From Candidatus Methylomirabilota bacterium (GTDB taxonomy: Bacteria > Methylomirabilota > Methylomirabilia > Methylomirabilales > CSP1-5): a DNA stretch of 64,000 nucleotides. Numbering within the stretch: position 1 is the first letter of the stretch; each line of letters starts with the position of its first letter. The notes beneath the pieces were generated by a model, which did not search any database, was not told the origin of the DNA, and saw only the letters and a list, made by a program, of their open reading frames with translations. This document shows, piece after piece, positions 1-64,000 of this stretch. A program made the translations under genes and the position numbers. The stretch is from the NCBI GenBank assembly GCA_019456075.1, contig VRUN01000002.1, positions 1,418 through 65,417 of the forward strand, in the 5' to 3' direction.

Positions 1-236
1 TTGATTCTCGTTGCGCGTTCGCCCTCACCCGGGACCTCACAATTAAGGAGGGGATCTTTGCGGGGGTGTCTTCGGGGGCTGTGCTGCATTGTGCCATCCG
101 GACGGCACATAAGATGGATGAGGGAAACGTTGTCTGCCTTCTGCCCGATGGCGGCGAGAAATATGTCAGTCTGGGGGTCTGGGCCAAGGAGCTGCCCGAT
201 CTGGGAGAAGATGTGTACAGCCACATCTGGTGGTAG
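1..236 (+). CDS. cysM: Cysteine synthase (CysK/CysM family), C-terminal fragment; the 5' end lies outside the window
   Basis: Frame 3 (codons from nt 3) reads ...LTIKEGIFAGVSSGAVLHCAIRTAHKMDEGNVVCLLPDGGEKYVSLG...W with TAG at 234-236. EGIFAG.S.GA and LPD.G.(K/R)Y are conserved C-terminal motifs of O-acetyl/O-phosphoserine sulfhydrylases. It is absent from the ORF track because it has no Met. It lies directly upstream of a Mec-like gene, as in the mycobacterial cysM-cysO-mec cluster. Confidence 0.8.
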   Translation, partial: DSRCAFALTRDLTIKEGIFAGVSSGAVLHCAIRTAHKMDEGNVVCLLPDGGEKYVSLGVWAKELPDLGEDVYSHIWW

Positions 237-271
237 CAAAGCGTCGGACGCGTTACGCATCGCGGATTGAG

Positions 272-670
272 ATGTTCAAGCTCGAAAAGCGATTCGCCGA
301 GGAAATCACTGATCACGCGCGAAGTGAGGTTCCCAATGAGTGCTGTGGTCTCGTGGCTGGGAAGGACGGGTCGGCATTGCAGCTTTATCGGTGTGACAGT
401 GCCGAAAAGAGCCCGTACCGATACTATGTCGACCCCAAGGACCAGATCCGGATTATGCGCGAGCTCGATCAGAAAGGATGGGACCTCATCGGGATTTACC
501 ACTCCCACACGCACACTGAGGCCTATCCGTCGAAGACGGACGTGGAACTCGCGTTCTATCCAGAGGCGCTTTACTTCATCGTCTCTCTCGAGAAGCCTGA
601 GGCACCGGTTATCCGGGCCTTTTGGATTATTGACGGGGAGATCACAGAGGAGGAGGTGATAGTCGCGTAA
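272..670 (+). CDS. mec: JAMM/MPN+ metalloprotease, Mec-like (sulfur-carrier C-terminal hydrolase)
   Basis: ORF 230..670; likely start is ATG 272 (MFKLEKRF...). It has the JAMM motif HSHTHTEAYPSKTD (HxHx7Sx2D) and an upstream ECCG Glu. The full length resembles mycobacterial Mec+. Confidence 0.85.
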   Translation: MFKLEKRFAEEITDHARSEVPNECCGLVAGKDGSALQLYRCDSAEKSPYRYYVDPKDQIRIMRELDQKGWDLIGIYHSHTHTEAYPSKTDVELAFYPEALYFIVSLEKPEAPVIRAFWIIDGEITEEEVIVA

Positions 671-774
671 GAGGGTTTTTTGTGTACCCAATTCCCGAGT
701 AATCCAATCGGGATTATCGCCTTAAATCGCAAGCTGGTGGCCCTCAGCACTTACTTAAAGAAAGGAGCCGTGAC

Positions 775-1617
775 ATGGCCGATTATGCACATCCTGAAAC
801 TCTTGTAGAGACGCAGTGGGTAGCGGACAACCTGAAGGATCCCAAGATTCGCTTGGTCGAGGTCGACGTCGACACGGCCGCCTACGGCGAAGGACATATC
901 CCCGGTGCAATAGGCTGGAACTGGAAGACTGACCTGGAAGAGCAGCTGGAACGCGACATCCTCCGCCGAGACACCTTTGAGAAGCTGCTCAGCCGCTCGG
1001 GAATTGCCAATGACACGACCGTGATCTTGTACGGTGACAACAATAACTGGTTTGCCACGTATGCGTTCTGGCATGTGAAATTGTACGGGCATGCGGATGC
1101 CCGGGTCATGAACGGGGGCCGGGCGAAGTGGATTACCGAGGGGCGACCGATGACAAAAGAGACCCCGTCCCATCCGGCGACGAAGTACCAGGCGAAGGAT
1201 CCGGACAAAAGCATCCGGGTGTTGCGGAGTCAGGTCGTCGATTCGGTGGGGAAGGCGGGCCTCGGGTTGGTGGATGTGCGCTCGCCGAAAGAATTTAGCG
1301 GCGAGATCTTGGCGCCAGAAAACCTCCCGCAGGAGGGGGCGCAGCGTGGCGGACACATCCCGGGGGCGGCCAACATCCCCTGGAGCCAGGCGGTCCGGGA
1401 AGATGGCACCTTCAAGAGCGTTGAAGAATTGAAACAACTCTATCAAGGCAAGGGGATTACGCCGGACAAGGAAATTATCGCGTATTGCCGGATCGGCGAG
1501 CGCTCTTCGCATAGCTGGTATGTACTGAAATATCTTTTGGGCTACCCCAAGGTGCTGAATTACGACGGGTCGTGGACCGAGTACGGCAGCTTGGTGAATG
1601 TGCCGATTGAGAAGTAA
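775..1617 (+). CDS. Thiosulfate sulfurtransferase, tandem rhodanese domains (CysA/SseC-like)
   Basis: 280 aa with two rhodanese domains and active-site loop AYCRIGERSSH. It is near-collinear with actinobacterial CysA-type thiosulfate sulfurtransferases as I remember them. SD AAAGGAG lies upstream of ATG 775. Confidence 0.85.
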   Translation: MADYAHPETLVETQWVADNLKDPKIRLVEVDVDTAAYGEGHIPGAIGWNWKTDLEEQLERDILRRDTFEKLLSRSGIANDTTVILYGDNNNWFATYAFWHVKLYGHADARVMNGGRAKWITEGRPMTKETPSHPATKYQAKDPDKSIRVLRSQVVDSVGKAGLGLVDVRSPKEFSGEILAPENLPQEGAQRGGHIPGAANIPWSQAVREDGTFKSVEELKQLYQGKGITPDKEIIAYCRIGERSSHSWYVLKYLLGYPKVLNYDGSWTEYGSLVNVPIEK

Positions 1618-1628
1618 GGAGATCCGAC

Positions 1629-2297
1629 GTGACAGGGACCCAAGTGGATGAACCCTTCTTTCGGATTGAGCCGGCGGAAGCAAAGGGCTTGATCGAAAAG
1701 GGCATACCGGTGGTGGACGTCCGGGAACCCCAGGAGTATGCCCAGGTCCGGATCCCGAATTCCACCCTCGTCCCCCTGGGAACCCTCCTCAGGTCGCCGC
1801 GGGAGTTTATGAAAGAGGGGGCAGTTCTTTTCATCTGCTCGGAAGGTATCAGGAGCGCTGTGGCCTGTGAAGCTGCGGCGGCAATTGGGCTCGACGAGGT
1901 CTATAACTTGGAGGGTGGAACACAGCGGTGGGAGACAGAGGGTTACCCGGTGGAGTTGGGGCAAGGCAGCGAGCCGGTCATCGCTGAAGCACCGGCTGAA
2001 CCCCAGGTACCCCACCTCGATTTCCTCCAGCCGGGCGAGCACCTCATTCGGATCCATCGATTCCGGTATCTCAGAGCCGTAGGATGCACATTGGGTGGTC
2101 TGATCCTCAGCGTGGAGGAGAGCCTGGGCGAGGTCAGTGACCCATCGAGACGATGCACGGCGCGACCGGATCACCCGGAACTGGTCCCGAGGCCCGAGTT
2201 CACGGTCTTCGCGGAGAATGTGGAGGCGGCCGTGCGGGGTCTCATCGAGAAACTAAGGCCCCGTCGGCCGCAGGAGATCTTCCTGCCCACGGAGTGA
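1629..2297 (+). CDS. Single-domain rhodanese fused to an uncharacterised 93-aa C-terminal module
   Basis: GTG start follows SD AAGGAG. Residues 1-~112 form a rhodanese domain (FICSEGIRS active-site loop), followed by an A/P/E-rich linker. Nt 2016-2294 encode a module paralogous to ORF 5412..5624 (see findings). Confidence 0.75.
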   Translation: MTGTQVDEPFFRIEPAEAKGLIEKGIPVVDVREPQEYAQVRIPNSTLVPLGTLLRSPREFMKEGAVLFICSEGIRSAVACEAAAAIGLDEVYNLEGGTQRWETEGYPVELGQGSEPVIAEAPAEPQVPHLDFLQPGEHLIRIHRFRYLRAVGCTLGGLILSVEESLGEVSDPSRRCTARPDHPELVPRPEFTVFAENVEAAVRGLIEKLRPRRPQEIFLPTE

Positions 2298-2391
2298 TGA
2301 ATTGCAGAGACATAGTGGGGGTGACCTCGGAATTCTGATCGAGTGAGGAGACGTATACGGGCCGTCGGTTTCCACCAGAGAGGAGTCTAAG

Positions 2392-3429
2392 ATGTCTACC
2401 AGGCTGACGAAGGTATTTCTGGTTCTGTTCGTAGTCATGGGCCTGCTGCAAGTCCCGGTGAGCTGGGCGCTTGATAAGATCCGCATTGGGTACATGCCCA
2501 TCCTTCCCTCGGCCCACGAGTTCATTGCGGCCGAGAAAGGGTGGTACCGGGAACTCGGAGTCCCGGTGGAAGAAATCCGATTCAGCTCGGGTCCGCCGAT
2601 CGTCCAGGCCTTTGCGGCGGGACAGGTAGACGTCGCCTATTTTGGCATCGGGCCCGCCCTGGTCTCGGTCGCGAAGGGGATTAAAGCCAAAGTGGTGGCT
2701 TCGGGCGTGACGGAACAGCTGGCGGTGATTGCCGTGAATTCATTTGCAGATCAGTACCAAAAAGAACCGAACCGAAAGGCCTTTCTGCAGTTCGCGAAAG
2801 CGAAAGGGCGTCCACTGAAGATCGCCACTTTTCCTCCCGGTTCCACACCCAACGTGATGCTTCGGTACTGGCTGGACAAGCTCCACGTCGATCCCGTGAA
2901 AGATGTGGAAATCCTTTCCATGGGGGCCTCCGGGGTCCGCTTGGCGGTCCTTTCACAAAAAGTGGATGCCACGATGATCTTGGAACCGATCATCACCATC
3001 ATCCGGCATTCGCCGATTCCCTACAGAATTGTTGTGTACGGCAAGCAGATTCTCCCCGGACAGCCCGGATCGATTCTGTTCGTCCGACAGAGCATCATCG
3101 ACGAGCGACCGGACATTGTGGAGAAGCTGGTCCACATGCACCTCAAGGCAACGAAGATTTTGGTCGAGAAGCGGGACGAAGCGGCGGGAATTATCTCTCG
3201 AAAGATCGGGCCTGAAGCGTTGCCGGTCAAGGTCGCCCGGGAGTCGCTGGATTCGAAGGCGCTGCACTGGGTTGCCAACCCCCATGCAATCGTTGATGGG
3301 ACGATGACCTACAACCGGTTTCAGGTGAAGCTGGGGACCTTCAAGAAGGGGGTGGACCCGAAGGATCTCTTTGACTTCCGGTTCTACGATCGCGTGATCA
3401 AAGCCCATCCTGAATACAAGGGGTACTGA
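2392..3429 (+). CDS. ABC transporter periplasmic substrate-binding protein, NMT1/SsuA/TauA (NitT/TauT) family
   Basis: N-terminal signal peptide (VFLVLFVVMGLLQVPVSWA). The sequence is NMT1/THI5-like, and the SD is GAGGAG. The adjacent permease and ATPase belong to the same transporter family. Confidence 0.8.
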   Translation: MSTRLTKVFLVLFVVMGLLQVPVSWALDKIRIGYMPILPSAHEFIAAEKGWYRELGVPVEEIRFSSGPPIVQAFAAGQVDVAYFGIGPALVSVAKGIKAKVVASGVTEQLAVIAVNSFADQYQKEPNRKAFLQFAKAKGRPLKIATFPPGSTPNVMLRYWLDKLHVDPVKDVEILSMGASGVRLAVLSQKVDATMILEPIITIIRHSPIPYRIVVYGKQILPGQPGSILFVRQSIIDERPDIVEKLVHMHLKATKILVEKRDEAAGIISRKIGPEALPVKVARESLDSKALHWVANPHAIVDGTMTYNRFQVKLGTFKKGVDPKDLFDFRFYDRVIKAHPEYKGY

Positions 3430-3441
3430 GGAGACCACGAG

Positions 3442-4215
3442 GTGAAAGGCAACCCTGTCTTGGGCATATCCCGGTTGGGACGGACGGTCGTCCAGTGCAC
3501 GTCCGTGGCGGGTTTTCTCGGCCTGTGGGAAGGGTTGGTTTGGCTCGGCTTGTTCCCTCCGTACCTGCTGCCTGCTCCCACAGCAGTCGCCACCACGTTT
3601 GTCGATCAGATCGGGAATGGGAATATCCCCCGACTGCTGGGGTACAGTCTGCGGCATTATGCCCTGGGGCTCATTTGGGGGGTGAGCCTTGGGGTCCTTC
3701 TGGGCCTCTGTATGGCCTGGTCTCGGCAGCTCGAATTGGTCCTCGACCCGATCATCGCGCTGCTGCGCCCCATTCCCCCCCTGGCATGGATTCCATTTGC
3801 GATTATTTGGTTTGGAATCACGACCCAGGCGGCGGCCTTCCTGATCTCGCTGGGGGCGTTCTATATCACGCTCTACAGCACGTATGGGGGAGTCAAAGGG
3901 ATCGATTGGCGTCTGGTGGATGTAGCGCGGACGCTCGGCGACCAATCGAATTGGGGGATCATCCGTCGTATCGTGATCCCTGCAGCCCTGCCCGCGATTC
4001 TCACCGGCATTCGGACCAGTCTCGGGCAGGGTTGGATGACTGTTGTCGCAGCGGAAATGTTTGGGATTCAAGGCATCGGACTCAAAATGCTTGAGGCGGC
4101 AGGCCTGCTGTCGATGGACGTGGTTATGGCCTATATGGCGGTGATCGGCCTCGTCTACTTCGGAATTGATCATACCTTCCGGACAGTCGAGGACCGGCTT
4201 TTGCGTTGGCGTTAG
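3442..4215 (+). CDS. ABC transporter permease (NitT/TauT family)
   Basis: Multi-pass hydrophobic protein. It has the EAA-type loop ARTLGDQSNWGIIRRIVIPAALPAILTG typical of binding-protein-dependent permeases. Confidence 0.85.
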   Translation: MKGNPVLGISRLGRTVVQCTSVAGFLGLWEGLVWLGLFPPYLLPAPTAVATTFVDQIGNGNIPRLLGYSLRHYALGLIWGVSLGVLLGLCMAWSRQLELVLDPIIALLRPIPPLAWIPFAIIWFGITTQAAAFLISLGAFYITLYSTYGGVKGIDWRLVDVARTLGDQSNWGIIRRIVIPAALPAILTGIRTSLGQGWMTVVAAEMFGIQGIGLKMLEAAGLLSMDVVMAYMAVIGLVYFGIDHTFRTVEDRLLRWR

Positions 4216-4973
4216 CGATGCGATCAACCAAGCTCGAAGTTCGAGAACTCTCCAAGGTGTTTCGCACGGTCGAGGGAAGGGAGATCCTTGCCTTGAAGGA
4301 CATCAACCTCGAGGTTTTGGACGGCGAGTTGCTCTGCATCCTTGGCTCTTCGGGCTGCGGGAAGAGCACCCTCCTACGGATCGTGGCTGGCCTCGAGCAG
4401 CCCTCGGCGGGAGATGTTCTCATCAATGGGCGGCCCCTCACGGGGCCCGGCCCGGACCGTGGGATGGTTTTTCAGGAACACCTCCTCTTCCCGTGGCGAA
4501 CGGTTCGACAGAACGTCGAGTATGGACTTGAGGTGAAGGGTGGACCGAAGACGGCGCGGGCGCAGGAGTGCCTGAGCATGGTGGGGCTCGAAAATTCCAG
4601 CGAGCAGTATCCAAAGGAATTGAGCGGGGGGATGAAGCAACGGGTGGGCATTGCCAGGGCCCTGGCGAATGATCCAGCCATCCTCCTAATGGATGAGCCC
4701 TTCGCCTCGGTAGACGCCCAGACCCGGTCCGACCTGCAAGCCATGTTGTTGACGATTTGGTGGGGTACGCGGAAAACCATCCTGTTCGTGACGCACAGCG
4801 TAGAGGAAGCTGTCTATCTGGCCGACCGTGTGATTTTAATGGGAAGTGGGTCCGGGCACATCATCGATACCGTTTCGGTCGATCTGCCGCGTCCGCGGTA
4901 TCGGGTGAGCCCGGAGTTCAATGACGTGCGGCGCGATATTCTCAAGCGCCTCGGTTTTCTTACCGGGGAATAA
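4206..4973 (+). CDS. ABC transporter ATP-binding protein (sulfonate/nitrate/taurine type)
   Basis: Walker A GSSGCGKST, signature LSGGMKQR and Walker B LLMDEPF. It overlaps the permease stop, which suggests translational coupling. Confidence 0.9.
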   Translation: MALAMRSTKLEVRELSKVFRTVEGREILALKDINLEVLDGELLCILGSSGCGKSTLLRIVAGLEQPSAGDVLINGRPLTGPGPDRGMVFQEHLLFPWRTVRQNVEYGLEVKGGPKTARAQECLSMVGLENSSEQYPKELSGGMKQRVGIARALANDPAILLMDEPFASVDAQTRSDLQAMLLTIWWGTRKTILFVTHSVEEAVYLADRVILMGSGSGHIIDTVSVDLPRPRYRVSPEFNDVRRDILKRLGFLTGE

Positions 4974-5247
4974 CACCGCCCGCGAGGGCTGGGATAATGA
5001 CGATCTCATCTCCTTCGCTGAGCGGCGCGCCAAGCACTTGGGGGTCCGTAACTTCTTCGCGGTTGATGTAGATGAGGACGAATCGGTTCAATTCTCCCTG
5101 CGGGTCAAGGAGGCGTTCGTTGAAGCCAGGATATTGCTGGTTGAGGGCAGCGAGTGCCTCCCCAACAGTGGTGGCCTCGACCTGGACAGCTTCCTGCCCC
5201 GAGGTGAGACCACGAAGGATTGAGGGAATCTTAATAGTCTGGCCCAT
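4960..5247 (-). CDS. cysO: ThiS/MoaD-family sulfur-carrier protein, CysO-like, with a 4-residue tail after the Gly-Gly
   Basis: 95 aa: MGQTIKIPSILRGLTSGQ...NRFVLIYINREEV...IIPALAGG-VIPR. It is collinear with mycobacterial CysO (IPTILR..., FVNIYVNDEDV, ILPAVAGG). SD AAGGAG lies upstream. Its 3' end overlaps the convergent ABC ATPase gene by 14 nt. Confidence 0.8.
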   Translation of the reverse strand: MGQTIKIPSILRGLTSGQEAVQVEATTVGEALAALNQQYPGFNERLLDPQGELNRFVLIYINREEVTDPQVLGAPLSEGDEIVIIPALAGGVIPR

Positions 5248-5273
5248 GGTTTTTCACGTCTCCTTACCGTGCG

Positions 5274-5302
5274 AGCATACCCGGGCAGTATTGGCCGGTC
5301 AA
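5274..5302 (-). promoter_or_regulatory. Candidate sigma70-type promoter for the CysO-like gene
   Basis: On the minus strand: TTGACC (5302-5297), a 17-nt spacer, then TATGCT (5279-5274). AAGGAG and ATG 5247 follow. This is motif inspection only. Confidence 0.35.
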
Positions 5303-5411
5303 GCCCTGATCCTCTCCACACCGAGGAGAGCAAAGCCCGCAGCGTAGTGGGACGAAAGTCCGACATGAGGTCATCCAGGAGGGTTGTTGTCCATGAGTAA
5401 GGCAGGTGTGA

Positions 5412-5624
5412 GTGGGACAAAACCTCGATTTCCTCCAGCCGGGCAAGCACCTTGTTCAAGTCCATCGGTTCCGGTATGTGCGGGCCGTGACGTGCGCCTT
5501 GGGGACCATTGAACTGGTGGTGGAAGAGACCTTCTATGGAGAGAGTGTTAAGGGCGCCTTGCAAGCCTTGATCGAGAAGCTCCGGGGGCGGCGCCCACAG
5601 GAGACCTTCCTGCCCACGGCATAA
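5412..5624 (+). CDS. Small (70 aa) uncharacterised protein, paralog of the C-terminal module of ORF 1629..2297
   Basis: GTG start sits just after an in-frame TGA, with AAGG..AGG upstream. LDFLQPGKHLVQVHRFRYVRAVTCALG...LIEKLRGRRPQETFLPTA aligns with nt 2016-2294. The synonymous-substitution pattern supports + strand coding. It stops 21 nt before tauE. Confidence 0.65.
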   Translation: MGQNLDFLQPGKHLVQVHRFRYVRAVTCALGTIELVVEETFYGESVKGALQALIEKLRGRRPQETFLPTA

Positions 5625-5645
5625 GAGAGTACGCATGGAGAATTC

Positions 5646-6413
5646 ATGACGGATTCGCTGCTCGTAATTGCGTGCATCGGAATGATCTCGGGCTGGATCA
5701 CGGGTGCGTCTGCCGTAGCGTGGGGGGCGTTGAGCGTTCCGCTGCTGATTCTCGTTGGGGTTGAGCCGTTAACGGCGATCAGCTCGAGTCTCGGGGCTTC
5801 CGTTTTTCTGAGCCTGTTCGGCGGCTGGACCCATTGGCATTATGACCATTCGCGGCTAGCCCCCCTCCTGCCACTTTTGGTTGGGGGAGTAGGAGGGGCT
5901 TTCCTGGGGAGTTTCCTGAGTCCCGCACTTCCAGCGCAGACGCTTCGCGCTCTGATTGGCGCGACGACCCTGATCATAGGATTACTGATGCTTTTGCGGC
6001 GGAATGGGATCAGTGCTGAGAGTGGTGCCAAGGGGCTCATGAAATTGCGCGAGAAGCGGGCGACGATCTTTGGGATCGGGGTCATAGCCGGCTTTTTCGC
6101 CGGAGCGATCGGTGCAGGGTGGGGGACGATCGGCGTCGCTTTGCTAGTGTGGACAGGCATTCCGGCCCACACCGTCGTTGGGTCTTCGCTTTTGGCCCGG
6201 TCTCTGGTGGCCTTGGCCGCAAGCGGCTCGTATACCCTGCAGACGGGGCTTCCCCCTGTGGACGTTTTCTTACCGTTACTCGTCGCCGGGGGAGCGGGCG
6301 TGTATCTCGGGGTCCGGTCCTCGAATGGATTCTCACCCCTGACGATGCGGAAATTCATTGGGGGGGTGGTTGCGATCGTGGGGGTTGTGGCCGTAGTCGG
6401 CATTCCATGGTGA
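5646..6413 (+). CDS. tauE: TauE/SafE-family sulfite/sulfonate exporter-type membrane protein
   Basis: 255 aa and highly hydrophobic (about 7-8 TM segments). Gly-rich helices are typical of the TauE/SafE (DUF81) family. SD GGAGAA lies upstream. Confidence 0.75.
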   Translation: MTDSLLVIACIGMISGWITGASAVAWGALSVPLLILVGVEPLTAISSSLGASVFLSLFGGWTHWHYDHSRLAPLLPLLVGGVGGAFLGSFLSPALPAQTLRALIGATTLIIGLLMLLRRNGISAESGAKGLMKLREKRATIFGIGVIAGFFAGAIGAGWGTIGVALLVWTGIPAHTVVGSSLLARSLVALAASGSYTLQTGLPPVDVFLPLLVAGGAGVYLGVRSSNGFSPLTMRKFIGGVVAIVGVVAVVGIPW

Positions 6414-6584
6414 GGTCGGAAGTTCCTCGCTCTGAGCAGTCGGTGGGAATGGGGAAACACCGACAGGGCGGATAAAGGATGCAATGGGGGGAGGAAAAGG
6501 CTTTCGAGCTCAAGACGGGTGTCGGTGAGTGCGCCGTGTAAGGGGACTACCGTCGGGACGGGATCCGAAGAAGAGGTGCAACAG

Positions 6585-7517
6585 ATGGGATTTCAGGGTT
6601 TAACGGTGGCGGTCACGGGGAGCCGGAGAGCCTCGGAGCAGGCCGAGCTGATCTCGAAGCTCGGTGGGGTCCCATACGTGGCCCCGACCGTCGGCATTGA
6701 AGTCCAAGACGAGGCGGACTTTCAAACGGAAGGGTTGGTCCACAAGATTGTTGGAAGAGAATTTGATTATGCCGTCTTCATGACAGGTCCCGGTGTCTAT
6801 CGCTTGATATCGACAGCTCAGAAGCTGGGATTAGAGGGCGAACTGGTCGAGGTGTTGAATCGTATCTTTGTGGTTGCACGGAGTCACAAGCCGCAGAAGG
6901 TTCTGGAGAGATATGAGGTTCGGGTGGACTTGGTGCCATCTGACAATACCTCGGAGGGAATCGCTGCAGAGATGGCCAACCTTGACCTCCAGGGCAAGGG
7001 CGTCGCCATTCTGTGGTATGGCGAGTCGCAGACGGTTCTCCGGGAAACCTTAGAGCGAGGCGGGGCAAAAGTCTTCGAGGCGATGGCCTACATGTACTCA
7101 CTGGAGCTCAAGGAAAGGGGGGCCGAGGTCCTTGCGGCGGTCGGCTTCAAATCCATACCTCCCGAGAACCGAAAGATCCTGCAGCTCATCGATGATCTCA
7201 TAAAAAGGAAGATTCACATCATTACCTTTACGAGTCCTCCGTCGGCCAGAAACCTCTTCCGGTTTGCGGAAGCGCACGGCCTGGACGGGGACCTGCGTCG
7301 ATGCCTGAATGAAGACATTCTCGTCGTCGCTGTAGGGCCGCCGACGCGGCGGGCTATTGAGGAAAGCGGCGTCGCCGCCGATGTGATGCCTGACGTCTAC
7401 AAGTTGGGACCCATGATGCGAGCCGCGATTGATTATCTGATTCGCGATCTCTCCCGGACTCCGAAAAGGGCTCTTGGGAAGGTGGAGATCGGGACCGAAG
7501 GAGACGAGCGTGGATGA
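6585..7517 (+). CDS. hemD: Uroporphyrinogen-III synthase (HemD)-like protein
   Basis: ORF 6519..7517; likely start is ATG 6585 after GAGGTG. It has HEM4-like repeats (LTVAVTGSRR..., IHIITFTSPPSARNLF, LVVAVGPPTRRAIEE). Context is the siroheme and sulfite reductase genes. Confidence 0.6.
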   Translation: MGFQGLTVAVTGSRRASEQAELISKLGGVPYVAPTVGIEVQDEADFQTEGLVHKIVGREFDYAVFMTGPGVYRLISTAQKLGLEGELVEVLNRIFVVARSHKPQKVLERYEVRVDLVPSDNTSEGIAAEMANLDLQGKGVAILWYGESQTVLRETLERGGAKVFEAMAYMYSLELKERGAEVLAAVGFKSIPPENRKILQLIDDLIKRKIHIITFTSPPSARNLFRFAEAHGLDGDLRRCLNEDILVVAVGPPTRRAIEESGVAADVMPDVYKLGPMMRAAIDYLIRDLSRTPKRALGKVEIGTEGDERG

Positions 7518-7637
7518 GGCACCATTCCAAGTATAAGTCAAGGTCTACTCGCACGTGGTGTGGGGGGTCTTCGAGCTATCGGGGGTGTGCTGGTCACCAG
7601 AGACTGCCCAAAGTAAGAAATTCACGCTGGTGGAGAT

Positions 7638-9482
7638 ATGGAAGAGATCAATCCAAATCTGAGAACACCCTTGGAGGAACTTTCCAAGCTAGAGCGCGCC
7701 AAGCTTGACTCCAACGGAATCCGCGGAAATCTCTTTCAGGATTTCCGGGATACTTCTGTGGCCGATGTTGCGTGGGAGTCCGAACAGCTCGCCAAATCCC
7801 ACGGCATTTATCTTGAATGGAATCGGGCCAAGACAGGCAAAGAAAAAGAATGGATGTACATGATCAGGATCAGTATTCCTGGTGGAGGTCCCATCACACG
7901 AGAACAATGGATGGTGTTTGACGAGTTATCGGAGCGGTTCACCGTCAACCCTGAGGGCAGTCCGTCGTTGCGGATTACCACCAGGCAAAACATCCAGTTC
8001 CATTGGGTGAAGAAAGCGCATGTTCTTGAGGTTGTGCGGGGGGTCGCTGAATCCGGATTTTACAGTGTGAATGGATGTGGAGACAACGTCAGAAATGTCA
8101 TGGGATGCCCCGTTTCTCGCTTCTCGAAAGTTTATGACGCCAATGCCTGGGCGCAAAAAGCTGGGAAATATTTCAGGCTTCCCACCGCAGCCTTCATTGA
8201 AATCTTTGCGATAGACCCGAACTATTTACGGGATCCAGAGGAGCGATTCCAGTACGGTCCCAATTTGTTAAACCGAAAATTTAAGATCGGCTTTTCGGCG
8301 ACACACTTTGATGAGGAAAAAGGGACGTATGTTCCGGATAATTGTGTGGAACTCCGCACAAATGACATCGGCGTCGCGCCGATTGTGGAAGATGGCAATG
8401 TCAGGCGATTCCAGGTGTTTATTGGGGGGAGCCAAGGAGAAAGGAACGGGAAGCCCACGTTTTCTGCGATGGGAGAACCCTTTTGCATCGTGACAGAGAG
8501 CGAATTATTAAAAGTCCTGGATGGAATCGTGCAGGTGCATCAGGAGTGGGGTGACCGTCAAAACCGTCACTGGGCTCGAATGAAATATGTCCTAAGAAAG
8601 CAAGGAATGGAGTGGTTCCGAGTACAAGTTCGTCAGGTCAGCGGCTGCGATTTTGAAATGCCCGACCCGGATCATGATTACGGGAACAGGCATCTGCATC
8701 ACGGTTGGATGGTCCAGCCGTCCGATGGACGGCTGTCCTACGGGGCCTTTATCGAGAACGGACGGATCGTCGACGGCCCGAATGGAAGACTCAAAGCCAT
8801 GGTCCGGTACGTCATGCATAAATATCCCGTTCAGCTGATGACGACTCCTAATCAGGATATCTTGTTCACGAATATCCCACCAGGCGTCGAGTCGGAATTT
8901 GAGCCCTACTTGAGAAGTTTTGGGTACGGCATGCGACACGGACGGCGCTACTCGCGGCTTCGCCTGCTGTCCGGTGCCTGCGTCGGAAGAGATACCTGCC
9001 AGCTTACGTATACGGATGCTGAAAAATTTGAACCCTCTTTGATTGACGAATTAGAGCAGAAATGGGGGGAGATGGCCGAGTCCATCGGCGTCACCGGGTG
9101 TGAACGGCAATGTTTTCGCCCTGCAACAAAGACCATTGGCTGGGTTGGAATGGGTCTAGACAGGTACCAGCTCAAATTGGGCGGGACCGAGGACGGGAGA
9201 CATCAAGGGGAGCCACTGATTGATCGAGAGACGGGTGAGATGTACCTGCGGAGTGTCCCGCGAGAAGAGGTGGGCACGGTCAGCGATGTGCTCTTTGAAT
9301 TCTATAGTGCAAATAGATTACCGGGCGAAGGGATGGGATATTTTCATCAACGAATCGGCAGGGAGCTGATCATTAAGCATCTGAAAGAGAACCCGAGAAC
9401 AGCCCAACTGATGAAAACCACCTTTAAGAGCCCGCGGAGCCGAAAGGGGGATGTGCATGGAGACCAAGAGTCAACTGGATGA
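7638..9482 (+). CDS. sir: Assimilatory sulfite reductase hemoprotein (siroheme/[4Fe-4S], ferredoxin-type Sir/NirA family)
   Basis: 614 aa. N-terminus has LERAKLDSNGIRGNLFQDF, followed by NIR_SIR repeats. Cluster Cys motifs are SGACVGRDTC and TGCERQCFRP. It sits next to cysH, sat and cobA. Confidence 0.8.
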   Translation: MEEINPNLRTPLEELSKLERAKLDSNGIRGNLFQDFRDTSVADVAWESEQLAKSHGIYLEWNRAKTGKEKEWMYMIRISIPGGGPITREQWMVFDELSERFTVNPEGSPSLRITTRQNIQFHWVKKAHVLEVVRGVAESGFYSVNGCGDNVRNVMGCPVSRFSKVYDANAWAQKAGKYFRLPTAAFIEIFAIDPNYLRDPEERFQYGPNLLNRKFKIGFSATHFDEEKGTYVPDNCVELRTNDIGVAPIVEDGNVRRFQVFIGGSQGERNGKPTFSAMGEPFCIVTESELLKVLDGIVQVHQEWGDRQNRHWARMKYVLRKQGMEWFRVQVRQVSGCDFEMPDPDHDYGNRHLHHGWMVQPSDGRLSYGAFIENGRIVDGPNGRLKAMVRYVMHKYPVQLMTTPNQDILFTNIPPGVESEFEPYLRSFGYGMRHGRRYSRLRLLSGACVGRDTCQLTYTDAEKFEPSLIDELEQKWGEMAESIGVTGCERQCFRPATKTIGWVGMGLDRYQLKLGGTEDGRHQGEPLIDRETGEMYLRSVPREEVGTVSDVLFEFYSANRLPGEGMGYFHQRIGRELIIKHLKENPRTAQLMKTTFKSPRSRKGDVHGDQESTG

Positions 9483-10209
9483 GGTGGAGGTCAAAGAACT
9501 GGCGATCCGCTTTGAAGGGGAAGATGCAGAGACGGTAATCCGATGGGTCCTCGAGCGCTTTCATCCCCGTATCGCCTTGGCGACCAGCCTCCAGGCGGAA
9601 GAGATGGTGATTTTGGATATCGCGTGGAAGACGAATCCCGGTGTGCGGGTGTTTACGCTGGATACCGGCCGGCTCCACGAAGAGACGTACATGATCATGG
9701 AGCAGATCCGAGAGAAGTACGGTATTAGCGTCGAAAGCTATTTTCCCCAGCGGCAGGCTGTGGAGGCTCTGGAACGGGAGAGGGGATTTTACTCCTTCCG
9801 GAGGAGTGTGGAGGAGCGAAAGTATTGCTGTGGCATTCGTAAGGTGGAGCCTCTTGGTCGCGCTGTGAATGGTCTCGATGCGTGGATTACCGGGCTGCGG
9901 CGGGAACAGGCGGTGACGCGAGGTATGGTTGGTAAGGTAGAAGCTGACGAGAGCCATGGAGGAATCATCAAGGTGAATCCTTTGGCTGACTGGTCGGGGG
10001 AACAGGTCTGGGACTACATCCGCGCCCACGACATTCCGTACAATGCTCTCCACGACGTGGGGTTTCCCAGCATCGGGTGTGCTCCTTGTACACGGGCCAT
10101 TAAGCCGGGGGAGGATATCCGGGCCGGACGGTGGTGGTGGGAGATGCCAGAAACCAAGGAATGTGGGCTTCACGTTACACCGGTTGAGGGGCACCGACCT
10201 ACTTCGTGA
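9451..10209 (+). CDS. cysH: Adenylylsulfate (APS) reductase, thioredoxin-dependent, Fe-S type
   Basis: PAPS_reduct fold. It carries the two extra Cys pairs diagnostic of APS- rather than PAPS-specific enzymes (YCCGIRKVEPL and SIGCAPCT) plus the C-terminal ECGLH. No APS kinase gene is present in the window. Confidence 0.85.
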   Translation: MCMETKSQLDEVEVKELAIRFEGEDAETVIRWVLERFHPRIALATSLQAEEMVILDIAWKTNPGVRVFTLDTGRLHEETYMIMEQIREKYGISVESYFPQRQAVEALERERGFYSFRRSVEERKYCCGIRKVEPLGRAVNGLDAWITGLRREQAVTRGMVGKVEADESHGGIIKVNPLADWSGEQVWDYIRAHDIPYNALHDVGFPSIGCAPCTRAIKPGEDIRAGRWWWEMPETKECGLHVTPVEGHRPTS

Positions 10210-10218
10210 GGAGGTTGG

Positions 10219-11388
10219 ATGAGCACGATCGCGCCGCATGGAGGTAGACTGATCAATCGGCTGGTCCCGCCGGAGGAGCGGGACGAGATGCGACGCCAGG
10301 CCGCGGGCTTCAGGCAGATCCACCTGAATCGGCGGCAGCTCTCGGACCTGGACTTGATCGGGATCGGAGCCCTGAGCCCACTCGAAGGATTCATGGGTCG
10401 GGGTGATTACGAACGCGTGGTGGACGAGATGCGCTTGGCCAGCGGCCTTCCATGGTCCATCCCTGTCACCTTAGCGGTAGAGGAAGGCCAGGCTGCCTCT
10501 CTGGCGGTAGGTGAACAGCTTGGTCTGGTGGATGGACATGGGGAATTGCGGGGGCTCCTCGAGCTGCAAGAAAAGTTTTCATATGACAAGAAGCGGGAGG
10601 CGCACGAGGTCTACCGAACGACTGAAGACGCCCACCCTGGGGTCCAGGCCCTGTACGCGCAGGGGGAGGTCCTCTTAGCTGGTCCGATCCGACTGCTGGA
10701 AGGGCCCCATTATTCGGCCTATGATCCGTACCATCTGACTCCCGAAGAGACCCGGCAGGCCTTCACGGACCGAGGATGGCCGACTGTCGTGGGCTTCCAA
10801 ACGCGAAACCCGGTGCACCGGGCGCACGAATACATTCAAAAGTGTGCCCTCGAGATGCTGGATGGCCTGCTCCTCCATCCCCTCGTGGGCGAAACCAAGC
10901 AGGACGACATCCCGCCGGAAACCCGAATGCGTTGTTACCAGGTCTTGCTGGACGGTTACTATCCAAAAGATCGCGTGATGCTGTCGGTCCTCCCGGCGGC
11001 CATGCGCTATGCCGGCCCTCGGGAAGCCATTTTCCACGCCCTCATTCGTAAAAACTATGGGTGTACCCATTTCATCGTCGGCCGGGATCATGCCGGGGTG
11101 GGGAACTATTATGGGACGTTCGACGCCCATACGATCTTCCGGAACTTTGCCAGAGAGGAGCTGGGGATAACCCCCCTCTTTTTTGATCATGCCTTTTATT
11201 GTCGAAGTTGCCAAGGAATGGCTACGACCAAAACCTGCCCGCACGGCCCGGAAGAGCGGGTGAGCCTGTCCGGGACCAAGGTCCGTGAGATGCTTCTCCG
11301 AGTTGAGCTCCCTCCTGCCGAGTACACCCGGCAAGAGGTAGCGCAAGTGCTCCTCCAATGGGCCAATACTGATCAATACCGAATCTGA
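10219..11388 (+). CDS. sat: Sulfate adenylyltransferase (ATP sulfurylase)
   Basis: 389 aa with motifs [12 protein letters not shown] and VGRDHAGVG, and an N-terminal PUA-like region. Confidence 0.9.
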
Positions 11389-11485
11389 CCATTCACCTTC
11401 ACGTCTCCTCGCACGCGCTGTGGCATCTATATTTGCTGGCGAGGAAGGGCACGGGATTCGGAGAGGATTTTAAGGAGGAAGAACA

Positions 11486-12586
11486 ATGGGTGGATTTCTG
11501 CTCGCGTTCCTTACCGGTGTGGCCGCCGGGCTCATCTACTCGAGGCTGGCGCGGCCGGAAAGTAAAATCCTCCGGCGACTCGCCGATCGGGTGAAAGACG
11601 CGGAGAATGGACGAGACCGTGTCCGAGCAGGGAACGGCTGGGGCGTTCCCTTCTGGAGGTCGCGTAACACTTCAACGAAGAGTGACAGTCCAAGGCGGCG
11701 TCCGACGCGCGAGACCGGATTTTTCAATATGGGGGATCTGGAAGGTCCACGGTCGGACCGCTTGGGACGGGTCTATCTCGTCGGGGCGGGACCGGGCGAG
11801 CCCGGCCTTTTGACCCTGAAAGGGAAACGCTGCCTCGAAGAGGCGGATGTGGTCGTCTACGATTATCTTGTAAACGAATCCCTCCTGACGTACAGCCGGC
11901 CTGAGGCCGAACGAGTTCATGTGGGGAAGCCAGGATCGGACCAGAGGTTGTCCCAGGAGGACATCAATCGCCTCTTGATCGAGCGCGCTCGCGAGGGGAA
12001 TGTGGTCGTCCGTCTCAAAGGGGGGGACCCGTTCATCTTCAGCCGGGGGGGCGAGGAGGCCGAGGCATTTGCCGAGGCAGGAGTTGCTTTCGAGGTCGTG
12101 CCGGGGGTCACCTCGGCCATCGCGGCCCCGAGCTACGCCGGGATTCCTCTCACGCACCGGCGCCTTGCCTCCACGGTGGTGTTTGTGACCGGGCATGAGG
12201 ACCCGACGAAGGAGGACTCTGGGGTTGACTGGAAGGGCGTCGCCCGGATGGGAACGGTAGTGTTTCTCATGGGAGTCGGCCGGCTGTCCCAGATTGTGGC
12301 CAGGCTTGTTGAGGAGGGGCGCGAACCGGAAACTCCCGTCGCCGTCATCCGATGGGGGACGGTCGCCCGGCAAAAAACCGTCACAGGGACCCTGCAGGAT
12401 ATTCGGGAAAAGGCGCGGGGGATGGGCTCGCCCGCCGTCATCGTCATCGGAGAGGTGGTAAACCTTCGGCACCGCCTCAGGTGGTTTGAGGAAGCGGTGG
12501 TCGGTCGAGAGACCATTGTGACCCGAGCGCGCGAGTACGAGACCGCCCTTGCCACGTCGGACCCGGAATCTCACCTGGGCTTGTGA
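11486..12586 (+). CDS. cobA: Uroporphyrin-III C-methyltransferase (SUMT) with about 80-aa N-terminal extension containing a hydrophobic helix
   Basis: The SUMT core starts at VYLVGAGPGEPGLLTLKG, followed by GGDPFIF. A strong SD (AAGGAGG, 7 nt, ATG 11486) favours the long form. An alternative ATG at 11729 lacks an SD. Confidence 0.8.
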   Translation: MGGFLLAFLTGVAAGLIYSRLARPESKILRRLADRVKDAENGRDRVRAGNGWGVPFWRSRNTSTKSDSPRRRPTRETGFFNMGDLEGPRSDRLGRVYLVGAGPGEPGLLTLKGKRCLEEADVVVYDYLVNESLLTYSRPEAERVHVGKPGSDQRLSQEDINRLLIERAREGNVVVRLKGGDPFIFSRGGEEAEAFAEAGVAFEVVPGVTSAIAAPSYAGIPLTHRRLASTVVFVTGHEDPTKEDSGVDWKGVARMGTVVFLMGVGRLSQIVARLVEEGREPETPVAVIRWGTVARQKTVTGTLQDIREKARGMGSPAVIVIGEVVNLRHRLRWFEEAVVGRETIVTRAREYETALATSDPESHLGL

Positions 12587-12639
12587 GAATGAGAGATTTT
12601 AGCTACAATGTATCCGTGCTTTGCAGGCTGGAGGCAGCA

Positions 12640-12879
12640 GTGGCGAAAAGACGGGTGCACCTGACGTTTCCCGGAAGGCTCAAAGACGAGCCACTCCTGT
12701 GGCAGGTATGTCAGCGGTTCGATCTCGTGTTCAACATTCGCCGGGCTGATTACACCGAAGGGCTCGGGTGGCTGATGGCGGAATTGGAGGGAGATGAAGA
12801 GAGGCTACAGAGTGGCATACAATGGCTAGAAGAGCAGGGGGTACAGGTAGCCCCCATAGAACAGGACGTTGTCCAGTGA
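12640..12879 (+). CDS. Free-standing NIL-domain protein (copy 1)
   Basis: ORF 12583..12879; likely start is GTG 12640 after GGAGG. VAKRRVHLTFPGRLKDEPLLWQVCQRFDLVFNIRRADY...ELEGDEERLQSGIQWLEEQGVQV resembles the NIL domain at the C-terminus of MetN. Confidence 0.7.
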   Translation: MAKRRVHLTFPGRLKDEPLLWQVCQRFDLVFNIRRADYTEGLGWLMAELEGDEERLQSGIQWLEEQGVQVAPIEQDVVQ

Positions 12880-12888
12880 GCTTTTTGC

Positions 12889-12917
12889 TTGACAGCATCA
12901 GAGACTTTTGCTGTTAT
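12889..12917 (+). promoter_or_regulatory. Candidate sigma70-type promoter driving the SAM riboswitch leader
   Basis: TTGACA (12889-94), a 17-nt spacer, then TGTTAT (12912-17), about 25 nt upstream of riboswitch helix P1. Confidence 0.4.
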
Positions 12918-12943
12918 TGCGTCCTAATTGAATAGGACTTCGC

Positions 12944-13070
12944 TTCTCATCAAGAGCGGCTGAGGGACTGGCCCTACGAAGCCGCGGCAACGGTCCCGCC
13001 GAAGAAGTCGGCGGGAAAAAGTGCCAACTCCTGCACCCTGTTCTCGCACGTTGGGGTGAAAGATGAGGAG
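12944..13070 (+). promoter_or_regulatory. SAM-I (S-box) riboswitch aptamer
   Basis: P1 is CUUCUCAUC paired with GAUGAGGAG. Conserved cores occur in canonical order: AAGAG, GGCUGAGGGACUGGCCC, ACGAAGCCGCGGCAAC, GUGCCAA, CUCCUGCA, GAAAGAUGAG. This matches the B. subtilis yitJ-type consensus as I remember it. Confidence 0.9.
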
Positions 13071-13095
13071 GGAGAATGCGCAGTACTCAAGCAGA

Positions 13096-13124
13096 CCCCT
13101 TCTCATAAGGAGAAGGGGTTTTTT
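13096..13124 (+). terminator. Intrinsic terminator (riboswitch expression platform)
   Basis: CCCCTTCT(C) ataag (G)AGAAGGGG is a perfect 8-9 bp stem followed by TTTTTT. It lies 26 nt after P1 and 20 nt before ATG 13144. Confidence 0.8.
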
Positions 13125-13143
13125 CTTGGGGCGTTGAACAGTT

Positions 13144-13377
13144 ATGGGAACGCGGCGGTTATCTCTCACGTATCCCTCCCACCTCATCAAGGAGCCGGTG
13201 ATCTACACGGTGGCGAGGGAGTACAACCTGGTACCCAACATCCGAAAGGCCCGGATTACGGATACGACTGGCGAGGTTATTGTGGACCTTCAGGGGCAAG
13301 AGGAGGATCTGGATAAAGGCGTTGCCTACCTCACACGTCTCGGCATCACGGTTGAGGAGGTTCGGCAGGGACCGTAA
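13144..13377 (+). CDS. Free-standing NIL-domain protein (copy 2)
   Basis: 77 aa: MGTRRLSLTYPSHLIKEPVIYTVAREYNLVPNIRKARI...DLQGQEEDLDKGVAYLTRLGITVEEV. It is paralogous to 12640..12879 and NIL-like. Confidence 0.75.
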   Translation: MGTRRLSLTYPSHLIKEPVIYTVAREYNLVPNIRKARITDTTGEVIVDLQGQEEDLDKGVAYLTRLGITVEEVRQGP

Positions 13378-13416
13378 CGAGGTCCGACCCATAAGTATCG
13401 GGCTCAGGAGGGTTCG

Positions 13417-14706
13417 ATGGCGAAAGTGAAGGGGCTGAAATGTCGGGAGTGTGGCCGCCCCTATCCGGCGAAGCCGCTCCATGTCTGTGAGTTCTGCTTT
13501 GGGCCGCTCGAGGTTGACTACGACTATTCCAGTCTACAAAAGGTCGTCAATCGGAAGCGGATCGAGGCTGGCCCGCCAACCATGTGGCGATATCACGACT
13601 TGCTTCCAATTGAGGAGGATGTTCCTGTAGGAAAACATTGTGGCATGACCCCCCTGATCCGGGCGAGACAGCTGGCAAAGGCGCTCGGGGCCAAGGAAGT
13701 CTACATCAAAAATGACGCGGTCTGCCACCCGTCCCTTTCCTTTAAGGACCGAGTCGTGGCAGTCGCCGTGGCCAAGGCAATGGAGTTTGGTTTTGAAGTC
13801 GTCTCGTGCGCTTCGACGGGGAACCTCGCCAACTCGGTCGCCGCCCATGCGGCAGAAGCGGGGCTCAAGAGCTTTATCTTCGTCCCGGCTGACCTGGAGC
13901 AGGGGAAGATCGTTGGGACCCTTATCTACGGCCCGGTTCTGGTGGCGGTCGATGGGAACTACGATGAAGTCAACCGCCTGTGCAGTGAGGTGGCTGACAA
14001 ATACGGTTGGGCCTTTGTGAACATCAATATCCGGCCTTACTACGCAGAGGGTTCGAAAACCTTCGGCTACGAGATTGCCGAACAGTTGGGCTGGCGTGCG
14101 CCCCAACACATCATCGTTCCCTCCGCCGGTGGTTCTCTCGTCACGAAAATTTGGAAGGGGCTGAAGGAGTTGCACCAGTTGGAAGTCATCCCAGAGTGTC
14201 ATACCCGGATGCATGTGGCACAAGCGGCGGGATGCAGTCCCATTGTGACGGCCATTCGCAATGGGACCGACACCATACGGCCCGTACGGCCCGACACGAT
14301 TTGCAAGTCCCTCGCGATCGGCAACCCGGCAGATGGATACTACGCCTTCAAGACCGTTGAAGAAAGTAAAGGGTACGCCGCAGACGCGAGCGATGAAGAA
14401 ATTGTTGCTGCGATGAAACTCCTCGCCACGACGGAGGGTATCTTTACGGAGACCGCGGGCGGAGTTACGGTGGCTGCGGCCAAGCGGCTGATTGAGACGG
14501 GGGTTATTCCCCGGGACGAGAGCATTGTGCTTTCCATAACCGGAAATGGACTCAAGACACAGGAGGTCGTCTTCAACGCCCTCGGGCCAACCCTTTCCAT
14601 CAAGCCGACATTGAGGTCCTTTGACGAGGCTATCGCGGAGAGGCCGGATATCGGGGCCGATGTCGTTTCCAGGTCACCAGCCACCCCTCAGGAGTCATTG
14701 GGATAA
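13417..14706 (+). CDS. Threonine-synthase-family PLP enzyme with N-terminal zinc ribbon; candidate sulfur-carrier-dependent homocysteine synthase
   Basis: 429 aa. Zn ribbon is CRECG...CEFC. PLP lysine motif is HPSLSFKDR, with a GNLANS loop. It is followed 14 nt later by a CysO-like carrier gene and lies behind a SAM-I riboswitch. Confidence 0.8.
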
Positions 14707-14720
14707 TTGTGGAGGAAACC

Positions 14721-14996
14721 ATGAGCGTCCTCGTCCGGATTCCGACACCGCTGCGGAGCCTGACTCAGGGGCAAGCCGAGGTTCAGGGAGAAGGGAGCTC
14801 TGTTCAGGAACTCATTGAGAATCTCGAGGTGCATTACAAGGGCTTGAAAGAACGGCTCTACGAGGGAAAAGACATCCGCCGCTTCATTAATGTCTATGTG
14901 AATGATGAGGACATCCGGTTCCTTCAAGGAACGGCGACCCCGCTGAAGGCGGGAGATCAAGTCTCCATCGTCCCTGCCATTGCCGGAGGGAGGTAG
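14721..14996 (+). CDS. ThiS/MoaD-family sulfur-carrier protein, CysO-like, with Gly-Gly followed by one Arg
   Basis: ORF 14709..14996; likely start is ATG 14721 after [23 protein letters not shown]...[13 protein letters not shown]...IVPAIAGG-R is very close to the CysO pattern. Confidence 0.8.
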
Positions 14997-15162
14997 TTCG
15001 GCTTCTTGCAAGGGAAGGAAACTCTCTTGACATCTGTTCTCCCTTTCCGGCATCTTTGTTTTCGGCACACAGGTTTTCGAGGATAACACGATTTCGAGAT
15101 CCCCTAGGCAAACCACTGGTGTGGGTGTGGTGCCTTGCTGAAAGGCTTTGGAGGGGGACATA

Positions 15163-15960
15163 ATGCGCATCGTCGTGTGTCTGAAGCAAATCATCGATCC
15201 GGAGCTTCCCGCCACTCAGTTCCGGATTGATGCCGAGTCGAAACGGCAGCAGTCGGATAACCATCCCCTCGTCATTAGCCCCTATGACGAGAATGCGCTT
15301 GAGCTGGCGCTGAAGCTCAAAGAGCAGACCGGAGGCCATGTCACGCTGCTGAGCGTCGGGCAGCCTTCGGCGGTCAGCGCACTGCGGAAAGGGCTGGCCA
15401 TGGGGGCGGACGAAGCCGCCTTGATCACTGACCCTGCCATCGAAGGGTCCGATGCGTTTGGTGTTGCCACCGCGTTGGCGCGGGGGATAGAGAAACTCGG
15501 CCATGCGGACTTGGTCCTGTGCGGCTGTGAGTCCGGGGATTGGGCTGACAGGATAGTGGGCCCCATCTTGGCGGAAACGCTGCACATCCCGTGTGTGACG
15601 TTCATTGCCCGGCTCGAAAAGCACAATGGTGGATTTCTGGCCCATCGCGTCGTTGAGGACGGCTACGAGCTCTGGGAGGTCGTGCCACCCGTGCTGCTCA
15701 CCATTCTCAGTGATGAGACCAATACCCCCAGGTATCCCAAGGTCAAGGACATCATGGCGGCTTCCCGGAAATCCATTCCCACATGGTCTGGGGCCGACCT
15801 GGATCTCGACGCTTCACGTATCGGCAAAGCAGCCGTGCGAGCTGAAGTCCAAGAGCTCACGGTTCCGACACAAGAGTCTCGCTGTCAGCTTCTGGAAGGG
15901 GAGCCGGAGGAACAAGTTGCGATGTTGGTCGCAAGACTCCGAGAGCGTAAGGTGATTTGA
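15163..15960 (+). CDS. etfB: Electron transfer flavoprotein beta subunit
   Basis: ORF 15148..15960; start is ATG 15163 after GGAGGGGG. It has an MRIVVCLKQ... ETF-beta N-terminus and an ETF fold. Confidence 0.9.
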   Translation: MRIVVCLKQIIDPELPATQFRIDAESKRQQSDNHPLVISPYDENALELALKLKEQTGGHVTLLSVGQPSAVSALRKGLAMGADEAALITDPAIEGSDAFGVATALARGIEKLGHADLVLCGCESGDWADRIVGPILAETLHIPCVTFIARLEKHNGGFLAHRVVEDGYELWEVVPPVLLTILSDETNTPRYPKVKDIMAASRKSIPTWSGADLDLDASRIGKAAVRAEVQELTVPTQESRCQLLEGEPEEQVAMLVARLRERKVI

Positions 15961-15963
15961 GCC

Positions 15964-16944
15964 ATGGCTGGCATCTTGGTGCTTGCGAAGATCGAGAACG
16001 GGGTCCCTTCCCGCTCTACTCTTGAACTGCTAGGCGCTGCCCATAGGCTCGCTACGGGACTTCAAGAACCTGTGTGTGCCGGCCTGCTTGGTCAGGGGGA
16101 TGCGGGTGTCCTGTACAGCTATGGGGTGGAAATCGTCTATCGGATGGATCATCCCCTCCTGAAAGAGTATCAGGCTGATCTTCATTTGCGTGCGTTGGAG
16201 CAGATTGCCCAGGCGGCTGAACCTCGAGTTATGCTCCTGTCCGGAGACTCCATGGGTCGAGACCTTGCCGCTCGCCTTGCGTTTCGTCTGCAGGCAGGAA
16301 TCGTCACGGACGTCATCGATATCGACGTACAGGCCTCGGAAAAAGCTCCGCGCTTTATGCGTCCGGCTTACGGCGGGAAGGCCATTGCCGTCATGGCTCC
16401 ACGGGTCGTTCCGATCGTGGCGACCTTGAAACCGCGAACCTTTGACATGGCTGCATCAGTGGGGGAGGGACACGGGAGAGAGGTTCCGGTGGAGGCTCCC
16501 CTCGATCCCGGACAGGCTCGAACGCGGCTCGTCGAGCGGGTGCAGGAGGAGACTACGGGCGTCAAGCTGGAGGATGCTCGAGTGGTGGTCTCCGGGGGGA
16601 GAGGCCTTGGAGGACCTGATGGGTTTAGCCTCCTGGTGGAGTTGGCCCGCGTGCTCAAGGGAGCGGTGGGAGCGTCGCGAGCGGCCACCGATGCCGGATG
16701 GGTTCCCTCTTCGATGCAGGTGGGGCAGACCGGAAAAACGGTCAGTCCCGATCTTTACATTGCTGTTGGGATTTCTGGTGCCACCCAGCATGTGGCGGGA
16801 ATCTCAGGTGCAAAGACCATTGTGGCAATCAATACCGATCCCGAGTCCTCCATCTTCAAGGTGGCTCACCTGGGGATCGTGGGGGATTACAAGACCATTC
16901 TCCCGCCATTGAGCGCTAAGTGTCGCGAGTTGATGGGTGGGTGA
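15964..16944 (+). CDS. etfA: Electron transfer flavoprotein alpha subunit
   Basis: 326 aa with C-terminal FAD signature [30 protein letters not shown]...IF. Confidence 0.9.
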
Positions 16945-16947
16945 GGC

Positions 16948-18921
16948 ATGAATCAAGTACCTGCGCGAGAGATCTACTGGAACATTCCAAACCACCTGCT
17001 CCTGTATGTCCTGTTTCTTCCCTTCCTTGCCGTTTTCCTCTACGGCTGCTATCGCGTCTGGGGTGCCATTTTGCTGGGCAAGAGGGGGGGGCAGTTTGGT
17101 CAGCTGAAAGAGCGCCTGAAGGCCCTCGCCAACCAGGCCCTCTTGCAGCGGCGGATCGCCACAGAGCGATATTCAGGTGTGATGCACCTCACCCTCTCCT
17201 GGGGATTTCTCATCCTTTTCGTCGCCACCACCCTCGTTGCGCTTCAAGATTACTTTGGCCTTCCGGTGCTTGAGGGCCCGTTCTATCTCTACTTTATGTC
17301 CTTGACTGTAGACCTGTTTGGTGTGGCGGCCGTCCTGGGAACGGTGATGGCGATCACGCGGCGGTACGTTCGTCCTCCGCCCCGTCTCGTGGAGCCCCGG
17401 GAGTTTAATGGTTTTGGTTGGCTCCTTTTCCTTTTCTTGGCTGTTCTCCTGACCGGCTTCCTCGTCGAGGGACTGCGGATTGGGGCGACTGCCGATCCGT
17501 GGGGATCCTGGTCGCCCGGCGGTTGGCTTACGGCGCTCCTGTTCCGCGGAGTCGGGGTAGAGTATGCCGAGGCTTTTCATCAGGTGCTCTGGTGGGCACA
17601 TGCTGTACTTTCCTTTGCCTTTATCGCTGCCATTCCGTATACGGGCGTGTTCCATCTCCTGTCGGCCCCTGTCAACATCGTTCTCCAAAACCTGCAACCG
17701 TCAGGCGTGCTAAACCCCTTGGCGATCGAAGAGGAGCAACTCGGCGCATCGACGATTCGGGATTTCTCCCGGAAAGCGCTCTTGGATCTGTACGCGTGCA
17801 CCGAGTGTGGACGGTGTCAGGACGTCTGTCCTGCCTGGACGACGGGGAAACCGCTTACACCGAAGGGGGTCATTCTCGATCTTCGGGACCATTTGACCAA
17901 AGTCCACCGCGGAGAGGAGGCGCGGCGAATGGTTCGGGAGGTAATCACCGAAGATGTCCTCTGGGCCTGTACGACGTGTGGGGCGTGTCATGAAGCCTGT
18001 CCGGTCTTGATCGAGCCCATTCCCAAGATCATTGACATGCGCCGCCACCTGGTGATGGAAGAGGCGACGTTTCCAGAGCAGCTACAGGAGACGCTCAGGA
18101 ATCTAGAGACACGTGGGCACCCGTATAAAGGGGTGAGCGCCGGCCGAACCGACTGGGCTAAAGATCTTCGGATTGCGGAAGCGAGTAAGCTGCAAGAAAT
18201 CGATCTGCTGTACTGGGTGGGGTGTGCTGGTGCCTTTGATGAGCGGGGGCAGCAGGTCACGCGGGCCATGGTACAGGTCCTAGAAGAGGCGGGGGTGGAG
18301 TTCGCGATCCTGGGCCCGGAAGAGCGCTGCACCGGAGATCCGGCCAGGCGAATTGGAAACGAGTACCTTTTCCAACTTCTCGCGCAAGAGAATATCGCGA
18401 CGTTGAATCGGTACCGGGTGAAGAAAATTTTAACAACCTGCCCTCACTGTTTCAACACGATGAAACACGAGTATCCCCAGTTCGGCGGGGACTTCGAGGT
18501 CACTCATCATAGCCAGTTGATTGCCGAACTCCTGCGCGACGGACGTTTGAGCCTTCGGAAACGGTTTAGCGGGACCGTGAGCTTTCATGATCCGTGCTAT
18601 CTCGGGCGACATAATGGGATCTACGATGATCCCCGATCGATTATTAATCACTTTCCGGGTTTCCGACAGGTGGAGATGCCCCGATGTCGTGAGAAAGCGT
18701 TCTGCTGTGGTGCGGGCGGCGGACTCATGTGGATGGAGGAGCGGATCGGCAAGCGAATGAATCTCGAAAGAACGGATGAGTTCTTAAAGACCGAAGCGGC
18801 GGTCGTGGCCACTGCTTGCCCCTTCTGCCTCACGATGATGACCGACGGAATCACCGTGCGCGGGAAGAGCCAGTCGGTAAAGGCTTTGGATTTAGCTGAG
18901 CTGGTGGCCCGTGCCCTTTGA
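16948..18921 (+). CDS. Membrane-bound Fe-S oxidoreductase (N-terminal multi-TM domain, 2x[4Fe-4S] ferredoxin, two CCG/HdrD-GlpC-like domains); probable ETF:quinone-linked
   Basis: About 6 hydrophobic segments in the first 270 aa. Ferredoxin motifs are [12 protein letters not shown] and [12 protein letters not shown]. Cys-rich CCG regions include CPHCF and CCGAGGG. It lies directly downstream of etfBA, as in syntroph-type ETF-associated oxidoreductases. Confidence 0.75.
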
Positions 18922-18929
18922 CAGATCAC

Positions 18930-18997
18930 GGTTCTCGGTTCACAGAAAGGACGGTTCTGACAGGTAAGCGTTCTTTTTCATCTGTGAACAGTGAACT
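18930..18997. repeat. Intercistronic palindromic element built from GGTTCAC/GTGAAC heptamers (copy A)
   Basis: GGTTCTC GGTTCAC (18930-43), then a spacer with a T5 run, then GTGAACA GTGAACT (18984-97). The 17-nt arms 18930-46 and 18981-97 pair at 14/17 positions. The element lies between stop 18921 and the SD at 19004. Confidence 0.6.
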
Positions 18998-19013
18998 CCC
19001 ACCGGAGGTGGGT

Positions 19014-19931
19014 ATGCGGATCGTTTCCTTGTTGCCCAGTGCAACAGAGATCGTGTACCTATTGGGACTAGGGGATCAGCTCACCGGGGTGAGCCATGAG
19101 TGTGACTATCCGCCCGCGGCCCTGGGCAAGCGAAAGATCATCAGGCCCGCTTTCGATAGTTCCGAGCTGACGAGCTATGAGATCGATGCGCAGGTCCGGA
19201 CTACCTATGCAGAGGGGGAAGGGATCTATCACTTGGATCTCGAGGCCCTGAAGGCTGCCGATCCCGATCTGATCCTGACCCAAGAGCTCTGCGATGTCTG
19301 TGCCCCCCCGTACCAGGATGTCCTGCAGGTGGTGACAAAGCTTCCACGAAAACCAGAGGTTCTTTCCTTGGATCCCCAGCGCCTGGGGGATGTGTTGAAG
19401 GATGTCGAGCGGGTGGGCGAGGCCACAGGACGTCTCAGGGAGGCGGAAGCGGCGGTGACATCGCTCAAAGAGAGGATCGAAATCGTCGCAGAACGGACGG
19501 CAACGGACACACAACCACCGAAGGTCGTGTGCCTCGAGTGGCTGGACCCGCTGATGGCATCCGGACACTGGATCCCAGAGATGGTGGGTCTGGCGGGGGG
19601 GATAGAGCCCCTGGGGAATCTGGGATCTCCCTCCCGACGCGTTGAGTGGGAGCAGGTGGTCTTGTGCGCACCGGAGATCCTTATACTGATGCCCTGTGGC
19701 TTTGCGGTGGATCGAGTCCTTGACGAGATCCACCTCTTGACCAGGCTCGCGGGGTGGGATGGCCTGTCGGCAGTCCAGAGGGAAAAGGTCTTTGCCGTAA
19801 ACGGTCACGCCTATTATAATCGATCGGGACCTCGGCTGGTGGACGGACTAGAGATCCTGGCCCATCTCATACATCCCGAACTATTCCCGGGCCCGGCCCC
19901 CGATGGTGCCCTGAAGCGCGTTGACCAATGA
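19014..19931 (+). CDS. BtuF/TroA-like (cobalamin/Fe-siderophore type) binding-protein homolog lacking a signal peptide
   Basis: ORF 18918..19931; likely start is ATG 19014 after GGAGGTG. MRIVSLLPSATEIVYLLGLGDQLTGVSHECDYP is a typical class III PBP N-terminus. No hydrophobic leader appears in either start model. Confidence 0.7.
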   Translation: MRIVSLLPSATEIVYLLGLGDQLTGVSHECDYPPAALGKRKIIRPAFDSSELTSYEIDAQVRTTYAEGEGIYHLDLEALKAADPDLILTQELCDVCAPPYQDVLQVVTKLPRKPEVLSLDPQRLGDVLKDVERVGEATGRLREAEAAVTSLKERIEIVAERTATDTQPPKVVCLEWLDPLMASGHWIPEMVGLAGGIEPLGNLGSPSRRVEWEQVVLCAPEILILMPCGFAVDRVLDEIHLLTRLAGWDGLSAVQREKVFAVNGHAYYNRSGPRLVDGLEILAHLIHPELFPGPAPDGALKRVDQ

Positions 19932-19991
19932 TCTGATCGTCCGGAGCAACTCAGGGTCTATCCCTTTGTTTGGTCCGGCGGAGCCCCGAAG

Positions 19992-21692
19992 ATGCCCTTC
20001 GACGAAAATGAAGAAAGGCGGATCGAATCCGCCGAAGAGACGTGGGAGGAGCAGACCCTTCGTCCCACACTAGAAAAGTTGCCCGAGAGGGCACGGCAGT
20101 TCAACACGGTCTCCTGGCATCCCATTCGAAGGCTCTATACACCTCGCGATCTCTCCGACTTCGACTATACCCAGGATCTGGGTTTCCCAGGCTTGTATCC
20201 CTTTACGCGAGGAGTCTATCCCACCATGTACCGGGGCAAAATCTGGACTATGCGCATGTTTGCCGGTCATGGGACCCCCGAAGAGACAAATCGGCGCTTC
20301 AGGTATCTTTTGGAACAGGGGCAGACAGGTCTATCGGTTGCCTTTGATTTACCGACGCTCATGGGGTACGACTCGGACCATCCGATGTCGCGAGGAGAAG
20401 TGGGCAAATGCGGGGTGGCAATTGACTCTTTGGCAGATATGGAAACCCTCTTCGACCGTATCCCGCTCGGAGACGTCACCACCTCGATGACCATCAACTC
20501 TCCTGCGGCGGTTCTGTGGGCGATGTATCTTGCGGTCTGCGAGAAACAAGGGGTACCCTATGACCGCATCGGCGGCACGATCCAGAATGACATCCTCAAG
20601 GAATTCATCGCGCAAAAGGAGTACGTTTTCCCCCTCGAGCCCTCCATGCGCCTCATGGTGGATACTATCCTCTTCGGAGCCCAGTGTCTCCCTACGTGGC
20701 ATCCGGTCAGTATTAGTGGTTATCATATCCGCGAGGCAGGTTCCACCGCGATCCAGGAGCTGGCTTTTACCTTGGCCGACGGTATGGCGTATGTCGAGGC
20801 GACCATGAAGGCAGGGCTTGATCCAGATGCTTTTGCTCCTCGGTTATCCTTTTTCTTTAACGTCCACAATGATTTCTTTGAGGAGATCGCAAAGTTTCGA
20901 GCTGCAAGACGCATGTGGGCGAAACTGATGCGAGAGCGGTATGGTGCCAAGGACCCGCGATCCTGGCTGCTCCGGACACATGCCCAGACGGCGGGATGTG
21001 CCCTGACCGCCCAACAACCGTATAACAATGTCGTCCGGGTCGCCATTCAGGCCCTGGCGGCAGTTCTCGGTGGGGCCCAGTCTCTCCACACGAATGCCAT
21101 GGACGAAACGCGGGCGCTTCCGACGGAGAAGGCAGCCACGATCGCTTTGCGGACCCAACAGATCATCGCCCACGAGACCGGGGTAACCCACACCATCGAC
21201 CCCGTGGGGGGGTCCTATTTTGTTGAGACCCTGACGAGGGAGATAGAGGAGGAGGCCTGGACCTATCTCCAAAAGATCGATGATCTGGGGGGCATGGTTC
21301 AGGCGATTGAGAAAGGCTTCCCACAACAGGAGATCGCCGACGCCTCCTATCGCTACCAGCAGGCGGTTGAGAGAGGAGAACAGGTGGTTGTTGGGGTAAA
21401 CCGGTGTGTCGCCGAGGTGGAGGAACCGATCCCCCTACTTCAGATCGACCCGGACAAGGCTGCCCACCAACAAATGGAAAAGATTCACCAACTCAAAAAA
21501 CGTCGCGACAGCTACCCGGTCGACCACACCCTGGATGCCATCCGAAGGGCGGCGCAGGGGAAGGATCCTTGGGCTCGAGACCTCCTTATGCCGAAAATCT
21601 TGGATGCGGTTCGGGCGTATGTGACCTTAGGAGAAATCATGGGGGTCTTGCGAGAAGCGTGGGGGGAGTACGTCGAGCCGGCTATCCTCTGA
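19992..21692 (+). CDS. icmA: B12-dependent acyl-CoA mutase large (substrate-binding) subunit, isobutyryl-CoA-mutase-type signature
   Basis: 566 aa and collinear with the MCM alpha TIM barrel (FTRG...SVAFDLPT...[11 protein letters not shown]). The MCM Tyr89 and Arg207 positions read Phe (TMRMFAG) and Gln (FIAQKEY), the ICM signature. There is no HCM-type Asp (the sequence is SVAFD). Confidence 0.75.
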
Positions 21693-21858
21693 TTCGCCGT
21701 TGACTCTCCAGGGGAAATACGGTTTAAAATAAGGATAATTGTATCTGTGAGGGTCTAGAAGTAGTGAAACATGCGATGTCTATAGCTTACGAATGGATAC
21801 CTCTCAGTATTTTGGGTGCCGTGGCACGTGGCGAAGTACACAGGGGGTAAATGGGGTG

Positions 21859-22269
21859 ATGGTTGAAGAACGGAAGATTCGCGTCTTGGTTGCCAAGCCT
21901 GGGCTCGACGGCCATGACCGGGGAGCCAAGGTGATCGCCCGTGCCTTCCGGGACGCAGGGTTCGAAGTGATTTACACGGGGCTTCGTCAGACTCCGGAAA
22001 TGATCGTAAGCGCTGCAATCCAGGAGGACGTGGACGCCGTCGGCGTCTCGTGCCTCTCGGGGGCCCACATGTACCTGTTTCCTCGAATCGTCCAGCTGCT
22101 CCGTGAGCGCGGAGCGGATGATGTGCTGGTTTTTGGTGGCGGAACGATTCCTGACGAGGACATTCCCAAATTACGGGAGGCAGGGATTGCTGAAATCTTT
22201 ACCCCGGGAACCCCGACTTCAGTTGCTATCGATTTCGTTCGCAATCGAGCGGGACGAGACCGAAAGTAA
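21859..22269 (+). CDS. icmB: B12-binding small subunit of acyl-CoA mutase
   Basis: ORF 21793..22269; likely start is ATG 21859 ([25 protein letters not shown]), giving 136 aa. It has the DxHxxG cobalamin-binding motif (DGHDRG). Confidence 0.8.
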
Positions 22270-22519
22270 AACTCTCGGCACCGCGGTACCCTGATTCCTC
22301 GCTTGCTCTGCGTTCTCACCTTGCTAAAGTGTTCTTGTAGTATATTTAAAGTAGTTTATGACCTATTGTTGTTTAACCTCTTCACAAAATGAGTTTTCTA
22401 CGAGAGGGATGTAAATTTCTCCTCGACAGGTTTTCTCCCCTATGCTAAGTGTCTTGCATAATTTCGGCGGTGGTGCGTTGTCTGTGCGTCGGCAATGGAT
22501 GCTAATATGGGGATGACTG

Positions 22520-23458
22520 GTGGAAATTAGCGATAGAGTCCGGGCGGGAGATGTCCGGGCGATGGCCCGCCTGATCTCTCTCATCGAAAATGGTTTCCCG
22601 GAGGCGACATCCGCTCTGAAGGGACTCTATCCATTCACAGGGCAAGCGTTCATCGTCGGGATCACCGGTCCGCCTGGCTCGGGCAAGAGTACCCTTACCG
22701 ATCAACTCACGCAGGAGTTCCGCCGGCACGGGAGGACGATAGGGATCGTCGCCGTCGATCCCACGAGCCCCTTCACAGGAGGGGCTATTTTGGCCGATCG
22801 TATTCGGATGCAGCGCCATAGTCTCGATGGGGGGGTCTTCATCCGGAGCATGGCCACGCGAGGGCACCTTGGGGGCCTGGCCAAGGCCACCAACGATGTC
22901 GTGAACGTGCTGGATGCAGCGGGGAAGGAAGTTATCTTTATTGAGACGGTGGGCGTAGGGCAGGATGAGGTGGAGGTGGTCAAAACGGCGCATACCTCGA
23001 TTGTCGTGACCGTCCCTGGCCTCGGGGATGACATTCAAGCCATCAAGGCTGGGATCCTCGAAATTGCCGATATCTTTGTGGTCAACAAAGCCGACCGCGA
23101 AGGCGCGGACAAAACCGTCGCCGAGCTGAAAGCCATGATGGCTCTCGGTCCGGGACGGTCGGATTGGAGCCCTCCCATTTTTAAGACCGTAGCGATCGAG
23201 GAGGAGGGAATCGTCGAACTGGCCCAGGGAATCCTTGCCCATCAGGCCCATTTGGACCAAGCGGGCGTTCGCCAAGAGCGACAGCGAGAGCGGAGTCATG
23301 CTCTCTTCCTCGAGCTGCTCCAAGAGCGGGTAACTCGCCGCCTACTCGAACGGGCTGCCGCCAACGGAATCCTCGAACAAACGATCGAACGGATTGCCCA
23401 CCGGGACCTCGACCCGTATTCGGCCGTGGATGAGTTCCTCGAAAAGGCGGGTTTCTGA
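22520..23458 (+). CDS. meaB: MeaB/ArgK-family G-protein metallochaperone for B12 mutases
   Basis: Walker A GPPGSGKST, switch region ETVGVGQ, and NKAD specificity motif. Confidence 0.9.
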   Translation: MEISDRVRAGDVRAMARLISLIENGFPEATSALKGLYPFTGQAFIVGITGPPGSGKSTLTDQLTQEFRRHGRTIGIVAVDPTSPFTGGAILADRIRMQRHSLDGGVFIRSMATRGHLGGLAKATNDVVNVLDAAGKEVIFIETVGVGQDEVEVVKTAHTSIVVTVPGLGDDIQAIKAGILEIADIFVVNKADREGADKTVAELKAMMALGPGRSDWSPPIFKTVAIEEEGIVELAQGILAHQAHLDQAGVRQERQRERSHALFLELLQERVTRRLLERAAANGILEQTIERIAHRDLDPYSAVDEFLEKAGF

Positions 23459-23562
23459 CCCTTGCCCATCGGGAGGGACGTCCACCCCGGTCGCTCCTTT
23501 CATTTGACTTCTGCTAAGACGTATCGAGGCCATAGCAAACCTCCTAGTGACCGCGGAGAGGT

Positions 23563-24537
23563 GTGCCGATGAAGGTCCTCGCTTCAGGGGCGAGCTTATT
23601 CCACTGGATCCACCCTGACGATTTTCGCGACTGGGTACGCATCCATAAGAGTCGGGAACCGGGGGAGAAGCTGATGACGGAACACGAGGCCGTCTCCTGC
23701 TTTGTCGAAGACGGGGACTATGTTGCCTACGATTTTTCTTCCTTGACTCGGGGTCCCCAGGCCTTGGTCCGAGAAATCATCCGACAACATAAGAGAAACC
23801 TCTGGATCTGTGCCGAGTTTACGCTGCATGAAACCACTTTGCTGGTGGGGGCCGGATGTGCTGACCGGATCGATGTGGGGTTTTTGGGATACGGCAATTA
23901 CATCGGACGGGCCGTGGTGGAAGGGAGGGTACAGGTTTTTGAGTGGACCAATGGGGCTTTGGCCTTTCGCATGCTGGCCGGGGCCAGAGGCGTTCCCTTC
24001 ATGCCCACGCGGAGCCTCTTGGGGACGGATACGTTCCTCCGATCAGGAGCGAAGGTGGTGGAGGATCCCTTCACGGGTGATTCCGTCTGTTTGGTTCCGG
24101 CGCTCAATCCGGATGTCTTCCTCGTCCATGTTCACCAGGCGGACGTGTACGGCAATGCCCGTATCTTTGGAACCAACCTTTTTGCCCTGGAGGGGGCTAT
24201 GGCCGCGAAAAAGGTCATTGTCTCGGCCGAAGAGATTATTGACTCCTTAGAGTTTCGGAAAGACCCGGCAAAGACGACGATTCCGCACTTCCTCGTGAGC
24301 GCCGTGGTGCACCTCCCTTTTGGGGCATACCCGGGAGGGGTCCCGGGGAGGTATGAGCTGGACCTTGAGCATATCCAGCGATTGAACGCGATCGAGACTG
24401 AGGAGCACGTCCAAGGGTATCTTGAGCCCTTCGTCTACAACGTGAGGGACCACGCCGAGTTTATGCAACAGGAGGTAGGATCGAACCGGCTGGCGGATGT
24501 GACACGACGAGCCTTGATTAAAGAAGGATATCAGTAG
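23563..24537 (+). CDS. CoA-transferase subunit A (family I, glutaconate CoA-transferase GctA-like)
   Basis: 324 aa with a CoA_trans fold. It pairs with a downstream B subunit. The alternative start ATG 23569 has better SD spacing. Confidence 0.75.
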   Translation: MPMKVLASGASLFHWIHPDDFRDWVRIHKSREPGEKLMTEHEAVSCFVEDGDYVAYDFSSLTRGPQALVREIIRQHKRNLWICAEFTLHETTLLVGAGCADRIDVGFLGYGNYIGRAVVEGRVQVFEWTNGALAFRMLAGARGVPFMPTRSLLGTDTFLRSGAKVVEDPFTGDSVCLVPALNPDVFLVHVHQADVYGNARIFGTNLFALEGAMAAKKVIVSAEEIIDSLEFRKDPAKTTIPHFLVSAVVHLPFGAYPGGVPGRYELDLEHIQRLNAIETEEHVQGYLEPFVYNVRDHAEFMQQEVGSNRLADVTRRALIKEGYQ

Positions 24538-24575
24538 CAAGAAAGAGCAGTTACAGAGAATCGTTCAGGGATTCC

Positions 24576-25370
24576 ATGAATAGCGATTTCGGATTCACCG
24601 ATACGGAATTTATGATCTGCCTCGCCGCCCGCCTGCTGGAGGATCGAAAGACGGTCTTTGTCGGCTGGGGCATTCCCCAGGTGGTCGCCCTCCTGGCCGA
24701 GAGGCTTTACACTCCACATCTAATTCAGGTCTTCGAGTTTGGCGCGATAGGCCCCCGGTCTCTGACTCCCTTTGTCCGAGGCACAATGGGGGGGGCTTCC
24801 AACGTGTACCGTTCGCTGCAATGGACTACCATGAACTGGGCCTTCTCTTATGCTGCCACCGGATATCTCGACTACGGGATGATCGGTGCCCTTCAGGTGG
24901 ACCCATACGGTAATGTCAATTCCACGCTCTTAGGGGGGACGTACGAAAGGCCTCAGCGACGGTTTCCTGGCAGCGGAGGGGGGAACGAAGTCGCCTCCCT
25001 CTGCTGGAAGACGATTGTCGTTTTAAAGCATGAACCGCGTCGCTTCGTTGAGCGACTCGATTTCATGACGTCCCCGGGGTACCTGACAGGCCCAGGGGCA
25101 CGCGAGGGGGCCGGCCTTCCCCGGAGGACCGGGCCCTTCCGGGTCGTGACCTCACAAGCCCTCTTTGGCTTTGAAGAGGAGTCAAAGCGAATGATCCTGC
25201 TTGGTGCGTTGGGGGGACGATCGGTGCATCAGGTGATTGATGGCATGGGTTTTGAGCCAATAATTACACAGAAGGTGGAAATGCTTGACCCACCGACGCC
25301 GGAAGAACTGGCGATCCTCCGAGAGGAGATCGATCCGGCTCGAATTATTATCGGCCGACCCTCCGGATGA
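24576..25370 (+). CDS. CoA-transferase subunit B (GctB-like)
   Basis: 264 aa. The region around FPGSGGGNE is family I beta-subunit-like. It is adjacent to subunit A. Confidence 0.7.
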   Translation: MNSDFGFTDTEFMICLAARLLEDRKTVFVGWGIPQVVALLAERLYTPHLIQVFEFGAIGPRSLTPFVRGTMGGASNVYRSLQWTTMNWAFSYAATGYLDYGMIGALQVDPYGNVNSTLLGGTYERPQRRFPGSGGGNEVASLCWKTIVVLKHEPRRFVERLDFMTSPGYLTGPGAREGAGLPRRTGPFRVVTSQALFGFEEESKRMILLGALGGRSVHQVIDGMGFEPIITQKVEMLDPPTPEELAILREEIDPARIIIGRPSG

Positions 25371-25373
25371 ACA

Positions 25374-26294
25374 ATGAGCCAACCGACTCACCCCCCTCCT
25401 GATACACATGAAACCTCCGGAGAGCACAACTGGGTTCGTGAACGGTTCCCCAAAGGGCTTCTGTTGGCCGACGGGGCAACCGGGACAATGCTTCAGGCCA
25501 AGGGTCTCGGGCCAGGTGAGCCGCCTGATCTTTGGAATCTGACCCGGCCAAAGGCGGTTCAGGAGGTCCACGAGGCCTATCTGGCTGTCGGATGCGATCT
25601 CGTTCAGACCAACACGTTTGGGGCCAACCCGCTTCGGCTCACAGAAAGGGGTCTTAGCGGGCAAACCGCTGCAATCAACTTAACTGCGGTCCGGCTTGCG
25701 CGGGAGGGATGCACCGCCGGGCATCTTGTCGCTGGCACGGTGGGCCCCACAGGGGATTTTGAGGGCGGAAGGCATCGCAGTGTGTCAACGGAAACCCGTT
25801 CCGCATTTGAAGAGCAGCTTTCGTACCTCATGCACGGAGGCGTTGATCTCATCCTGGTTGAGAGCATGACGCATCTGGCCGAGGCCCGGATGGCTCTTCA
25901 GGCGGCCCAGGAATGTCCACCCGTTCCAGTCGCAGTCAGCCTGGTCTTTTTCGAGCAGCGCGAAGGCCTGCTCACCCTCGATGGGGCCTCCGCCCAGGAG
26001 GCGGTTCGGGAACTCACAACCGCCCAGGTCGTGGGATGTAATTGCATGCATGTGGAACATGTGATTGAAGTCCTCCGACAGATGCGAGAGGTGACCTCCC
26101 TTCCACTGATTGGCCAGCCCCATGCGGGGCTGCCAGAAAGCCGAGGGAAAAAATGGGTCTATCCGCTGGATCCTGAAGCTATGGTTCGCCACATCCCTGC
26201 CCTGCTGGCTTCCAATCCGGGGATCCTCGGTGGCTGCTGTGGAACGACCCCGGCCCACCTCGAAGCAGTTGCCCGTTCCCTCCGTCACTCCTGA
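25374..26294 (+). CDS. Stand-alone homocysteine S-methyltransferase domain protein (MetH N-terminal/MmuM-like)
   Basis: 306 aa with LLLADGATGTMLQ. Zinc ligands are VGCNC and GGCCGTTP. There are no pterin-binding or B12-binding domains. It starts 4 nt after the CoA-transferase B stop. Confidence 0.8.
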   Translation: MSQPTHPPPDTHETSGEHNWVRERFPKGLLLADGATGTMLQAKGLGPGEPPDLWNLTRPKAVQEVHEAYLAVGCDLVQTNTFGANPLRLTERGLSGQTAAINLTAVRLAREGCTAGHLVAGTVGPTGDFEGGRHRSVSTETRSAFEEQLSYLMHGGVDLILVESMTHLAEARMALQAAQECPPVPVAVSLVFFEQREGLLTLDGASAQEAVRELTTAQVVGCNCMHVEHVIEVLRQMREVTSLPLIGQPHAGLPESRGKKWVYPLDPEAMVRHIPALLASNPGILGGCCGTTPAHLEAVARSLRHS

Positions 26295-26432
26295 AGCTTC
26301 CCCTCTGTGAAAATTGCCTGCTTCCTGCGTTCCCTTGGTCGATGTACCCTCGTGCAGACACCCCCTCCGCTCGGTCAGCAAACCCTTCAGCGACGACGTG
26401 GCCCAGAACTTGCTACGTGGACAAAATACTTC

Positions 26433-26461
26433 TTGACATTCGTTGGGCAACTCCTTATTTT
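26433..26461 (+). promoter_or_regulatory. Candidate sigma70-type promoter
   Basis: TTGACA (26433-38), a 17-nt spacer, then TATTTT (26456-61), upstream of small ORF 26503. Confidence 0.4.
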
Positions 26462-26502
26462 CGGCCCTTGTGTCTTGAGCCAGGAAGGAGGTGAGATGAC
26501 TT

Positions 26503-26694
26503 ATGGCCAAGGGAGAGAAGAAGCTGGCTAAATTGGCCTCCCGGGCGGTAAAGAATGGAAACACTCGGGTGTATCCCTGCTCGGCTGACGGGACCCGCAT
26601 GACGTGGGTCCAGTACTTTGGGGAAACCGGCCGGGGCAGGACCGCACTGCGTTGTGAGAAGTGTGGGGCCATCAAGTTTCGATCCGAGCTGTAA
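26503..26694 (+). CDS. Small basic hypothetical protein (63 aa)
   Basis: MAKGEKKLAKLASRAVKNGNTRVYPCSADG...LRCEKCGAIKFRSEL. AGGAGG lies upstream, and it has its own candidate promoter and a clean terminator. No family is recognised. Confidence 0.55.
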   Translation: MAKGEKKLAKLASRAVKNGNTRVYPCSADGTRMTWVQYFGETGRGRTALRCEKCGAIKFRSEL

Positions 26695-26715
26695 TCTGAG
26701 GATCAAGAAAATGTA

Positions 26716-26742
26716 GGGAGGATAAGCCTCCCTTCTTTTTTT
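26716..26742 (+). terminator. Intrinsic terminator
   Basis: GGGAGG ataag CCTCCC followed by TTCTTTTTTT. Confidence 0.8.
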
Positions 26743-26859
26743 GGCGTGTTCGATCCCGCCGATCCTCGAAGGAAGGCTCAGGCGCTTCTTGAAGACGTTG
26801 CCCATCTTTGAAGTGGTTTCTGAAAGGTCTTGGACTTCACGCAAAGCGGCATTTCCTCT

Positions 26860-26888
26860 TTGACACGTTGCGACCTGTCTGGTATCCT
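26860..26888 (+). promoter_or_regulatory. Candidate sigma70-type promoter for the phasin-like/phaR pair
   Basis: TTGACA (26860-65), a 17-nt spacer, then TATCCT (26883-88). The -10 element is weak. Confidence 0.3.
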
Positions 26889-26997
26889 TCAGAGTGAATA
26901 CCCCTTCAACAGCCCTCTCAGAATCACCTCAGGCGTTCGCATGGTCAGCCCAGTGGACGAGTCTGTCGGACCTTTTACAACGCGCGAGGAATAAGTA

Positions 26998-27381
26998 ATG
27001 AGTGAGGGGAAGGCAGGGCAAAAGAGCCCACAACTGGAGATGTTTGCTGTGTGGCAGAAGATGATGTCGGAGTCCATGGAGACCTTGCTTCGCAGTCCTC
27101 TCTTCCTCGCCGCGATGGGGAAGGGCCTCGAAAATTCTCTGCTCGTCAAGGAGCAGGTCGACAAGTCGCTTCAGACCTACCTGCAGGCGCTAAACCTTCC
27201 ATCTACTAAGGACATACAGAGAGTGTTAGAGGGCTTGAGGCGTCTACAGGGGGAGGTGGAGGCACTCCGGGCGAAGGTCGACCAACTCCTGGAGGCGTCG
27301 GGTGGCCGGAAGGGTTCCCGGCCAGCCAAGCGTCAAGAACCGAGGCGGAGGAGAGGTGACGGAAGAAAGGGTTCTGATTAA
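26998..27381 (+). CDS. PHA-granule-associated (phasin / PhaE C-terminal-like) coiled-coil protein
   Basis: ALNLPSTKDIQRVLEGLRRLQGEVEALRAKVDQL is the NLP(S/T)+heptad motif typical of phasin/PhaE-type proteins. It has a basic tail and overlaps the phaR start. Confidence 0.5.
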   Translation: MSEGKAGQKSPQLEMFAVWQKMMSESMETLLRSPLFLAAMGKGLENSLLVKEQVDKSLQTYLQALNLPSTKDIQRVLEGLRRLQGEVEALRAKVDQLLEASGGRKGSRPAKRQEPRRRRGDGRKGSD

Positions 27382-27832
27382 GAAGTACAGTAACCGCAAG
27401 CTCTACGATCTCAATCGGAGCCGGTATATTACACTCGAAGAGATTGCGGAACTGATCCGTCAAGGAGGCCAGGTCAAGATCGTGGGCGCTGAGACCCAAG
27501 AAGACCTGACGAACATCACATTAGTCCAGATCCTTCTTGAAGAGGAGAAGCGACGGAACCTCCTCCCGGTTCCGTTCCTGCACCAGCTCATCCAGTACGG
27601 AGAGATGTACCAGGATTTTTTCCGGCAGTATCTTGCTTCCAATCTGGACGCGATGATTTCGATGCAGCGGGATGCCGAAAAAGGGATCAAGCAGTGGACA
27701 CAGGTGGGAGGTGTGGGTGATATGACGCTTATCCCGCAGCCGGACACCCGGGAGACCTCATCGAACCTGAAGGCGGAGTTGGACTCCTTGAAGGAGAAGC
27801 TCAGCGAATTGGAAGAGAAGCTGGGGTTATAG
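27356..27832 (+). CDS. phaR: Polyhydroxyalkanoate synthesis repressor PhaR
   Basis: ORF 27302..27832; likely start is GTG 27356 after GGAGGAGAG. IKKYSNRKLYD...YITLEEIAELIRQG is the PhaR N-terminal DNA-binding signature. Confidence 0.85.
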   Translation: MTEERVLIKKYSNRKLYDLNRSRYITLEEIAELIRQGGQVKIVGAETQEDLTNITLVQILLEEEKRRNLLPVPFLHQLIQYGEMYQDFFRQYLASNLDAMISMQRDAEKGIKQWTQVGGVGDMTLIPQPDTRETSSNLKAELDSLKEKLSELEEKLGL

Positions 27833-27889
27833 CGACACGCATGGTGCTGAGAGACGGAGGTGAGATGAGTTCATGGAGGAGGGTGGTAG

Positions 27890-28912
27890 ATGGACGATAA
27901 GCGAGAACGAGAACGAGCACGGGATCTAGCCATCACCCAGATCGAGAAGGCGTATGGAAAGGGGTCGATCATGCGCCTGGGGATGGCAGGGACCATTGAG
28001 CCAACGGCTGCGATTCCTACAGGCTCACTGGAACTGGATTATGCCTTAGGCATCGGTGGCGTGCCTCGGGGGCGCGTGATCGAGATCTTTGGTCCGGAGT
28101 CCTCGGGTAAAACCACCTTGGCTCTCCATATCATCGCGGAGGCCCAACAGCTTGGTGGGGGGGCGGCTTTTGTGGACGCGGAACATGCTCTGGACCCGAG
28201 GTATGCACGAGCGTTGGGGGTCAGCACCGACGATCTCCTGATCTCCCAGCCGGACACCGGCGAGCAGGCCCTGGACATTACCGAGATCCTGGTCCGAAGT
28301 GGCGCGCTGGATGTTGTCGTGATCGACTCAGTGGCCGCCCTGGTCCCGCGGGCTGAAATCGAGGGGGAGATGGGGGAGCCGACCATGGGACTTCAGGCCC
28401 GCCTCATGTCCCAGGCCCTTCGAAAGTTGACGGCTGCTATTTCAAAATCCAAAACCACCGTAGTCTTCATCAATCAGCTCCGGGAAAAGATCGGCGTCAT
28501 GTTCGGGAATCCGGAGACGACCTCGGGGGGCCGAGCCCTCAAATTTTACGCCTCGGTCCGACTCGATATTCGGAGGATTGCGTCGATCAAGGACGGGGAT
28601 AAAGTGGTCGGATCTCGCACTCGGGTAAAGGTGGTGAAAAATAAGATTGCCCCGCCGTTCCGCGAGGCCGAATTTGACATGATCTTTGGTGAAGGCATTT
28701 CCCGCACATCGAGCCTCCTCGACCTCGGCGTGGCCCACAAGGTGATCGAAAGGAGCGGAGCCTGGTACTCCTACGGGGGAGAGCGGATCGGTCAGGGCCG
28801 GGAGAATGCGAAGCGGTTTTTGCTTGAAAACCCAGCAGTTACGGCTGAAATCGATCGAAAGCTTCGGGCCCTCCTGGGAATGAACGGCACGCAAAAGCGT
28901 GAGGGGGCCTGA
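27890..28912 (+). CDS. recA: Recombinase RecA
   Basis: Canonical sequence: [21 protein letters not shown], and L2 loop region [20 protein letters not shown]. Confidence 0.98.
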
Positions 28913-29031
28913 CCTCCCCGCAGTGGGTCTGCCCGTGGGTCCCTCGGATCTGGCGAGGGGACATCCCTTCCTGTCATTCGGCACAAAAAATGCATAAATC
29001 AGCCTCGAAGATATCACCCCGATGAGGCGCT

Positions 29032-30177
29032 ATGGATCTTCGAGAGCTGCTAAAGATCGCCGTTGAGCGAAAGGCTTCCGACCTGCATATCAAGGTGGGA
29101 AGCTCGCCGGTCATTCGGGTCGATAACCGTTTGATTCCCCTCACCGAGAAGCCCAGGGTCAGCCAAGAAGATGCGCTCCGGATAATCTCTTCCGTGATGA
29201 ATGAGGAGCAGCGGGAGACTTTTAAGGAGAAGCATGAGATAGATCTGGCATACAGCGTGCAAGGCCTTGGCCGTTTTCGTGCAAACGTTTTCCAGCAGCG
29301 CTCTACCATCGGGATGGTCATGCGGGTGATCCCGATGAAGATCGATAGTATCGAGGAACTGAATCTGCCCCCGGTGGTGGAAAAGCTCGCCATGGAGACC
29401 CGCGGATTGATCTTGGTTACCGGCGCCACGGGGACCGGGAAAACGAGCACATTGGCGACCATGGTCGAGCATATGAACGTGCACCGGACGGCACATATTA
29501 TCACCATCGAGGATCCCATTGAGTACCTGGTTCGGGACAAGAAGTGCCTCGTCAATCAACGGGAGGTAGGAACCGACACCGATTCCTTTGCTGAGGCGCT
29601 TCGAAGTGCCCTGCGGCAAGACCCCGATGTCATCCTCGTCGGAGAGATGCGGGACTACGAGACCATCTCCACGGCTATCCTGGCGGCGGAGACGGGGCAT
29701 CTAGTCCTGAGCACCCTTCACACGGTTGATGCCACGGAAACGATTAACCGGATCATCTCGGTGTTCCCCCCCTATCAGCAGCGGCAGGTGCGCCTCCAGC
29801 TTGCTTCGCTGCTCAAAGGCATCATCTCTATGCGTCTCATCCCGCGTGCCGATGGCCGAGGACGCGTCCCGGCTGTCGAGATCATGGTGGCAACGGCTAC
29901 CATGCGGGAGTGTATCGTTGATTCGGACAGGACTCGGAAGATCCCCGACTTCATTGCCGCCGGCCACAGTCAGTACGGCATGCAGACCTTTGACCAGTCC
30001 CTGATGATCCTTTACAAGCGTGGCCTCATTACCTTTGAGGAGGCGCTCCTCTGGGCATCCAACCCAGACGATTTTGCGCTCAGGGCTCGGGGAATCGAAC
30101 CTACTTGGGACCAGCAAGGGTTGAAGGACTCGGAAGAGCACTCCAAGGTTTCGGGCTTGGAGAGGCTGACCGGATAA
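29032..30177 (+). CDS. pilT: Type IV pilus retraction ATPase PilT
   Basis: 381 aa with Walker A GATGTGKTS, Asp box, Walker B ILVGEMRD, His box STLHT, and an AIRNLIRE-like region (TMRECI). Confidence 0.9.
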   Translation: MDLRELLKIAVERKASDLHIKVGSSPVIRVDNRLIPLTEKPRVSQEDALRIISSVMNEEQRETFKEKHEIDLAYSVQGLGRFRANVFQQRSTIGMVMRVIPMKIDSIEELNLPPVVEKLAMETRGLILVTGATGTGKTSTLATMVEHMNVHRTAHIITIEDPIEYLVRDKKCLVNQREVGTDTDSFAEALRSALRQDPDVILVGEMRDYETISTAILAAETGHLVLSTLHTVDATETINRIISVFPPYQQRQVRLQLASLLKGIISMRLIPRADGRGRVPAVEIMVATATMRECIVDSDRTRKIPDFIAAGHSQYGMQTFDQSLMILYKRGLITFEEALLWASNPDDFALRARGIEPTWDQQGLKDSEEHSKVSGLERLTG

Positions 30178-30183
30178 GCCCCC

Positions 30184-30669
30184 ATGCCCGCGACGTTATC
30201 CGCTGAGTGCCAAACCGCCATACAAGCTGCCCTCCGTCTGTTGTCTTTTCGGGCTTGGAGTGGACAGGAGCTCGTCGAGCGCCTCCGGCGCCGAGGTTTC
30301 GCCGCCAAGGTAGTCGCCCGTGTTGTTCAGGATCTCACAAGACGTGGACTTATGGACGATTGGGCCTTCGCGTCAGAGCGAGCTAGGACTCGGGTCCTCA
30401 ACCACCACGTGGGTCCCCGCCGGTTGAAAGAAGACCTGCGCCACAAGGGAGTGGCCGAAGAGATCACCGAGGCCACCATCCGGGAATTATTTAAGGAGAT
30501 CGACGAGGAAGAAGTTGCGCGGGCAGGAGCGGCAAAGCGTCTCCAATCCCTGCGTCACCTTTCAACTCCGGTGGCCCTGCGTCGTCTTACTGCTTATCTC
30601 TTGCGGCAGGGATTTTCCCCGGAAACGGTCGAACGGGTCGTCACCCCTCTGGTGAATCGCGAGCCGTAG
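30184..30669 (+). CDS. recX: RecA regulator RecX
   Basis: 161 aa with three-fold helical repeat RecX family features (LSFRAWSGQELVERLRRRGF...). Confidence 0.8.
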   Translation: MPATLSAECQTAIQAALRLLSFRAWSGQELVERLRRRGFAAKVVARVVQDLTRRGLMDDWAFASERARTRVLNHHVGPRRLKEDLRHKGVAEEITEATIRELFKEIDEEEVARAGAAKRLQSLRHLSTPVALRRLTAYLLRQGFSPETVERVVTPLVNREP

Positions 30670-30697
30670 TGTCCCTCCAGCGCACCTCCGGAACCGT

Positions 30698-30820
30698 TAT
30701 CAGCTGCCAGCAAACCGCAGCTCCGCAGGGAGTATTCGGGTCTTTCGACCTCTGAAGGCTTTAGGCCCTGTGCCGACGGTTGACCGCCGCCTGCTGACTG
30801 CCAGTTTCTGAGCGCTGACG
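30698..30820. repeat. Intergenic element with inverted arrays of nnYCAGC / GCTGRnn heptamers (copy D)
   Basis: TATCAGC TGCCAGC AAACCGC (30698-718), then about 74 nt, then GCTGACT GCCAGTT TCTGAGC GCTGACG (30793-820). It shares the 14-mer ATCAGCTGCCAGCA with the element after leuS. Confidence 0.5.
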
Positions 30821-30893
30821 GCCCACTAGTTGCCCTCTCCTCACAATTTCCTCGAGGATTGATCACCTCTCCCTGCTCAGATTAAGCACTTTC

Positions 30894-30922
30894 TTGACAA
30901 CGCGGTCCCTATGGCCTAACAT
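30894..30922 (+). promoter_or_regulatory. Candidate sigma70-type promoter for alaS
   Basis: TTGACA (30894-99), a 17-nt spacer, then TAACAT (30917-22), 40 nt upstream of ATG 30962. Confidence 0.4.
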
Positions 30923-30961
30923 GAATTTCTCTGATTTTTCTGCCCATCAAGGGGGCAGGCG

Positions 30962-33658
30962 ATGCGAAAACTGAGTGGAGCGGAAGTCCGGCAAGCCTTT
31001 CTAGACTACTTTGCCTCGCGGGGGCATGCCGTCGTCCCAAGTTCGTCCTTGATTCCCAAGGCGGATCCCACGCTTCTCTTTACCAATGCTGGAATGGTTC
31101 AGTTCAAGGACTGCTTCCTTGGGGGGGACAAGCGTGACTACGTGCGGGCGACCTCGTCCCAGAAGTGCGTCCGGGCGGGTGGGAAGCATAATGATCTCGA
31201 AAATGTCGGGAGGACGGCTCGACATCACACGTTTTTCGAGATGCTGGGCAACTTCTCGTTTGGCGACTACTTCAAGGAGGCCGCCATCTCCTACGCCTGG
31301 GAGTGGATGACGGTCAATCTCGGCCTGCCCCCTGAGAAGCTGTGGGCGACGATCTACAGGGACGATGACGAGGCATTTCAGCTTTGGCAGAAGATCGCGG
31401 GACTTCCCGCAGATCGAATCGTCCGCTTGGGGGAAAAGGACAACTTTTGGGCCATGGGAGACACCGGCCCCTGCGGCCCCTGCTCCGAGATCGTGATCGA
31501 CCAGGGACCGGAGGTGGGATGCGGGCGCTCCACCTGCGATATCGAGTGTGACTGCGATCGATACCTGGAACTCTGGAACTTGGTCTTTATGCAATTCAAT
31601 CGAGAGGCGAGTGGAGCGCTCACCCCGTTGCCGAAACCGAGTATTGACACCGGGGCGGGGCTGGAGCGGATCACCGCCGTCGTCCAAGGCGTGCATAGCA
31701 ACTTTGACACCGACCTCTTGCGCCCCCTTATCGCCGCGGTGGAGGAGCTGACCGAACGCACTTACGGGGTAAGGGAACGGGACGATGTCTCGATGCGGGT
31801 GATCGCCGACCATGCGCGGGCGGCCACCTTCCTGGTCAGCGACGGAATCGTGCCCAGCAATGAGTGGCGGGGCTACGTCCTGAGGCGGATTATCCGCCGG
31901 GGCCTGCGGCACGGGAAACTCCTGGGCCTTGAGGGGCCGTTCCTGGCTCGGGTCACGGGACGGGTGGCCGATCTCATGAAAGGACAGTATCCGGAACTTC
32001 AGCGAAGTCGGGACCGGGTGGCCCGCGAGGTGCTCGCCGAAGAAGGACGCTTTGGGCATACCCTGCGCATGGCCATCCCGCGACTCGAAGATGCCATCGC
32101 TGAAGCGAAAGCCAAACCCTCGGTCGCTCAGACTATCCCAGGAGATCAATTGTTTAAACTGTATGACACATATGGTCTCCCGCGGGACCTCATAGAGGAA
32201 TTTGCTCAGGAACACGGCATGACGGTTGATATGCTTGATTGGGACACCTTCGAAAGGAAGTTGCAAGGGCAGCGAGTCCTGGCAAAGGCTAGCTCTGCTG
32301 CTATGTTCAGATTAGACATGGAAAAGCTGCCTGATCTCTTTCGAGAATTGGCAACAGACCACCCAACGACTTTCGAAGGATATGAACATCTGCACGTAGA
32401 GGCGGCAGTCGTTGCCCTGACCAAAGACGGCCAACCCATCGAAGCTGCGGGGTCGGGAGACGAGGTCGAGGCGGTCCTGGATCGGACACCGTTCTACGCG
32501 GAGGCCGGAGGGCAGGTCGCAGACGTGGGCATCCTCGAGGGACCGCGTGGCGTGGCTGAAGTTTTGAATGTCCAGCGCCCCCTCCCTGGCCTGGTGGTTC
32601 ACCATGTCCGCGTCGTGCAGGGGACGATTCGGAAAGGGGACCGTTTACGCGCAGCGATTGATACAGAGCGGCGAGCACTGATTGTAAAAAACCACACCGC
32701 AACTCACCTGGTTCATGAAGCCCTTCACCGAGTTCTAGGAGATCACGTTCGACAGGAGGGTTCGTTGGTCGCTCCGGACCGGCTCCGGTTCGACTTTCGC
32801 CACTTTGGACCAACGACGGCTGCCGAGATCGCCCGCATCGAACGAATGGTGAACGAGCAGCTGTGGCGGAACCTCCCAGTGGCGATCGAGGATGGGGTCC
32901 CCTACGAGGAGGCGCTCTCTCGAGGGGCTAAGGCCTTTTTTGCCGATAAATACGCCGATCGGGTTCGGACGGTGGTGATCCCCGACTTTGGCCTGGAGCT
33001 CTGCGGAGGGACGCATGTAAAGGCCATCGGCGAGATCGGGCTCTTCAAGATCGCGAGCGAAGGGGGAGTCGCTGCGGGCATTCGCCGCATTGAGGCGTAT
33101 ACCGGTCCCGGGGCCTACGACTACCTGCTCAGGGAAGAGGCGGCCCTTCAGAAATCGGCTGACGCGCTCAAGGCCCGGCCGCTCGACGTCCCGGAGAAAG
33201 TCGAGAGGCTGAGCCGGCGTGAGGGAGAGCTGGAACAGGAAATTCAGCGACTTCGGAGTCGTCTGGCGTCCAGCCTGATTGAAGACCTGCTCAAGCGCGT
33301 CGAAACTATTGAGGGGCTCCGGGTAGTCCGGGCGCGGGTCGAACATTTAGATCAGAAGGGACTTCGAGACCTGGTCGACCGGATTCGGACAAAGCTCGGC
33401 TCGGGACTCGTCGTCCTTGGAACTGTGGTCGATAACCGGGTGAGTTGGGTCGCCGGGGGGACCCCGGACATCGCACCGAAAGTGCATGCCGGGCAGCTCG
33501 TACGGGAACTCGCACGGATGACTGGAGGTGACGGGGGAGGCCGGGCCGACTTGGCCGAAGCCGGAGGAAAGGACCCCTCGAGGCTCGATCAAGCCCTCGG
33601 TCATCTTCCCAAACTCGTCGGGCGACTGCTGAGTGGGGACGGAGGGAAGGCCTCCTGA
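30962..33658 (+). CDS. alaS: Alanine--tRNA ligase
   Basis: 898 aa. It has the canonical N-terminus (FLDYFASRGHAVVPSSSL, FTNAGM), an editing domain (HTATHL), and a C-terminal DHHA1-like region. Confidence 0.98.
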   Translation: MRKLSGAEVRQAFLDYFASRGHAVVPSSSLIPKADPTLLFTNAGMVQFKDCFLGGDKRDYVRATSSQKCVRAGGKHNDLENVGRTARHHTFFEMLGNFSFGDYFKEAAISYAWEWMTVNLGLPPEKLWATIYRDDDEAFQLWQKIAGLPADRIVRLGEKDNFWAMGDTGPCGPCSEIVIDQGPEVGCGRSTCDIECDCDRYLELWNLVFMQFNREASGALTPLPKPSIDTGAGLERITAVVQGVHSNFDTDLLRPLIAAVEELTERTYGVRERDDVSMRVIADHARAATFLVSDGIVPSNEWRGYVLRRIIRRGLRHGKLLGLEGPFLARVTGRVADLMKGQYPELQRSRDRVAREVLAEEGRFGHTLRMAIPRLEDAIAEAKAKPSVAQTIPGDQLFKLYDTYGLPRDLIEEFAQEHGMTVDMLDWDTFERKLQGQRVLAKASSAAMFRLDMEKLPDLFRELATDHPTTFEGYEHLHVEAAVVALTKDGQPIEAAGSGDEVEAVLDRTPFYAEAGGQVADVGILEGPRGVAEVLNVQRPLPGLVVHHVRVVQGTIRKGDRLRAAIDTERRALIVKNHTATHLVHEALHRVLGDHVRQEGSLVAPDRLRFDFRHFGPTTAAEIARIERMVNEQLWRNLPVAIEDGVPYEEALSRGAKAFFADKYADRVRTVVIPDFGLELCGGTHVKAIGEIGLFKIASEGGVAAGIRRIEAYTGPGAYDYLLREEAALQKSADALKARPLDVPEKVERLSRREGELEQEIQRLRSRLASSLIEDLLKRVETIEGLRVVRARVEHLDQKGLRDLVDRIRTKLGSGLVVLGTVVDNRVSWVAGGTPDIAPKVHAGQLVRELARMTGGDGGGRADLAEAGGKDPSRLDQALGHLPKLVGRLLSGDGGKAS

Positions 33659-33687
33659 CGACTTGACTTTGAAATAGGGGGGTCGGA

Positions 33688-34362
33688 GTGGTATACAAGG
33701 AGTCTCGGGAACTATTGCCTCTGGCTATGCAGCGACGGGGGAGCAAGTTTCCTATGGCATCGGAAGGATGGGCGTTTATCCTCCCCCTCCTGGGAGGCGC
33801 CCTTCTTCTCTGGGCCGTGGGCCTCAGCGCGGGCGGCCTTTTCCTGGTGGGGCTTGCCGTTGGGGTTGGGTTCTTCTTCCGAGACCCAGAGCGATTTCCT
33901 CCTGCTGAGGCTGGGGCCATCCTCGCCCCAGCGGATGGACGGGTGGTCCGGATTGGACCTTCGGTGGACGGAAAGAAGGGGACCGAGGTCAGCATCTTCC
34001 TCTCCCTTTTGGACGTTCACATTAACCGGGCTCCGTGCGCCGGTCGGGTGGAGGAGGTCCTTCCAAGGCGTGGGGGGTTTCGGGTGGCTTGGAAGGCAGA
34101 AGCCTCTCAGGGGAACGCTCAAACCCTGATTCACCTGAAGGGAGGTTCCGGTGACATTTTTGTTCGACAGGTCGCCGGGATATTGGCCCGACAGATTGTC
34201 ACCTGGATTCGCCCCGGACAAGAGGTTCAGGCTGGAGAACGGATTGGCATGATTCGTTTTGGCTCTCGGGTTGATCTTCTTTTGCCTGAAGGGGTCCATC
34301 CAAAGGTGCAGATCGGAGATCAGATGAAAGGTGGGGAGAGCATCATCGGGGTCGTCTCATGA
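33688..34362 (+). CDS. psd: Phosphatidylserine decarboxylase-family proenzyme (short, membrane-anchored type)
   Basis: N-terminal TM helices and the self-cleavage motif FGSRV near the C-terminus. It overlaps the pssA start. The exact start is uncertain (GTG 33688 or internal Met codons). Confidence 0.75.
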   Translation: MVYKESRELLPLAMQRRGSKFPMASEGWAFILPLLGGALLLWAVGLSAGGLFLVGLAVGVGFFFRDPERFPPAEAGAILAPADGRVVRIGPSVDGKKGTEVSIFLSLLDVHINRAPCAGRVEEVLPRRGGFRVAWKAEASQGNAQTLIHLKGGSGDIFVRQVAGILARQIVTWIRPGQEVQAGERIGMIRFGSRVDLLLPEGVHPKVQIGDQMKGGESIIGVVS

Positions 34363-35153
34363 AGCGGGAACTTCGCCGTGGCGTGTACATCCTGCCGAGC
34401 ATGCTGAGCATCGGGAATCTTTTCTGCGGATTCTACGCCATTATCGCTATCTATAAGTACGACTATTCCAAGGCGGCGGTGGCCATCCTCATTGCCTTAG
34501 TGATAGATTTTCTGGATGGAGCAGTGGCGCGGATCGCGAAGGCCACGAGTGATTTCGGGGTGGAGTTGGATTCGTTAGCCGATCTGATTTCCTTTGGGGT
34601 CGCCCCGGGAATGCTCGCCTATGCCTTCGCCATGAAGCCCTTTGGGCGCATCGGCTGGCTGGCCGCGTTTCTGTTTGCTGCCTGCGGAGCGCTCCGCTTA
34701 GCCCGATTTAACATTCAAACCAAGAAGCTCGACAAGCGCTACTTTGTGGGGCTTCCCATCCCGGCGGCAGCAGGTATCGTTGCCTCGTGCGTCCTCTTTT
34801 TGGGTGAGTCTCCGTCGCTAGAGATCTTCGAGTATCAGGTGCTTTCGCCGGAGGTTACCTCGGCACTGATGGTGGTTTTGATGACAGTCACCGCCTTTCT
34901 GATGGTGAGCAAGATCCGCTACCGCTCTCTGAAGGAGATCGACATCGCCCGGCGGCATCCCTTCACGATCCTCATCAGCCTTATCCTGGCCATGTTGATT
35001 ATCGCCTCGGAACCGAGTCTCTTGCTCTTTGGATTCTTCTTCCTCTATGCCCTCTCTGGTTTCCTTCGATACCTCCCCTTCCGGCGCAAGCGCATCCCGC
35101 TTGATCTGGGCGAAGAGCTCGAGCTTACGCCGGGGGAGCCCCGTTCCCCGTGA
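34359..35153 (+). CDS. pssA: CDP-diacylglycerol--serine O-phosphatidyltransferase
   Basis: CDP-alcohol phosphatidyltransferase motif DFLDGAVARIAKATSDFGVELDSLAD. It is multi-TM. Confidence 0.9.
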   Translation: MKRELRRGVYILPSMLSIGNLFCGFYAIIAIYKYDYSKAAVAILIALVIDFLDGAVARIAKATSDFGVELDSLADLISFGVAPGMLAYAFAMKPFGRIGWLAAFLFAACGALRLARFNIQTKKLDKRYFVGLPIPAAAGIVASCVLFLGESPSLEIFEYQVLSPEVTSALMVVLMTVTAFLMVSKIRYRSLKEIDIARRHPFTILISLILAMLIIASEPSLLLFGFFFLYALSGFLRYLPFRRKRIPLDLGEELELTPGEPRSP

Positions 35154-35270
35154 GGGAGGGTTCCCCCGGCGTGCGACCACATCGGTTGTGGGTCATGATA
35201 CATTCGTTAGATAGATTTCACGATAATTGTATCCGCACGGCGAGGCCGTGCACGTGAAGAGGAGAGAGGG

Positions 35271-36815
35271 ATGGCCACACGGATTTTGATTTTCGACACG
35301 ACGTTACGCGACGGAGAGCAGTCTCCTGGCTACAGCATGAATACCCGGGAAAAGCTGGAGCTGGCGCGACAGATTGCCCGCCTTCGGGTCGATATTATCG
35401 AGGCGGGTTTCCCGATTGCCTCGCCGGGTGATTTCGAGGCGGTCAAGGTCATATCCCAAAACATCCGAGACGGAGTGACCATTGCTGGCCTGTGCCGGAC
35501 TCGGGATCAGGACATCGATCGGGCCTGGGAGGCACTCCAGCATGCGGAGCGTCCTCGAATCCACACGTTCATTGCCACGTCCGATATTCACATGCGGTAT
35601 AAACTGAAGATGAGCCGTGAGGAGGTACTTGAATCGGCCGTCCGGGCCGTAAAGAGGGCCCGAGGGTATACAGACGACGTCGAGTTTTCCTGTGAAGATG
35701 CCTGCCGCACCGATCAGGACTTCCTGTGCCAGGTGGTGGGGGCAGCCATCCAGGCGGGGGCCACGACGATCAATATCCCCGACACGGTGGGATATGTGAT
35801 TCCTTGGGAGTACGGCGAGCGGATGCGGGATCTCATGAATCGAGTTCCCAACATCGACAAGGTGGTCGTGAGCGTCCACACCCACAACGACTTGGGTCTG
35901 GCCGTCGCCAACTCCTTGGCAGGAGTAAGGGAGGGAGCCCGGCAGATCGAGTGCACCATCAACGGCATTGGCGAGCGCGCTGGAAATGCCTCCCTTGAAG
36001 AGATCGTTATGGCCATCAGGACCCGCAAAGACATCGTGGATGCCGAAACGGGAGTCAAGACCGAGGAGATCTACAAGACCTCGAAGCTGCTCACGACCAT
36101 CACCGGCATTCCAGTCCAGCCGAATAAGGCAATCGTCGGCGCCAATGCCTTTGCCCACGAAGCGGGAATCCACCAACACGGGATGCTGTCTCACGCCTTG
36201 ACCTACGAGATCATGACCCCGGAATCGGTGGGGGTCCCCCAGAGCCGTCTTGTCCTAGGGAAGCATTCGGGACGGCACGCCTTGAAGAAGCGCCTCCAAG
36301 ATCTGGGGGTGGATCTCGGTGAGGAGGACCTGTCAAAGGCTTTTCAGCGATTTAAGGAGTTGTGCGACAAGAAGAAGGAAGTTTTCGACGACGACCTCTT
36401 GGCCATCGTTGAGGAACAGGTACTCACCCTGTCCGAAACGTACGTGCTTGACCATCTGCAGTTCGCGAGTGGAACAAATATGATCCCGAGCGCTACGGTC
36501 CGCTTGAGGAAAGAGGACGAGATCCACCAGGAGTCAGGCTGCGGCGATGGCCCGGTCGATGCGACCTTCAAGGCCATCGACCAGATTACCGGGATGCACC
36601 CGCGGCTGAAGGACTATGGCATTCGCGCGGTGACATCGGGGAAGGATGCGCTGGGAGAGGTGATGGTCTCGATCGAGATCGATGGACAGACGATCATTGG
36701 TCGGGGGACCTCAACGGATGTGATTGAGGCTAGCGCGAAGGCCTATCTGAACGCCATTAACCGGGCGGTAGGCCGGAATGCACCCCCCGAAAAAGAGGTG
36801 AAAGAAGGCGTGTGA
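35271..36815 (+). CDS. leuA: 2-isopropylmalate synthase
   Basis: 514 aa with IFDTTLRDGEQSPG, HTHNDLG, and a C-terminal LeuA dimerisation/regulatory domain. Confidence 0.95.
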   Translation: MATRILIFDTTLRDGEQSPGYSMNTREKLELARQIARLRVDIIEAGFPIASPGDFEAVKVISQNIRDGVTIAGLCRTRDQDIDRAWEALQHAERPRIHTFIATSDIHMRYKLKMSREEVLESAVRAVKRARGYTDDVEFSCEDACRTDQDFLCQVVGAAIQAGATTINIPDTVGYVIPWEYGERMRDLMNRVPNIDKVVVSVHTHNDLGLAVANSLAGVREGARQIECTINGIGERAGNASLEEIVMAIRTRKDIVDAETGVKTEEIYKTSKLLTTITGIPVQPNKAIVGANAFAHEAGIHQHGMLSHALTYEIMTPESVGVPQSRLVLGKHSGRHALKKRLQDLGVDLGEEDLSKAFQRFKELCDKKKEVFDDDLLAIVEEQVLTLSETYVLDHLQFASGTNMIPSATVRLRKEDEIHQESGCGDGPVDATFKAIDQITGMHPRLKDYGIRAVTSGKDALGEVMVSIEIDGQTIIGRGTSTDVIEASAKAYLNAINRAVGRNAPPEKEVKEGV

Positions 36816-36875
36816 TGCGGATCCTCTTGCCCCTGGTGCTGGTATACGTGGGTCCTGTCTCGGAGAAACAATCCT

Positions 36876-38279
36876 ATGGCTGAAACACTCCTCGACAAGG
36901 TCTGGCGCACCCATACGGTCCGGACGCTTCCGTCGGGGCAGACGCAGCTCTTTGTCGGGTTACATCTTGTCCACGAGGTGACGAGCCCGCAGGCCTTCCA
37001 GATGATTCGCGAGACGAATCTGACCGTCCGCTTTCCGGAGAGGACGTTCGCCACGATTGATCACATCGTGCCGACCGCGTCCCAGCTTCGCCCCTTCGGC
37101 GATGTCCTGGCCGAGGAGATGACCGTCCACCTCCTCAGAAACTGCAAAGAGTTCGGGATCCCGCTGTTCGATCTCGACAGTGGCCGGCAGGGAATCGTCC
37201 ATGTCATCGGACCCGAACTGGGCTTGACCCAACCGGGGATGGTCATTGCGTGTGGCGACAGTCACACCGGGACGCACGGGGCCCTTGGAGCGCTCGCCTT
37301 CCCTATTGGTACCAGCCAGGTTCGGGATATTCTGGCGACGCAGTGCTTGGCATTGGCCAAGCCAAAGGTCCGGCAGATCCGTGTAGAGGGTAAGCTCGCG
37401 CGCGGTGTCTACGCCAAGGACGTGATCCTTGCGATCATTCAGCGGCTTGGGGTGCAGGGCGGGGTGGGCTATGCCTACGAATACGCCGGATCACTGGTCG
37501 AGGCGATGTCGATGGAGGAGCGCCTCACCATTTGCAACATGAGCATTGAAGGAGGCGCCCGGCTCGGGTACGTCAATCCCGACGCCAGGACGTTCGATTA
37601 CATCAAGGATCGCCCGTTTGCGCCCCACGGCGAGGCCTTTGATCGTGCGGTGGCGTGGTGGAGGAGCATGGCGACGGACCCGGGGGCTCGCTTCGATGAC
37701 GTGATCACGTTGGACGGCAGATCAATCCAGCCTGTGGTCACATGGGGAATCAACCCAGGGCAGTCTGTAGAGGTGAACGAACGGATCCCGGATCCGGCCG
37801 ATGCCCCGCAAGCCGACCGAGCCGCCTGGGCCGAAGCGCTGGCCTTCATGTCCTTTGAGCCGGGCCAGCAAATTGTCGGGACCAGGATTGACGTGGCGTT
37901 TATTGGCTCTTGTACCAATGCGCGAATTTCTGACCTACGTGCTGCTGCGGAGGTGGTGCGGGGACGGAAGGTCGCACAGGGGGTGCAGGCGCTTGTTGTT
38001 CCAGGCTCGCAGGCGGTGGCCGGGGCGGCCGAGGCCGAGGGGTTGCACGAAATCTTCCAGGAGGCCGGATTCGAGTGGCGGAAGGCCGGCTGTTCTCTAT
38101 GTTTGGGGATGAACGAAGACAAACTCAAGGGTCGGGAGATCTGCGCCTCCTCGAGCAACCGGAATTTCAAGGGGCGTCAGGGTTCCCCGACGGGGCGGAC
38201 GCTGTTGATGAGCCCGGCCATGGTGGCCGCGGCGGCCGTCACCGGAGAAGTCACCGACGTGCGGGAGTTGCTGCGATGA
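36876..38279 (+). CDS. leuC: 3-isopropylmalate dehydratase large subunit
   Basis: 467 aa aconitase-family protein. Cluster Cys residues are in IGSCTN and CSLCLGMN. Confidence 0.95.
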
Positions 38280-38866
38280 GTCCTATCCGGCGGACAATCG
38301 TCGGCCGGGGTCTTCCCCTGCCGGGTAAGGACATCGACACCGACCGGATCATGCCTGCTCGGTTCCTGAAAAGCGTCACGTTTGAGGGGCTCGAAGAGCA
38401 CCTCTTTGAGGATGATCGTTTGCAGTTCGCGGACCATTCGTTCAACCAAGAGCGGTACAAGGGGGCCACGATCCTCGTGGTCGGCCAGAACTTCGGCTGC
38501 GGCTCGTCACGCGAGCACGCGCCGGAGGGGCTGCGGCGATGGGGAATCCGCGGCATCGTCGGCGAGTCGTTTGGGGACATCTTCTTGGGAAACTGCACCG
38601 CCCTCGGGATCCCCTGTCTTACCGTAGACGTGGAAGATGCGGACTGGTTGATGGAGGCCGTTGTGGAAGATCCCGAACGCGAGATCGTGCTCGACGTTGA
38701 AAACCAAGAGGTCCTCTTTGGTGAACGAGCCATGCCCGCCGTGATTCCGACAGGCCACCACAAGCAGCTCTTGACAGGCACGTGGAACGCGACTTTCGTC
38801 CTGTTGGAGGCGGGAGAGGAGATCGAACGGGTGGCCAAGAGCCTTCCATACCTTTCCGGACACTGA
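38276..38866 (+). CDS. leuD: 3-isopropylmalate dehydratase small subunit
   Basis: ORF 38075..38866. The real start is ATG 38276 in an ATGA overlap with the leuC stop ([32 protein letters not shown]). It has [13 protein letters not shown]. Confidence 0.9.
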
Positions 38867-38869
38867 TGT

Positions 38870-38964
38870 GGTTCACGGTTCACAGTTGACTGTTCACCGA
38901 ATCAATGGAAGTACTACTCAATAAGACAGTTTTTTTGTGAACTGAGAGCAGTGGACTGTGAACG
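38870..38964. repeat. Intercistronic palindromic element built from GGTTCAC/GTGAAC heptamers (copy B)
   Basis: GGTTCAC GGTTCAC AGTTGAC TGTTCAC (38870-97), then a 39-nt AT-rich spacer ending in T7, then GTGAACT GAGAGCA GTGGACT GTGAACG (38937-64). The arms are complementary at 20/28 positions. The element starts 4 nt after the leuD stop and ends 10 nt before the asd ATG. Confidence 0.65.
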
Positions 38965-38973
38965 GGAGTTGGC

Positions 38974-40002
38974 ATGAGCCGAGCGGGATACCGTGTAGCG
39001 ATTGCCGGGGCAACGGGCGCGGTGGGGCAGACGATGCTCTCGATCCTTTCAGAGCGCGACTTTCCCGTGGGAAGCCTCCGACTCCTTGCCTCAGAACGCT
39101 CGGAAGGCAAGGTGCTGCCATTCCGTGGGGAGGATGTGAAGATCGAGAGGCTTACGGAACACTCCTTTCACGGGGTGGAATTGGCCTTCTTCTCTGCAGG
39201 CGCGAGCCGCAGCAAGGCATTTGCCCCTGCAGCCGTAAAAGCGGGGGCGTTAGTGATCGACAACAGCTCAGCTTTCCGAATGGACCCGGAAGTCCCTCTG
39301 GTGGTCCCAGAAGTGAATCCGGCAGCTGCCAGTCAGCACAAGGGGCTGATCGCCAACCCCAACTGCACCACGACGGTGACCGTCATGGCCCTGAAACCGC
39401 TGCACGATGCGGCGACCGTCAGGCGGGTCATCGTCTCGAGCTATCAAGCAGTCTCTGGCGCCGGCGCCCAGGCCGTTGAAGAGCTCAGGGAACAAGTCTT
39501 TGCGTGGGTGAAAGGGGAGGAGGCGAAAGCTACAGTTTTCCCGCACCCGATTGCCTTTAACCTCATTCCGCATGTGGATGTCTTCGAAGAGAGCGGCTAT
39601 ACCAGGGAAGAGATGAAGCTGGTTCATGAAACGCGGAAGCTCCTGGGAGATGCCACGATAAAAATTGCCGCTACCACGGTCCGTGTCCCGGTCTGGTACG
39701 CCCACTCAGTCTCCGTGACTGCAGAGACAGAGCGGAAGATAACAGTGGGGGAGGCCCGACAGCTGTTTGCGAGCTTCCCGGGCCTTGAGCTCTGGGATGA
39801 CCCAGCACACGGTCACTATCCGATGCCGGCGATGGCAGTCGGGAAGGACGCGTGTTACGTCGGCCGGGTTCGGGAGGATCTGTCCAGTGATCATGGGTTG
39901 AATTTTTGGGCCGTGGGGGATCAGCTTCGGAAGGGTGCCGCACTCAATGCGGTTCAGATCGCCGAACTCGTGCTGGAGGTGACAAGGCCAGGTGCCGGGT
40001 AG
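38974..40002 (+). CDS. asd: Aspartate-semialdehyde dehydrogenase
   Basis: 342 aa with N-terminal GATGAVG and active-site NPNCTT. Confidence 0.95.
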   Translation: MSRAGYRVAIAGATGAVGQTMLSILSERDFPVGSLRLLASERSEGKVLPFRGEDVKIERLTEHSFHGVELAFFSAGASRSKAFAPAAVKAGALVIDNSSAFRMDPEVPLVVPEVNPAAASQHKGLIANPNCTTTVTVMALKPLHDAATVRRVIVSSYQAVSGAGAQAVEELREQVFAWVKGEEAKATVFPHPIAFNLIPHVDVFEESGYTREEMKLVHETRKLLGDATIKIAATTVRVPVWYAHSVSVTAETERKITVGEARQLFASFPGLELWDDPAHGHYPMPAMAVGKDACYVGRVREDLSSDHGLNFWAVGDQLRKGAALNAVQIAELVLEVTRPGAG

Positions 40003-40736
40003 TGCAGAATCTCAAGCTGATTGTAGAATACGACGGGACAGGATATCACGGCTGGCAGGTCCAGCCCGGCCTGCCGACCATTCAAGGGGTTCTGCAGGAG
40101 GCGGTAAAACGCATATCGGGCGAGGAGGTGTCCATCACCAGCGCAGGCCGGACTGATGCGGGTGTCCACGCCCTAGGGCAGGTGGCGAACTTCTGTACGC
40201 GGAAAGAATTCACCCCCGACCGATGGCAACGAGCCTTGAATGGCCTGCTTCCACCTGATATTGCGGTGTGCCGAGTGGAACAAGCCTCCACGGACTTTGA
40301 GGCCCGACGGTCAGCCAGAGACAAAACCTATCGCTATACCATCCTGAATGCCCCTCACCCTTCTGCGCTCGAACGGCACTGGCTTCTTCACATTCCCGAG
40401 CCCTTAGACCTGGCTTCGATGGCCGAGGCTGCGGCTACCCTCATTGGTGAGCATGATTTCTCCACCTTCCGAGCGGCCAACGCCGAGTCTCCCAATGCCA
40501 TCCGTCACATCTATGAAGCCCGCTTTGTCGCTGAGGGGAGCCGCCTTCAATTTATTGTCACGGGAAACGGGTTCCTGAAGCACATGATCCGCATCATGGT
40601 GGGAACACTGCTCGATGTGGGAAGGGGCAGGCTGACTCCCGAGCACTTTCGGCAAATATTGGACTCGAAGGATCGGCGGCGCGCCGGGAAAACGGCCCCC
40701 CCGCATGGCCTGTGTCTCATGCACGTCAGGTATTGA
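40002..40736 (+). CDS. truA: tRNA pseudouridine(38-40) synthase TruA
   Basis: ORF 39906..40736; likely start is GTG 40002, sharing one nt with the asd stop (VQNLKLIVEYDGTGYHGWQ). It has the catalytic GRTDAGVHA. Confidence 0.9.
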   Translation: MQNLKLIVEYDGTGYHGWQVQPGLPTIQGVLQEAVKRISGEEVSITSAGRTDAGVHALGQVANFCTRKEFTPDRWQRALNGLLPPDIAVCRVEQASTDFEARRSARDKTYRYTILNAPHPSALERHWLLHIPEPLDLASMAEAAATLIGEHDFSTFRAANAESPNAIRHIYEARFVAEGSRLQFIVTGNGFLKHMIRIMVGTLLDVGRGRLTPEHFRQILDSKDRRRAGKTAPPHGLCLMHVRY

Positions 40737-40748
40737 GGAGGGGCATAC

Positions 40749-41018
40749 GTGGCCATTGCGGGGAATCCATTAGTCATGGCTCGAGAAATTGGAGATGGCT
40801 TTCGACCTTTGACCCCTGCCACGTTGAAAAGGTACACACCCGCTGATTTGAAGGTCATCAACACCAATCTCCAACAGGTCCTCCGAGAGGTCCGGGGAGA
40901 TGTGCCTCCGCCAGACGATGCTGAGGCTACGCGAAAGAAAAACCTCCGCATGCAGCGCTTGAACCAGGCCATCCTTATGCTCACCAACTACTGCCGGCAA
41001 CAGCGAATTTCTCTGTAA
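40749..41018 (+). CDS. Hypothetical protein (89 aa)
   Basis: The ORF fills the gap between truA and leuS with reasonable codon usage. No recognisable motif is present. Confidence 0.4.
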   Translation: MAIAGNPLVMAREIGDGFRPLTPATLKRYTPADLKVINTNLQQVLREVRGDVPPPDDAEATRKKNLRMQRLNQAILMLTNYCRQQRISL

Positions 41019-41120
41019 GCAATCGGCGAAGAAATGACTTCCGTTTCGGGGCAAGAGTTGCAACACTCCGGCGCCTGTGCTATCTATTAGCGAAAATTCC
41101 AGGGGAATCTGAGGGTTGGT

Positions 41121-43700
41121 ATGGCAAGACCTTATGATTTCAAGACCCTAGAAGCTAAGTGGCAACGGATCTGGGAGGAGCGGAGGGCCTTCCGGGTGAC
41201 GGAGGACCCCGCAAAGCCAAAGTACTACTGCCTCGAGATGTACCCATATCCTTCCGGCAAGATCCATATGGGGCACGTTCGCAATTACTCCATTGGGGAT
41301 GTCGTCGCCCGTTACTTCTGGATGCGAGGCTATAATGTCCTTCACCCTATGGGGTGGGACTCATTCGGCTTGCCTGCAGAGAATGCGGCCATCGAGCACG
41401 GTGTCCATCCTGCCACCTGGACCACCGAGAATATTGCGTACATGCGAAAACAGTTGAAGCAGATGGGCCTCTCGTATGACTGGGATCGAGAGATCACCTC
41501 CAGTGATCCAGATTACTACCACTGGAATCAGTGGCTCTTCCTCAAAATGTATGAAAAGGGGCTTGCCTACAAGAAGCCCGCCTTCGTCAACTGGTGCGAG
41601 GTATGCCAGACCGTCCTTGCCAACGAACAGGTGGAGGGAGGGCAATGCTGGCGTGACGAGTCGGAGGTCATCCAAAAAGAACTCGACCAGTGGTTCTTCA
41701 AGATCACTGCGTATGCCGACGAACTCCTCGACGGGCTCGATCGGCTTTCAGGTTGGCCGGAACGGGTCAAAACAATGCAGCGAAACTGGATTGGAAAGAG
41801 CGTGGGCGCAGAGGTTGAGTTCCCCCTGGTGGGTGGACTGGGCCCCATCACGATCTTCACGACCCGACAAGACACCCTTTACGGGGCCACCTTCATGGTA
41901 TTGGCCCCGGAACATCCCCTCGCCCTACAGCTTGGGCAAGGGAGTCCGGAAGTTCAGGCCTTCGTTGAGCGGATGCGCGTGGAAGACCGAATAGTCCGCA
42001 CCGCCCCCGAGACTGAGAAAGAAGGGGTCTTCACTGGCGCGTACGCGATCAATCCCTTGACGGAAGAACACATTCCCATCTGGGTGGCTAATTTCGTCCT
42101 CTTGGAGTATGGGACAGGGGCCATTATGGCCGTCCCTGCTCATGACCAGCGCGACTTCGAATTCGCCACGAGGTACGGTCTTCCGATCCGGGTGGTGATT
42201 CAACCAGAAGAGCAAGCGCTCACAGTGGAGGATTTAGAAAAAGCCTATGAAGGCGAAGGGGTGATGGTGAATTCGAGCTCCTTCAGTGGATTGCCATCTG
42301 CGCCAGGACGCGAGGCGGTGGTTCTGTATTTGGAAGAAAAACGCATCGGGAAACGGGCAGTGAACTATCGGCTACGGGACTGGGGCATTTCCCGCCAGCG
42401 GTACTGGGGGACGCCGATTCCCATTATCCTCTGTGAACGATGCGGTACCGTCCCCGTCCCTTATGCAGACCTGCCCGTTCTCCTGCCGCAGGATGTGGAG
42501 ATCACCATGAAGGGCGGTTCTCCCCTCACCAGGCTTGAAAGCTTCGTGAATGTGCCGTGTCCGACCTGCCAGGGGCCAGCCCGGCGGGAGACCGATACGA
42601 TGGACACGTTTGTTGATTCCTCCTGGTACTTTCTTCGTTTCTGCAGTCCGCAGGCGCGGGACCAGGCTCTGGAGAAGCCGAAGGTGGCCTACTGGATGCC
42701 GGTCGACCAGTATATCGGCGGAATCGAACACGCGGTCCTGCACCTCCTATACGCGCGGTTCTTCACTAAGGTGATCCGGGATCTCGCCCTCATCTCGCAT
42801 GATGAACCATTTGAGAATCTCCTCACCCAAGGAATGGTCTGCAAGGAGACCTCCCGGTGTCCTCAACATGGGTACCGCTTTCCATACGAGGTGGACGCCC
42901 AAGGTCACTGTACCGAGTGTGGTCAGCCAGTCGAGGTCGGTCGGACCGAGAAGATGTCCAAATCACGCCGGAATGTAGTGGACCCGGACGACCTCCTGAG
43001 TCGATATGGGGCAGACACAGCACGGCTCTTTTCCCTTTTTGCCGCCCCCCCGGAGAAGGACCTCGAATGGTCCGACAGGGGGGTCGAGGGAGCCTTCCGA
43101 TTTCTGAATCGGGTCTATCGATTGGTGGATGGATGGGTGGAGGAGCTCCGTCATCCGGCGCCGCGCATTTCCTTCGCCGCTCTCACGATTGGGCGGCCGC
43201 TCTGCCAAAAGGCGCACCTGGCTATCAAGAAGGTGACCGAGGATATCGACCGGGACTTTCACTTCAACACCGCCATCGCCGCCCTGATGGAGCTCGTAAA
43301 CATGCTGGGGCTGTTCGAGCTACATGGAGGTCCAGAGGAGGAGGCAGAACGGCGTGCGGTGGCTCGCTTTGCCGTCGAGACGTTGCTCATCCTCCTTGCC
43401 CCGTTTGCTCCCCATCTGGCAGAGGAACTCTGGGAGCGCCTTGGACATGGCCGAAACATCTTTGAGGAGCCGTGGCCGACGTATGACGTCGAGGCGATAC
43501 AGCGAGAGGAGCTCCTGGTGGTGGTCCAGGTGAATGGCAAACTGCGGAGTCGGATTTCCCTTCCCGCGGATGCCGGAGAGGAAGACCTCCGGTTGGCGGC
43601 CCTTCAAGACAGTCGGGTTCAGACCTGGCTCGAGGGCAGACAGGTAAAACGGGTAGTGGTCGTTCCCAAAAAACTGGTAAACATCGTGACCGACCAATAG
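41121..43700 (+). CDS. leuS: Leucine--tRNA ligase
   Basis: 859 aa with HMGH ([10 protein letters not shown]), a CP1 editing domain, and KMSKS (EKMSKSRRN). Confidence 0.98.
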
Positions 43701-43704
43701 CAGT

Positions 43705-43840
43705 GGTCAGCAATCAGCTGCCAGCAGTCAGCAATAAAGCATCAACGTTGGCCCTTAGGGCGCCGAACGGCAAATAGCTTATGGCTCATAGCACGTTGCC
43801 GAGCTCTGGTTCCCAATTGCTGACGGCGGACAGCTGGCAG
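43705..43840. repeat. Intergenic element with inverted arrays of nnYCAGC / GCTGRnn heptamers (copy C)
   Basis: GGTCAGC AATCAGC TGCCAGC AGTCAGC (43705-32) and GCTGACG GCGGACA GCTGGCA (43819-39). Perfect pairings are GTCAGCAAT with ATTGCTGAC (43727-35 with 43816-24) and CTGCCAGC with GCTGGCAG (43718-25 with 43833-40). Confidence 0.6.
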
Positions 43841-43856
43841 CCCGAGATGGAGTATC

Positions 43857-44363
43857 GTGAAGAAGTCTGTGGTATACATCAACCTTTTCCTTCTCGCAGC
43901 GCTTCTGGGAGCCTGCGGCTATCGCGGCCAGGTTACCCTTCCCGACAATCTCAAGCGGATCCACCTTACGGTTAACAATACCGGGGTCTTTCGGCCGGGG
44001 GTCGAGACCGATGTCAGGCAGGCCCTAACACAACGCATCCTGAACGCCGGTGGGCAGGTCGTGACAGAAAAGAGTCGAGCGGATGTAACGATGAAGGCGA
44101 CCCTTACCGCCATCGAAAATAACGCGGTGGCTTTCACTTCGGCGGACATTGCCTCACGGTTTCGTATGGTGGTTGTCCTCGACTTGGAGGTGATCCAGCG
44201 GAATGGCAAGGAGCAGCTGGCAAAGGAGCAGGTCCGAGGAGAAGCGTACTATTCGGCGCCTAAGGGGATCAGAGGGACCGAGGTGGCGGAAAATAATGCG
44301 ATCCGCCGGGCCATTCGTGACCTCGCCGATGAGGTTATGGCAAGGGTAGTGGAACCCTTTTGA
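43857..44363 (+). CDS. lptE: LPS-assembly lipoprotein LptE (RlpB)
   Basis: Lipoprotein signal peptide with lipobox LLGAC. It is 168 aa and sits in the conserved leuS-lptE-holA synteny. Confidence 0.75.
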   Translation: MKKSVVYINLFLLAALLGACGYRGQVTLPDNLKRIHLTVNNTGVFRPGVETDVRQALTQRILNAGGQVVTEKSRADVTMKATLTAIENNAVAFTSADIASRFRMVVVLDLEVIQRNGKEQLAKEQVRGEAYYSAPKGIRGTEVAENNAIRRAIRDLADEVMARVVEPF

Positions 44364-44396
44364 GGGACGACGCTGTTAGAACCAGTCCTCCAAGCC

Positions 44397-45386
44397 GTGA
44401 TCCGGGGCCAGGCAGCTCCGGTGTACCTCCTGGTGGGTGAGGAGGTCCTGCTCCGCGAAGAATTTCTCTCTCGTCTTCTTGGAGCCCTCCTGCCTTCCGG
44501 GATGGAGTCTCTTAACCTGGAAATCCTCTCGGGGAGTGAGGCAGCCGGGGCAGATCTCATCACACGCTGCCGCACCGTTCCAGCCTTTTCGGCGCGGCGG
44601 GTCGTGTTACTGAAAGAAGCTGACCGCCTCCGAACGGAGGGGTGGGAAGCCGTCCTCGCCTATTTGGAAGCCCCCTCTTCCACCACGTGTCTCATCTGTG
44701 TCGCCGATAAACTGGAGACCGCCGACCGCAGACTGCAGCGCATAGAGCAAGTGGGGAAGGTCCTTCGGTTTGCCCCCCCGCGAAACGAAGACGAGCGTCA
44801 ACGACGGACGCAAAGATGGATGCGTGACCGGGCGAGGCAGCAAGGAAAATCGCTGACCCCCGAAGCGGAAATGCTCCTCCTCACGCTTCAAGGCCCGGAC
44901 CTTCTCCGCCTCGCCCAGGAGGTGGACAAGCTCTGTCTCTTTGTGGGGGAAGGGCAGCAGATCGACCTTGAGGCGGTGGAAGCCTTGGTGGGCCAGGGGC
45001 GAGTGCACGGGATCTTTGAGCTGACCCGAGCGGTAGGGCACCGGGACCTGGATGGAGCGTTGTCTTGCCTCCGCCGTCTGCTGGAGGGGGGAGAGGAGCC
45101 GCTAGCGATCCTCGGAATGCTGGCGCGTCAAGTGCGCCTCCTGCTGCGGGCCAAGGACCTCGTCGACGAGTCACGCCCTCCTGGCGAGATCAGCCGCCTG
45201 TTGGGGGTCCCACGGGTGTTTCTTTCAGAAATTCTCGAGGGGGCCAAGGTCTCCTCCGTGGCCCGACTGGAGCAAGGTCTTATGCGCCTTCTCGATCTGG
45301 ATCGGGCACTCAAATCTTCAGGAAGACTGCAGCCCCTTTATCTCGAATTGGCCGTTATTGATCTCTGTTCAGGAGGAAAGACTTAG
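44397..45386 (+). CDS. holA: DNA polymerase III delta subunit
   Basis: 329 aa with N-terminal PVYLLVGEE. It is delta-subunit-like throughout, in synteny with lptE. Confidence 0.85.
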   Translation: MIRGQAAPVYLLVGEEVLLREEFLSRLLGALLPSGMESLNLEILSGSEAAGADLITRCRTVPAFSARRVVLLKEADRLRTEGWEAVLAYLEAPSSTTCLICVADKLETADRRLQRIEQVGKVLRFAPPRNEDERQRRTQRWMRDRARQQGKSLTPEAEMLLLTLQGPDLLRLAQEVDKLCLFVGEGQQIDLEAVEALVGQGRVHGIFELTRAVGHRDLDGALSCLRRLLEGGEEPLAILGMLARQVRLLLRAKDLVDESRPPGEISRLLGVPRVFLSEILEGAKVSSVARLEQGLMRLLDLDRALKSSGRLQPLYLELAVIDLCSGGKT

Positions 45387-45655
45387 GCAGCGCTTCCGCG
45401 AGTGTGCAAATGACGGGCAAGCCGTGATTTGTACCGGGCCGCCGTTCGGGAATGGATGACCCCCTTAGAGGCGGTCTTGTCGATGGTGGCGACCGCGGCC
45501 TGGAATGCAACCATGGCCGCGTCCCGGTTCCCCCTGTCTAGCGCCTGACGCACTTTCTTGATACTCGTCCGGAGTTCGCTCTTGGCTGACCGGTTACGCA
45601 AAGTTCGGCTTCTCGCCTGGCGCAGGCGCTTCGCTGCTGATTTTGTGTTTGGCAT
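45383..45655 (-). CDS. rpsT: 30S ribosomal protein S20
   Basis: MPNTKSAAKRLRQARSRTLRNRSAKSELRTSIKKV... is a canonical S20 sequence. Its stop overlaps the holA stop (cTTAg). Confidence 0.97.
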   Translation of the reverse strand: MPNTKSAAKRLRQARSRTLRNRSAKSELRTSIKKVRQALDRGNRDAAMVAFQAAVATIDKTASKGVIHSRTAARYKSRLARHLHTRGSAA

Positions 45656-45708
45656 GGATCCTCCTTAGGCAAAGTAACCGACACATTTTATAAAGGAATT
45701 GTCCCCTC

Positions 45709-47292
45709 ATGTCAAGCACGTTTGACCCAGAAGCCCCCCCGCACCATTTGGCTGCGGCCGCCTCGGTGGTGAGCGGGGCGACGTTCGTCAGCCGGGTTCT
45801 GGGATATGTGCGCGACATGCTTATTGCCCACACCTTTGGGGCGGGACTAGCTGCGGACGCGTTTTTTGTGGCCTTTCGCATTCCGAATATGGCCCGAGAA
45901 CTCTTTGGAGAGGGGGCCCTCTCCGCGGCCTTCATCCCGGTTTTCACCGAGACCCTCACACAACAGGGGCGACCGTCGGCCTTCCGACTGGCTGCGACGA
46001 CCTTTTGGTCACTAGCCTTGATGCTGTCCGTGGTGTGCGCTATCGGGATCTGGGGGGCACCGCTCTTGGTCCGTCTCATTGCACCGGGCTTCGGAGCTGA
46101 TCCGGAAAAGCTGGCCCTGACGATTGGTCTTACTCGGACGATGTTTCCGTACCTTTTCCTCATAGGGCTCACCGCCCTCATGATGGGGATTTTGAACTCC
46201 CTCGGCCACTTTGCCGCTCCGGCCTTCTCTCCGGCCCTTCTCAATACCGTAATGATCTTGAGCATCCTCTTCCTCAGTCCGCACCTTGAGGAGCCCATCT
46301 ATGCTTTAGCATACGGGGTGTTAGGGGGAGGCCTTCTCCAAGTGCTCGCCCAGTTTCCACCCGCCGTGCGCCGAGGGGTGACCCTGACGCAACCGGGGGG
46401 GTGGAGGGACCCGGCCTTGGGCCGGATTGGAAGGTTAATGGTCCCGGGCGTAGCCGGGCTCGCCATCACCCAGATCAATGTATTTATTACGACCCTTTTG
46501 GCCTCCTTCCTAGTCCAGGGGTCGATCTCGTACCTGTATTACGCCTTCCGCCTCGTCCATCTGCCCATCGGCTTAGTCGGGGTGGCTGTGGCGACGGTTG
46601 CCTTCCCTGCCATGGCCGCCGCCGCCGCCCGGCAGTCACCAGAGGACCTGAGGAATACCCTGGTCTTCGCCCTCCGCGTAACCTTCTTCCTCACGATACC
46701 AGCCCTCGTGGGGCTGGTCATTTATCGAAACACCATTATCCACCTTCTCTTTGAGCGGGGCGCGTTCACGAGCGCCATGACGGCCGCCACCGCCTCAGTC
46801 CTGCTTGGATACTGCCTCGGACTCTGCTTTTTTGTGGCAAATCGGGTTCTGGTCCCGGCGTTCCACGCTTTTCAGGACACGGTGACCCCTGCAAAGGCTG
46901 GCGCGATCGCCGTCGCGAGCAACATCTGCTTCAGTCTCCTACTGATGCAGCCGCTCGGGGCGGCGGGACTCGCCATCGCAACCTCCCTCGCCTCCCTCGT
47001 CAACTTCTCCCTTTTGGTCGTCTATCTCAAAAAGCATCTTGGACCGTTTCCGCGGCAGATGCCCGTAAAGCCGTTGCAAAAAACGGTTTTCGCAGGACTC
47101 TGCATGGCCGGGACGTTAATCATTCTCCAAGGTCTGCTGCCACCCCTGGAGGGTCGCGGCTTCGTTGTCGGGCTCGCGGGGTTTCTCGGAGAGCTCGGGA
47201 TCGGGACGGCGGTCTTTTTGGGGGTGGCCGCCTTCCTCGGCTGTGACGAGCTACGGCTCCTTCGAGGGCTTTTTCAAAGGCGGTTAACCTAA
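45709..47292 (+). CDS. murJ: Lipid II flippase MurJ (MviN)
   Basis: 527 aa with about 14 TM segments and the N-terminal pattern VSGATFVSRVLGYVRD. Confidence 0.9.
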   Translation: MSSTFDPEAPPHHLAAAASVVSGATFVSRVLGYVRDMLIAHTFGAGLAADAFFVAFRIPNMARELFGEGALSAAFIPVFTETLTQQGRPSAFRLAATTFWSLALMLSVVCAIGIWGAPLLVRLIAPGFGADPEKLALTIGLTRTMFPYLFLIGLTALMMGILNSLGHFAAPAFSPALLNTVMILSILFLSPHLEEPIYALAYGVLGGGLLQVLAQFPPAVRRGVTLTQPGGWRDPALGRIGRLMVPGVAGLAITQINVFITTLLASFLVQGSISYLYYAFRLVHLPIGLVGVAVATVAFPAMAAAAARQSPEDLRNTLVFALRVTFFLTIPALVGLVIYRNTIIHLLFERGAFTSAMTAATASVLLGYCLGLCFFVANRVLVPAFHAFQDTVTPAKAGAIAVASNICFSLLLMQPLGAAGLAIATSLASLVNFSLLVVYLKKHLGPFPRQMPVKPLQKTVFAGLCMAGTLIILQGLLPPLEGRGFVVGLAGFLGELGIGTAVFLGVAAFLGCDELRLLRGLFQRRLT

Positions 47293-47304
47293 AACAGATT
47301 TTTA

Positions 47305-47334
47305 TTGACAGGGAGGGGAGAAGAGAGCTATTTT
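47305..47334 (+). promoter_or_regulatory. Candidate sigma70-type promoter upstream of the TPP-enzyme/ilv cluster
   Basis: TTGACA (47305-10), an 18-nt spacer, then TATTTT (47329-34), followed by an untranslated leader of about 120 nt. Confidence 0.35.
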
Positions 47335-47455
47335 ATTCGCCACTTTTCGTCATGCCCGCGGTTGGCCCTCGGCCTTTAGAAACGGGAATGTCTGATACTT
47401 TGTTTGAGCGCACGAAGGGCAATGTGACGTTTACTCTGTAAGCGAGGGGAGAACT

Positions 47456-49222
47456 ATGAGCATTGAAGCAGGAAGTCCTGGCCTCGGGAAGGACGTCGGA
47501 AACTTTGCGTTGATCGACACCCTGAATCAATGGGGGATTACCCATTATAGCGGGGTGAATGGGGGAGGGATTATCCACGTTACCAAGTATTTAGAGCCGC
47601 TCACCCACCCGTCACAAATCACGGATGGCGTTCCCCGGTTTCTCACTATGGGGGAATATGCGTCGGGCTTTATGCCCTTGGGGTATTACCTCGCCTCTGG
47701 CCGGGTTGCCTGCTCCATCACCACGACCGGTGCCGCAACGAAGCTCGGCTCCAGCGGGATCACCGACGCAAAACTGCACAACATCCCCTCCCTGTATATC
47801 CTTGCCCTGAATTCCATAATGTCGATCGGGAATGCCCCCTTACAGGATGTGTCACATTACGGGATGAACATTGTCCCCCAACTGCAAGCCGAGGTGGGGG
47901 ATGGCTGCATCGTCATCGACGACATCAACCGACTCGAACAGGACCTCGACAAGGCCCAGCGCATGCTTCACGATTGGCGCCCCGTGGTCATTGCGTTCCA
48001 TCCGGACATCCTGTCGAAAGAAATTGAGGTGCATGTTCCCAAAAGAGAGAGGGCGCGTACTCTCAACAATCAGGACGTGGAGGTCTTCCTTAAGGAGTTC
48101 CCGACGATGGCAAAGGGACGCCGGGTGATTATTTACGTCGGCGAGGAGGCAGCCTTCTGTCCAAACATCGAGAAGCTTTCGACAGAATTGTCCGAACTCC
48201 TCCAAGCTCCCACCATCTGGTCGATCAATGGGGCCAACGCTGTTTCGGGCAAAAACCCTTACAGCTACGGGTACATTCTGTTCGGCGGCAATGACAAGGC
48301 AATGGAGCTGTGGCGGAGCATCAATCAGGACGATATCGTGATCACCCTCGGTTTCTGCCCCGGGGAGTATTCGATCAACCTGGAGAGCATTCGCGCGAAG
48401 TGCACGTGGCACTTTGGTGCGTACCCGTATGGCTACGGCCAAGTGAACGGGGATTTTCGACACCGGTGTCTGGGAGACTACAAGCAGGTCCGTGGCGATA
48501 TCGGGCTGGCACTCGAGGCGGTCCTGCCTCACCTGAAGGCTATAGGCGTGGGGAAGGACAGGCCGAAGGTCGAGCAGTTGGAAGATCTGAACTTCCGTGA
48601 GGTCTGGCGGGACGTCCGCAAGGACTGTGTGGACTTCATGGCCTTTTACGAGGAGTTGCCGAAACACTGGCAACCACACAGTATTGGATTCGATGACGTC
48701 TGCCTCTCCTATAAGGATCGGCAGTATGTCACCCAGCGACAACACCCGAATATCAAATTCTGGACGCCGCATCATGGCTCGGCCATGGGCGGGTCATTCG
48801 GCATGGGCGTTGGGGCCAAGCTGGCTGATCCCACACTCCACACCTTCATGTTCTCCGGAGATGGATGCTGGCGGCTCTTTGGGGGGTGCTTGGCCGACGC
48901 GGCCAACCTGGACCTCCGCTTGTTCATTATCAACAATGGGACTTACGGGATCGTCGACAAGGGGCTCGAGGTTATCATCCCGACCGTCGAAAAACCCCGC
49001 TACCATTCCAAGTTGCCGAGTATCGATTTTGTCGCGGCGGCCAAGGCCCACGGCTGGGATGGCTTCTATCTGAAACCGGACCTCAGCAACATGAAAGAGA
49101 TCATGGATGCCTGCTACACGTCCTCGGGCAGATCAATTCTGGTTGATGTCCCGATGGACACCGAGCAAGTGGTGGGCCTGAACGCTCGGCTGCTCAACCT
49201 GACGGCACAAGCCTATCTCTAA
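47456..49222 (+). CDS. Thiamine-diphosphate-dependent enzyme, divergent AHAS/pyruvate-oxidase-superfamily paralog (specificity unknown)
   Basis: 588 aa. The Pyr domain retains a Glu (TMGEYASGF) and has TTTGAATKLGSSG. The PP domain has GDG...NN (FSGDGCWRL...FIINNGTYG). It is too divergent from IlvB/IlvG to assign a function. Confidence 0.7.
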   Translation: MSIEAGSPGLGKDVGNFALIDTLNQWGITHYSGVNGGGIIHVTKYLEPLTHPSQITDGVPRFLTMGEYASGFMPLGYYLASGRVACSITTTGAATKLGSSGITDAKLHNIPSLYILALNSIMSIGNAPLQDVSHYGMNIVPQLQAEVGDGCIVIDDINRLEQDLDKAQRMLHDWRPVVIAFHPDILSKEIEVHVPKRERARTLNNQDVEVFLKEFPTMAKGRRVIIYVGEEAAFCPNIEKLSTELSELLQAPTIWSINGANAVSGKNPYSYGYILFGGNDKAMELWRSINQDDIVITLGFCPGEYSINLESIRAKCTWHFGAYPYGYGQVNGDFRHRCLGDYKQVRGDIGLALEAVLPHLKAIGVGKDRPKVEQLEDLNFREVWRDVRKDCVDFMAFYEELPKHWQPHSIGFDDVCLSYKDRQYVTQRQHPNIKFWTPHHGSAMGGSFGMGVGAKLADPTLHTFMFSGDGCWRLFGGCLADAANLDLRLFIINNGTYGIVDKGLEVIIPTVEKPRYHSKLPSIDFVAAAKAHGWDGFYLKPDLSNMKEIMDACYTSSGRSILVDVPMDTEQVVGLNARLLNLTAQAYL

Positions 49223-49291
49223 CCCTCACTGGTTAACCGGTTGGGTCAGGCCGGATCACCCGGAGTGCGACTGCAGTAGGAAGGGGAGACC

Positions 49292-51022
49292 TTGAAGTTT
49301 ACCGGTTCGGAGATCCTGGTGAAATCTCTGCTAGAGGAGGGGGTAACCACGATCTTCGGCCAACCGGGTGACGTGTTCCTCCACGGGCCTGACGCCCACA
49401 GAGATCCCCCATTCAAACACATTCGCTGTCGCCACGGGCAGGTGGCCACCCATGCGGCCGAGGGGTACTACAAGGCGACTGGGAGGACCGGGACGGTCGT
49501 GGTCAGCTCGGGTTCAGCGGCCACGAATTGTGTGACAGCCATCACCGATGCCCTGATGGACTCGATGGCCATTGTGGTGCTCAATGGACACGATCCTACA
49601 GCCATCATGGGTTGTGATACTTCCCAAGAGGCGGATGTCGTGGGGACCACCCGGTCCTGCACCAAGCACAATTTATTGACCCTGAAAGCCGATCACATTC
49701 CTCGCGTCATCAAAGAGGCGTATTTTATTGCCCGCTCTGGTCGGCCGGGCCCGGTTCTGGTGGACCTTCCGCAGGATGTCATGACGGGCCGAGCCGAGTT
49801 CAAGGGGTATCCCAAGTCTGTGTCCATTCGGGGCTACAATCCCCAGGTCAACGGCCACCCCGGGCAGATCAAGAAGGCGGCCGATCTCATCGCCCACGCC
49901 AAGCGCCCCGTGATTTACGGAGGCGGAGGCATTATTCACTCGGACGCCTCTGAAGAATTTTGCGAGCTGGTAGACATCACACAGATCCCGACCACCTTGA
50001 CCCTCATGGGGCTCGGCGCTCTGCCCACCGATCACCCACTTTGGTTGGGCATGCCTGGGATGTACGGGATCTTTTGCGCCAACAAGTGTATGATCAACTG
50101 CGACCTGATGATCGCCATTGGGTCGCGTTTCGATGATCGGGTCACGGGAAAACTCGCCGACTTCGGCAAGCAATGCAAGGTCATCCATGTGGATATCGAC
50201 CCGACGTCGATCCAGAAGAACGTCAAGGTGGACATCCCGATTGTTGGCGATGTGAAGTCTGTGCTTCGAGACCTCAACAAAGAGCTACGGAAGATAGAGC
50301 GGAACTGGGCAACGGAATTCAAGGATTGGTATGCGCAAATCGAAGCCTGGAGGAAACAGCATCCCGTCCGCTACGAGCAAAAGGAGGGCACAACGAAGCC
50401 CCAGTACGCTGTCGATATGATCCTTCGTTTGACGGAGGACTACGACCCGATCATCTCTACCGGGGTAGGACAGCACCAGATATGGACAGCCCAGGTCTAT
50501 CGGGGACGCAAACCCCGCCGTTGGGTTACGTCGGGCGGCCTGGGGACCATGGGATACGGCTTTGCGGCCGCGCTGGGGGCCCAGGCGGCTTTTCCCAAAA
50601 GTTTGGTCGTGAACATTGAAGGCGACGGTGGCTTCCAGATGGCCATGTCAGATCTGTGCACTCTCGTGGAACACAATCTGCCACTCAAGACTTTTGTGAT
50701 CAACAACAAGGGTATGGGTATGGTCCGCCAATGGCAGCAGCACGTTTCCCCCCAGCGCGCGTCACACCCAGACCTGACGCATCAACCCGACTTTGTGAAA
50801 CTTGCGGAGGCCTGCGGTGTTGCGGGGATGCGGATTGAACGGCCGGACGAGGTCAAGGCGGGGATTGAAAAGGCTATCAATACTCCGGGGCCTGTCGTGG
50901 TGGATCTCGTGGTAGAACGAGAGGAACACTGCTTTCCGATAATCCCTGTGGGAACACCCTCCAAAGATGCAACTGATGCAGGAGGTGCGACTCCTGACAA
51001 GGTCCCTCAGGGGTGGCGTTGA
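49292..51022 (+). CDS. ilvB: Acetolactate synthase large-subunit-like protein with a non-canonical Pyr domain (catalytic Glu replaced by Gly)
   Basis: TTG start, 576 aa. The middle and PP domains are canonical (VGQHQIWTAQ, GGLGTMGYG, EGDGGFQM, INNKGMGMVRQWQ). RHEQ reads RHGQ (Gly49, ggg 49436-38), GPGATN reads GSAATN, FQE reads SQE, and GMHG reads GMYG. ilvN and ilvC follow. Confidence 0.8.
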   Translation: MKFTGSEILVKSLLEEGVTTIFGQPGDVFLHGPDAHRDPPFKHIRCRHGQVATHAAEGYYKATGRTGTVVVSSGSAATNCVTAITDALMDSMAIVVLNGHDPTAIMGCDTSQEADVVGTTRSCTKHNLLTLKADHIPRVIKEAYFIARSGRPGPVLVDLPQDVMTGRAEFKGYPKSVSIRGYNPQVNGHPGQIKKAADLIAHAKRPVIYGGGGIIHSDASEEFCELVDITQIPTTLTLMGLGALPTDHPLWLGMPGMYGIFCANKCMINCDLMIAIGSRFDDRVTGKLADFGKQCKVIHVDIDPTSIQKNVKVDIPIVGDVKSVLRDLNKELRKIERNWATEFKDWYAQIEAWRKQHPVRYEQKEGTTKPQYAVDMILRLTEDYDPIISTGVGQHQIWTAQVYRGRKPRRWVTSGGLGTMGYGFAAALGAQAAFPKSLVVNIEGDGGFQMAMSDLCTLVEHNLPLKTFVINNKGMGMVRQWQQHVSPQRASHPDLTHQPDFVKLAEACGVAGMRIERPDEVKAGIEKAINTPGPVVVDLVVEREEHCFPIIPVGTPSKDATDAGGATPDKVPQGWR

Positions 51023-51082
51023 GGAGGTCACCCTACCGTCTGTCGTTCATGCTCCGCAGAGGGATATTCCAACGAGGATACG

Positions 51083-51658
51083 ATGAAGGAAGACACTTCC
51101 CGACGACGGCACATTCTCACTCTCTTAGTGGAGAACCGCATCGGCGTTCTGGCCAAGATTGCTGGCCTGATCGCAGCCAAGGGCTATAATATCGATAGTG
51201 TCTCCGTCGGGGAGACAATGGACAATTCGATTTCCCGGATTACCCTCGTAGTCCACGGGGATGATTGGGTCATGGAGCAGGTGCTTAAACAACTCAATCG
51301 GCTGATCGATGTGATTAAAGTTGTGGATATGACAGAGGAGGACTACATCGAGCGCGAAATGATCCTCGTTCGGGTGAACGCCGATCCTCCCGACCGGGCC
51401 GAGATCCTTCGAATTGCGGATATCTTTCGCGCCAAGGTGGTTGATCTGACGCACCGGACCTATACCTTGGAGGTAACCGGAGACGAAGATAAGATTCAGG
51501 CTCTGCTCGAACTGCTGCGGCCCTTTGGGATTAAGGAGCTGGTCCGAACCGGACGAATCGCCATCGGCCGGGCGAATAAGAGTCTACCCAGAAAGCTGGA
51601 ACGCGTGGCGGGAAATGATGAGGAGGTCGAAAAGAAGTCCACCGCGGCTGTGAAGTAA
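51083..51658 (+). CDS. ilvN: Acetolactate synthase small (regulatory) subunit
   Basis: ACT domain [36 protein letters not shown] and a C-terminal ALS_ss_C-like domain. Confidence 0.93.
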
Positions 51659-51678
51659 CGGAAAGTGAGGGAAGGAAG

Positions 51679-52680
51679 ATGGCAAAGCTCTATTACGATA
51701 AAGACGCAGATCTCGCCCTCCTAAAAGGAAAAAACATTGCCATCATTGGGTACGGGAGCCAGGGCCATGCCCATGCCCTCAACCTGAAAGACGGGGGCTT
51801 CGATGTCGTGGTCGGGCTGTACCAAGGCTCAAAATCCTGGGACAAGGCCACAGCAGATGGGCTCAAAGTGATGACGGTGGACGAGGCGGCCTCGGCGGCC
51901 CACGTCATCATGATCCTGCTCCCCGACCAGCACCAGCGTCATGTCTATCTCGAGTCGATCCGGCAGGGCCTCACGCCTGGAAAGACCCTGATGTTCGCCC
52001 ACGGCTTTAACATCCATTTCCACCAAGTGCTACCCCCAAAGGATGTAGACGTCTCCATGGTGGCCCCCAAGGCGCCGGGACACATAATGCGGCGTATCTA
52101 CACGGAGGGATCCGGCGTCCCCGCACTGCTGGCCATCCATCAAGACTCGTCAGGGAAGGCAAAGGAGATGGGGTTGGCGTACGCCAAGGGAATTGGATGT
52201 ACACGGGCCGGGGTTCTCGAGACGACGTTCAGAGAGGAGACGGAGACCGACCTGTTCGGGGAACAGACGGTCCTGTGCGGCGGCCTCTCAGCCTTGATCA
52301 AGGCCGCGTATGAAACGCTGGTGGAAGCAGGGTACCAACCAGAACTGGCCTATTTCGAGTGCCTCCATGAAGTCAAGTTGATCGTGGATCTCTTTTACCA
52401 GGGGGGTCTCGCCTACATGCGGTACTCCGTGAGTGACACGGCCGAGTACGGCGATTACAGCCGAGGGCCCCGGGTAATCAACGAGGCCGTGCGGGCGGAG
52501 ATGAAGAAGATTCTGCAAGAGGTCCAGGATGGCACCTTCGCCAGGGAATGGATCTTGGAGAATCAAGCGGGTCGCCCCAGCTTCCTGGCGCTCCGCAAAA
52601 AGGACGCCGATCATCCTATCGAGGTCGTGGGAAGAGAGCTTCGTTCCATGATGACCTGGCTCCCGGGAGGGCCCAAATAG
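51679..52680 (+). CDS. ilvC: Ketol-acid reductoisomerase (class I)
   Basis: 333 aa with [15 protein letters not shown]. The sequence is canonical throughout. Confidence 0.97.
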
Positions 52681-52712
52681 TTTGCCCCTCCAGGAACGTT
52701 TCACCTTGGGTC

Positions 52713-52744
52713 GCAAATGCCTCCGGATCTCCGGAGGCATTTGC
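52713..52744. other. Perfect 15-bp-arm palindrome downstream of ilvC (terminator-like hairpin without a U-tract)
   Basis: GCAAATGCCTCCGGA tc TCCGGAGGCATTTGC lies 33 nt after the ilvC stop. No T-run occurs on either side. Confidence 0.5.
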
Positions 52745-52787
52745 GCTTACCGCGTTCTCGCCGGACGTCGGATGACGCTGACTTGAC

Positions 52788-53234
52788 ATGAATTTTCCGC
52801 CTATGATAGAAGCCGTTCGACTTCGCGGGACAGGCCGGGGGCACCCCCCGGATGAGCGCGCACATCCGTGGCGCGTTGGGCAGAAGGGTGCGGTCAGGAC
52901 CCGTATCCTACTCCTCATTCTCGTCGGGGTTGTTACGGTTTACGTGGGGAGCCAGGTGGTATCCGCGTATGTGGAGTATCTAACGCTCTTTGAAACCGTT
53001 CAGCGGGTTGTGAGCGACATGGTGATTCCCCCCCGGCAGGGGGTGGAGGAGGGTAGGACCCGGATCCTGGCGGATGCCCGTGAATTGGGGATGTTTCTTT
53101 CCGATGACGAGGTGAGTATCACGGTGAGCGAAGAGAGCGTCGTGGTTCGCGTCAGATGGGAAAAGTCAATTGGTCTGTGGGAATTTACATACCCTTATCC
53201 CTTCGAGATCGAGGAGAAAAGACCCCTGCGTTGA
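52788..53234 (+). CDS. Hypothetical membrane-anchored protein
   Basis: One clear TM helix (ILLLILVGVVTVYVGSQVVSAYV) followed by a soluble domain of about 90 aa. The start is uncertain and no family is recognised. Confidence 0.45.
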   Translation: MNFPPMIEAVRLRGTGRGHPPDERAHPWRVGQKGAVRTRILLLILVGVVTVYVGSQVVSAYVEYLTLFETVQRVVSDMVIPPRQGVEEGRTRILADARELGMFLSDDEVSITVSEESVVVRVRWEKSIGLWEFTYPYPFEIEEKRPLR

Positions 53235-53242
53235 GTGACAGG

Positions 53243-54253
53243 ATGACATCTTCCGTCGACGTTTCGTCTCCCCAGGCGGCTCCTATCGCGCCCTCCTATG
53301 CCAACCCTCTTCCCTTTTTTGTTGCGCTAGTCGGTCCCACGGCAGTCGGAAAAAGTGCCATTGCGGTGGAACTGGCCAAAGCACTAGGGGGGGAGATCGT
53401 TGCCCTTGACTCCATGCAGGTCTACCGTCTTCTCGACATCGGCACCGCCAAGCCGAGTCAGGGACAGCAGCAAGGAATTTCTCACCACCTGTTGGACGTC
53501 GTAGACGCAGCAGACCCCTTCACAGCTGCCGATTACGGCCGGTTAGCCGGTCAGGTCCTCAGAGAAATCCATTCCCGGGGCCGCCTCCCCTTCGTGGTAG
53601 GAGGATCGGGTCTATACCTTCGGGCCCTGCGTGGGGAGATCTTTGCTGGCCCACGCGAAATCACGAGCATCCGGGCCCGTCTGGGACAAGAGGTGGAAAG
53701 GGGTGGCCCCGACGTGCTGCACGCGCGCCTCAATCGTCTGGATCCCCCGACCGCGGCCAGAATCCATTCCCGGGATTCCTTCCGTCTTATTCGAGCTCTC
53801 GAAATTATTGAAGCCACCGGCAAGCGGGTATCAGATCTCTGGGAGGCGCATCGCAAGGGGCTGGTGCAACCCCCCATCCTCTTCCTGGGGTTGCGACGAG
53901 ATCGGACCGTACTATACCGGCGGATCAACGACCGGGTGGACCGGATGCTCTCGTCTGGCCTTGTGGCAGAAGTCGAACGACTATTGGAGGCAGGCTATCC
54001 CTCGACCCTGAAGCCCTTTCGCAGCCACAACTATCGCCACATTGTGGCCTTTCTCTTGGGGCGGGAGGACCTCGAGGAGGCGGTAAGGCGAACCAAGCAG
54101 GACACACGTCGTTATGCCAAGCGTCAAATGACGTGGTTCCGCCGAGAAAAGGACATGACGTGGTTCGACCTTACGAACGCAGAGTCCGAGAGGATTACTG
54201 AGACCTTGATTGGTCACATCCAAGGGATTCGGGAGCGGTATGGAGCGGCTTAG
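53243..54253 (+). CDS. miaA: tRNA dimethylallyltransferase
   Basis: ORF 53156..54253; likely start is ATG 53243. It has P-loop GPTAVGKS and DSMQVYR. Confidence 0.9.
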   Translation: MTSSVDVSSPQAAPIAPSYANPLPFFVALVGPTAVGKSAIAVELAKALGGEIVALDSMQVYRLLDIGTAKPSQGQQQGISHHLLDVVDAADPFTAADYGRLAGQVLREIHSRGRLPFVVGGSGLYLRALRGEIFAGPREITSIRARLGQEVERGGPDVLHARLNRLDPPTAARIHSRDSFRLIRALEIIEATGKRVSDLWEAHRKGLVQPPILFLGLRRDRTVLYRRINDRVDRMLSSGLVAEVERLLEAGYPSTLKPFRSHNYRHIVAFLLGREDLEEAVRRTKQDTRRYAKRQMTWFRREKDMTWFDLTNAESERITETLIGHIQGIRERYGAA

Positions 54254-55553
54254 GATTCGCGGAGGAGCACGGGGACTTCGAGGGACCCTCATGGTGCCGG
54301 GCGACAAGTCCATCGCCCATCGCGCCATTATCCTGGGTGCCCTGGCTGACGGGCTCACCGAAATCTCCGGCTGTCCCAGGTCAGAGGATTGTCAGCGGAC
54401 CCTGGGAGCTATCCAAACCCTGGGGGTGGAAGTGGAAGGTTGGGAGGGAGAGTGTCTTCGGATCTACGGGAAAGGACTCCGCGGATTCCGGGAGGCAGCA
54501 GATGTGTTGGACTGCGGAAACTCTGGCACCACGATGCGCCTCCTTGCGGGCGTCCTGGCAGGCCAGCCTTTTCTCTCCGTCCTGACGGGAGATGCTTCCC
54601 TCAGGCGACGCCCTATGGATCGGATCATCATCCCCCTGAGACAGATGGGGGCGGAGATCCGGGGTCGAGCCCAAGACACACTTCCTCCTTTGGCCGTCCG
54701 CGGTGGGGGACTTCGAGGTGTGACCTACCGGAGCCCGGTCCCTTCCGCGCAGGTGAAATCTGCAGTCCTCCTGGCCGGTCTCTTCGCCGACGGCCCCACA
54801 ACCGTCATCGAACCGGTCACCTCACGGGATCATACCGAGCGAATGCTCGAAGCGTGTGGCCAACGCGTAGAACGTGGGGAGCGGAAGGTCACCGTGATGC
54901 CCTCAGGATCCCTCCAACCTAATAAGATCTCCGTTCCCGGAGACTTCTCCTCAGCCGCCTTCTTTGTCGTGGCCGGCCTCATCCTTCCCGACTCTGACCT
55001 CACCCTCGAGGGAGTCGGGGTGAATCCGACGCGGACAGGCCTCTTAGAGGTTCTCCAGGCGATGGGAGGCGCAATCCAGGTTCTGCCGATGGACGAGAGT
55101 GTTGGGGAACCGAGAGCACGTCTGCAGATCCGATCGAGTCGGCTCCGGGGAGTGAGCATCGGGGGAGACCTTGTTCCACGGCTGATTGACGAGATCCCCG
55201 TGCTGGCGGTGGCCGCCGCGTGTGCCGAGGGAAAGACCGTCATCCGGGACGCCGCCGAGCTCAGGGTCAAGGAATCGGATCGTATCCGGACGATTGCGGT
55301 AGAGCTGAGCCGCATGGGAGTTCGTACGGAAGAACTTCCGGATGGCCTCATCATCCATGGTGGACACGGCCTTCGGGGGGCCGGGTGTGGGAGCTACGGG
55401 GACCACCGGGTGGCCATGGCCCTGACAGTGGCGGGTCTCAGGGCCGACGGCGAGACCACGGTATTGGACACGGGGTGCATCCGTACGTCATTCCCCGGGT
55501 TTGTCGAAACGCTCCAGCAGTTCGTCCCCGACTCTGTGGAACAGGAGGAATGA
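54240..55553 (+). CDS. aroA: 3-phosphoshikimate 1-carboxyvinyltransferase (EPSP synthase)
   Basis: ORF 54210..55553; likely start is ATG 54240 (MERLRIRGG...VPGDKSIAHRA). It has CGNSGTTMRLL. Confidence 0.93.
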   Translation: MERLRIRGGARGLRGTLMVPGDKSIAHRAIILGALADGLTEISGCPRSEDCQRTLGAIQTLGVEVEGWEGECLRIYGKGLRGFREAADVLDCGNSGTTMRLLAGVLAGQPFLSVLTGDASLRRRPMDRIIIPLRQMGAEIRGRAQDTLPPLAVRGGGLRGVTYRSPVPSAQVKSAVLLAGLFADGPTTVIEPVTSRDHTERMLEACGQRVERGERKVTVMPSGSLQPNKISVPGDFSSAAFFVVAGLILPDSDLTLEGVGVNPTRTGLLEVLQAMGGAIQVLPMDESVGEPRARLQIRSSRLRGVSIGGDLVPRLIDEIPVLAVAAACAEGKTVIRDAAELRVKESDRIRTIAVELSRMGVRTEELPDGLIIHGGHGLRGAGCGSYGDHRVAMALTVAGLRADGETTVLDTGCIRTSFPGFVETLQQFVPDSVEQEE

Positions 55554-56230
55554 ACCGGGTCCCGAAAAACCTCATTATCGCTATTGACGGACCGGTGGCC
55601 GCAGGCAAGACCACGGCAGCCCGGCTGTTGGCCCAGCGACTGGGCTATTGCCACATCGACAGCGGGGCAATGTACCGTGCGCTTGCCTGGAAGGCACTCA
55701 AGCAGGAGGTCGATCTCTCGGACCCGCGGAGTCTCCTCGGCCTGCTCGCTCAAACCGCGCTCGAGCTTCGACCTGCAGCGGAGGGGCTTCGGGTATTCGT
55801 GGATGGCGAAGACATCACCGATGTCCTGCGATTGCCCAAGGTCCAGGCTGCTGCCTCTCTGGTATCTGTCCATCCGAAGGTGCGAGAAGAGCTTGTGCAG
55901 AGGCAACGGCAGCTTGGGACCCACGGAGGGGTCGTCATGGATGGTCGCGATATCGGAACGGTGGTTTTCCCGCACGCCGCTGTGAAATTTTACCTTACCG
56001 CGTCCTTGGAGGAACGGGGACGTCGCCGGTACCAGGAATCTCTTCAAGACCTCGGGACCCTCGAAAGCACCTTGGAGGAGGTTGAGAGGCGAGACCAGCG
56101 GGATATGGGGCGGGCGGCCTCTCCACTCAAGCCGGCCCCCGACGCCATCCTCATCGACACCGCCCCTTTAAGCCCGGAGGAGGTCGTCACCCAAATGGAA
56201 GAACACATCCAGCGGAAGCTCAAGAGCTGA
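55550..56230 (+). CDS. cmk: Cytidylate kinase
   Basis: ORF 55220..56230. The real start is ATG 55550 in an ATGA overlap with the aroA stop (MNRVPKNLIIAIDGPVAAGKTT). Confidence 0.92.
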   Translation: MNRVPKNLIIAIDGPVAAGKTTAARLLAQRLGYCHIDSGAMYRALAWKALKQEVDLSDPRSLLGLLAQTALELRPAAEGLRVFVDGEDITDVLRLPKVQAAASLVSVHPKVREELVQRQRQLGTHGGVVMDGRDIGTVVFPHAAVKFYLTASLEERGRRRYQESLQDLGTLESTLEEVERRDQRDMGRAASPLKPAPDAILIDTAPLSPEEVVTQMEEHIQRKLKS

Positions 56231-56307
56231 CACCATTTTTTCCTTGCGCTCACTATGCAAGGTGTGTAAATTAAAGGGGTTTCAGAGGTGCCAGGAGGTC
56301 TCGTCGG

Positions 56308-56934
56308 GTGTGGTATCGGGCCCTTCAAATTTTCCTCCCGCTGATCATGCCGATTTTCCGATTTCGGGTGGTGGGTAAGGAGGATGTTCCTACCACCGGG
56401 GGCGTGATCCTGGCGGCCAATCACGTGAGCTATCTTGACCCCCTGTTTATTGGCGTAGCGTTGGTAGAGCATCAGCTGCACTTCATGGCGAAGAAGGAGC
56501 TCTTCCGGTTCCCCTTTTTTGGCGCGCTCCTTCGACGCCTCTATACCGTTCCTGTCCGTAGGGGCCAGATGGATTACACAGCAATCAGGCAATCCCTGCG
56601 CCTTCTCAAGGAAGGAGAGATCGTCGCCGTGTTCCCCGAAGGGACCCGCGGGGATGGTATGGCCCTACAGGAGGCAGGGGAGGGAATTGGATTCCTGGCA
56701 GCATGGTCTGGCTGTCCGATCGTTCCTGTATACGTGCAAGGGTCCGGCAAAGTGCTGCCACGCGATAAGCGAATACCTCGGGTTCACCCAGTAACGGTCT
56801 ATTTCGGTCATCCGTTGCGGCTGGGGAACGAGACCCCGCACAAGGAATCGCGAAGAGACCATCGACGCCTGACTGAAGAGGTCATGAAAGGCATTGCCGA
56901 ATTAAAGGCCCGGAGCCATTCGCCGGGGGCGTAA
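56308..56934 (+). CDS. plsC: 1-acyl-sn-glycerol-3-phosphate acyltransferase
   Basis: It has the NHVSYLDP (NHxxxxD) and FPEGTRG motifs. Confidence 0.88.
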   Translation: MWYRALQIFLPLIMPIFRFRVVGKEDVPTTGGVILAANHVSYLDPLFIGVALVEHQLHFMAKKELFRFPFFGALLRRLYTVPVRRGQMDYTAIRQSLRLLKEGEIVAVFPEGTRGDGMALQEAGEGIGFLAAWSGCPIVPVYVQGSGKVLPRDKRIPRVHPVTVYFGHPLRLGNETPHKESRRDHRRLTEEVMKGIAELKARSHSPGA

Positions 56935-56978
56935 GAACATGGTCCGTTAACATCCCTTGCCAGGAGGTATACCCACGT

Positions 56979-58655
56979 ATGAACATGATGGGGACGGGGG
57001 ACGACAATCGAGAAAGAAAGGAGGATCGCAACTTGCCAGGAGAGCTGGAGCAGCGAGAATCGACTGTCAGCATGCAGGACATTTACGATCAAACCTTCAA
57101 GGACATCCTGGAAGGGGAGATTGTGAAGGGGAAGGTCCTCAATGTTGGAACCGATTCCATTGTAATTGACATTGGATACAAGTCGGAAGGAACCATCCCC
57201 ATCAAGGAGTTTCTCACCCCTCAAGGACAGCTGGAGATCCAAGTGGGGGATGACGTAGAGGTGTACCTCGAATCCAAGGAGGACAACGAAGGGATTGTCG
57301 TCCTGAGCCGAGAAAAGGCAGAGAAAATCAAGGTCTGGGATGAGATCAGCAAGGTTTATGAGAAGGGGGGGGTGGTCCAGGCGACCATCATTTCGAAAAC
57401 AAAGGGGGGATTGATTGTGGACATTGGGGTCCGGGCATTCCTCCCCGGGTCCCAGGTAGACCTGCGTCCTGTACGAGATCTTGACAGGGTGATCGGCAAG
57501 ACGTTTCCCATGAAGATTATCAAACTGAACCAACGGCGCGGTAACATTGTCGTTTCTCGGAGAGAGCTGCTGGAGGAGGAACGGAAGGGTCTGAAGGAAA
57601 AGACCCTTGCCACGTTAGAGGAGGGGAAGGTCCTGAAGGGGAAAATTAAGAACATCACCGAATACGGGGCCTTCATTGATCTCGGCGGCCTCGATGGCCT
57701 GCTGCACATCACCGATATGTCCTGGGGACGGATTGGACATCCGTCGGAGCTTTTTGCGGTCGGAGACGAGATCGAGGTAGCCGTCCTCAAGTTCGACCGT
57801 CAAACGGAACGCGTTTCCCTCGGCTACAAACAGCGTCTGTCGGATCCTTGGAAAGAGGTAACCCAAAAGTTCGCCCCGGGGACCAAAGTGAACGGTAAGG
57901 TGGTGTCGATTACTGACTACGGGGCTTTTGTCGAGCTCGAACCGGGGGCGGAAGGTCTCGTCCATATCTCGGAAATGTCCTGGACCCAGCGGGTCAAGCA
58001 TCCCTCGAAGGTGGTGGCCGTGGGAGACGTGGTGGAGGTTGTGGTACTTGAAATCGACCAATCGGCTCGGCGGATCTCCCTTGGGATGAAGCAAGTGGAG
58101 CCTAATCCGTGGGATGCGTTGGAGCAACGATACCCCGTGGGAACTCACGTCGAGGGAACGGTCCGAAACCTTGTGGACTTCGGTGCCTTTGTAGAGCTGG
58201 AAGAGGGAATTGACGGGCTTATCCATATTTCTGACATGTCCTGGACCAAGCGGGTGAAGCACCCTTCAGAGACCTTGAAAAAGGGGGATCACATCGGGGC
58301 CCTTGTGCTCCACGTGGATAGGGCAGCCCGCCGTATCTCACTGGGATTGAAGCAGACGCAACCCGATCCGTGGAAAAGCATTGTCCCTGAAAGATACCGA
58401 GTTGGAATGGATGTCATGGGGAAGGTGGTCCGAATCACCGACTTCGGAGCTTTTGTAGAGCTTCCCGATGGCATTGAGGGGTTGCTCCATGTCTCGGAAC
58501 TGTCCGAGGGCCGGGTCAATAAGCCAGAGGACGTGGTGAAACCGGGCGAGGAACTGACCCTCAAAATCATTAAACTCGACACCGATGATCGTAAGCTCGG
58601 CCTCAGTCTCCGGGCCTACCAGGAAGCCGGGCGGGAAAAGGGGGAAGAGGAGTAA
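56979..58655 (+). CDS. rpsA: 30S ribosomal protein S1
   Basis: 558 aa with six S1 repeats (GxVxG.V..I..YGAFV.L pattern). AGGAGG lies 11 nt upstream. Confidence 0.95.
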   Translation: MNMMGTGDDNRERKEDRNLPGELEQRESTVSMQDIYDQTFKDILEGEIVKGKVLNVGTDSIVIDIGYKSEGTIPIKEFLTPQGQLEIQVGDDVEVYLESKEDNEGIVVLSREKAEKIKVWDEISKVYEKGGVVQATIISKTKGGLIVDIGVRAFLPGSQVDLRPVRDLDRVIGKTFPMKIIKLNQRRGNIVVSRRELLEEERKGLKEKTLATLEEGKVLKGKIKNITEYGAFIDLGGLDGLLHITDMSWGRIGHPSELFAVGDEIEVAVLKFDRQTERVSLGYKQRLSDPWKEVTQKFAPGTKVNGKVVSITDYGAFVELEPGAEGLVHISEMSWTQRVKHPSKVVAVGDVVEVVVLEIDQSARRISLGMKQVEPNPWDALEQRYPVGTHVEGTVRNLVDFGAFVELEEGIDGLIHISDMSWTKRVKHPSETLKKGDHIGALVLHVDRAARRISLGLKQTQPDPWKSIVPERYRVGMDVMGKVVRITDFGAFVELPDGIEGLLHVSELSEGRVNKPEDVVKPGEELTLKIIKLDTDDRKLGLSLRAYQEAGREKGEEE

Positions 58656-58658
58656 CCC

Positions 58659-59558
58659 ATGCGTGGGGAACGGAGACGGTCTTTTTGGCGCGCCGCGATA
58701 GTGACGTGCGGCATTGGCCTATTCTTGTTGCTTCTGATCTTCGGACTGGCGCTGATGTTGGGCCAGTGGGAGCAGTTCGGAGGCCCCAAGGTCGCTTTGC
58801 TGGAGGTAAACGGCCTTATCACTGATTCGGAGGGGGTCATCCGGCAACTCCAGCATCATATCGAGAATGAGACTGTCCAGGCTTTCGTGATCCGTATCAA
58901 CAGTCCCGGCGGCGGGGTGGCTGCCTCTCAGGAAATTTATGAGGAGATCAAAAAGATTCGCCAGATCCATGAAAAGCCGGTCGTAGCCTCTCTCTCGACG
59001 GTGGGGGCTTCGGGAGGCTACTATATCGCGGCGGCTGCGGACAAAATTGTGGCCAATCCCGGAAGTATCACCGGGAGCATCGGGGTCATTATGCAGATCC
59101 CCAACCTGTCGAATTTATTGCAAAAAGTGGGCATCCAATCGGTCGTTATCAAAAGCGGGCAGTACAAAGACTTGGCCTCGGCTACCCGAGAACTGACCCG
59201 TGAGGAACGAAAATTGCTACAGCAGCTGATCGATGATATCCACGACCAGTTCATCCAAGCGGTGATGGAAGGTCGTAACCTCTCGCGGAAACAGGTCGAG
59301 ACGGTGGCGGATGGTCGGATCTTTACCGGTCGGCAGGCCCTGGAGTTAGGACTGGTGGATCAGCTCGGGAACCTCCAGGATGCGATCGAGACAGCCGCAA
59401 AAATGGGGGGCATCGAGGGGAAGCCTCAAATCGTGCAGGTCAAGGAGCGCGAATTTTCCCTTCTCCGCCTTTTGCTGGGAAACGCTGCTACGGCGTGGCG
59501 GCAAAGGCTCATGGGAGGGGAGGGGGGTCGACTTTCCGTCGACTTTCTATGGCAGTGA
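58659..59558 (+). CDS. sppA: Signal peptide peptidase SppA (36K type)
   Basis: N-terminal TM helix, INSPGG, the catalytic Ser region GASGGYY and a conserved Lys region. Confidence 0.88.
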   Translation: MRGERRRSFWRAAIVTCGIGLFLLLLIFGLALMLGQWEQFGGPKVALLEVNGLITDSEGVIRQLQHHIENETVQAFVIRINSPGGGVAASQEIYEEIKKIRQIHEKPVVASLSTVGASGGYYIAAAADKIVANPGSITGSIGVIMQIPNLSNLLQKVGIQSVVIKSGQYKDLASATRELTREERKLLQQLIDDIHDQFIQAVMEGRNLSRKQVETVADGRIFTGRQALELGLVDQLGNLQDAIETAAKMGGIEGKPQIVQVKEREFSLLRLLLGNAATAWRQRLMGGEGGRLSVDFLWQ

Positions 59559-59587
59559 TGAAACCCGGCGTGTGAAAGGGGGGAACA

Positions 59588-59869
59588 ATGACCAAGGTAG
59601 ACCTCGTGGAAAAAATCGCTGCGACGGTCAATCTGACAAAAAAGGAGACCGAAGTTGTCATTGATACCATTTTTGAGGGCATCGCCAAAGCATTGGCATC
59701 GAGCCATGATGGCAAGGTTGAACTTCGCGGCTTCGGGAGTTTCCGGGTTCGCCATCGTGGGGCCCGCCAGGGCCGAAACCCGCAGAGCGGCACTACGGTG
59801 AGTGTCCCAGCCAAAAGGGTGCCCTACTTTAAGCCAGGAAAGGAGCTGAAGGCCCTCATCGACAGGTAG
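59588..59869 (+). CDS. Integration host factor / HU-family DNA-binding protein
   Basis: 93 aa with RGFGSFRVRHRGARQGRNPQSG...VPYFKPGKELK, the signature of the IHF/HU beta-arm. Confidence 0.9.
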   Translation: MTKVDLVEKIAATVNLTKKETEVVIDTIFEGIAKALASSHDGKVELRGFGSFRVRHRGARQGRNPQSGTTVSVPAKRVPYFKPGKELKALIDR

Positions 59870-59929
59870 CCCCTGCTTCGGGCGCGACCCGAATCTTGCG
59901 CTCAGACCTGTCTGATTAGCCATCGGTTC

Positions 59930-61729
59930 ATGGGGACCATTACGCGCCCCGGGAACACGAGTGCCCCCCCGCCTCGCTTTATCGAGGGAAGGACCGAAGA
60001 GGTTCAAGAGCTCTTTGGGATTCCGCTCCCCACCTTCCCAGAAAGCCCCGAGCCTACAGGAGACGAGCCGGCCTTCCTTGTCCAACTTCACCCTGGTTTG
60101 CAACCCGCCTTTTTGAGCTTTCTAGATGCGACTGCGCGTTCGGTAATGGAAACAGCGGGGAAGACACGAGAGTTTCAGCAGACGGAGTGGGCCTATTTCC
60201 AGCTGCTCCTGCAGGTTGCCACTAATGCTGTTCGGAACGAGCGTCGATCTGGACTACTCAACCTCTTGTGGGTGGCCCACTCGAAGGAGATCGCGGCCAC
60301 GGTGCGGGAGTACTTCGATCGGGGGGGAATCCCAACTCATATCAAGTACCAGATACACCCGCTGCTCCGTGGTTTTTACCGACTCGTGCACCGGTCGACA
60401 TGGCAACATTTTTCCAGCAAGGACCCGCAAACGCTGGCGTATAATCTTGGGCTTTCCTTTAATCACCGCCTGATCGAAAGTCTTTTCGAAGATCAGCTGT
60501 CACTCACACAGACAGACTTGCCCCGGGAACATCTGGAGGGGATCTTGGTCCCGCAAAACCGGAGGTTTCGTCTCGGCAGGGAAGAGTACACCCATATGCG
60601 GACCATCCTGCGAGATCGGATTCGCCATGGCGTAAGCAAGCAAGAGCCCCCGCTGCTTGATCTGCTCAAGGCGCATCTTCCGACCGTGGATCCCTCGAAG
60701 TACTATGAAGAAGCCTCGCAGGCAAAGATGGTGTTTCACCCAACTATTGTGACCTATCTCTTCACGGACTACGACCAAACCCTGGCGCGGCTTAGTACCT
60801 CCCCCATCCTTAAGGCGGGGAGGGACCGCCGGGGCGGATGGCATTATCTCCTCCATGACTATCTGGACCTTATCCAGGCAGTCCGCCGCTTTGAGGTTAT
60901 CCATCGCCTGCGCACCGATATTGATCTGATGCCTCCGGGTCTCGTCGAAGTCCAGCGCAAGGACCACTTCGCCGAGGGTCGACTCTTCCAGTATTTCGAA
61001 TCCAGCGAGATTGTAAAAACTGCGCGAAAAGTCACAATTCTCTTTGCCGACCTTCGGGGTTTTACCGCCACTTCAGAGAGCGGGATCTCCGAGGTAGAGC
61101 TGACGCGATCCCTGTACACCGTCTTCGATCCTGTGGCCGACATCGTGAAACGGTTCAACGGACAGATCGACAAATTCACCGGCGATGGGGTCATGATCAC
61201 CTTCGGCACCGCCCAGGTCAGCCCTGAAGACGAGATGAACGCCTTGCGAACTGCTGTCGCCATCCAAGCGATAGTCACGGACCTTCAGAAGCAGGGGAGG
61301 ACGACATACCGGATGGGAATGAGCCTTCATACGGGTCGCGCCCAAATCGGCCGCTTTCTTCCGGATGAGAAATCGGTGGACGTCACGGTGATTGGCCGCC
61401 ACGTCAATATTGCCAGCCGTATCACGGGTTCGGGGAGCCGCCCCTCGGAAGTGGAGGATGAAAGTACAACACAGCGCGGTGGTGCCGATCAAGGCGTCTG
61501 GATTGATCGTGATGGCGTCCTGTACAATTTGGGAATCGCGGCGACTCCGGAGCATGTCGAGGCCCTCCGTCGGAACGTTGCTTGGGAGGCCGAGGAAGGA
61601 GAAAGTGGCACTCGATATACCTGCTTTGATCCCGAGCTGCAAAAAAAGATCTTGATTGAGTATGTAGGGGATGCTAAGTTAAGAGGCGTTGAGCGGGCTC
61701 AGCCCATCTACCGGGTGGTGGCCTCTTGA
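59930..61729 (+). CDS. Class III adenylate/guanylate cyclase with large uncharacterised N-terminal domain
   Basis: The C-terminal CHD domain has VTILFADLRGFT and KFTGDGVMITFG. The N-terminal 370 aa or so have no motif I recognise. Confidence 0.8.
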   Translation: MGTITRPGNTSAPPPRFIEGRTEEVQELFGIPLPTFPESPEPTGDEPAFLVQLHPGLQPAFLSFLDATARSVMETAGKTREFQQTEWAYFQLLLQVATNAVRNERRSGLLNLLWVAHSKEIAATVREYFDRGGIPTHIKYQIHPLLRGFYRLVHRSTWQHFSSKDPQTLAYNLGLSFNHRLIESLFEDQLSLTQTDLPREHLEGILVPQNRRFRLGREEYTHMRTILRDRIRHGVSKQEPPLLDLLKAHLPTVDPSKYYEEASQAKMVFHPTIVTYLFTDYDQTLARLSTSPILKAGRDRRGGWHYLLHDYLDLIQAVRRFEVIHRLRTDIDLMPPGLVEVQRKDHFAEGRLFQYFESSEIVKTARKVTILFADLRGFTATSESGISEVELTRSLYTVFDPVADIVKRFNGQIDKFTGDGVMITFGTAQVSPEDEMNALRTAVAIQAIVTDLQKQGRTTYRMGMSLHTGRAQIGRFLPDEKSVDVTVIGRHVNIASRITGSGSRPSEVEDESTTQRGGADQGVWIDRDGVLYNLGIAATPEHVEALRRNVAWEAEEGESGTRYTCFDPELQKKILIEYVGDAKLRGVERAQPIYRVVAS

Positions 61730-61753
61730 CGATTCCGGAAGGGTAGTGACACG

Positions 61754-62245
61754 ATGATGTCCATCTTGTGGGCGCCGTGGAGGATGCAGTATATCTTGGG
61801 GCCGAAAACCAACGGATGCATCCTGTGCGAGAAGGCGAAGGAACCCGATGAACAGGATACGAAGAACCTGATTTTGGCTCGGGGACCCTCTACGTACGTC
61901 CTGATGAATATCTATCCGTATAACAGCGGCCACTTGATGATCGCCCCATATCGCCACCTGGAATCCCTAGAGAAGCTCTCCCCCGAGGAAAGAGCGGAGT
62001 TAATGACCTGGGCGTCGAACAGTGAGCGAATCCTCCGAGACGCCTTCAACGCCATGGGATTCAACATTGGGGTGAACGTCGGAAAGGTAGCGGGGGCAGG
62101 GATTGAGGACCACGTGCACATGCACGTGGTTCCCCGCTGGAATGGGGATACGAACTTCATGCCGGTCCTGGGCGAGACAAAAGTGATTCCGGAACACCTA
62201 GAAGAGACCTACGCGAGACTCTTGCCTTATTATCGCGGTACCTGA
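61754..62245 (+). CDS. HIT-family nucleotide hydrolase/transferase (Ap4A phosphorylase-like)
   Basis: It has the histidine triad HVHMHVVPR and an upstream CxxC (CILC). Confidence 0.85.
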   Translation: MMSILWAPWRMQYILGPKTNGCILCEKAKEPDEQDTKNLILARGPSTYVLMNIYPYNSGHLMIAPYRHLESLEKLSPEERAELMTWASNSERILRDAFNAMGFNIGVNVGKVAGAGIEDHVHMHVVPRWNGDTNFMPVLGETKVIPEHLEETYARLLPYYRGT

Positions 62246-62257
62246 GGGGAGGGGAGA

Positions 62258-62749
62258 ATGGCAATGCTGATCCGGATGACAGTCCGGGGGATCGCTCTTG
62301 ATCCAATTACGAATATGCCGATCGTCATTCTCAAGGATCAAGAGGAAAAGCGGGCGCTTCCCATCTGGGTCGGTATCTTTGAGGCGAACGCTATTTCGCT
62401 TGAACTGGAAAAAATTGCGACCCCGCGACCAATGACGCATGATCTCATCAAGAACATTCTCGACGGCCTGGGCGCCACGGTCCAGCAGATCATCGTGAAT
62501 GACCTGAACGAGAACACCTTCTTTGCCGTCATCGAGGTGAGTTACAACGGGAACGTCGTGAACATCGACGCGCGGCCCTCGGATGCCATTGCCCTGGCGC
62601 TCAGGGTCAATGCGCCGATCTTTGTCACCGAGAAGGTCGTGAGCAAGGCCAAGAGCATGGATATCGCCGAGGAAAAGGAGGAGACGGATCGCTGGAAACA
62701 GTGGCTCGAAGACCTGAAGCCTGAGGACTTCGGCAAGTACAAAATGTAG
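62258..62749 (+). CDS. Bifunctional nuclease family protein (DUF151/BFN)
   Basis: 163 aa with [12 protein letters not shown]...MTHDL...[15 protein letters not shown], the pattern of the DUF151 family. Confidence 0.8.
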
Positions 62750-62776
62750 CTGTGTGTGCTCTCATTCCGGAAGGTG

Positions 62777-62808
62777 CGGCCGCCCCTTGGGCGGCCGTTG
62801 TTCTTTTT
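62777..62808 (+). terminator. Intrinsic terminator
   Basis: CGGCCGCCC ctt GGGCGGCCG followed by TTGTTCTTTTT, 28 nt after the stop of 62258..62749. Confidence 0.8.
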
Positions 62809-62875
62809 GCGGGTACATAGGGCTGGGGTAGAGTGGTTTGGGGAAGCGGTTAAGGGTTTGCTTATGGTTTCCCGG

Positions 62876-62910
62876 GTCTTATGTAAGCTGAGTCCAAGTT
62901 TACATAAGAC
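62876..62910. other. 11-bp perfect inverted repeat (AT-rich hairpin) downstream of the minus-strand TPR gene
   Basis: GTCTTATGTAA, a 13-nt loop, then TTACATAAGAC. It lies 26 nt beyond the TPR gene stop. No clear U-tract follows on the minus strand. Confidence 0.3.
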
Positions 62911-62936
62911 TTCTTATCCGACGTAATAGATATCCC

Positions 62937-63632
62937 TCACCGCTCCAGTGACGCGACCTGGCTCCTCGCGTGGTTCGCCCACCTGGTACCTGAATATTCC
63001 TCTATAATGCGCCGGTAGACCGCTTTTCCCTCCGTTCGCTGATCAAGCTGGATTAGCGACCGACCAAGCCCCATCAATGCTTCAACGGTGAGGAATGAAG
63101 CCTCGTAGCGGTCTGCCATAGCGCGAAAGGTCGCCGCCGCCGCGTCATACCGTTTTTGGGACTCCAGGGCATAGCCCTTCCCCAACCCGGCCAGCAAACC
63201 CGACTCTCCCTTGGGATACTCTTCAAGATAAGCCTGGTACGCTTCCAAGGCTTCCTGATACTCCCCTCGCTCGTAATGAATGTTCCCTATCTGTAGGACC
63301 GCCTGCTCCGCCGCTCTGCTCGAAGGATACTCGTCCCGAATCTGCCGAAACAGCTCGAGTGCCTTTTCCAGGTGCTTGCCAGGCTCCTCCTTTCCCTCCT
63401 CGCCTTCTTCCGCTCCCGGGCTTCTGTCACGGACCACAAGCGCTCTCGTCAGGAGGAATTGTGCTGCACTCTCTTGTCCCGTGTGCCACGTCCGATAGGC
63501 CCACCACCCCAAACCCAGTACGAGGAGCGCTAGGAGTGCCACACCTAGTGGAACCCGTGCGTCATATAATCGCCCAGCGAGGTCCCGGGCGCTTGGGGGA
63601 AGTGGTTTGAATGACGGTCGTCTTCTGGCCAT
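62937..63632 (-). CDS. Membrane-anchored tetratricopeptide-repeat protein (YfgM/YbgF-like)
   Basis: N-terminal TM helix (VALLALLVLGLGWWAY) followed by TPR-like repeats (IGNIHYERGEYQEALEAYQAYL...). The start is 16 nt downstream of the tRNA-Arg 3' end, with GAGAGG as the SD. Confidence 0.75.
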   Translation of the reverse strand: MARRRPSFKPLPPSARDLAGRLYDARVPLGVALLALLVLGLGWWAYRTWHTGQESAAQFLLTRALVVRDRSPGAEEGEEGKEEPGKHLEKALELFRQIRDEYPSSRAAEQAVLQIGNIHYERGEYQEALEAYQAYLEEYPKGESGLLAGLGKGYALESQKRYDAAAATFRAMADRYEASFLTVEALMGLGRSLIQLDQRTEGKAVYRRIIEEYSGTRWANHARSQVASLER

Positions 63633-63648
63633 GTACCTCTCAATACAG

Positions 63649-63725
63649 TGGTGGGCCTGGCAGGACTCGAACCTGCGGCACGAGGTTTAGGAAACCTCTG
63701 CTCTATCCACCTGAGCTACAGGCCC
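63649..63725 (-). tRNA. tRNA-Arg (anticodon CCT), CCA encoded
   Basis: The reverse complement is GGGCCTGTAGCTCAGGTGGATAGAGCAGAGGTTTCCTAAACCTCGTGCCGCAGGTTCGAGTCCTGCCAGGCCCACCA. It folds as a cloverleaf with a 7-bp acceptor stem, GCTC/GAGC D-stem, GAGGT/ACCTC anticodon stem with loop TTCCTAA, and GCAGG/CCTGC T-stem with loop TTCGAGT. Confidence 0.95.
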
Positions 63726-64000
63726 ATTAGGCATTTACGGTGTCCGCTCTTTTAGGTGCCGTGGATGGACCACACGTGCGATTCCAGCCCATTTTAAGTC
63801 ATTAGAAGGCGGCTCGCAAGCTGGCGTTCGCCGGAAGAAGCGTTCAAGCGCTAGGGTTCCCTAGCCGGTCACTCGTTTGCGGAGGCTTCGGAGGTCTTGC
63901 CGGTTGAAGTTCACGGCCGGAGCCTGTGCCACATGCCGCTGGTCCATCGGAACTGATTTGCTGCAGTTGAGGCCTGCCTGGTCCGATGTAAGCCTTTACT

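Follow-up and report, generated by a model that had tools for sequence, protein, structure and literature searches.

A rhodanese fusion protein of NC10 bacteria carrying an uncatalogued domain, and a probable pseudogene remnant of its duplicate

To our knowledge, small partner proteins decide the destination of the sulfur bound by rhodaneses, and few such proteins are known. In the TusA, DsrE, DsrC/TusE and Rhd-TusA-DsrE2 relays, small Cys-bearing proteins take persulfide sulfur from rhodaneses, and the actinobacterial CysA pairs with SseC (DUF1416), a protein of about 100 aa and of unknown function that is encoded beside it. In Mycobacterium tuberculosis, the sulfurtransferase SseA is bound and activated by its small neighbour Rv3284, mainly via binding of the non-catalytic domain, and Rv3284 may also accept the persulfide (PMC12375888). 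A further arrangement is that of MoeZ/MoeZR, MoeBR, MOCS3 and Uba4, in which an E1 and a rhodanese are united in one protein. MoeZR serves the CysO/CysM/Mec cluster in mycobacteria, and the sulfur source for the thiocarboxylation of CysO has been stated as unknown (PMC3227635).

The window, by which we mean the whole stretch of 64,000 nucleotides analysed here, comes from a candidate division NC10 (Methylomirabilota) bacterium and encodes on its plus strand (1629..2297) a 222-aa protein in which a rhodanese domain is followed by a linker and by a C-terminal module, here termed domain X. The rhodanese domain is of the MoeB/MoeZ type, and the fusion gene, as in the setting of MoeZR, sits in a CysO/CysM/Mec cluster (PMC3227635). 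Unlike in the MoeZ, MOCS3 and Uba4 arrangement, however, the E1 of the NC10 bacteria is without a rhodanese domain, the rhodanese resides on a separate polypeptide together with X, and the thiocarboxylation of CysO is putative. The placing of a two-domain rhodanese beside a gene for a small Cys-bearing protein recalls SseA and the SufE-like Rv3284 ('SseE'), yet X differs from Rv3284 in its predicted long beta-hairpin and C-terminal helix, in its two invariant Cys and two invariant His, and in the taxa that carry it. Likewise, the actinobacterial CysA is close in sequence type to the two-domain rhodanese at 775-1617 of the window, whereas X occurs in taxa other than those of SseC and yields no Pfam match to SufE-like proteins or to DUF1416 (SseC) at E<=10. 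X is also unlike TusA, DsrE and DsrC, being without CPxP, without their Pfam matches and without a C-terminal Cys arm.

The fusion protein and its domains

The N-terminal half of the protein is a single rhodanese domain (residues 15-103; 1671..1937, plus strand), which matches PF00581 with E=7e-14 and 52.5 bits against a cut-off of 22.2. The catalytic Cys70 is invariant in 44 homologs and opens the six-residue loop of the active site, C70-SEGIRS, and CSEGIRS is nearly invariant among the orthologs of the fusion protein; the complete rhodanese domain with its active-site loop, recognised in an earlier note on this DNA, is hereby confirmed. The best NCBIfam matches of this half are the rhodanese domains of MoeB (PRK08762) and MoeZ, aligned over 15-117 of 387 and 290-382 of 392 model positions, with scores far under the cut-offs. 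Both models align by their rhodanese parts only, and NCBIfam gives no ThiF/MoeB adenylation domain within the 222-aa polypeptide. The full-length AlphaFold2 model, predicted from a 44-sequence alignment, has a mean pLDDT of 82 and two folded domains, joined by a variable A/P/E-rich linker (residues 113-127; 1965..2009, plus strand) with pLDDT <50 and no conservation in the alignment. A Foldseek search of the PDB with this model returned YgaP, TVG0868615 and other single-domain rhodaneses (E 4e-8 to 1e-4; target-normalised TM up to 0.89), all of these being rhodanese matches, as befits the alpha/beta fold of that domain.

Full-length homologs, 220-224 aa long and down to 51% identical, number more than 50, and the few that are annotated are called only 'rhodanese-like domain-containing protein' or 'rhodanese-related sulfurtransferase'; a literature search on rhodanese in Methylomirabilis found no papers. 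Set against 11 orthologous genes, dN/dS is 0.10-0.23 for the rhodanese domain and, similarly, 0.16-0.37 for X, which is conserved to the same degree as the rhodanese part. X is under purifying selection, and the ortholog comparison upholds what the earlier note had expected of a coding module. Judged from these sequence comparisons, ORF 1629-2297 is a conserved NC10/Methylomirabilota protein in which a MoeB/MoeZ-type rhodanese domain is joined to domain X.

Domain X itself spans residues 128-222 (about 95 aa; 2010..2294, plus strand). Fourteen of its columns are invariant (E137, L139, R141, H143, R146, C153, V162, E163, E164, R175, C176, H182, A201 and F218), and these residues hold after the addition of distant stand-alone forms in a 16-sequence alignment. 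Between phyla the identity of X is 47-55%, with constant length and an aligned stop. In the full-length model X reaches a pLDDT of ~90 and is predicted to form a long beta-hairpin (139-166; strands 139-151 and 154-166) with C153 at the turn, further short strands (176-181 and 193-195) and helices (198-209 and 214-217); the model of the domain alone is mediocre (pLDDT 73).

Across 19 fused and three stand-alone X sequences no Pfam family recurs consistently at E<=10, NCBIfam scans of X with the same ceiling were equally without a family, a sequence-profile search of the PDB gave chance matches only (E>0.2), and the best Foldseek match of the domain-only model in the PDB has an E of 1.2. As regards particular sulfur carriers, X has no Pfam match to TusA (PF01206) at E<=10 and CPxP is absent from its alignment. 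Nor does X match the ThiS/MoaD/CysO beta-grasp family (PF02597), for which the neighbouring ORF 4960-5247 served as a matching positive control, and X ends in ...FLPTE and not in Gly-Gly. The description of X in the earlier note, as a discrete module outside the known families and neither TusA nor ThiS/MoaD, agrees with all of these searches. We propose that X constitutes a new domain family, one that would act within a system of familiar type, that of the rhodanese partner proteins.

Domain X and its neighbours in other genomes

The distribution of X was surveyed with an X profile, scored by HMMER against all 1.84 billion representative proteins, and with a hand-made degenerate motif, scanned over one genome per species. 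The profile gave 14 matches, among them the stand-alone full proteins P0071, P0072 and P0074, which have Met at the domain boundary. Of the 21 stretches given by the motif scan, L030 proved to be a false positive and the other 20 are true loci. X-only genomes comprise four Gemmatimonadales, one Ca. Sulfotelmatobacter (Acidobacteriota) and five Methylomirabilota, and other NC10 genomes have X in its fused form. X-only ORFs of 92-99 aa starting from the domain boundary are present at twelve loci (L009-L011, L015, L016, L019, L020, L025, L027, L028, L031 and L034). X is an autonomous domain that other lineages encode as a separate protein of 92-99 aa; it is found beyond this genome, in three phyla, and the free-standing form that the earlier note had placed in the window is genuine in these other genomes.

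The gene that accompanies X in these genomes is that of Rhod280, which in the window lies upstream of the fusion gene (775..1617, plus strand) and encodes a 280-aa two-domain rhodanese, a sulfurtransferase of the CysA/SseA type, with Pfam Rhodanese in two stretches and 3-mercaptopyruvate sulfurtransferase as best NCBIfam match, under its cut-off. An ortholog of Rhod280 (62-93% identity) directly adjoins X, which lies upstream or downstream of it, in 24/24 loci (13/13 stand-alone and 11/11 fused), and X adjoins Rhod280 likewise in the short contig L035, which is extra to the 24. The constant partner of X, fused or free, is the Rhod280 gene and not a transporter, and the transporter partnership put forward in the earlier note has to be given up in favour of this conserved neighbour.

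The wider neighbourhoods are rich in genes of sulfur metabolism. Around stand-alone X there are genes for sulfite reductase and cysteine synthase, for ThiS, and for two further proteins, one a PF03601 membrane protein and the other of the metallo-beta-lactamase fold, with no TauE homolog in the 13 stand-alone loci, which span up to 8 kb. In the 11 other NC10 loci (L004-L007 and seven further ones), the gene order is CysO, CysM, Mec(JAB), Rhod280, fusion gene and TauE, the last directly after the fusion gene in 10/11, and genes for sulfite reductase, HEM4, PAPS reductase and ATP sulfurylase lie near the fusion gene. It is on these sulfate/thiosulfate-assimilation and CysO/CysM/Mec neighbourhoods that the assignment of the module to sulfur metabolism, already made in the earlier note, can now be founded. 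The E1 of the cluster is a ThiS-ThiF fusion in L004 and L006. As read from the orthologous loci, the gene lying outside the window, the NC10 E1 aligns to 6-275 of 392 positions of MoeZ, leaving the rhodanese domain absent, and the MoeB/MoeZ rhodanese regions absent from it are exactly those matched by the rhodanese domain of the fusion protein.

The second copy and the inserted cassette

Part of X recurs in the window some 3 kb beyond the fusion gene, and this repeat is confirmed at the place given in the earlier note: 2014-2095 (copy A) corresponds to 5422-5503 (copy B) at 79% identity and 2214-2292 to 5541-5619 at 72%, MAFFT places one 81-nt gap between the two blocks, both copies share an exact 23-nt run (ACCTCGATTTCCTCCAGCCGGGC), and identical residues number 24/36 in the N-terminal and 15/18 in the C-terminal part. 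The stop codons of both copies are aligned. Ten of the last 18 codons differ, as counted before, though seven of these differences are synonymous on recount and not six; over the first 36 codons the differences fall on the third, first and second positions in the order previously given (15, 11 and 6). By the Nei-Gojobori method, the two copies differ with a dN/dS of 0.22 in the plus frame and of 0.41-1.9 in the other five frames, in agreement with the earlier view that the module is protein-coding in the plus frame. An antisense frame, reading ...VLARLEEIEV on the minus strand in both copies, was considered and rejected, given its stop in copy A and a dN/dS of 0.9.

Homology of the window to the other NC10 loci runs through copy A to position 2338 and is found again from copy B and TauE onwards, and ~2339-5421 is therefore taken to be an insertion of ~3 kb. 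At its left edge lies the ancestral intergenic remnant 3' of the fusion gene (2298..2338, plus strand), to the end of which a blastn comparison with L029 extends. The inserted segment contains an ABC transporter (2392..4973) consisting of an SsuA-family binding protein (2392-3429), a permease (3442-4215) and an ATPase (4206-4973), all on the plus strand and assigned by Pfam and NCBIfam. These are followed by a minus-strand gene for a ThiS/MoaD/CysO-like sulfur carrier (4960..5247; PF02597, E=2e-13), whose product ends in ...AGGVIPR and also matches the SAMP1 and MoaD NCBIfam models, under their cut-offs, and by a spacer of 174 nt. Beyond copy B follows the TauE/SafE-family permease (5646..6413, plus strand; PF01925, E=1e-35), whose gene ancestrally followed the fusion gene. 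Neither an ABC cassette at this position nor a second X copy is present in the 11 other NC10 loci, and neither cassette nor copy B is distinctive in a promoter and terminator scan or a composition profile. The arrangement is best read as the entry of the cassette between the fusion gene and tauE, leaving behind a second copy of the former that lacks its 5' part. The earlier note had correctly seen a position upstream of transporters in both copies (the SsuA-family ABC system at 2392-4973 and TauE at 5646-6413). This is however no independent association, because the ancestral order was that of fusion gene and then tauE, and the ABC cassette is a lineage-specific insertion.

Copy B is a 70-codon open frame (5412..5624, plus strand), homologous to X over 5422-5532 and 5533-5621 with an internal deletion of 81 nt at 5532/5533, and is without the rhodanese domain and without the linker. 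Its GTG start and first three codons come from unrelated junction DNA. In the window, copy B has lost 145 nt beside the junction as well as the 81 nt, and with these 27 codons the invariant R175, C176 and H182. The 70-aa product is identical to one NCBI protein of a candidate division NC10 bacterium, and a search with it found only four other proteins, all of them odd chimeras, whose contigs carry ThiS on the minus strand, copy B and TauE as in the window, with flanks ~99% identical.

At the copy B locus these sister strains bear nested deletions of four different kinds and, in one case, a premature stop. In L001, the fusion gene is kept from codon 81 (...EAAAAIGLDE...) to its end, collinear with copy A across 429 nt and with an early TAA stop; L002 retains part of the rhodanese and then jumps to ...HPVQVVRPE...; in L003 all is gone up to ...VQVVRPE...; and P0002 has another deletion, unlike those of L002, L003 and the window. 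The deletions in L002 and L003 take out the whole N-terminal hairpin of X, and the ORFs called at copy B in other strains start in unrelated frames. All strain variants retain the last ~100 nt before tauE. The point differences in copy B among the four strains comprise six nonsynonymous, one nonsense and no synonymous change, a count that would fit decay but is too small for significance alone, and the flanking genes of the near-identical strains have many nonsynonymous differences too.

The deletions and the TAA stop in sister strains, together with the invariant residues lost from the window copy, are the grounds for regarding copy B as what is left of the 3' part of a fusion-gene duplicate that was truncated at its 5' end and then eroded. 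ORF 5412-5624 is on these comparisons a non-functional pseudogene remnant and probably no working paralog; the free-standing functional paralog that the earlier note had proposed is thus not upheld, disruption at orthologous loci, which it had named (as frameshifts or stops) as counter-evidence, being present in the form of a TAA in L001 and of deletions elsewhere. Copy B resembles partial-duplicate pseudogenes beside inserted DNA in its 5' truncation, its strain-specific deletions and its nonsense mutation, yet differs from simple partial duplicates in being a mosaic. Over its first 176 nt, up to window position 2044, the L001 duplicate is identical to copy A at 174/176 positions (99%), whereas identity over the last 253 nt is only 66% with copy A and 90% with the intact L006 ortholog; the flanking genes in the L006 genome share no more than 72-78% identity with the window. 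Copy A, compared with L029, is alike over its whole length (83%, 81% and 85% in three segments). The mosaic identities of the duplicate thus imply, as far as they go, recombination with DNA of another NC10 lineage, and speak against a simple recent tandem duplication. A simple Campbell-type integration was also considered; it explains the segment from codon 81 and does not by itself explain the split between 99% and 66% identity.

Possible roles of domain X

The conserved fusion, the selection on X, its Rhod280 partner and the decay of copy B, together with a proposed sulfur-relay mechanism, make up our preferred explanation, which as a whole we hold to be somewhat probable. In such a mechanism, Rhod280 would form a persulfide, for instance from thiosulfate, with the sulfite released to the adjacent sulfite reductase. 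X would dock on Rhod280 and take or channel the sulfane sulfur, the likeliest acceptor being Cys153 at the predicted hairpin tip. In NC10 bacteria, X could then hand the sulfur to its fused rhodanese domain, which would substitute for the domain absent from the ThiS-ThiF E1 of the cluster and thiocarboxylate the E1-activated CysO, leading to CysM/Mec-dependent cysteine synthesis. On the side of the locus history, the entry of the ABC/ThiS cassette would have left the truncated duplicate, which was then eroded by deletions that differ from strain to strain.

Within this scheme, the role of X as a sulfur acceptor or adaptor for Rhod280 that feeds CysO-dependent cysteine synthesis is likely, the support for a sulfur partnership of X and Rhod280 consisting of the gene adjacency in 24/24 loci and the invariant Cys only. 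X is considered a candidate for the acceptor or adaptor that is missing between rhodaneses handling thiosulfate or persulfide and the cysteine synthesis that depends on protein thiocarboxylate, because it is uncatalogued and rare, is tied to one type of sulfurtransferase in three phyla and has invariant Cys and His. More tentatively, X could represent a new class of persulfide carrier or adaptor, one that couples a CysA/SseA-type thiosulfate sulfurtransferase to a MoeZ-type rhodanese and the E1/CysO route. If so, it would define the physiological sulfur-donor branch of the CysO route to cysteine, and since the sulfur source of CysO is stated to be unknown, the putative X route would be worth testing (PMC3227635).

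Several other readings have to be weighed against the sulfur relay. X could be a non-catalytic regulator or activator of Rhod280 in which H143, C153, C176 and H182 bind a structural metal such as Zn, a reading that we regard as possible and doubtful. The strict adjacency of X to Rhod280 and the invariance of its two Cys and two His in all clades are compatible with it, and Rv3284 provides a precedent, its activation of SseA working mainly through the non-catalytic domain (PMC12375888). However, going by the predicted secondary structure, Cys153 at the hairpin tip would be far from the His pair, and the catalytic nature of the rhodanese domain fused to X makes a part in the sulfur path more likely. 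Moreover, the residues are spaced H-x9-C-x22-C-x5-H, and we know of no metal-binding motif that this spacing fits. Given that TauE directly follows the fusion gene in 10/11 fused-type NC10 loci, X might alternatively be a transport-coupling domain that serves the TauE permease and not the sulfurtransferase. This is improbable, since TauE is found in 0/13 stand-alone X loci, where Rhod280 adjoins X in 13/13, and X is without a membrane segment.

Two further readings concern the repeat. That both copies are functional paralogous modules, ORF 5412-5624 being a free-standing sulfur-relay or transport-accessory protein, is in our judgement a slim prospect. Its frame of 70 codons is intact and a plausible ribosome-binding site (AAGGCAGG) lies upstream of the GTG, so that a peptide may still be made from it, the dN/dS between the copies is 0.22, and P0077, a 56-aa protein from an unrelated contig in which the middle segment is missing, adjoins a Rhod280 gene. 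Yet the stop in L001 and the hairpin-removing deletions in L002 and L003 occur between flanks that are ~99% identical, the window copy has lost R175, C176 and H182, and the start codon is supplied by junction DNA. The low dN/dS, too, is best understood as inherited from the divergence of two once-functional full-length alleles, the 3' part being 90% identical to the L006 ortholog, and it does not speak for selection on ORF 5412-5624. As a caution, a convincing coding signature in an intact short frame may be inherited from functional ancestors, the frame itself being the stump of a dead duplicate. The idea that the repeat encodes no protein and acts as a regulatory DNA or RNA element upstream of sulfur transporters draws on the transporter genes that follow both copies and on the retention of the last ~100 nt before tauE in all strain variants. 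It is very improbable, given that the coding signature is confined to the plus frame and that the domain persists across phyla at 47-55% identity with constant length and an aligned stop. An Rfam scan of 1-10000 at E<=1 returned nothing, and the RNA-element reading was therefore dropped.

Returning to the neighbourhoods of X, a conserved ORF of 69-74 aa occurs in most stand-alone X loci, its sole Pfam match being a weak one to an SH3-like family. In the NC10 locus L007, genes for DsrE, DsrH and TusA lie a few kb upstream.

Mosaic origin of copy B and a second shortened form of X

Copy B (window 5412-5624), the eroded remnant of a duplicated rhodanese fusion gene that precedes tauE, appears to be of mixed ancestry. 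Its 3' part (window 5453-5621, together with L001 1591-1843 from a sister strain) shares ~90% identity with the orthologous fusion gene of a different NC10 genome (L006 8417-8669), whereas the genes flanking copy B are only 72-78% identical to those of the L006 genome. Moreover, the identity of copy B to the intact fusion gene, copy A, drops sharply at window 2044/2045. Taken together, the disparity between the 3' part and its flanks and the sharp break point to inter-lineage recombination for a ~250-nt piece in copy B. In L001, at about 1868-2000 and 10 bases inside tauE, the sequence switches to a repeat of the contig's own ThiS region (914-1216). A chimera of metagenome assembly, or else a rearrangement at this locus, probably accounts for the switch. 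The copy B state of L001 is backed by independent samples, the protein P0002 and the locus L002.

An independent shortened form of X, the C-terminal domain of the fusion protein, is found in P0077 (56 aa; L035 246-416), known from one short contig and adjoining a gene for the two-domain rhodanese Rhod280. P0077 lacks the middle 36 residues of X, the deletion lying between two VEEA-coding repeats, and may have arisen by slippage or be one more copy in decay.

ThiS/CysO-like genes and the E1-like enzyme

The window carries two ThiS/CysO-like genes, one at 14721-14990 (+ strand) and the other within the inserted cassette at 4960-5247 (- strand), where it shares 14 nt with the 3' end of the ABC ATPase gene that converges on it. 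Since the cassette-encoded protein ends in …AGGVIPR, exposing its Gly-Gly would require JAMM/Mec-type trimming. The cysteine cluster of NC10 encodes an E1-like enzyme (L004 3966-5057; L006 4180-5271) that is a ThiS-ThiF fusion without a rhodanese domain, unlike MoeZ and MoeB, which carry one.

Neighbours of stand-alone X

In most stand-alone loci, a conserved ORF of 69-74 aa accompanies Rhod280 and X (L010 876-1100; L011 3195-3404; also L015, L020, L027, L028, L031 and L034); the fused-type loci of NC10 lack it, as does the window. Its N-termini read, for example, MKPEEIRQHVGERVTVQL… and MVKLEQLEQLIGMRVTLRL…, a His-rich …HxH… lies close to its C-terminus, and in Pfam it matches, weakly, only the RimP C-terminal SH3 domain (E 0.04-0.16). 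Between X and this small SH3-like ORF, L031 encodes a 248-aa metallo-beta-lactamase-fold protein (4164-4910) that may resemble persulfide dioxygenase.

Repeats and antisense frames in the window

A 92-nt direct repeat (57915-58006 and 58176-58267; 76% identity, spacing 261 nt) looks like tandem repeat units inside one gene. Codon-aligned open antisense frames are frequent in GC-rich genomes, and the antisense ORFs of 204-424 aa that overlap annotated + strand genes (751-1683, 2953-4227 and 1560-2174, all on the - strand) are taken to be such frames and not genes.

Follow-up and report, generated by a model that had tools for sequence, protein, structure and literature searches.

Organisation of the operon and its SAM-I riboswitch

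The DNA analysed here, called the window, is a stretch of 64,000 nucleotides from an NC10/Methylomirabilales bacterium. On its forward strand, a SAM-I riboswitch is followed by three tightly packed genes that encode, in this order, a small NIL-domain protein (NIL-B), a ThrC-family enzyme of 429 residues and a ThiS-like carrier. The promoter, the S-box, the terminator and the three packed genes had been described in a sequence-only reading of the region, and this observation was confirmed with Rfam, Pfam and the sequence itself. Two features did not appear in that description, a NIL paralog (NIL-A) located before the -35 box and a gene for a JAMM peptidase at positions 272-670.

The promoter (12889-12917, forward strand) has the positions that had been assigned to it, with the -35 box TTGACA at 12889-12894, the -10 box TGTTAT at 12912-12917 and a spacer of 17 nt that contains a TG. 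A generic sigma-70 scan did not call it because the -10 box has no A at position 2. When 8 related loci were compared, the -35 box (CTTGACAG), the TG two bases 5' of the -10 box and the T...AT of the -10 box were invariant, and this conservation sets the promoter apart from a chance match.

The aptamer (12944-13069, forward strand) was tested against the Rfam model RF00162. It scored 84.9 bits (E = 1.2e-18) against a gathering score of 44.4 and covered the whole model (1-108 of 108), which bears out the S-box. The leader folded with -95.5 kcal/mol (z = -4.6 compared to shuffles). Folding and a terminator scan placed an intrinsic terminator at 13093-13124 on the forward strand, where a hairpin (13093-13121) precedes a T-run. 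Its core stem of 9 bp (CCCCTTCTC/GAGAAGGGG) with T6 agrees with the 8-9 bp that had been read; in the scan the stem extends to 12 pairs. In the antiterminator (13063-13107, forward strand), AUGAGGAGGG at 13063-13072 shares bases with the P1 3' strand and pairs with CCCUUCUCAU at 13098-13107, the terminator's 5' arm. For a nascent transcript ending at 13108 this was the fold of minimum free energy, and the duplex energy was -17.2 kcal/mol. The terminator and antiterminator helices of this expression platform are mutually exclusive, with the P1 3' strand in common.

The arrangement suggests how the operon would be controlled. The conserved promoter at 12889-12917 would initiate transcription. 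At high SAM levels, the ligand would bind to the aptamer and lock helix P1, so that the terminator at 13093-13124 forms and transcription stops 5' of nilB. At low SAM levels, the P1 3' strand would instead pair with the terminator's 5' arm, and the polymerase would read through.

The ThrC-family enzyme and its relatives

The second gene of the operon (13417-14706, forward strand) encodes a protein with a PALP domain (E = 2.4e-67), in which the PLP lysine K110 lies within an invariant SFKDR motif. The N-terminal ribbon of four cysteines (C9, C12, C24 and C27) was matched by the Pfam model 'NinF'. The protein is thus the ThrC-family PLP enzyme with an N-terminal ribbon that had been recognised from the sequence.

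Whether the enzyme groups with the threonine synthases was analysed with bit scores and a neighbour-joining tree. Against the window enzyme, 124 MetM-like proteins reached 418 bits or more, and 20 co-located second paralogs no more than 207 bits. Against the ThrC of Bacillus subtilis (PDB 6cgq) the order was reversed, with no more than 206 bits for the MetM-like proteins and 407 bits or more for the second paralogs. The window enzyme itself scored 194 bits to B. subtilis ThrC. The MetM-like sequences were monophyletic in the tree, and the four-cysteine ribbon was present throughout their clade and in none of the ThrC proteins. The clade also has its own substitutions at T88/S89, S155, N157 and R160 (B. 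subtilis numbering), which are given here as a description only; a literature search on the phosphate-site residues of ThrC found nothing. In 20 loci a genuine thrC gene stands beside the MetM-like gene, and clusters elsewhere combine the MetM-like gene with those for ThrC, homoserine dehydrogenase, HomK (TIGR02535) and aspartokinase. The bimodal scores, the monophyletic clade and the loci with both genes support the earlier view that the enzyme is not an orthodox threonine synthase, and support its assignment as a MetM-like, predicted carrier-thiocarboxylate-dependent homocysteine synthase.

A genome scan with the window enzyme was evaluated for the best 80 loci, which had 55-67% identity; no Streptomyces locus was among these 80. 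A protein search seeded with a Micromonosporaceae homolog returned only Micromonosporaceae among the matches listed. The Micromonosporaceae homologs serve as the actinobacterial reference, and the link of the window enzyme to the MetM of Streptomyces albulus runs via homologs. Identity to the window enzyme is about 58% for cyanobacterial homologs and 49% for Micromonosporaceae homologs under SAM-I control; for the cyanobacterial homologs, 51.6% identity to S. albulus MetM has been reported (PMC12172450). The same source reports that a cyanobacterial homolog gave no clear homocysteine synthesis in vitro. A SAM-I element was found directly 5' of the MetM-like gene in 22 of the best 80 loci, and also in two Micromonosporaceae genomes, Actinoplanes (72.7 bits) and Micromonospora (69.2 bits).

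The MetO-like carrier and the sulfur island

The third gene (14721-14996, forward strand) begins 15 nt downstream of the MetM-like gene. It encodes a MetO-like sulfur carrier of 91 residues with the ThiS/MoaD beta-grasp domain (PF02597, E = 1.1e-18) and a C-terminus of ...PAIAGG followed by one arginine, just as the CysO-like protein ending AGG-R had been described. At least 67 of the best 80 loci have a MetO-like gene adjoining the MetM-like gene.

Several genes of the window could serve the carrier. The JAMM/MPN metallopeptidase (Mec-like, Prok-JAB; 272-670, forward strand) matched PF14464 with E = 1.9e-25 and contains the HSHTHTEAYPSKTD motif. The NCBIfam desampylase-like model gave 83 bits, which is below the cutoff. 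The gene as read from the ATG at 272 had a match in the protein look-up. The peptidase is a candidate for two steps, the removal of the residues that follow the GG in the carriers and the release of the carrier-bound amino acid. Two rhodanese-domain proteins follow on the forward strand at 775-1617 (PF00581, E = 2.3e-32) and 1629-2297 (PF00581, E = 7.2e-14) and are candidate persulfide donors for the thiocarboxylation of the carrier. An extra ThiS/MoaD-like carrier (4960-5247, reverse strand; PF02597, E = 2e-13) ends in AGG-VIPR and is 40% identical to MetO. Genes for assimilatory sulfate reduction were found on the forward strand: sulfite reductase (7638-9482, NIR_SIR), PAPS/APS reductase (9451-10209, PAPS_reduct), ATP sulfurylase (10219-11388, ATP-sulfurylase) and, belonging to the same set, uroporphyrin methylase (11486-12586, TP_methylase), all assigned with Pfam.

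Upstream of the window, the same contigs encode Rrf2, CysK, a fusion of ThiS with a MoeB/MoeZ-like E1, a CysO-like carrier and a CysM-like enzyme. Of these, the E1 fusion is about 1.3 kb away from the start of the window. All four carrier modules have residues after the GG. The type of the MetO tail (GG or GG plus further residues) did not correlate with the presence of NIL.

Two NIL proteins flank the riboswitch

NIL-A (12583-12879, forward strand; PF09383, E = 2.8e-16) is the last gene before the riboswitch and ends 9 nt before the -35 box. It has 98 residues when read from the GTG at 12583, or 79 residues from the ATG at 12640 (public contigs, L001-L004). NIL-B (13144-13377, forward strand; PF09383, E = 1.5e-15), with 77 residues, is the first gene of the SAM-controlled operon, where a NIL-domain protein had been described. 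Both scored 57-60 bits to PF09383 (cutoff 24), and the two paralogs are 36% identical.

The AlphaFold2 model of NIL-B had a pLDDT of 92.6. It superimposed on the C2 (NIL) domain of E. coli MetNI (3tui, 3dhw) with a TM-score of 0.86-0.88 and an rmsd of 1.0-1.4 Å. A PDB search with the single NIL-B sequence returned only noise; the profile search succeeded. In the ungapped profile alignment, the invariant N32 of the NIL proteins corresponds to N295 of E. coli MetN, and the N295A mutation of MetN abolishes the binding of L-Met (PMC6233128). No conserved cysteine was found among the 31 aligned NIL homologs.

The neighbourhood of the NIL genes was counted with HMM scans of the collected loci and a metagenome scan; these superseded a first word-indexed search that had returned only NC10 relatives. 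NIL adjoins MetM/MetO in 33 of the best 80 loci, in several phyla and with variable gene order. In a scan centred on NIL, MetO was present in 27 and MetM in 25 of the 31 long loci. The layout with NIL-A, the SAM-I element and then NIL-B, MetM and MetO is kept in 15 further loci. Two loci with neighbouring ThiF and JAMM genes (L007 and L021) encode fusions in which the GG of MetO is followed by a linker and a C-terminal NIL, and double-NIL proteins occur in two others (L029 and L031). No NIL was found next to MetM/MetO in the cyanobacterial (0/22) and Nitrospinota (0/6) loci, and NIL is therefore not obligatory. A typing of the NIL proteins as A or B across phyla was dropped, as the types are distinct only in NC10-like lineages and single NILs elsewhere are intermediate.

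A literature search for work connecting the NIL domain to sulfur carriers, to the S-box or to MetM-dependent methionine biosynthesis found nothing. The earlier statement that NIL stands outside the described system is in line with GapMind 2026, where MetO, Mec, MoeZ and MetM are listed as the components and the word NIL does not occur.

Discussion

Our analysis points to a SAM-repressed nilB-metM-metO operon that would make homocysteine by a protein-thiocarboxylate route, and we assign this reading a probability of about 0.8. By analogy with the Streptomyces system, the JAMM peptidase (272-670) would trim the terminal arginine off MetO, and the ThiS-MoeB/MoeZ-type E1 would then adenylate the carrier. 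Sulfur would be transferred to MetO, probably via the rhodaneses, to give MetO-COSH. MetM, as a PLP enzyme derived from threonine synthase, would use MetO-COSH and O-phosphohomoserine for the synthesis of homocysteine, which the carrier would finally let go.

The core of this pathway, including the SAM riboswitch, is already known because MetM/MetO and the riboswitch were published for Streptomyces albulus in 2024, and NIL is likely to be the new part. The sequence-only reading had named a route with a ThrC homolog and a sulfur carrier, and did so correctly: the MetM/MetO route from O-phosphohomoserine to homocysteine is that of Hasebe et al. 2024 (Appl Environ Microbiol 90:e01247-24), as summarised in GapMind 2026 and in PMC12172450, the latter of which also places a SAM riboswitch upstream of S. 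albulus metM. That reading had also called the operon a SAM-repressed variant. The SAM-I control of the operon stands, but SAM repression alone does not make a variant since riboswitch control was already reported for the Streptomyces genes.

In S. albulus, a ThrC-homologous PLP enzyme works with a ThiS-like GG carrier as here, a SAM riboswitch lies upstream of metM, and the pathway depends on a JAMM peptidase and an E1, both of which are encoded in the sulfur island of the window organism. The present system belongs to a different phylum (NC10), its E1 has no fused rhodanese but an N-terminal ThiS domain, and its operon starts with a NIL gene, with a second NIL gene directly before the riboswitch, whereas NIL is absent from the GapMind 2026 component list. 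The CysO-CysM-Mec-MoeZ system of Mycobacterium tuberculosis is similar in that a carrier thiocarboxylate is used by a PLP enzyme on an O-phospho amino acid and a JAMM protein releases the product. The island has a homologous set of genes in its upstream part, but the PLP enzyme of the window operon is of the ThrC family and would convert O-phosphohomoserine to homocysteine. A carrier thiocarboxylate for homocysteine is also found in the HcyS/HcyD/HcyF/MetY system of Wolinella succinogenes, which is mentioned in PMC5764234. There too, a C-terminal extension of the carrier is removed by a metalloprotease. MetY acts with O-acetylhomoserine, and the window operon has no MetY.

Two other functions of the enzyme were considered. 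It could be an ordinary threonine synthase, with unrelated ThiS-like and NIL genes and a riboswitch that tunes threonine synthesis to SAM. This would fit with the NCBIfam thrC model (TIGR00260), which gave 281 bits at a cutoff of 167, with the best solved relatives, which are threonine synthases (E ~1e-57), and with the name threonine synthase in public annotations. The clear split of the bit scores from orthodox ThrC, the true thrC genes in the same clusters at 20 loci, the monophyletic clade with its own substitutions and the near-universal adjoining GG carrier make it extremely unlikely. In addition, an OFF switch that cuts threonine synthase at high SAM has no obvious metabolic sense; in plants, threonine synthase is activated by SAM. 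Alternatively, the enzyme and the carrier could make a different sulfur compound, such as cysteine from O-phosphoserine in the manner of mycobacterial CysM/CysO, or a thio-cofactor or natural-product precursor. The CysO-like and CysM-like genes within the same island would be in line with this, and cysteine-related genes are sometimes under S-box control. We regard such a product as very unlikely because the island already has dedicated cysteine genes (CysK, CysM-like, CysO-like) and the enzyme belongs to the ThrC family, which uses O-phosphohomoserine, and not to the CysK/M family. The enzymes in the clusters elsewhere are those around O-phosphohomoserine, and methionine genes are the typical targets of SAM-I.

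For NIL, a sulfur-relay or redox component has a precedent in the NIL-ferredoxin (MA1822, DvMF_0262) of the DUF39 pathway, which methanogens and Desulfovibrio require to make homocysteine (PMC5764234), and some homologs carry the JGI label 'L-aspartate semialdehyde sulfurtransferase ferredoxin'. Both NILs are genetically tied to homocysteine synthesis, but a relay function is most improbable here: the NIL proteins of 75-98 residues are single-domain proteins with neither a fused 4Fe-4S ferredoxin nor a conserved cysteine, and a DUF39 partner gene was not found in the annotated window. The routes also differ, as the DUF39 pathway starts from aspartate semialdehyde and the present one would start from O-phosphohomoserine. 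NIL could instead be mainly a structural adaptor or chaperone that senses no small molecule, and either docks MetO on MetM, the E1 or the JAMM peptidase or shields its C-terminus. The position of NIL directly after the GG in the MetO-NIL fusions speaks for it, and so does the MetO-NIL pair, which is the tightest gene pair and is present even where MetM is not adjacent (L100, L107, L116 and L126). The invariant asparagine equivalent to the ligand-binding N295 of MetN and the cyanobacterial and Nitrospinota pathways without an adjacent NIL speak against it, and we consider a mainly structural role unlikely.

We rather propose that NIL is a methionine- or homocysteine-binding accessory subunit of the MetM/MetO pathway. 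As in MetN C2, the fold and the asparagine occur in a methionine-related context, but the window NILs are stand-alone proteins of 77-98 residues and the MetN domain is the tail of an ABC ATPase. The proposals for ligand and partners are based only on homology, fusions and gene neighbourhood. NIL-A and NIL-B would be small ACT-like domains that dimerise, bind an amino acid of the methionine or homocysteine type and associate with MetO and MetM. They may act in post-translational feedback, or in product handling, where the routes from O-phosphohomoserine to threonine and to methionine diverge. A more specific version is possible, though we hold it only tentatively: stand-alone NILs would be an unrecognised, widespread pathway subunit, present here as a NIL-A/NIL-B heterodimer of which one half is expressed independently of SAM and the other half is SAM-repressed. 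The dimer would dock onto MetO and MetM and determine how much O-phosphohomoserine goes to threonine and how much to methionine, as a post-translational layer over the riboswitch. In some lineages a MetO-GG-NIL precursor would require cleavage by the JAMM peptidase, like a ubiquitin fusion.

If NIL senses methionine or homocysteine, this would add a new case of ACT-like feedback, in which a protein-thiocarboxylate pathway is controlled at the O-phosphohomoserine branch point, and would link the three contexts of NIL, namely the MetN transporter, the DUF39 pathway and MetM/MetO. The MetM/MetO route, present in NC10, Chloroflexota, Planctomycetota, Verrucomicrobiota, Nitrospirota and other phyla, fills an old gap in the methionine biosynthesis of many uncultured phyla. 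In public annotation the MetM-like enzyme is everywhere still called threonine synthase, and the recurrent NIL together with the frequent SAM-I control provides concrete markers for re-annotation and for the prediction of auxotrophy.

Operon and riboswitch of the sulfur island

A full-length SAM-I riboswitch was found at 12944-13069 on the forward strand (RF00162, 84.9 bits, E = 1.2e-18), well above the gathering score of 44.4, and is the sole riboswitch that Rfam detects in the 64-kb window. An intrinsic terminator is located at 13093-13121 (+), where a stem of 12 pairs, with a GC-rich core of 9 bp (CCCCUUCUC/GAGAAGGGG), precedes a T-run. The S-box aptamer and the terminator of the sequence-only reading were therefore borne out. 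The leader folds with -95.5 kcal/mol (z = -4.6 vs shuffled sequence). The promoter proposed in the same reading is present as stated at 12889-12917 (+): TTGACA (12889-12894) and TGTTAT (12912-12917) are separated by 17 nt. It was rejected by a generic sigma-70 scan, since its -10 box has no A at position 2. When 8 related loci were aligned, the -35 box (CTTGACAG), a TG two bases 5' of the -10 box and the T...AT of the -10 box were invariant; with this conservation the element has the appearance of a genuine promoter of the extended -10 type.

The switching was computed for the nascent transcript to 13108, in which the 3' arm of the terminator is not yet made. In the minimum-free-energy structure, 13063-13072 (AUGAGGAGGG) pairs with 13098-13107 (CCCUUCUCAU) in an antiterminator duplex of -17.2 kcal/mol that replaces helix P1. 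The former strand overlaps the 3' strand of P1, and the latter belongs to the terminator, as its 5' arm. On these computed structures, and with SAM dependence taken from membership in the family, the expression platform follows classical S-box logic: bound SAM would stabilise P1 and block the antiterminator, and the terminator would halt transcription before nilB.

The three tightly packed genes described earlier, for a NIL protein, a ThrC-family enzyme with a Zn ribbon and a CysO-like carrier, were all found on the forward strand. They encode NIL-B (13144-13377, 77 aa; PF09383, E = 1.5e-15), the MetM-like enzyme (13417-14706, 429 aa; PALP domain, E = 2.4e-67, with a 4-Cys ribbon N-terminal to it) and the MetO-like carrier (14721-14996, 91 aa; ThiS family, E = 1.1e-18; C-terminus PAIAGG-R). 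Good Shine-Dalgarno sequences precede the starts of MetM (AGGAGGG) and MetO (GGAGGA). Near-identical proteins occur in NC10/Methylomirabilales metagenome-assembled genomes. A second NIL gene, NIL-A, was identified by its domain match at 12583/12640-12879 (+), and its stop codon is 9 nt 5' of the -35 box.

The operon is the end of a sulfur island of ~25 kb that lies nearly all on one strand. Its part upstream of the window was read from public copies of the same contigs, e.g. GCA_036444095.1. Directly 5' of window position 1 and on the same strand as the operon, the public contig L087 has a second carrier system (6236-9965) with an Rrf2 regulator, CysK (TIGR01139, 433 bits), a 363-aa protein in which a ThiS domain is fused to a MoeB/MoeZ-type E1 (internal ...AIAGG-AIPF), a CysO-like and a CysM-like gene. 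The 3' end of the latter is window 1-236 and a JAMM/Prok-JAB peptidase gene comes next (272-670, +); together these genes resemble the mycobacterial CysO/CysM/Mec set. Domain matches further identified two rhodaneses (775-2297, +), an extra ThiS/MoaD-like protein, ThiS2 (4960-5247, -; C-terminus AGG-VIPR), with an ABC transporter between them, and sulfite reductase, PAPS reductase, ATP sulfurylase and uroporphyrin methylase (7638-12586, +), preceded by TauE and HemD. The ThiS2 gene and the ABC ATPase gene (4206-4973) overlap by 14 nt at the 3' end of the latter, and public gene calls differ on whether it or a forward-strand ORF is real.

Since the JAMM peptidase, the rhodaneses and the ThiS-E1 fusion are found in or just 5' of the window, genes for activating a carrier thiocarboxylate are present in the island. 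The E1 for MetO is probably supplied by the upstream ThiS::MoeB/MoeZ-type fusion. All four carrier modules of the island have residues beyond the Gly-Gly (MetO GG-R, ThiS2 GG-VIPR, CysO-like GG-G and the E1 fusion), which fits a need for a JAMM peptidase.

Directly 3' of metO are genes for ETF beta and alpha and a 657-aa membrane Fe-S/CCG-domain oxidoreductase (15148-18921, +), for which no evident link to the operon was seen. A stand-alone homocysteine S-methyltransferase-domain protein (PF02574, 306 aa; 25374-26294, +) is encoded after a cluster for methylmalonyl-CoA mutase, MeaB and CoA-transferase. This protein may catalyse the last step to methionine; no riboswitch was found 5' of its gene. 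The sole tRNA in the window is tRNA-Arg(CCU) at 63649-63725 (-).

The MetM-like enzyme and threonine synthase

The species-representative genomes were scanned with a family alignment. The best 80 loci, with 55-67% identity, came from Methylomirabilota, Chloroflexota, Cyanobacteriota, Planctomycetota, Verrucomicrobiota, Nitrospinota, Nitrospirota, Desulfobacterota, Acidobacteriota and Aquificota. Among these 80, a MetO-like ThiS gene was directly 3' of the MetM-like gene in at least 67, a ThiF-type E1 was adjacent in 13 and a SAM-I element was immediately 5' in 22, as counted with a covariance model built on four Rfam-verified aptamers. In 20 loci the same cluster contained a second ThrC-like gene of ~362 aa.

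The bit scores were cleanly bimodal. The MetM-like proteins (n = 124) scored at least 418 bits to the window enzyme and at most 206 to B. subtilis ThrC (6cgq), whereas the second paralogs (n = 20) scored at most 207 and at least 407, respectively. Placed on a neighbour-joining tree of the ThrC family, the MetM-like set was monophyletic. Compared with ThrC, the Cys4 ribbon (C9, C12, C24, C27) was confined to this set, and 35 positions differed, each conserved within its own clade. Among the substitutions from ThrC (B. subtilis numbering) to MetM-like were T88/S89 to L137/A138, S155 to N204, N157 to R206, R160 to Y209 and W248 to G307. Several of these ThrC residues presumably hold the substrate phosphate, which we take as a lead only. 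On the bimodal scores, the monophyly, the ribbon and the clade-specific positions the 429-aa enzyme is not an orthodox threonine synthase. In relatives it coexists with an orthodox ThrC, and its clade is SAM-regulated and linked to a carrier, in agreement with the sequence-only reading.

The NCBIfam model NF006050 (PRK08197, 'threonine synthase') gave 298 bits on the MetM-like protein (13417-14706), with the Cys4 ribbon covered, against just 191 bits for a true ThrC (5447-6535 of locus L103); the model is probably one of the MetM clade that has been misnamed. Homologs from Actinoplanes and Micromonospora, 49% identical to the window enzyme, have SAM-I in front (72.7 and 69.2 bits, Rfam). Here ~10 nt separate the end of the aptamer (L085 6852-6991 and L086 6855-6990, respectively) from the start codon of the MetM-like gene, and no carrier or NIL gene adjoins, which suggests that control is translational and metO unlinked.

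The MetM/MetO pathway was published by Hasebe et al. 2024 (Appl Environ Microbiol 90:e01247-24), so the core reading of a ThrC homolog that makes homocysteine with a carrier was correct and already in the literature. GapMind 2026 gives the steps as MetO, Mec, MoeZ and MetM, calls MetM 'often misannotated' as threonine synthase and names HomK as an alternative homoserine kinase producing O-phosphohomoserine. PMC12172450 reports a SAM riboswitch upstream of S. albulus metM and homologs in cyanobacteria, one of them without clear homocysteine synthesis in vitro. We put the probability that the operon belongs to this published pathway at about 80%; orthology of the window enzyme to the characterised S. 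albulus MetM is putative and rests on indirect evidence. As in the published system, the carrier would be activated by the JAMM peptidase, an E1 and a rhodanese, and O-phosphohomoserine and MetO-COSH would yield homocysteine.

NIL proteins in MetM/MetO clusters

In 33 of the best 80 genome loci, a NIL gene is next to MetM/MetO. By phylum, it was present in 19 of 27 sampled loci of Chloroflexota, 4 of 6 of Planctomycetota, 3 of 7 of Verrucomicrobiota and both of Nitrospirota, and in none of 22 of Cyanobacteriota and 6 of Nitrospinota; NIL is dispensable in some phyla. The gene order varied (NIL-MetM-MetO, MetM-NIL-MetO and MetM-MetO-NIL), which argues for selection on co-expression and not inherited synteny. 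A metagenome scan with the NIL motif gave 80 loci, and the 31 of at least 8 kb were used for neighbour counts: 27 had a MetO-like gene, 25 a MetM-like gene and 11 a true thrC too. The window's own layout, NIL-A/SAM-I/NIL-B-MetM-MetO, recurs in 15 further loci. With NIL-A upstream and NIL-B downstream of the riboswitch, this conserved pair suggests one SAM-independent and one SAM-repressed partner.

Two other layouts were recurrent. In MetM-MetO-NIL-ThrC (L103-L106, L115, L124, L125, L131, L138, L143, L145, L149-L151, L153, L154, L161, L167; also L012 and L013), the genes for the MetM-like enzyme and for an orthodox threonine synthase, two users of O-phosphohomoserine, share what appears to be one operon. 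The other has homoserine dehydrogenase, TusA-like, ThiF, JAMM, MetO, NIL, HomK (TIGR02535, 569 bits) and aspartokinase genes (L100, L107, L116, L126, about 1300-8000), and no MetM was found within 5 kb of these clusters. In L113 and L165, NIL lies between ThiF and HomK, without an adjacent carrier.

NIL is also fused to the carrier. Proteins of 171 aa (L007 7288-7803) and 176 aa (L021 3326-3856), flanked by ThiF and JAMM genes, read ...IPAIAGG and continue into a linker and NIL. As the GG is internal, the carrier would have to be cleaved free, implying a processing like that of ubiquitin fusions. In or near MetM/MetO clusters, proteins of 177 aa (L029 2139-2672) and 183 aa (L031 10481-11032) carry a tandem pair of NIL domains, which is consistent with a dimeric NIL.

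The AlphaFold2 model of NIL-B (pLDDT 92.6) is a beta-alpha-beta-beta-alpha-beta domain, and its best structural matches were to the C2 domain of E. coli MetN (TM-score 0.86-0.88, rmsd 1.0-1.4 Å). In a profile alignment the family-invariant N32 aligned ungapped to N295 of MetN, where N295A lowers L-methionine binding to undetectable (PMC6233128). A persulfide or Fe-S role, as for the NIL-ferredoxin of the DUF39 pathway, is made less likely by the lack of any conserved cysteine in the aligned NIL family. We tentatively propose, at somewhat less than even odds, that NIL binds a Met/Hcy-type ligand through a dimer like that of the MetN C2 domains, for which the double-NIL proteins and the A/B pair speak, and that it associates with MetO and MetM and would serve in feedback or in handling of the product where the pathway branches at O-phosphohomoserine. 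The main alternative is a NIL that serves as an adaptor independently of any ligand.

No publication connecting NIL domains with sulfur carriers, S-box regulons or MetM turned up in a literature search, and NIL appears to be a new part of the pathway. In conclusion, the core pathway is known, with this operon as a new member, and it is the NIL component that makes the operon distinct, through its two paralogs on either side of the riboswitch, its carrier fusions and the retained asparagine equivalent to the methionine-binding residue of MetN. This conserved component is worth a focused experiment.

Follow-up and report, generated by a model that had tools for sequence, protein, structure and literature searches.

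AHAS and the ThDP-activating glutamate

IlvB, the AHAS large subunit, is the standard first enzyme of valine, leucine and isoleucine synthesis, and belongs to the ThDP enzymes, whose active sites are formed across the Pyr/PP dimer interface. A glutamate of the Pyr domain, the conserved activator of ThDP, is regarded as near-universal in catalysis by these enzymes, with glyoxylate carboligase (Gcl), which carries Val at this position family-wide, as the textbook exception (PMC3534367). In Arabidopsis AHAS, residues G121, A122, V196, P197, A205, F206, Q207, H352, R377 and W574 are herbicide-resistance or docking sites (PMC10386087), and in yeast pyruvate decarboxylase (PDC) Asp28 is a catalytic-centre residue that is not conserved in acetolactate synthases (PMC4701669).

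The window analysed here, a 64,000-nucleotide stretch from a Candidatus Methylomirabilota bacterium, carries an ilvB-like gene (49292..51022, + strand; 576 aa) encoding an AHAS large-subunit ortholog that lacks this glutamate and is nevertheless kept by selection, which is the new element described below; the loss is shared by uncultured NC10 (Methylomirabilota) bacteria that together make up a small clade. Relative to AHAS large subunits (TIGR00118; 1ybh/8et5, 6lpi), the protein is alike in tree position, synteny, profile score and its three Pfam domains, shares the GDG...NN, GGLGTMG, RFDDR and QW motifs and a downstream regulatory subunit gene, but differs by Gly49, six changes at substrate-channel or herbicide sites, Q195H and the residues after the lid Trp. 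The operon also departs from the typical AHAS arrangement, in that a second, unrelated-looking ThDP enzyme, here termed TPP-X, stands at its head. Gcl (2pan), of the same decarboxylase superfamily and naturally without the canonical Glu, ranks second to AHAS among the PDB families matched (E 1e-81); membership of the Gcl family was nonetheless rejected, as the protein scores 302.3 bits against 711.2 for TIGR01504, lacks the Val, and instead falls inside AHAS in the tree, in an ilvN-ilvC context. In addition to the Glu, pyruvate decarboxylases have an HH motif and Glu477; the Glu-less IlvB shows none of the three.

An IlvB ortholog with glycine in place of the glutamate

The fold of the IlvB-like protein is not in question, because its match to solved Arabidopsis AHAS is so strong (8et5/1ybh, E 4e-135). 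It scores 684.5 bits on TIGR00118, above the equivalog cut-off of 538.35, and displays the Pyr, FAD-type middle and PP architecture (PF02776, residues 4–115, at only 83.8 bits; PF00205, 193–328; PF02775, 391–538). In the tree it is nested within Methylomirabilales IlvB, and the ilvB-ilvN-ilvC order is syntenic across the genus CSP1-5. The open reading frame has a TTG start behind a GGGGAG Shine-Dalgarno-like site, and automatic annotation names the protein 'biosynthetic-type acetolactate synthase large subunit'.

Direct reading of codon 49436..49438 (+ strand) gives GGG, encoding Gly49 within CRHGQ (46–50), where the invariant Glu of RHEQ (Arabidopsis E144) is replaced. Further departures accompany it on the same strand: Asp27-Val28 in GQPGDV (23–28; 49370..49375) stand for the Gly-Ala of GxPGGA (Arabidopsis G121, A122), with D27 constant in 5/5 Glu-less sequences; His100-Asp101 in NGHDP (98–102; 49589..49594) for the Gln-Val of TGQVP (Q195, V196); Thr110-Ser111-Gln112 in TSQEAD (110–115; 49619..49627) for Ala-Phe-Gln (A205, F206, Q207), the Gln being retained here and His in one relative (P0124); and Tyr258 in GMYG (256–259; 50063..50065) for the His of GMHG (H352). 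Residues 74–79 read GSAATN. The alignment to Arabidopsis AHAS thus comprises G121D, A122V, E144G, Q195H, V196D, A205T, F206S and H352Y; among the substrate-channel and catalytic residues six are changed (G121D, A122V, V196D, A205T, F206S, H352Y), and P197, Q207, R377 and W574 are retained. The ThDP-Mg binding motif of the PP domain is intact (50621..50713, + strand), with GDGGF at 444–448 and INNKG at 470–474 in the spacing GDG-X(24-27)-NN, and RFDDR, VGQHQIW, GGLGTMGYG and VRQWQ are likewise kept.

Every motif quoted in a preliminary description of this gene was recovered, as was the ggg codon. Its statement that the alignment is gap-free holds for this region against same-genus orthologs, but not against Arabidopsis AHAS, where one 1-residue gap falls in the N-terminal domain. 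Sequence support at the codon, which that description had proposed to check, proved consistent: contigs from four runs, each belonging to a different study (two of DNA, one probably of DNA and one metatranscriptome), span positions 49436-38 without a mismatch, and a Logan-derived cluster of 38 sequences reads CRHGQ at 99% identity over the N-terminal 190 residues searched. The Gly49 codon is confirmed as genuine.

Probable operon and genomic context

TPP-X (47456..49222, + strand) is a divergent three-domain ThDP enzyme of 588 aa with Glu67 in MGEYASG and a GDG...NN motif. Downstream of the ilvB-like gene lie ilvN (51083..51658, + strand), encoding an intact and conserved AHAS regulatory small subunit (NF008864, 221 bits against a cut-off of 119), and ilvC (51679..52680, + strand; profile matches), encoding the ketol-acid reductoisomerase that consumes acetolactate; the intergenic gaps along the four genes are 69, 60 and 20 nt. 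A sigma-70-like promoter match, TTGACA-18-TATTTT (47305..47334, + strand), precedes TPP-X; it is a consensus match only, the single one in the region, in a count not above shuffled expectation. No such match was found between TPP-X, ilvB, ilvN and ilvC, so that the four genes probably form one operon. An Rfam scan of 44-54 kb at E values up to 1 gave 0 matches, with no riboswitch or T-box in the TPP-X leader.

A profile search of the genome's contigs returned the ilvB-like gene as its sole TIGR00118-type gene, which answers the earlier suggestion that another canonical ilvB be sought elsewhere. The genome (G000) also holds ilvC, ilvD and ilvN, and a search for decarboxylase-type ThDP enzymes beyond TPP-X and the IlvB-like protein found none; a third TPP_enzyme_C match, on contig C56, was rejected as an AHAS candidate, being the beta subunit of a 2-oxoacid:ferredoxin oxidoreductase.

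Phylogeny and graded loss of conserved sites

Glu occupies position 49 in 116/120 nearest homologs, the four exceptions being the window's own cluster and three further database protein clusters with Gly, Gly and Pro, a pattern beyond chance; the loss is shared by relatives, a point that the preliminary description had proposed to check, and in the nearest genome the codon is CCA (Pro). All Glu-less sequences fall into a single clade (support 100/100) inside a 'derived' clade (100/98) of the genus CSP1-5. Deviations were counted at 130 sites with a conservation of 97% or more across 32 outgroup AHAS; they number 2–4 in canonical genus members, 8–13 in derived members with Glu and 15–19 in Glu-less members, the last distributed as 9–12/54 in the Pyr, 1/37 in the FAD and 4–7/39 in the PP domain, and the near-invariant sites changed in Glu-less members lie mostly around the active-site channel. 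Active-site positions also vary among the Glu-less relatives themselves (49 G/P, 111 S/A, 112 Q/H, 482 Q/Y, 485 V/R/H, 490 A/S), and in G013, also a derived member, FQE has independently become GHH. No frameshift or stop was found in 17 derived-clade sequences, and the reading frame is open in 5/5 Glu-less sequences.

The ancestor of the genus CSP1-5 already carried TPP-X. Reshaping of the IlvB substrate channel came first, in one sub-clade, where A122 gave way to a larger residue and F206 to a small one; in a clade nested within it the Glu became Gly or Pro, together with G121D, Q195H, V196D, A205T and H352Y, with purifying selection since.

Selection across the gene cluster

Codon analyses cover two Glu-less genomes, because the window's own organism and the SPGG6 relative were all that a metagenome scan for more such DNA brought up; P0124 and P0125 are represented by protein sequences only. 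Between the two genomes (G000 and G009) the ilvB-like dN/dS is 0.139 at a dS of about 0.67 (range 0.5–0.75), with 0.16, 0.11 and 0.13 in the Pyr, FAD and PP domains, against 0.056–0.080 (Pyr 0.03–0.06) for ilvB in canonical genus pairs. Constraint is therefore relaxed about 2-fold overall and 3–4-fold in the Pyr domain, and the gene is clearly not neutral, its ratio resembling those of the adjoining murJ and holA. For ilvN the ratio is 0.091, a constraint equal to that in canonical genomes; ilvC gives 0.071 and TPP-X 0.05–0.09.

On the Glu-less stem, distance-based branch estimates place a replacement burst in the Pyr domain (dN 0.042 vs 0.021 in the remaining protein), exceeding the synonymous estimate in 95% of bootstraps by a rough method (pairwise distances fitted by non-negative least squares, with synonymous distances near saturation for some pairs); with a stem dS of 0.17, as estimated for the FAD and PP domains, the dN/dS of the Pyr-domain stem drops to about 0.24. 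An essential catalytic residue has been lost from a reading frame under purifying selection, as would be expected of a pseudoenzyme, and the variation of active-site positions within the clade would be indirect evidence for absent catalysis. From the dN/dS of about 0.14, the open frame and the intact GDG...NN, GGLGTMG, RFDDR and FAD motifs, it follows that ThDP and FAD binding by the IlvB-like protein is probably still selected.

TPP-X as a candidate acetolactate synthase

TPP-X bears no more than a distant resemblance to IlvB (64 bits on TIGR00118), its Pfam N, M and C domain matches are weak (37, 27 and 54 bits), and its best PDB matches are CsmA (8x3z, E 3e-14) and E. coli AHAS I (6lpi). 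The family belongs to the same superfamily as IlvB and probably shares its pathway role as the first step before IlvC; unlike IlvB, it occurs without ilvN in genomes lacking detected ilvBN, and it is extremely conserved across phyla: 247/588 sites reach a conservation of 95% or more among 117 homologs, which come from several phyla. The protein of this genome departs at 5/247 of these sites and retains both half-sites.

In Methylomirabilota, Nitrospinae, Anaerolineae and Armatimonadetes the TPP-X gene immediately precedes ilvC. A TPPX-ilvC order with no ilvB or ilvN between is seen at five distinct Methylomirabilis loci, one Nitrospinae and one Anaerolineae locus, ilvBN having been replaced in situ by TPP-X in the Methylomirabilis MAGs, and TPPX-ilvB-ilvN-ilvC is the order in CSP1-5 and at one Armatimonadetes locus; in other genomes TPP-X sits away from ilvC. 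No TIGR00118 match above cut-off was found in the TPP-X carriers G038 (88% complete), G040 (94%), G053 (87%) and G122 (98%), and a search for ilvN in G038 and G040 found none. Within genus g8, where eight genomes were searched with both proteins, two have TPP-X and weak ilvB-like matches (E 3e-5 and 4e-9), and six have an ilvB ortholog without TPP-X. The distribution is patchy overall (19/170 Methylomirabilota genomes; 5/58 genera). Between G004 and G007 the dS of TPP-X is 0.88, that of ilvB and the flanking genes about 0.3; this outlier indicates that TPP-X of G004 was exchanged alone, by recombination or transfer, without ilvB, as judged from synonymous divergence.

Gene context and complementary distribution, from which its function is drawn, suggest that TPP-X is probably the functional acetolactate synthase of this genome. 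A literature search for a biochemical study of a TPP-X-type acetolactate synthase found none, and searches on CsmA and BbmA gave nothing useful.

Proposed replacement and alternative explanations

The explanation favoured here, at about even probability, is that TPP-X makes acetolactate and that IlvB, without normal AHAS catalysis, persists alongside IlvN in some secondary function. Normal AHAS catalysis would have been lost because TPP-X took over the job of IlvB: a Glu-less homodimer, with further catalytic positions drifting, would form acetolactate in traces at best, and IlvC would be fed by TPP-X. The Glu-less IlvB would still bind ThDP and FAD and be kept with IlvN for a role that may be structural or regulatory (for example, as a valine-binding IlvB-IlvN complex) or consist in a low-level side activity. 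Several observations sit uneasily with this replacement: a purely non-catalytic protein does not obviously need its ThDP and FAD binding kept; the ilvN constraint of 0.091 fits a catalytic partner still needing regulation; D27, R45, H100, D101 and Y258, polar and potentially catalytic, are fixed in all Glu-less sequences; and the mere presence of TPP-X does not make ilvB decay, as a fully canonical ilvB stands beside it in three CSP1-5 genomes and one Armatimonadetes genome.

The main rival, a less probable reading that the preliminary description had also offered, is that the IlvB-like protein is a working ThDP enzyme independent of the Glu, whether a slower AHAS or one with a changed donor or acceptor or decarboxylase-like chemistry, regulated by IlvN and sharing labour with TPP-X. 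Purifying selection acts on all three of its domains, its ThDP-Mg and FAD motifs are intact and ilvN is conserved; the fixed residues, V28 among them, line the substrate channel; the stem burst in the Pyr domain exceeds the synonymous estimate in most bootstraps of the rough method; and Gcl provides a precedent. The D27 substitution, moreover, turns the GxPGG of AHAS into GxPGD, resembling the PDC motif with its catalytic Asp, to which it presumably corresponds in position. A newly optimised site would, however, not be expected to vary in close relatives at 111, 112, 482, 485 and 490, with the catalytic Gln being His in P0124; the Glu position itself is not fixed as it is in Gcl, Gly and Pro being at least two codon changes apart; the protein falls far under the Gcl model; and the lower estimate of the stem ratio weakens the case from the burst. 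Rather unlikely, in its strongest form, is that the Glu-less IlvB represents a second natural lineage of Glu-independent ThDP enzymes, in which new polar residues (Asp at G121, Arg45, His100, Asp101, Tyr258) would support a different, IlvN-regulated reaction, and TPP-X, as a new class of acetolactate synthase, would supply the pathway.

Were the gene already functionless, as an undisrupted early pseudogene heading to the TPP-X-only state, the accumulation of conserved-site hits by grade, the existence of that end state in some Methylomirabilis and the small genomes of the clade (1.78 Mb at 93% completeness) would be accounted for; this is very improbable given a dN/dS of 0.11–0.16 in each domain since the Glu-less genomes split, similar to murJ and holA, frames that are open in 5/5 Glu-less and 17/17 derived-clade sequences, an intact start codon and Shine-Dalgarno-like site, and contigs from a metatranscriptome library that cover parts of the gene, where DNA carry-over is possible; stretches left uncovered by these contigs were given no weight.

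The preliminary description had also raised a crippled subunit working with the adjacent TPP paralog, and in this it flagged the right gene, with replacement now favoured over a heteromer. An obligate IlvB/TPP-X heterodimer, in which the Pyr domain of TPP-X and the PP domain of IlvB make one hybrid site, would suit adjoining and apparently co-transcribed genes, a defect of IlvB that lies mainly in the Pyr half-site beside an intact PP half-site, and the interface-spanning architecture of ThDP active sites. It is very improbable, as TPP-X has both half-sites intact and elsewhere stands where no ilvB is found; its few deviations at family-conserved sites give no sign of a new interface; the two proteins are only distantly similar; TPP-X was swapped without ilvB in G004; and nothing would be gained over a TPP-X homodimer. 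A sequencing or assembly error in the MAG, a further option of that description, would need just one base change (GAG to GGG) but is refuted, to a practically negligible probability, by the independent assemblies, the Logan-derived cluster and the sister lineages with Gly or Pro and the same accompanying substitutions. The earlier interpretation as a whole is partly supported.

Implications for pathway annotation

A natural AHAS ortholog that selection maintains without the Glu must be one of two things, a new enzyme independent of that residue or a clear ThDP pseudoenzyme. Stages of non-orthologous gene displacement are displayed side by side within one phylum: ilvBN only; TPP-X with canonical ilvBN; TPP-X with a reshaped ilvB; TPP-X with a Glu-less ilvB; and TPP-X only. 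The series offers comparative, independent support for TPP-X as an undescribed acetolactate synthase. The acetolactate-synthase annotation of the Glu-less protein is probably wrong. Genomes with TPP-X only would probably be scored as branched-chain auxotrophs in pathway reconstructions, a result that is probably wrong as well. Members of the TPP-X family are themselves annotated 'thiamine pyrophosphate-binding protein / acetolactate synthase large subunit'.

Missing glutamate in the resident AHAS subunit

The window comes from contig C51 of a 1.78-Mb metagenome-assembled genome (MAG; 92.9% complete) of the genus CSP1-5, Methylomirabilota (NC10), and carries the gene order holA, murJ, TPP-X, ilvB-like, ilvN, ilvC, miaA, aroA, in which TPP-X (47456-49222) encodes a divergent ThDP enzyme and the ilvB-like ORF (49292-51022) scores above the cut-off of the curated AHAS large-subunit model (684.5 versus 538 bits). 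At this completeness the latter is the sole AHAS large-subunit gene of the MAG, a search for a second canonical ilvB, ilvI or ilvG having returned none, and TPP-X is its only other decarboxylase-type ThDP enzyme; ilvD is encoded elsewhere in the same MAG.

All motifs quoted for the IlvB-like protein in the preliminary description were confirmed, as was glycine at residue 49 (codon GGG, 49436-38). In an alignment to Arabidopsis AHAS, G49 is the equivalent of E144, with further replacements at D27 (G121), V28 (A122), H100 (Q195), D101 (V196), T110 (A205), S111 (F206) and Y258 (H352); P197, Q207, R377 and W574 (Arabidopsis numbering) are unchanged. Herbicide resistance is known at A122 and A205, and F206 and H352 are substrate-channel residues implicated in herbicide docking (PMC10386087). 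The glutamate is kept in 116 of the 120 nearest homologs from a search of a 5.8-billion-protein collection, and of the remaining four clusters, one (38 members) contains the window's protein, two others carry Gly and the fourth carries Pro. Sequencing error, previously entertained for this codon, is ruled out, since contigs from four runs in four studies cover it with zero differences (one run being a metatranscriptome library, where DNA carry-over is possible and contigs do not give expression level) and other homolog clusters share the loss. Approximately 90% or more of the window's sampled words are contained in 14 DNA runs from seven studies. A metatranscriptome contig from run X17 matches just 40 nt of ilvC (51746-51785), with dissimilar flanks, and is probably a conserved segment from a relative, not the window's organism.

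Evolution of IlvB within CSP1-5

A maximum-likelihood tree divides the IlvB sequences of the genus into a canonical clade with short branches (G002, G005, G011, G012) and a derived clade (support 100/98), within which the five Glu-less sequences form a single nested clade (100/100). In every derived member A122 has given way to V, L, M or I and F206 to a small residue, with G121D, L45R, E49G/P, Q195H, V196D, A205T and H352Y added in Glu-less members. At 130 sites at least 97% conserved among 32 outgroup AHAS, canonical members deviate at 2-4, derived members with Glu at 8-13 and Glu-less members at 15-19, the last concentrated among the 54 Pyr-domain sites (9-12 deviations) and in the lid following the conserved Trp. 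One derived, Glu-bearing row of the alignment and tree, G006, is flagged as unpublished, and the conclusions are independent of it. The Glu-bearing derived member G013 (locus L018) has independently lost the catalytic Gln and the next Glu (FQE to GHH; EAGHHAD versus AHAS DAFQEAD, aligned to residues 108-114 of the window's IlvB-like protein); no branch of the tree is longer than that of G013 (0.28).

The most economical reading, to which we give roughly even odds, is a non-orthologous displacement caught part-way, with canonical AHAS catalysis lost from the IlvB-like protein. TPP-X would supply acetolactate; in one sub-clade the resident IlvB would have ceased to be selected for AHAS catalysis, with glutamate loss as the final step; and the IlvB-like protein may retain a non-catalytic role together with IlvN. 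The alternative of a newly optimised enzyme performing a Glu-independent reaction is rather unlikely, since catalytic or lid positions vary from one Glu-less relative to another: position 49 carries G or P (codons GGG, CCA), position 111 S or A and position 112 Q or H, with residues 482, 485 and 490 likewise variable.

Distribution and probable exchange of TPP-X

TPP-X has an activating Glu (E67, aligned with that of CsmA) and the GDG...NN motif, and matches Pfam and AHAS models weakly. Its conservation is extreme: homologs from several phyla are 65-91% identical, and 247 of the 588 sites reach at least 95% conservation. The order TPPX-ilvB-ilvN-ilvC occurs in CSP1-5 and one Armatimonadetes locus; five distinct Methylomirabilis loci, one Nitrospinae and one Anaerolineae have TPPX-ilvC without an intervening ilvB or ilvN. 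Because the Methylomirabilis loci have the same flanking genes (holA, murJ ... miaA, aroA) as the window, TPP-X there fills the ilvBN slot. No AHAS match over the cut-off is present in the carriers G038, G040, G053 and G122 (88%, 94%, 87% and 98% complete), and ilvN was not found in the first two. The TPP-X-only Methylomirabilis loci have metF (methylenetetrahydrofolate reductase) between ilvC and miaA (L057, 8987-9925; L058, 8829-9773), a position without metF in the window.

Within the phylum, TPP-X occurs in 19 of 170 genomes and 5 of 58 genera, a count including one genome flagged as unpublished (G021, genus g5) on which no conclusion depends. Between G004 (locus L061) and G007 (L071), TPP-X (5001-6764 in both loci) has a dS of 0.88, against 0.26-0.34 for the neighbouring holA, murJ, ilvB, ilvN and ilvC; apparently recombination or transfer replaced this one gene and left the rest of a conserved locus in place. 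This excess and the patchy distribution suggest horizontal exchange. A heteromer of TPP-X and the IlvB-like protein, as first proposed, is very improbable, TPP-X being self-sufficient in other genomes, without co-adaptation in the window's genome, and exchanged independently of ilvB. The role of TPP-X in the part-way displacement is a proposed one, since the gene lies away from ilvC in some other genomes and a literature search found no biochemical work on it. In g5, TPP-X lies beside genes for a carbon-nitrogen hydrolase and an IleRS-type class I tRNA synthetase rather than ilvC (G034, L059, 2366-8292), and a more distant canonical ilvB is also kept elsewhere in the genome.

Most members of CSP1-5 have a third ThDP paralog (for example L177, 1737-3422, minus strand; G009, contig C61), not found in the window's MAG (93% complete), which resembles PRK05858 or 2-hydroxyacyl-CoA lyase and scores below every curated cut-off. 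The TPP-X leader, between a promoter-like site and the start, has no Rfam family match and varies at 47411-47445 in contigs of two other samples, both carrying the same six differing bases in a 21-nt span and the same 1-nt deletion, at 47445; differences are far sparser in the downstream coding regions of these contigs.

Selection on ilvB-like and its neighbours

By NG86, the single Glu-less pair with DNA (the window's genome and G009; dS 0.5-0.75) gives an ilvB-like dN/dS of 0.139 (Pyr 0.16, FAD 0.11, PP 0.13), against 0.056-0.080 for canonical pairs (Pyr 0.03-0.06), with 0.12-0.15 for other derived pairs; the same two genomes give 0.085 for TPP-X, 0.071 for ilvC, 0.091 for ilvN, 0.14 for murJ and 0.18 for holA. 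From these comparisons, selection maintains ilvB-like, with constraint ~2-fold weaker over the whole gene and 3-4-fold weaker across the Pyr domain. A distance-based fit of the branches assigns a burst of replacements in the Pyr domain to the Glu-less stem (dN 0.042, 0.019-0.066; dS fitted at ~0), against dN 0.021 and dS 0.17 in the other two domains. Either positive selection or an abrupt loosening of constraint may lie behind this burst. Plain decay of the gene is made unlikely by persistent purifying selection on ilvB-like and ilvN, intact ThDP-Mg and FAD motifs and zero disrupted ilvB copies, from which the IlvB-like protein must have some function.
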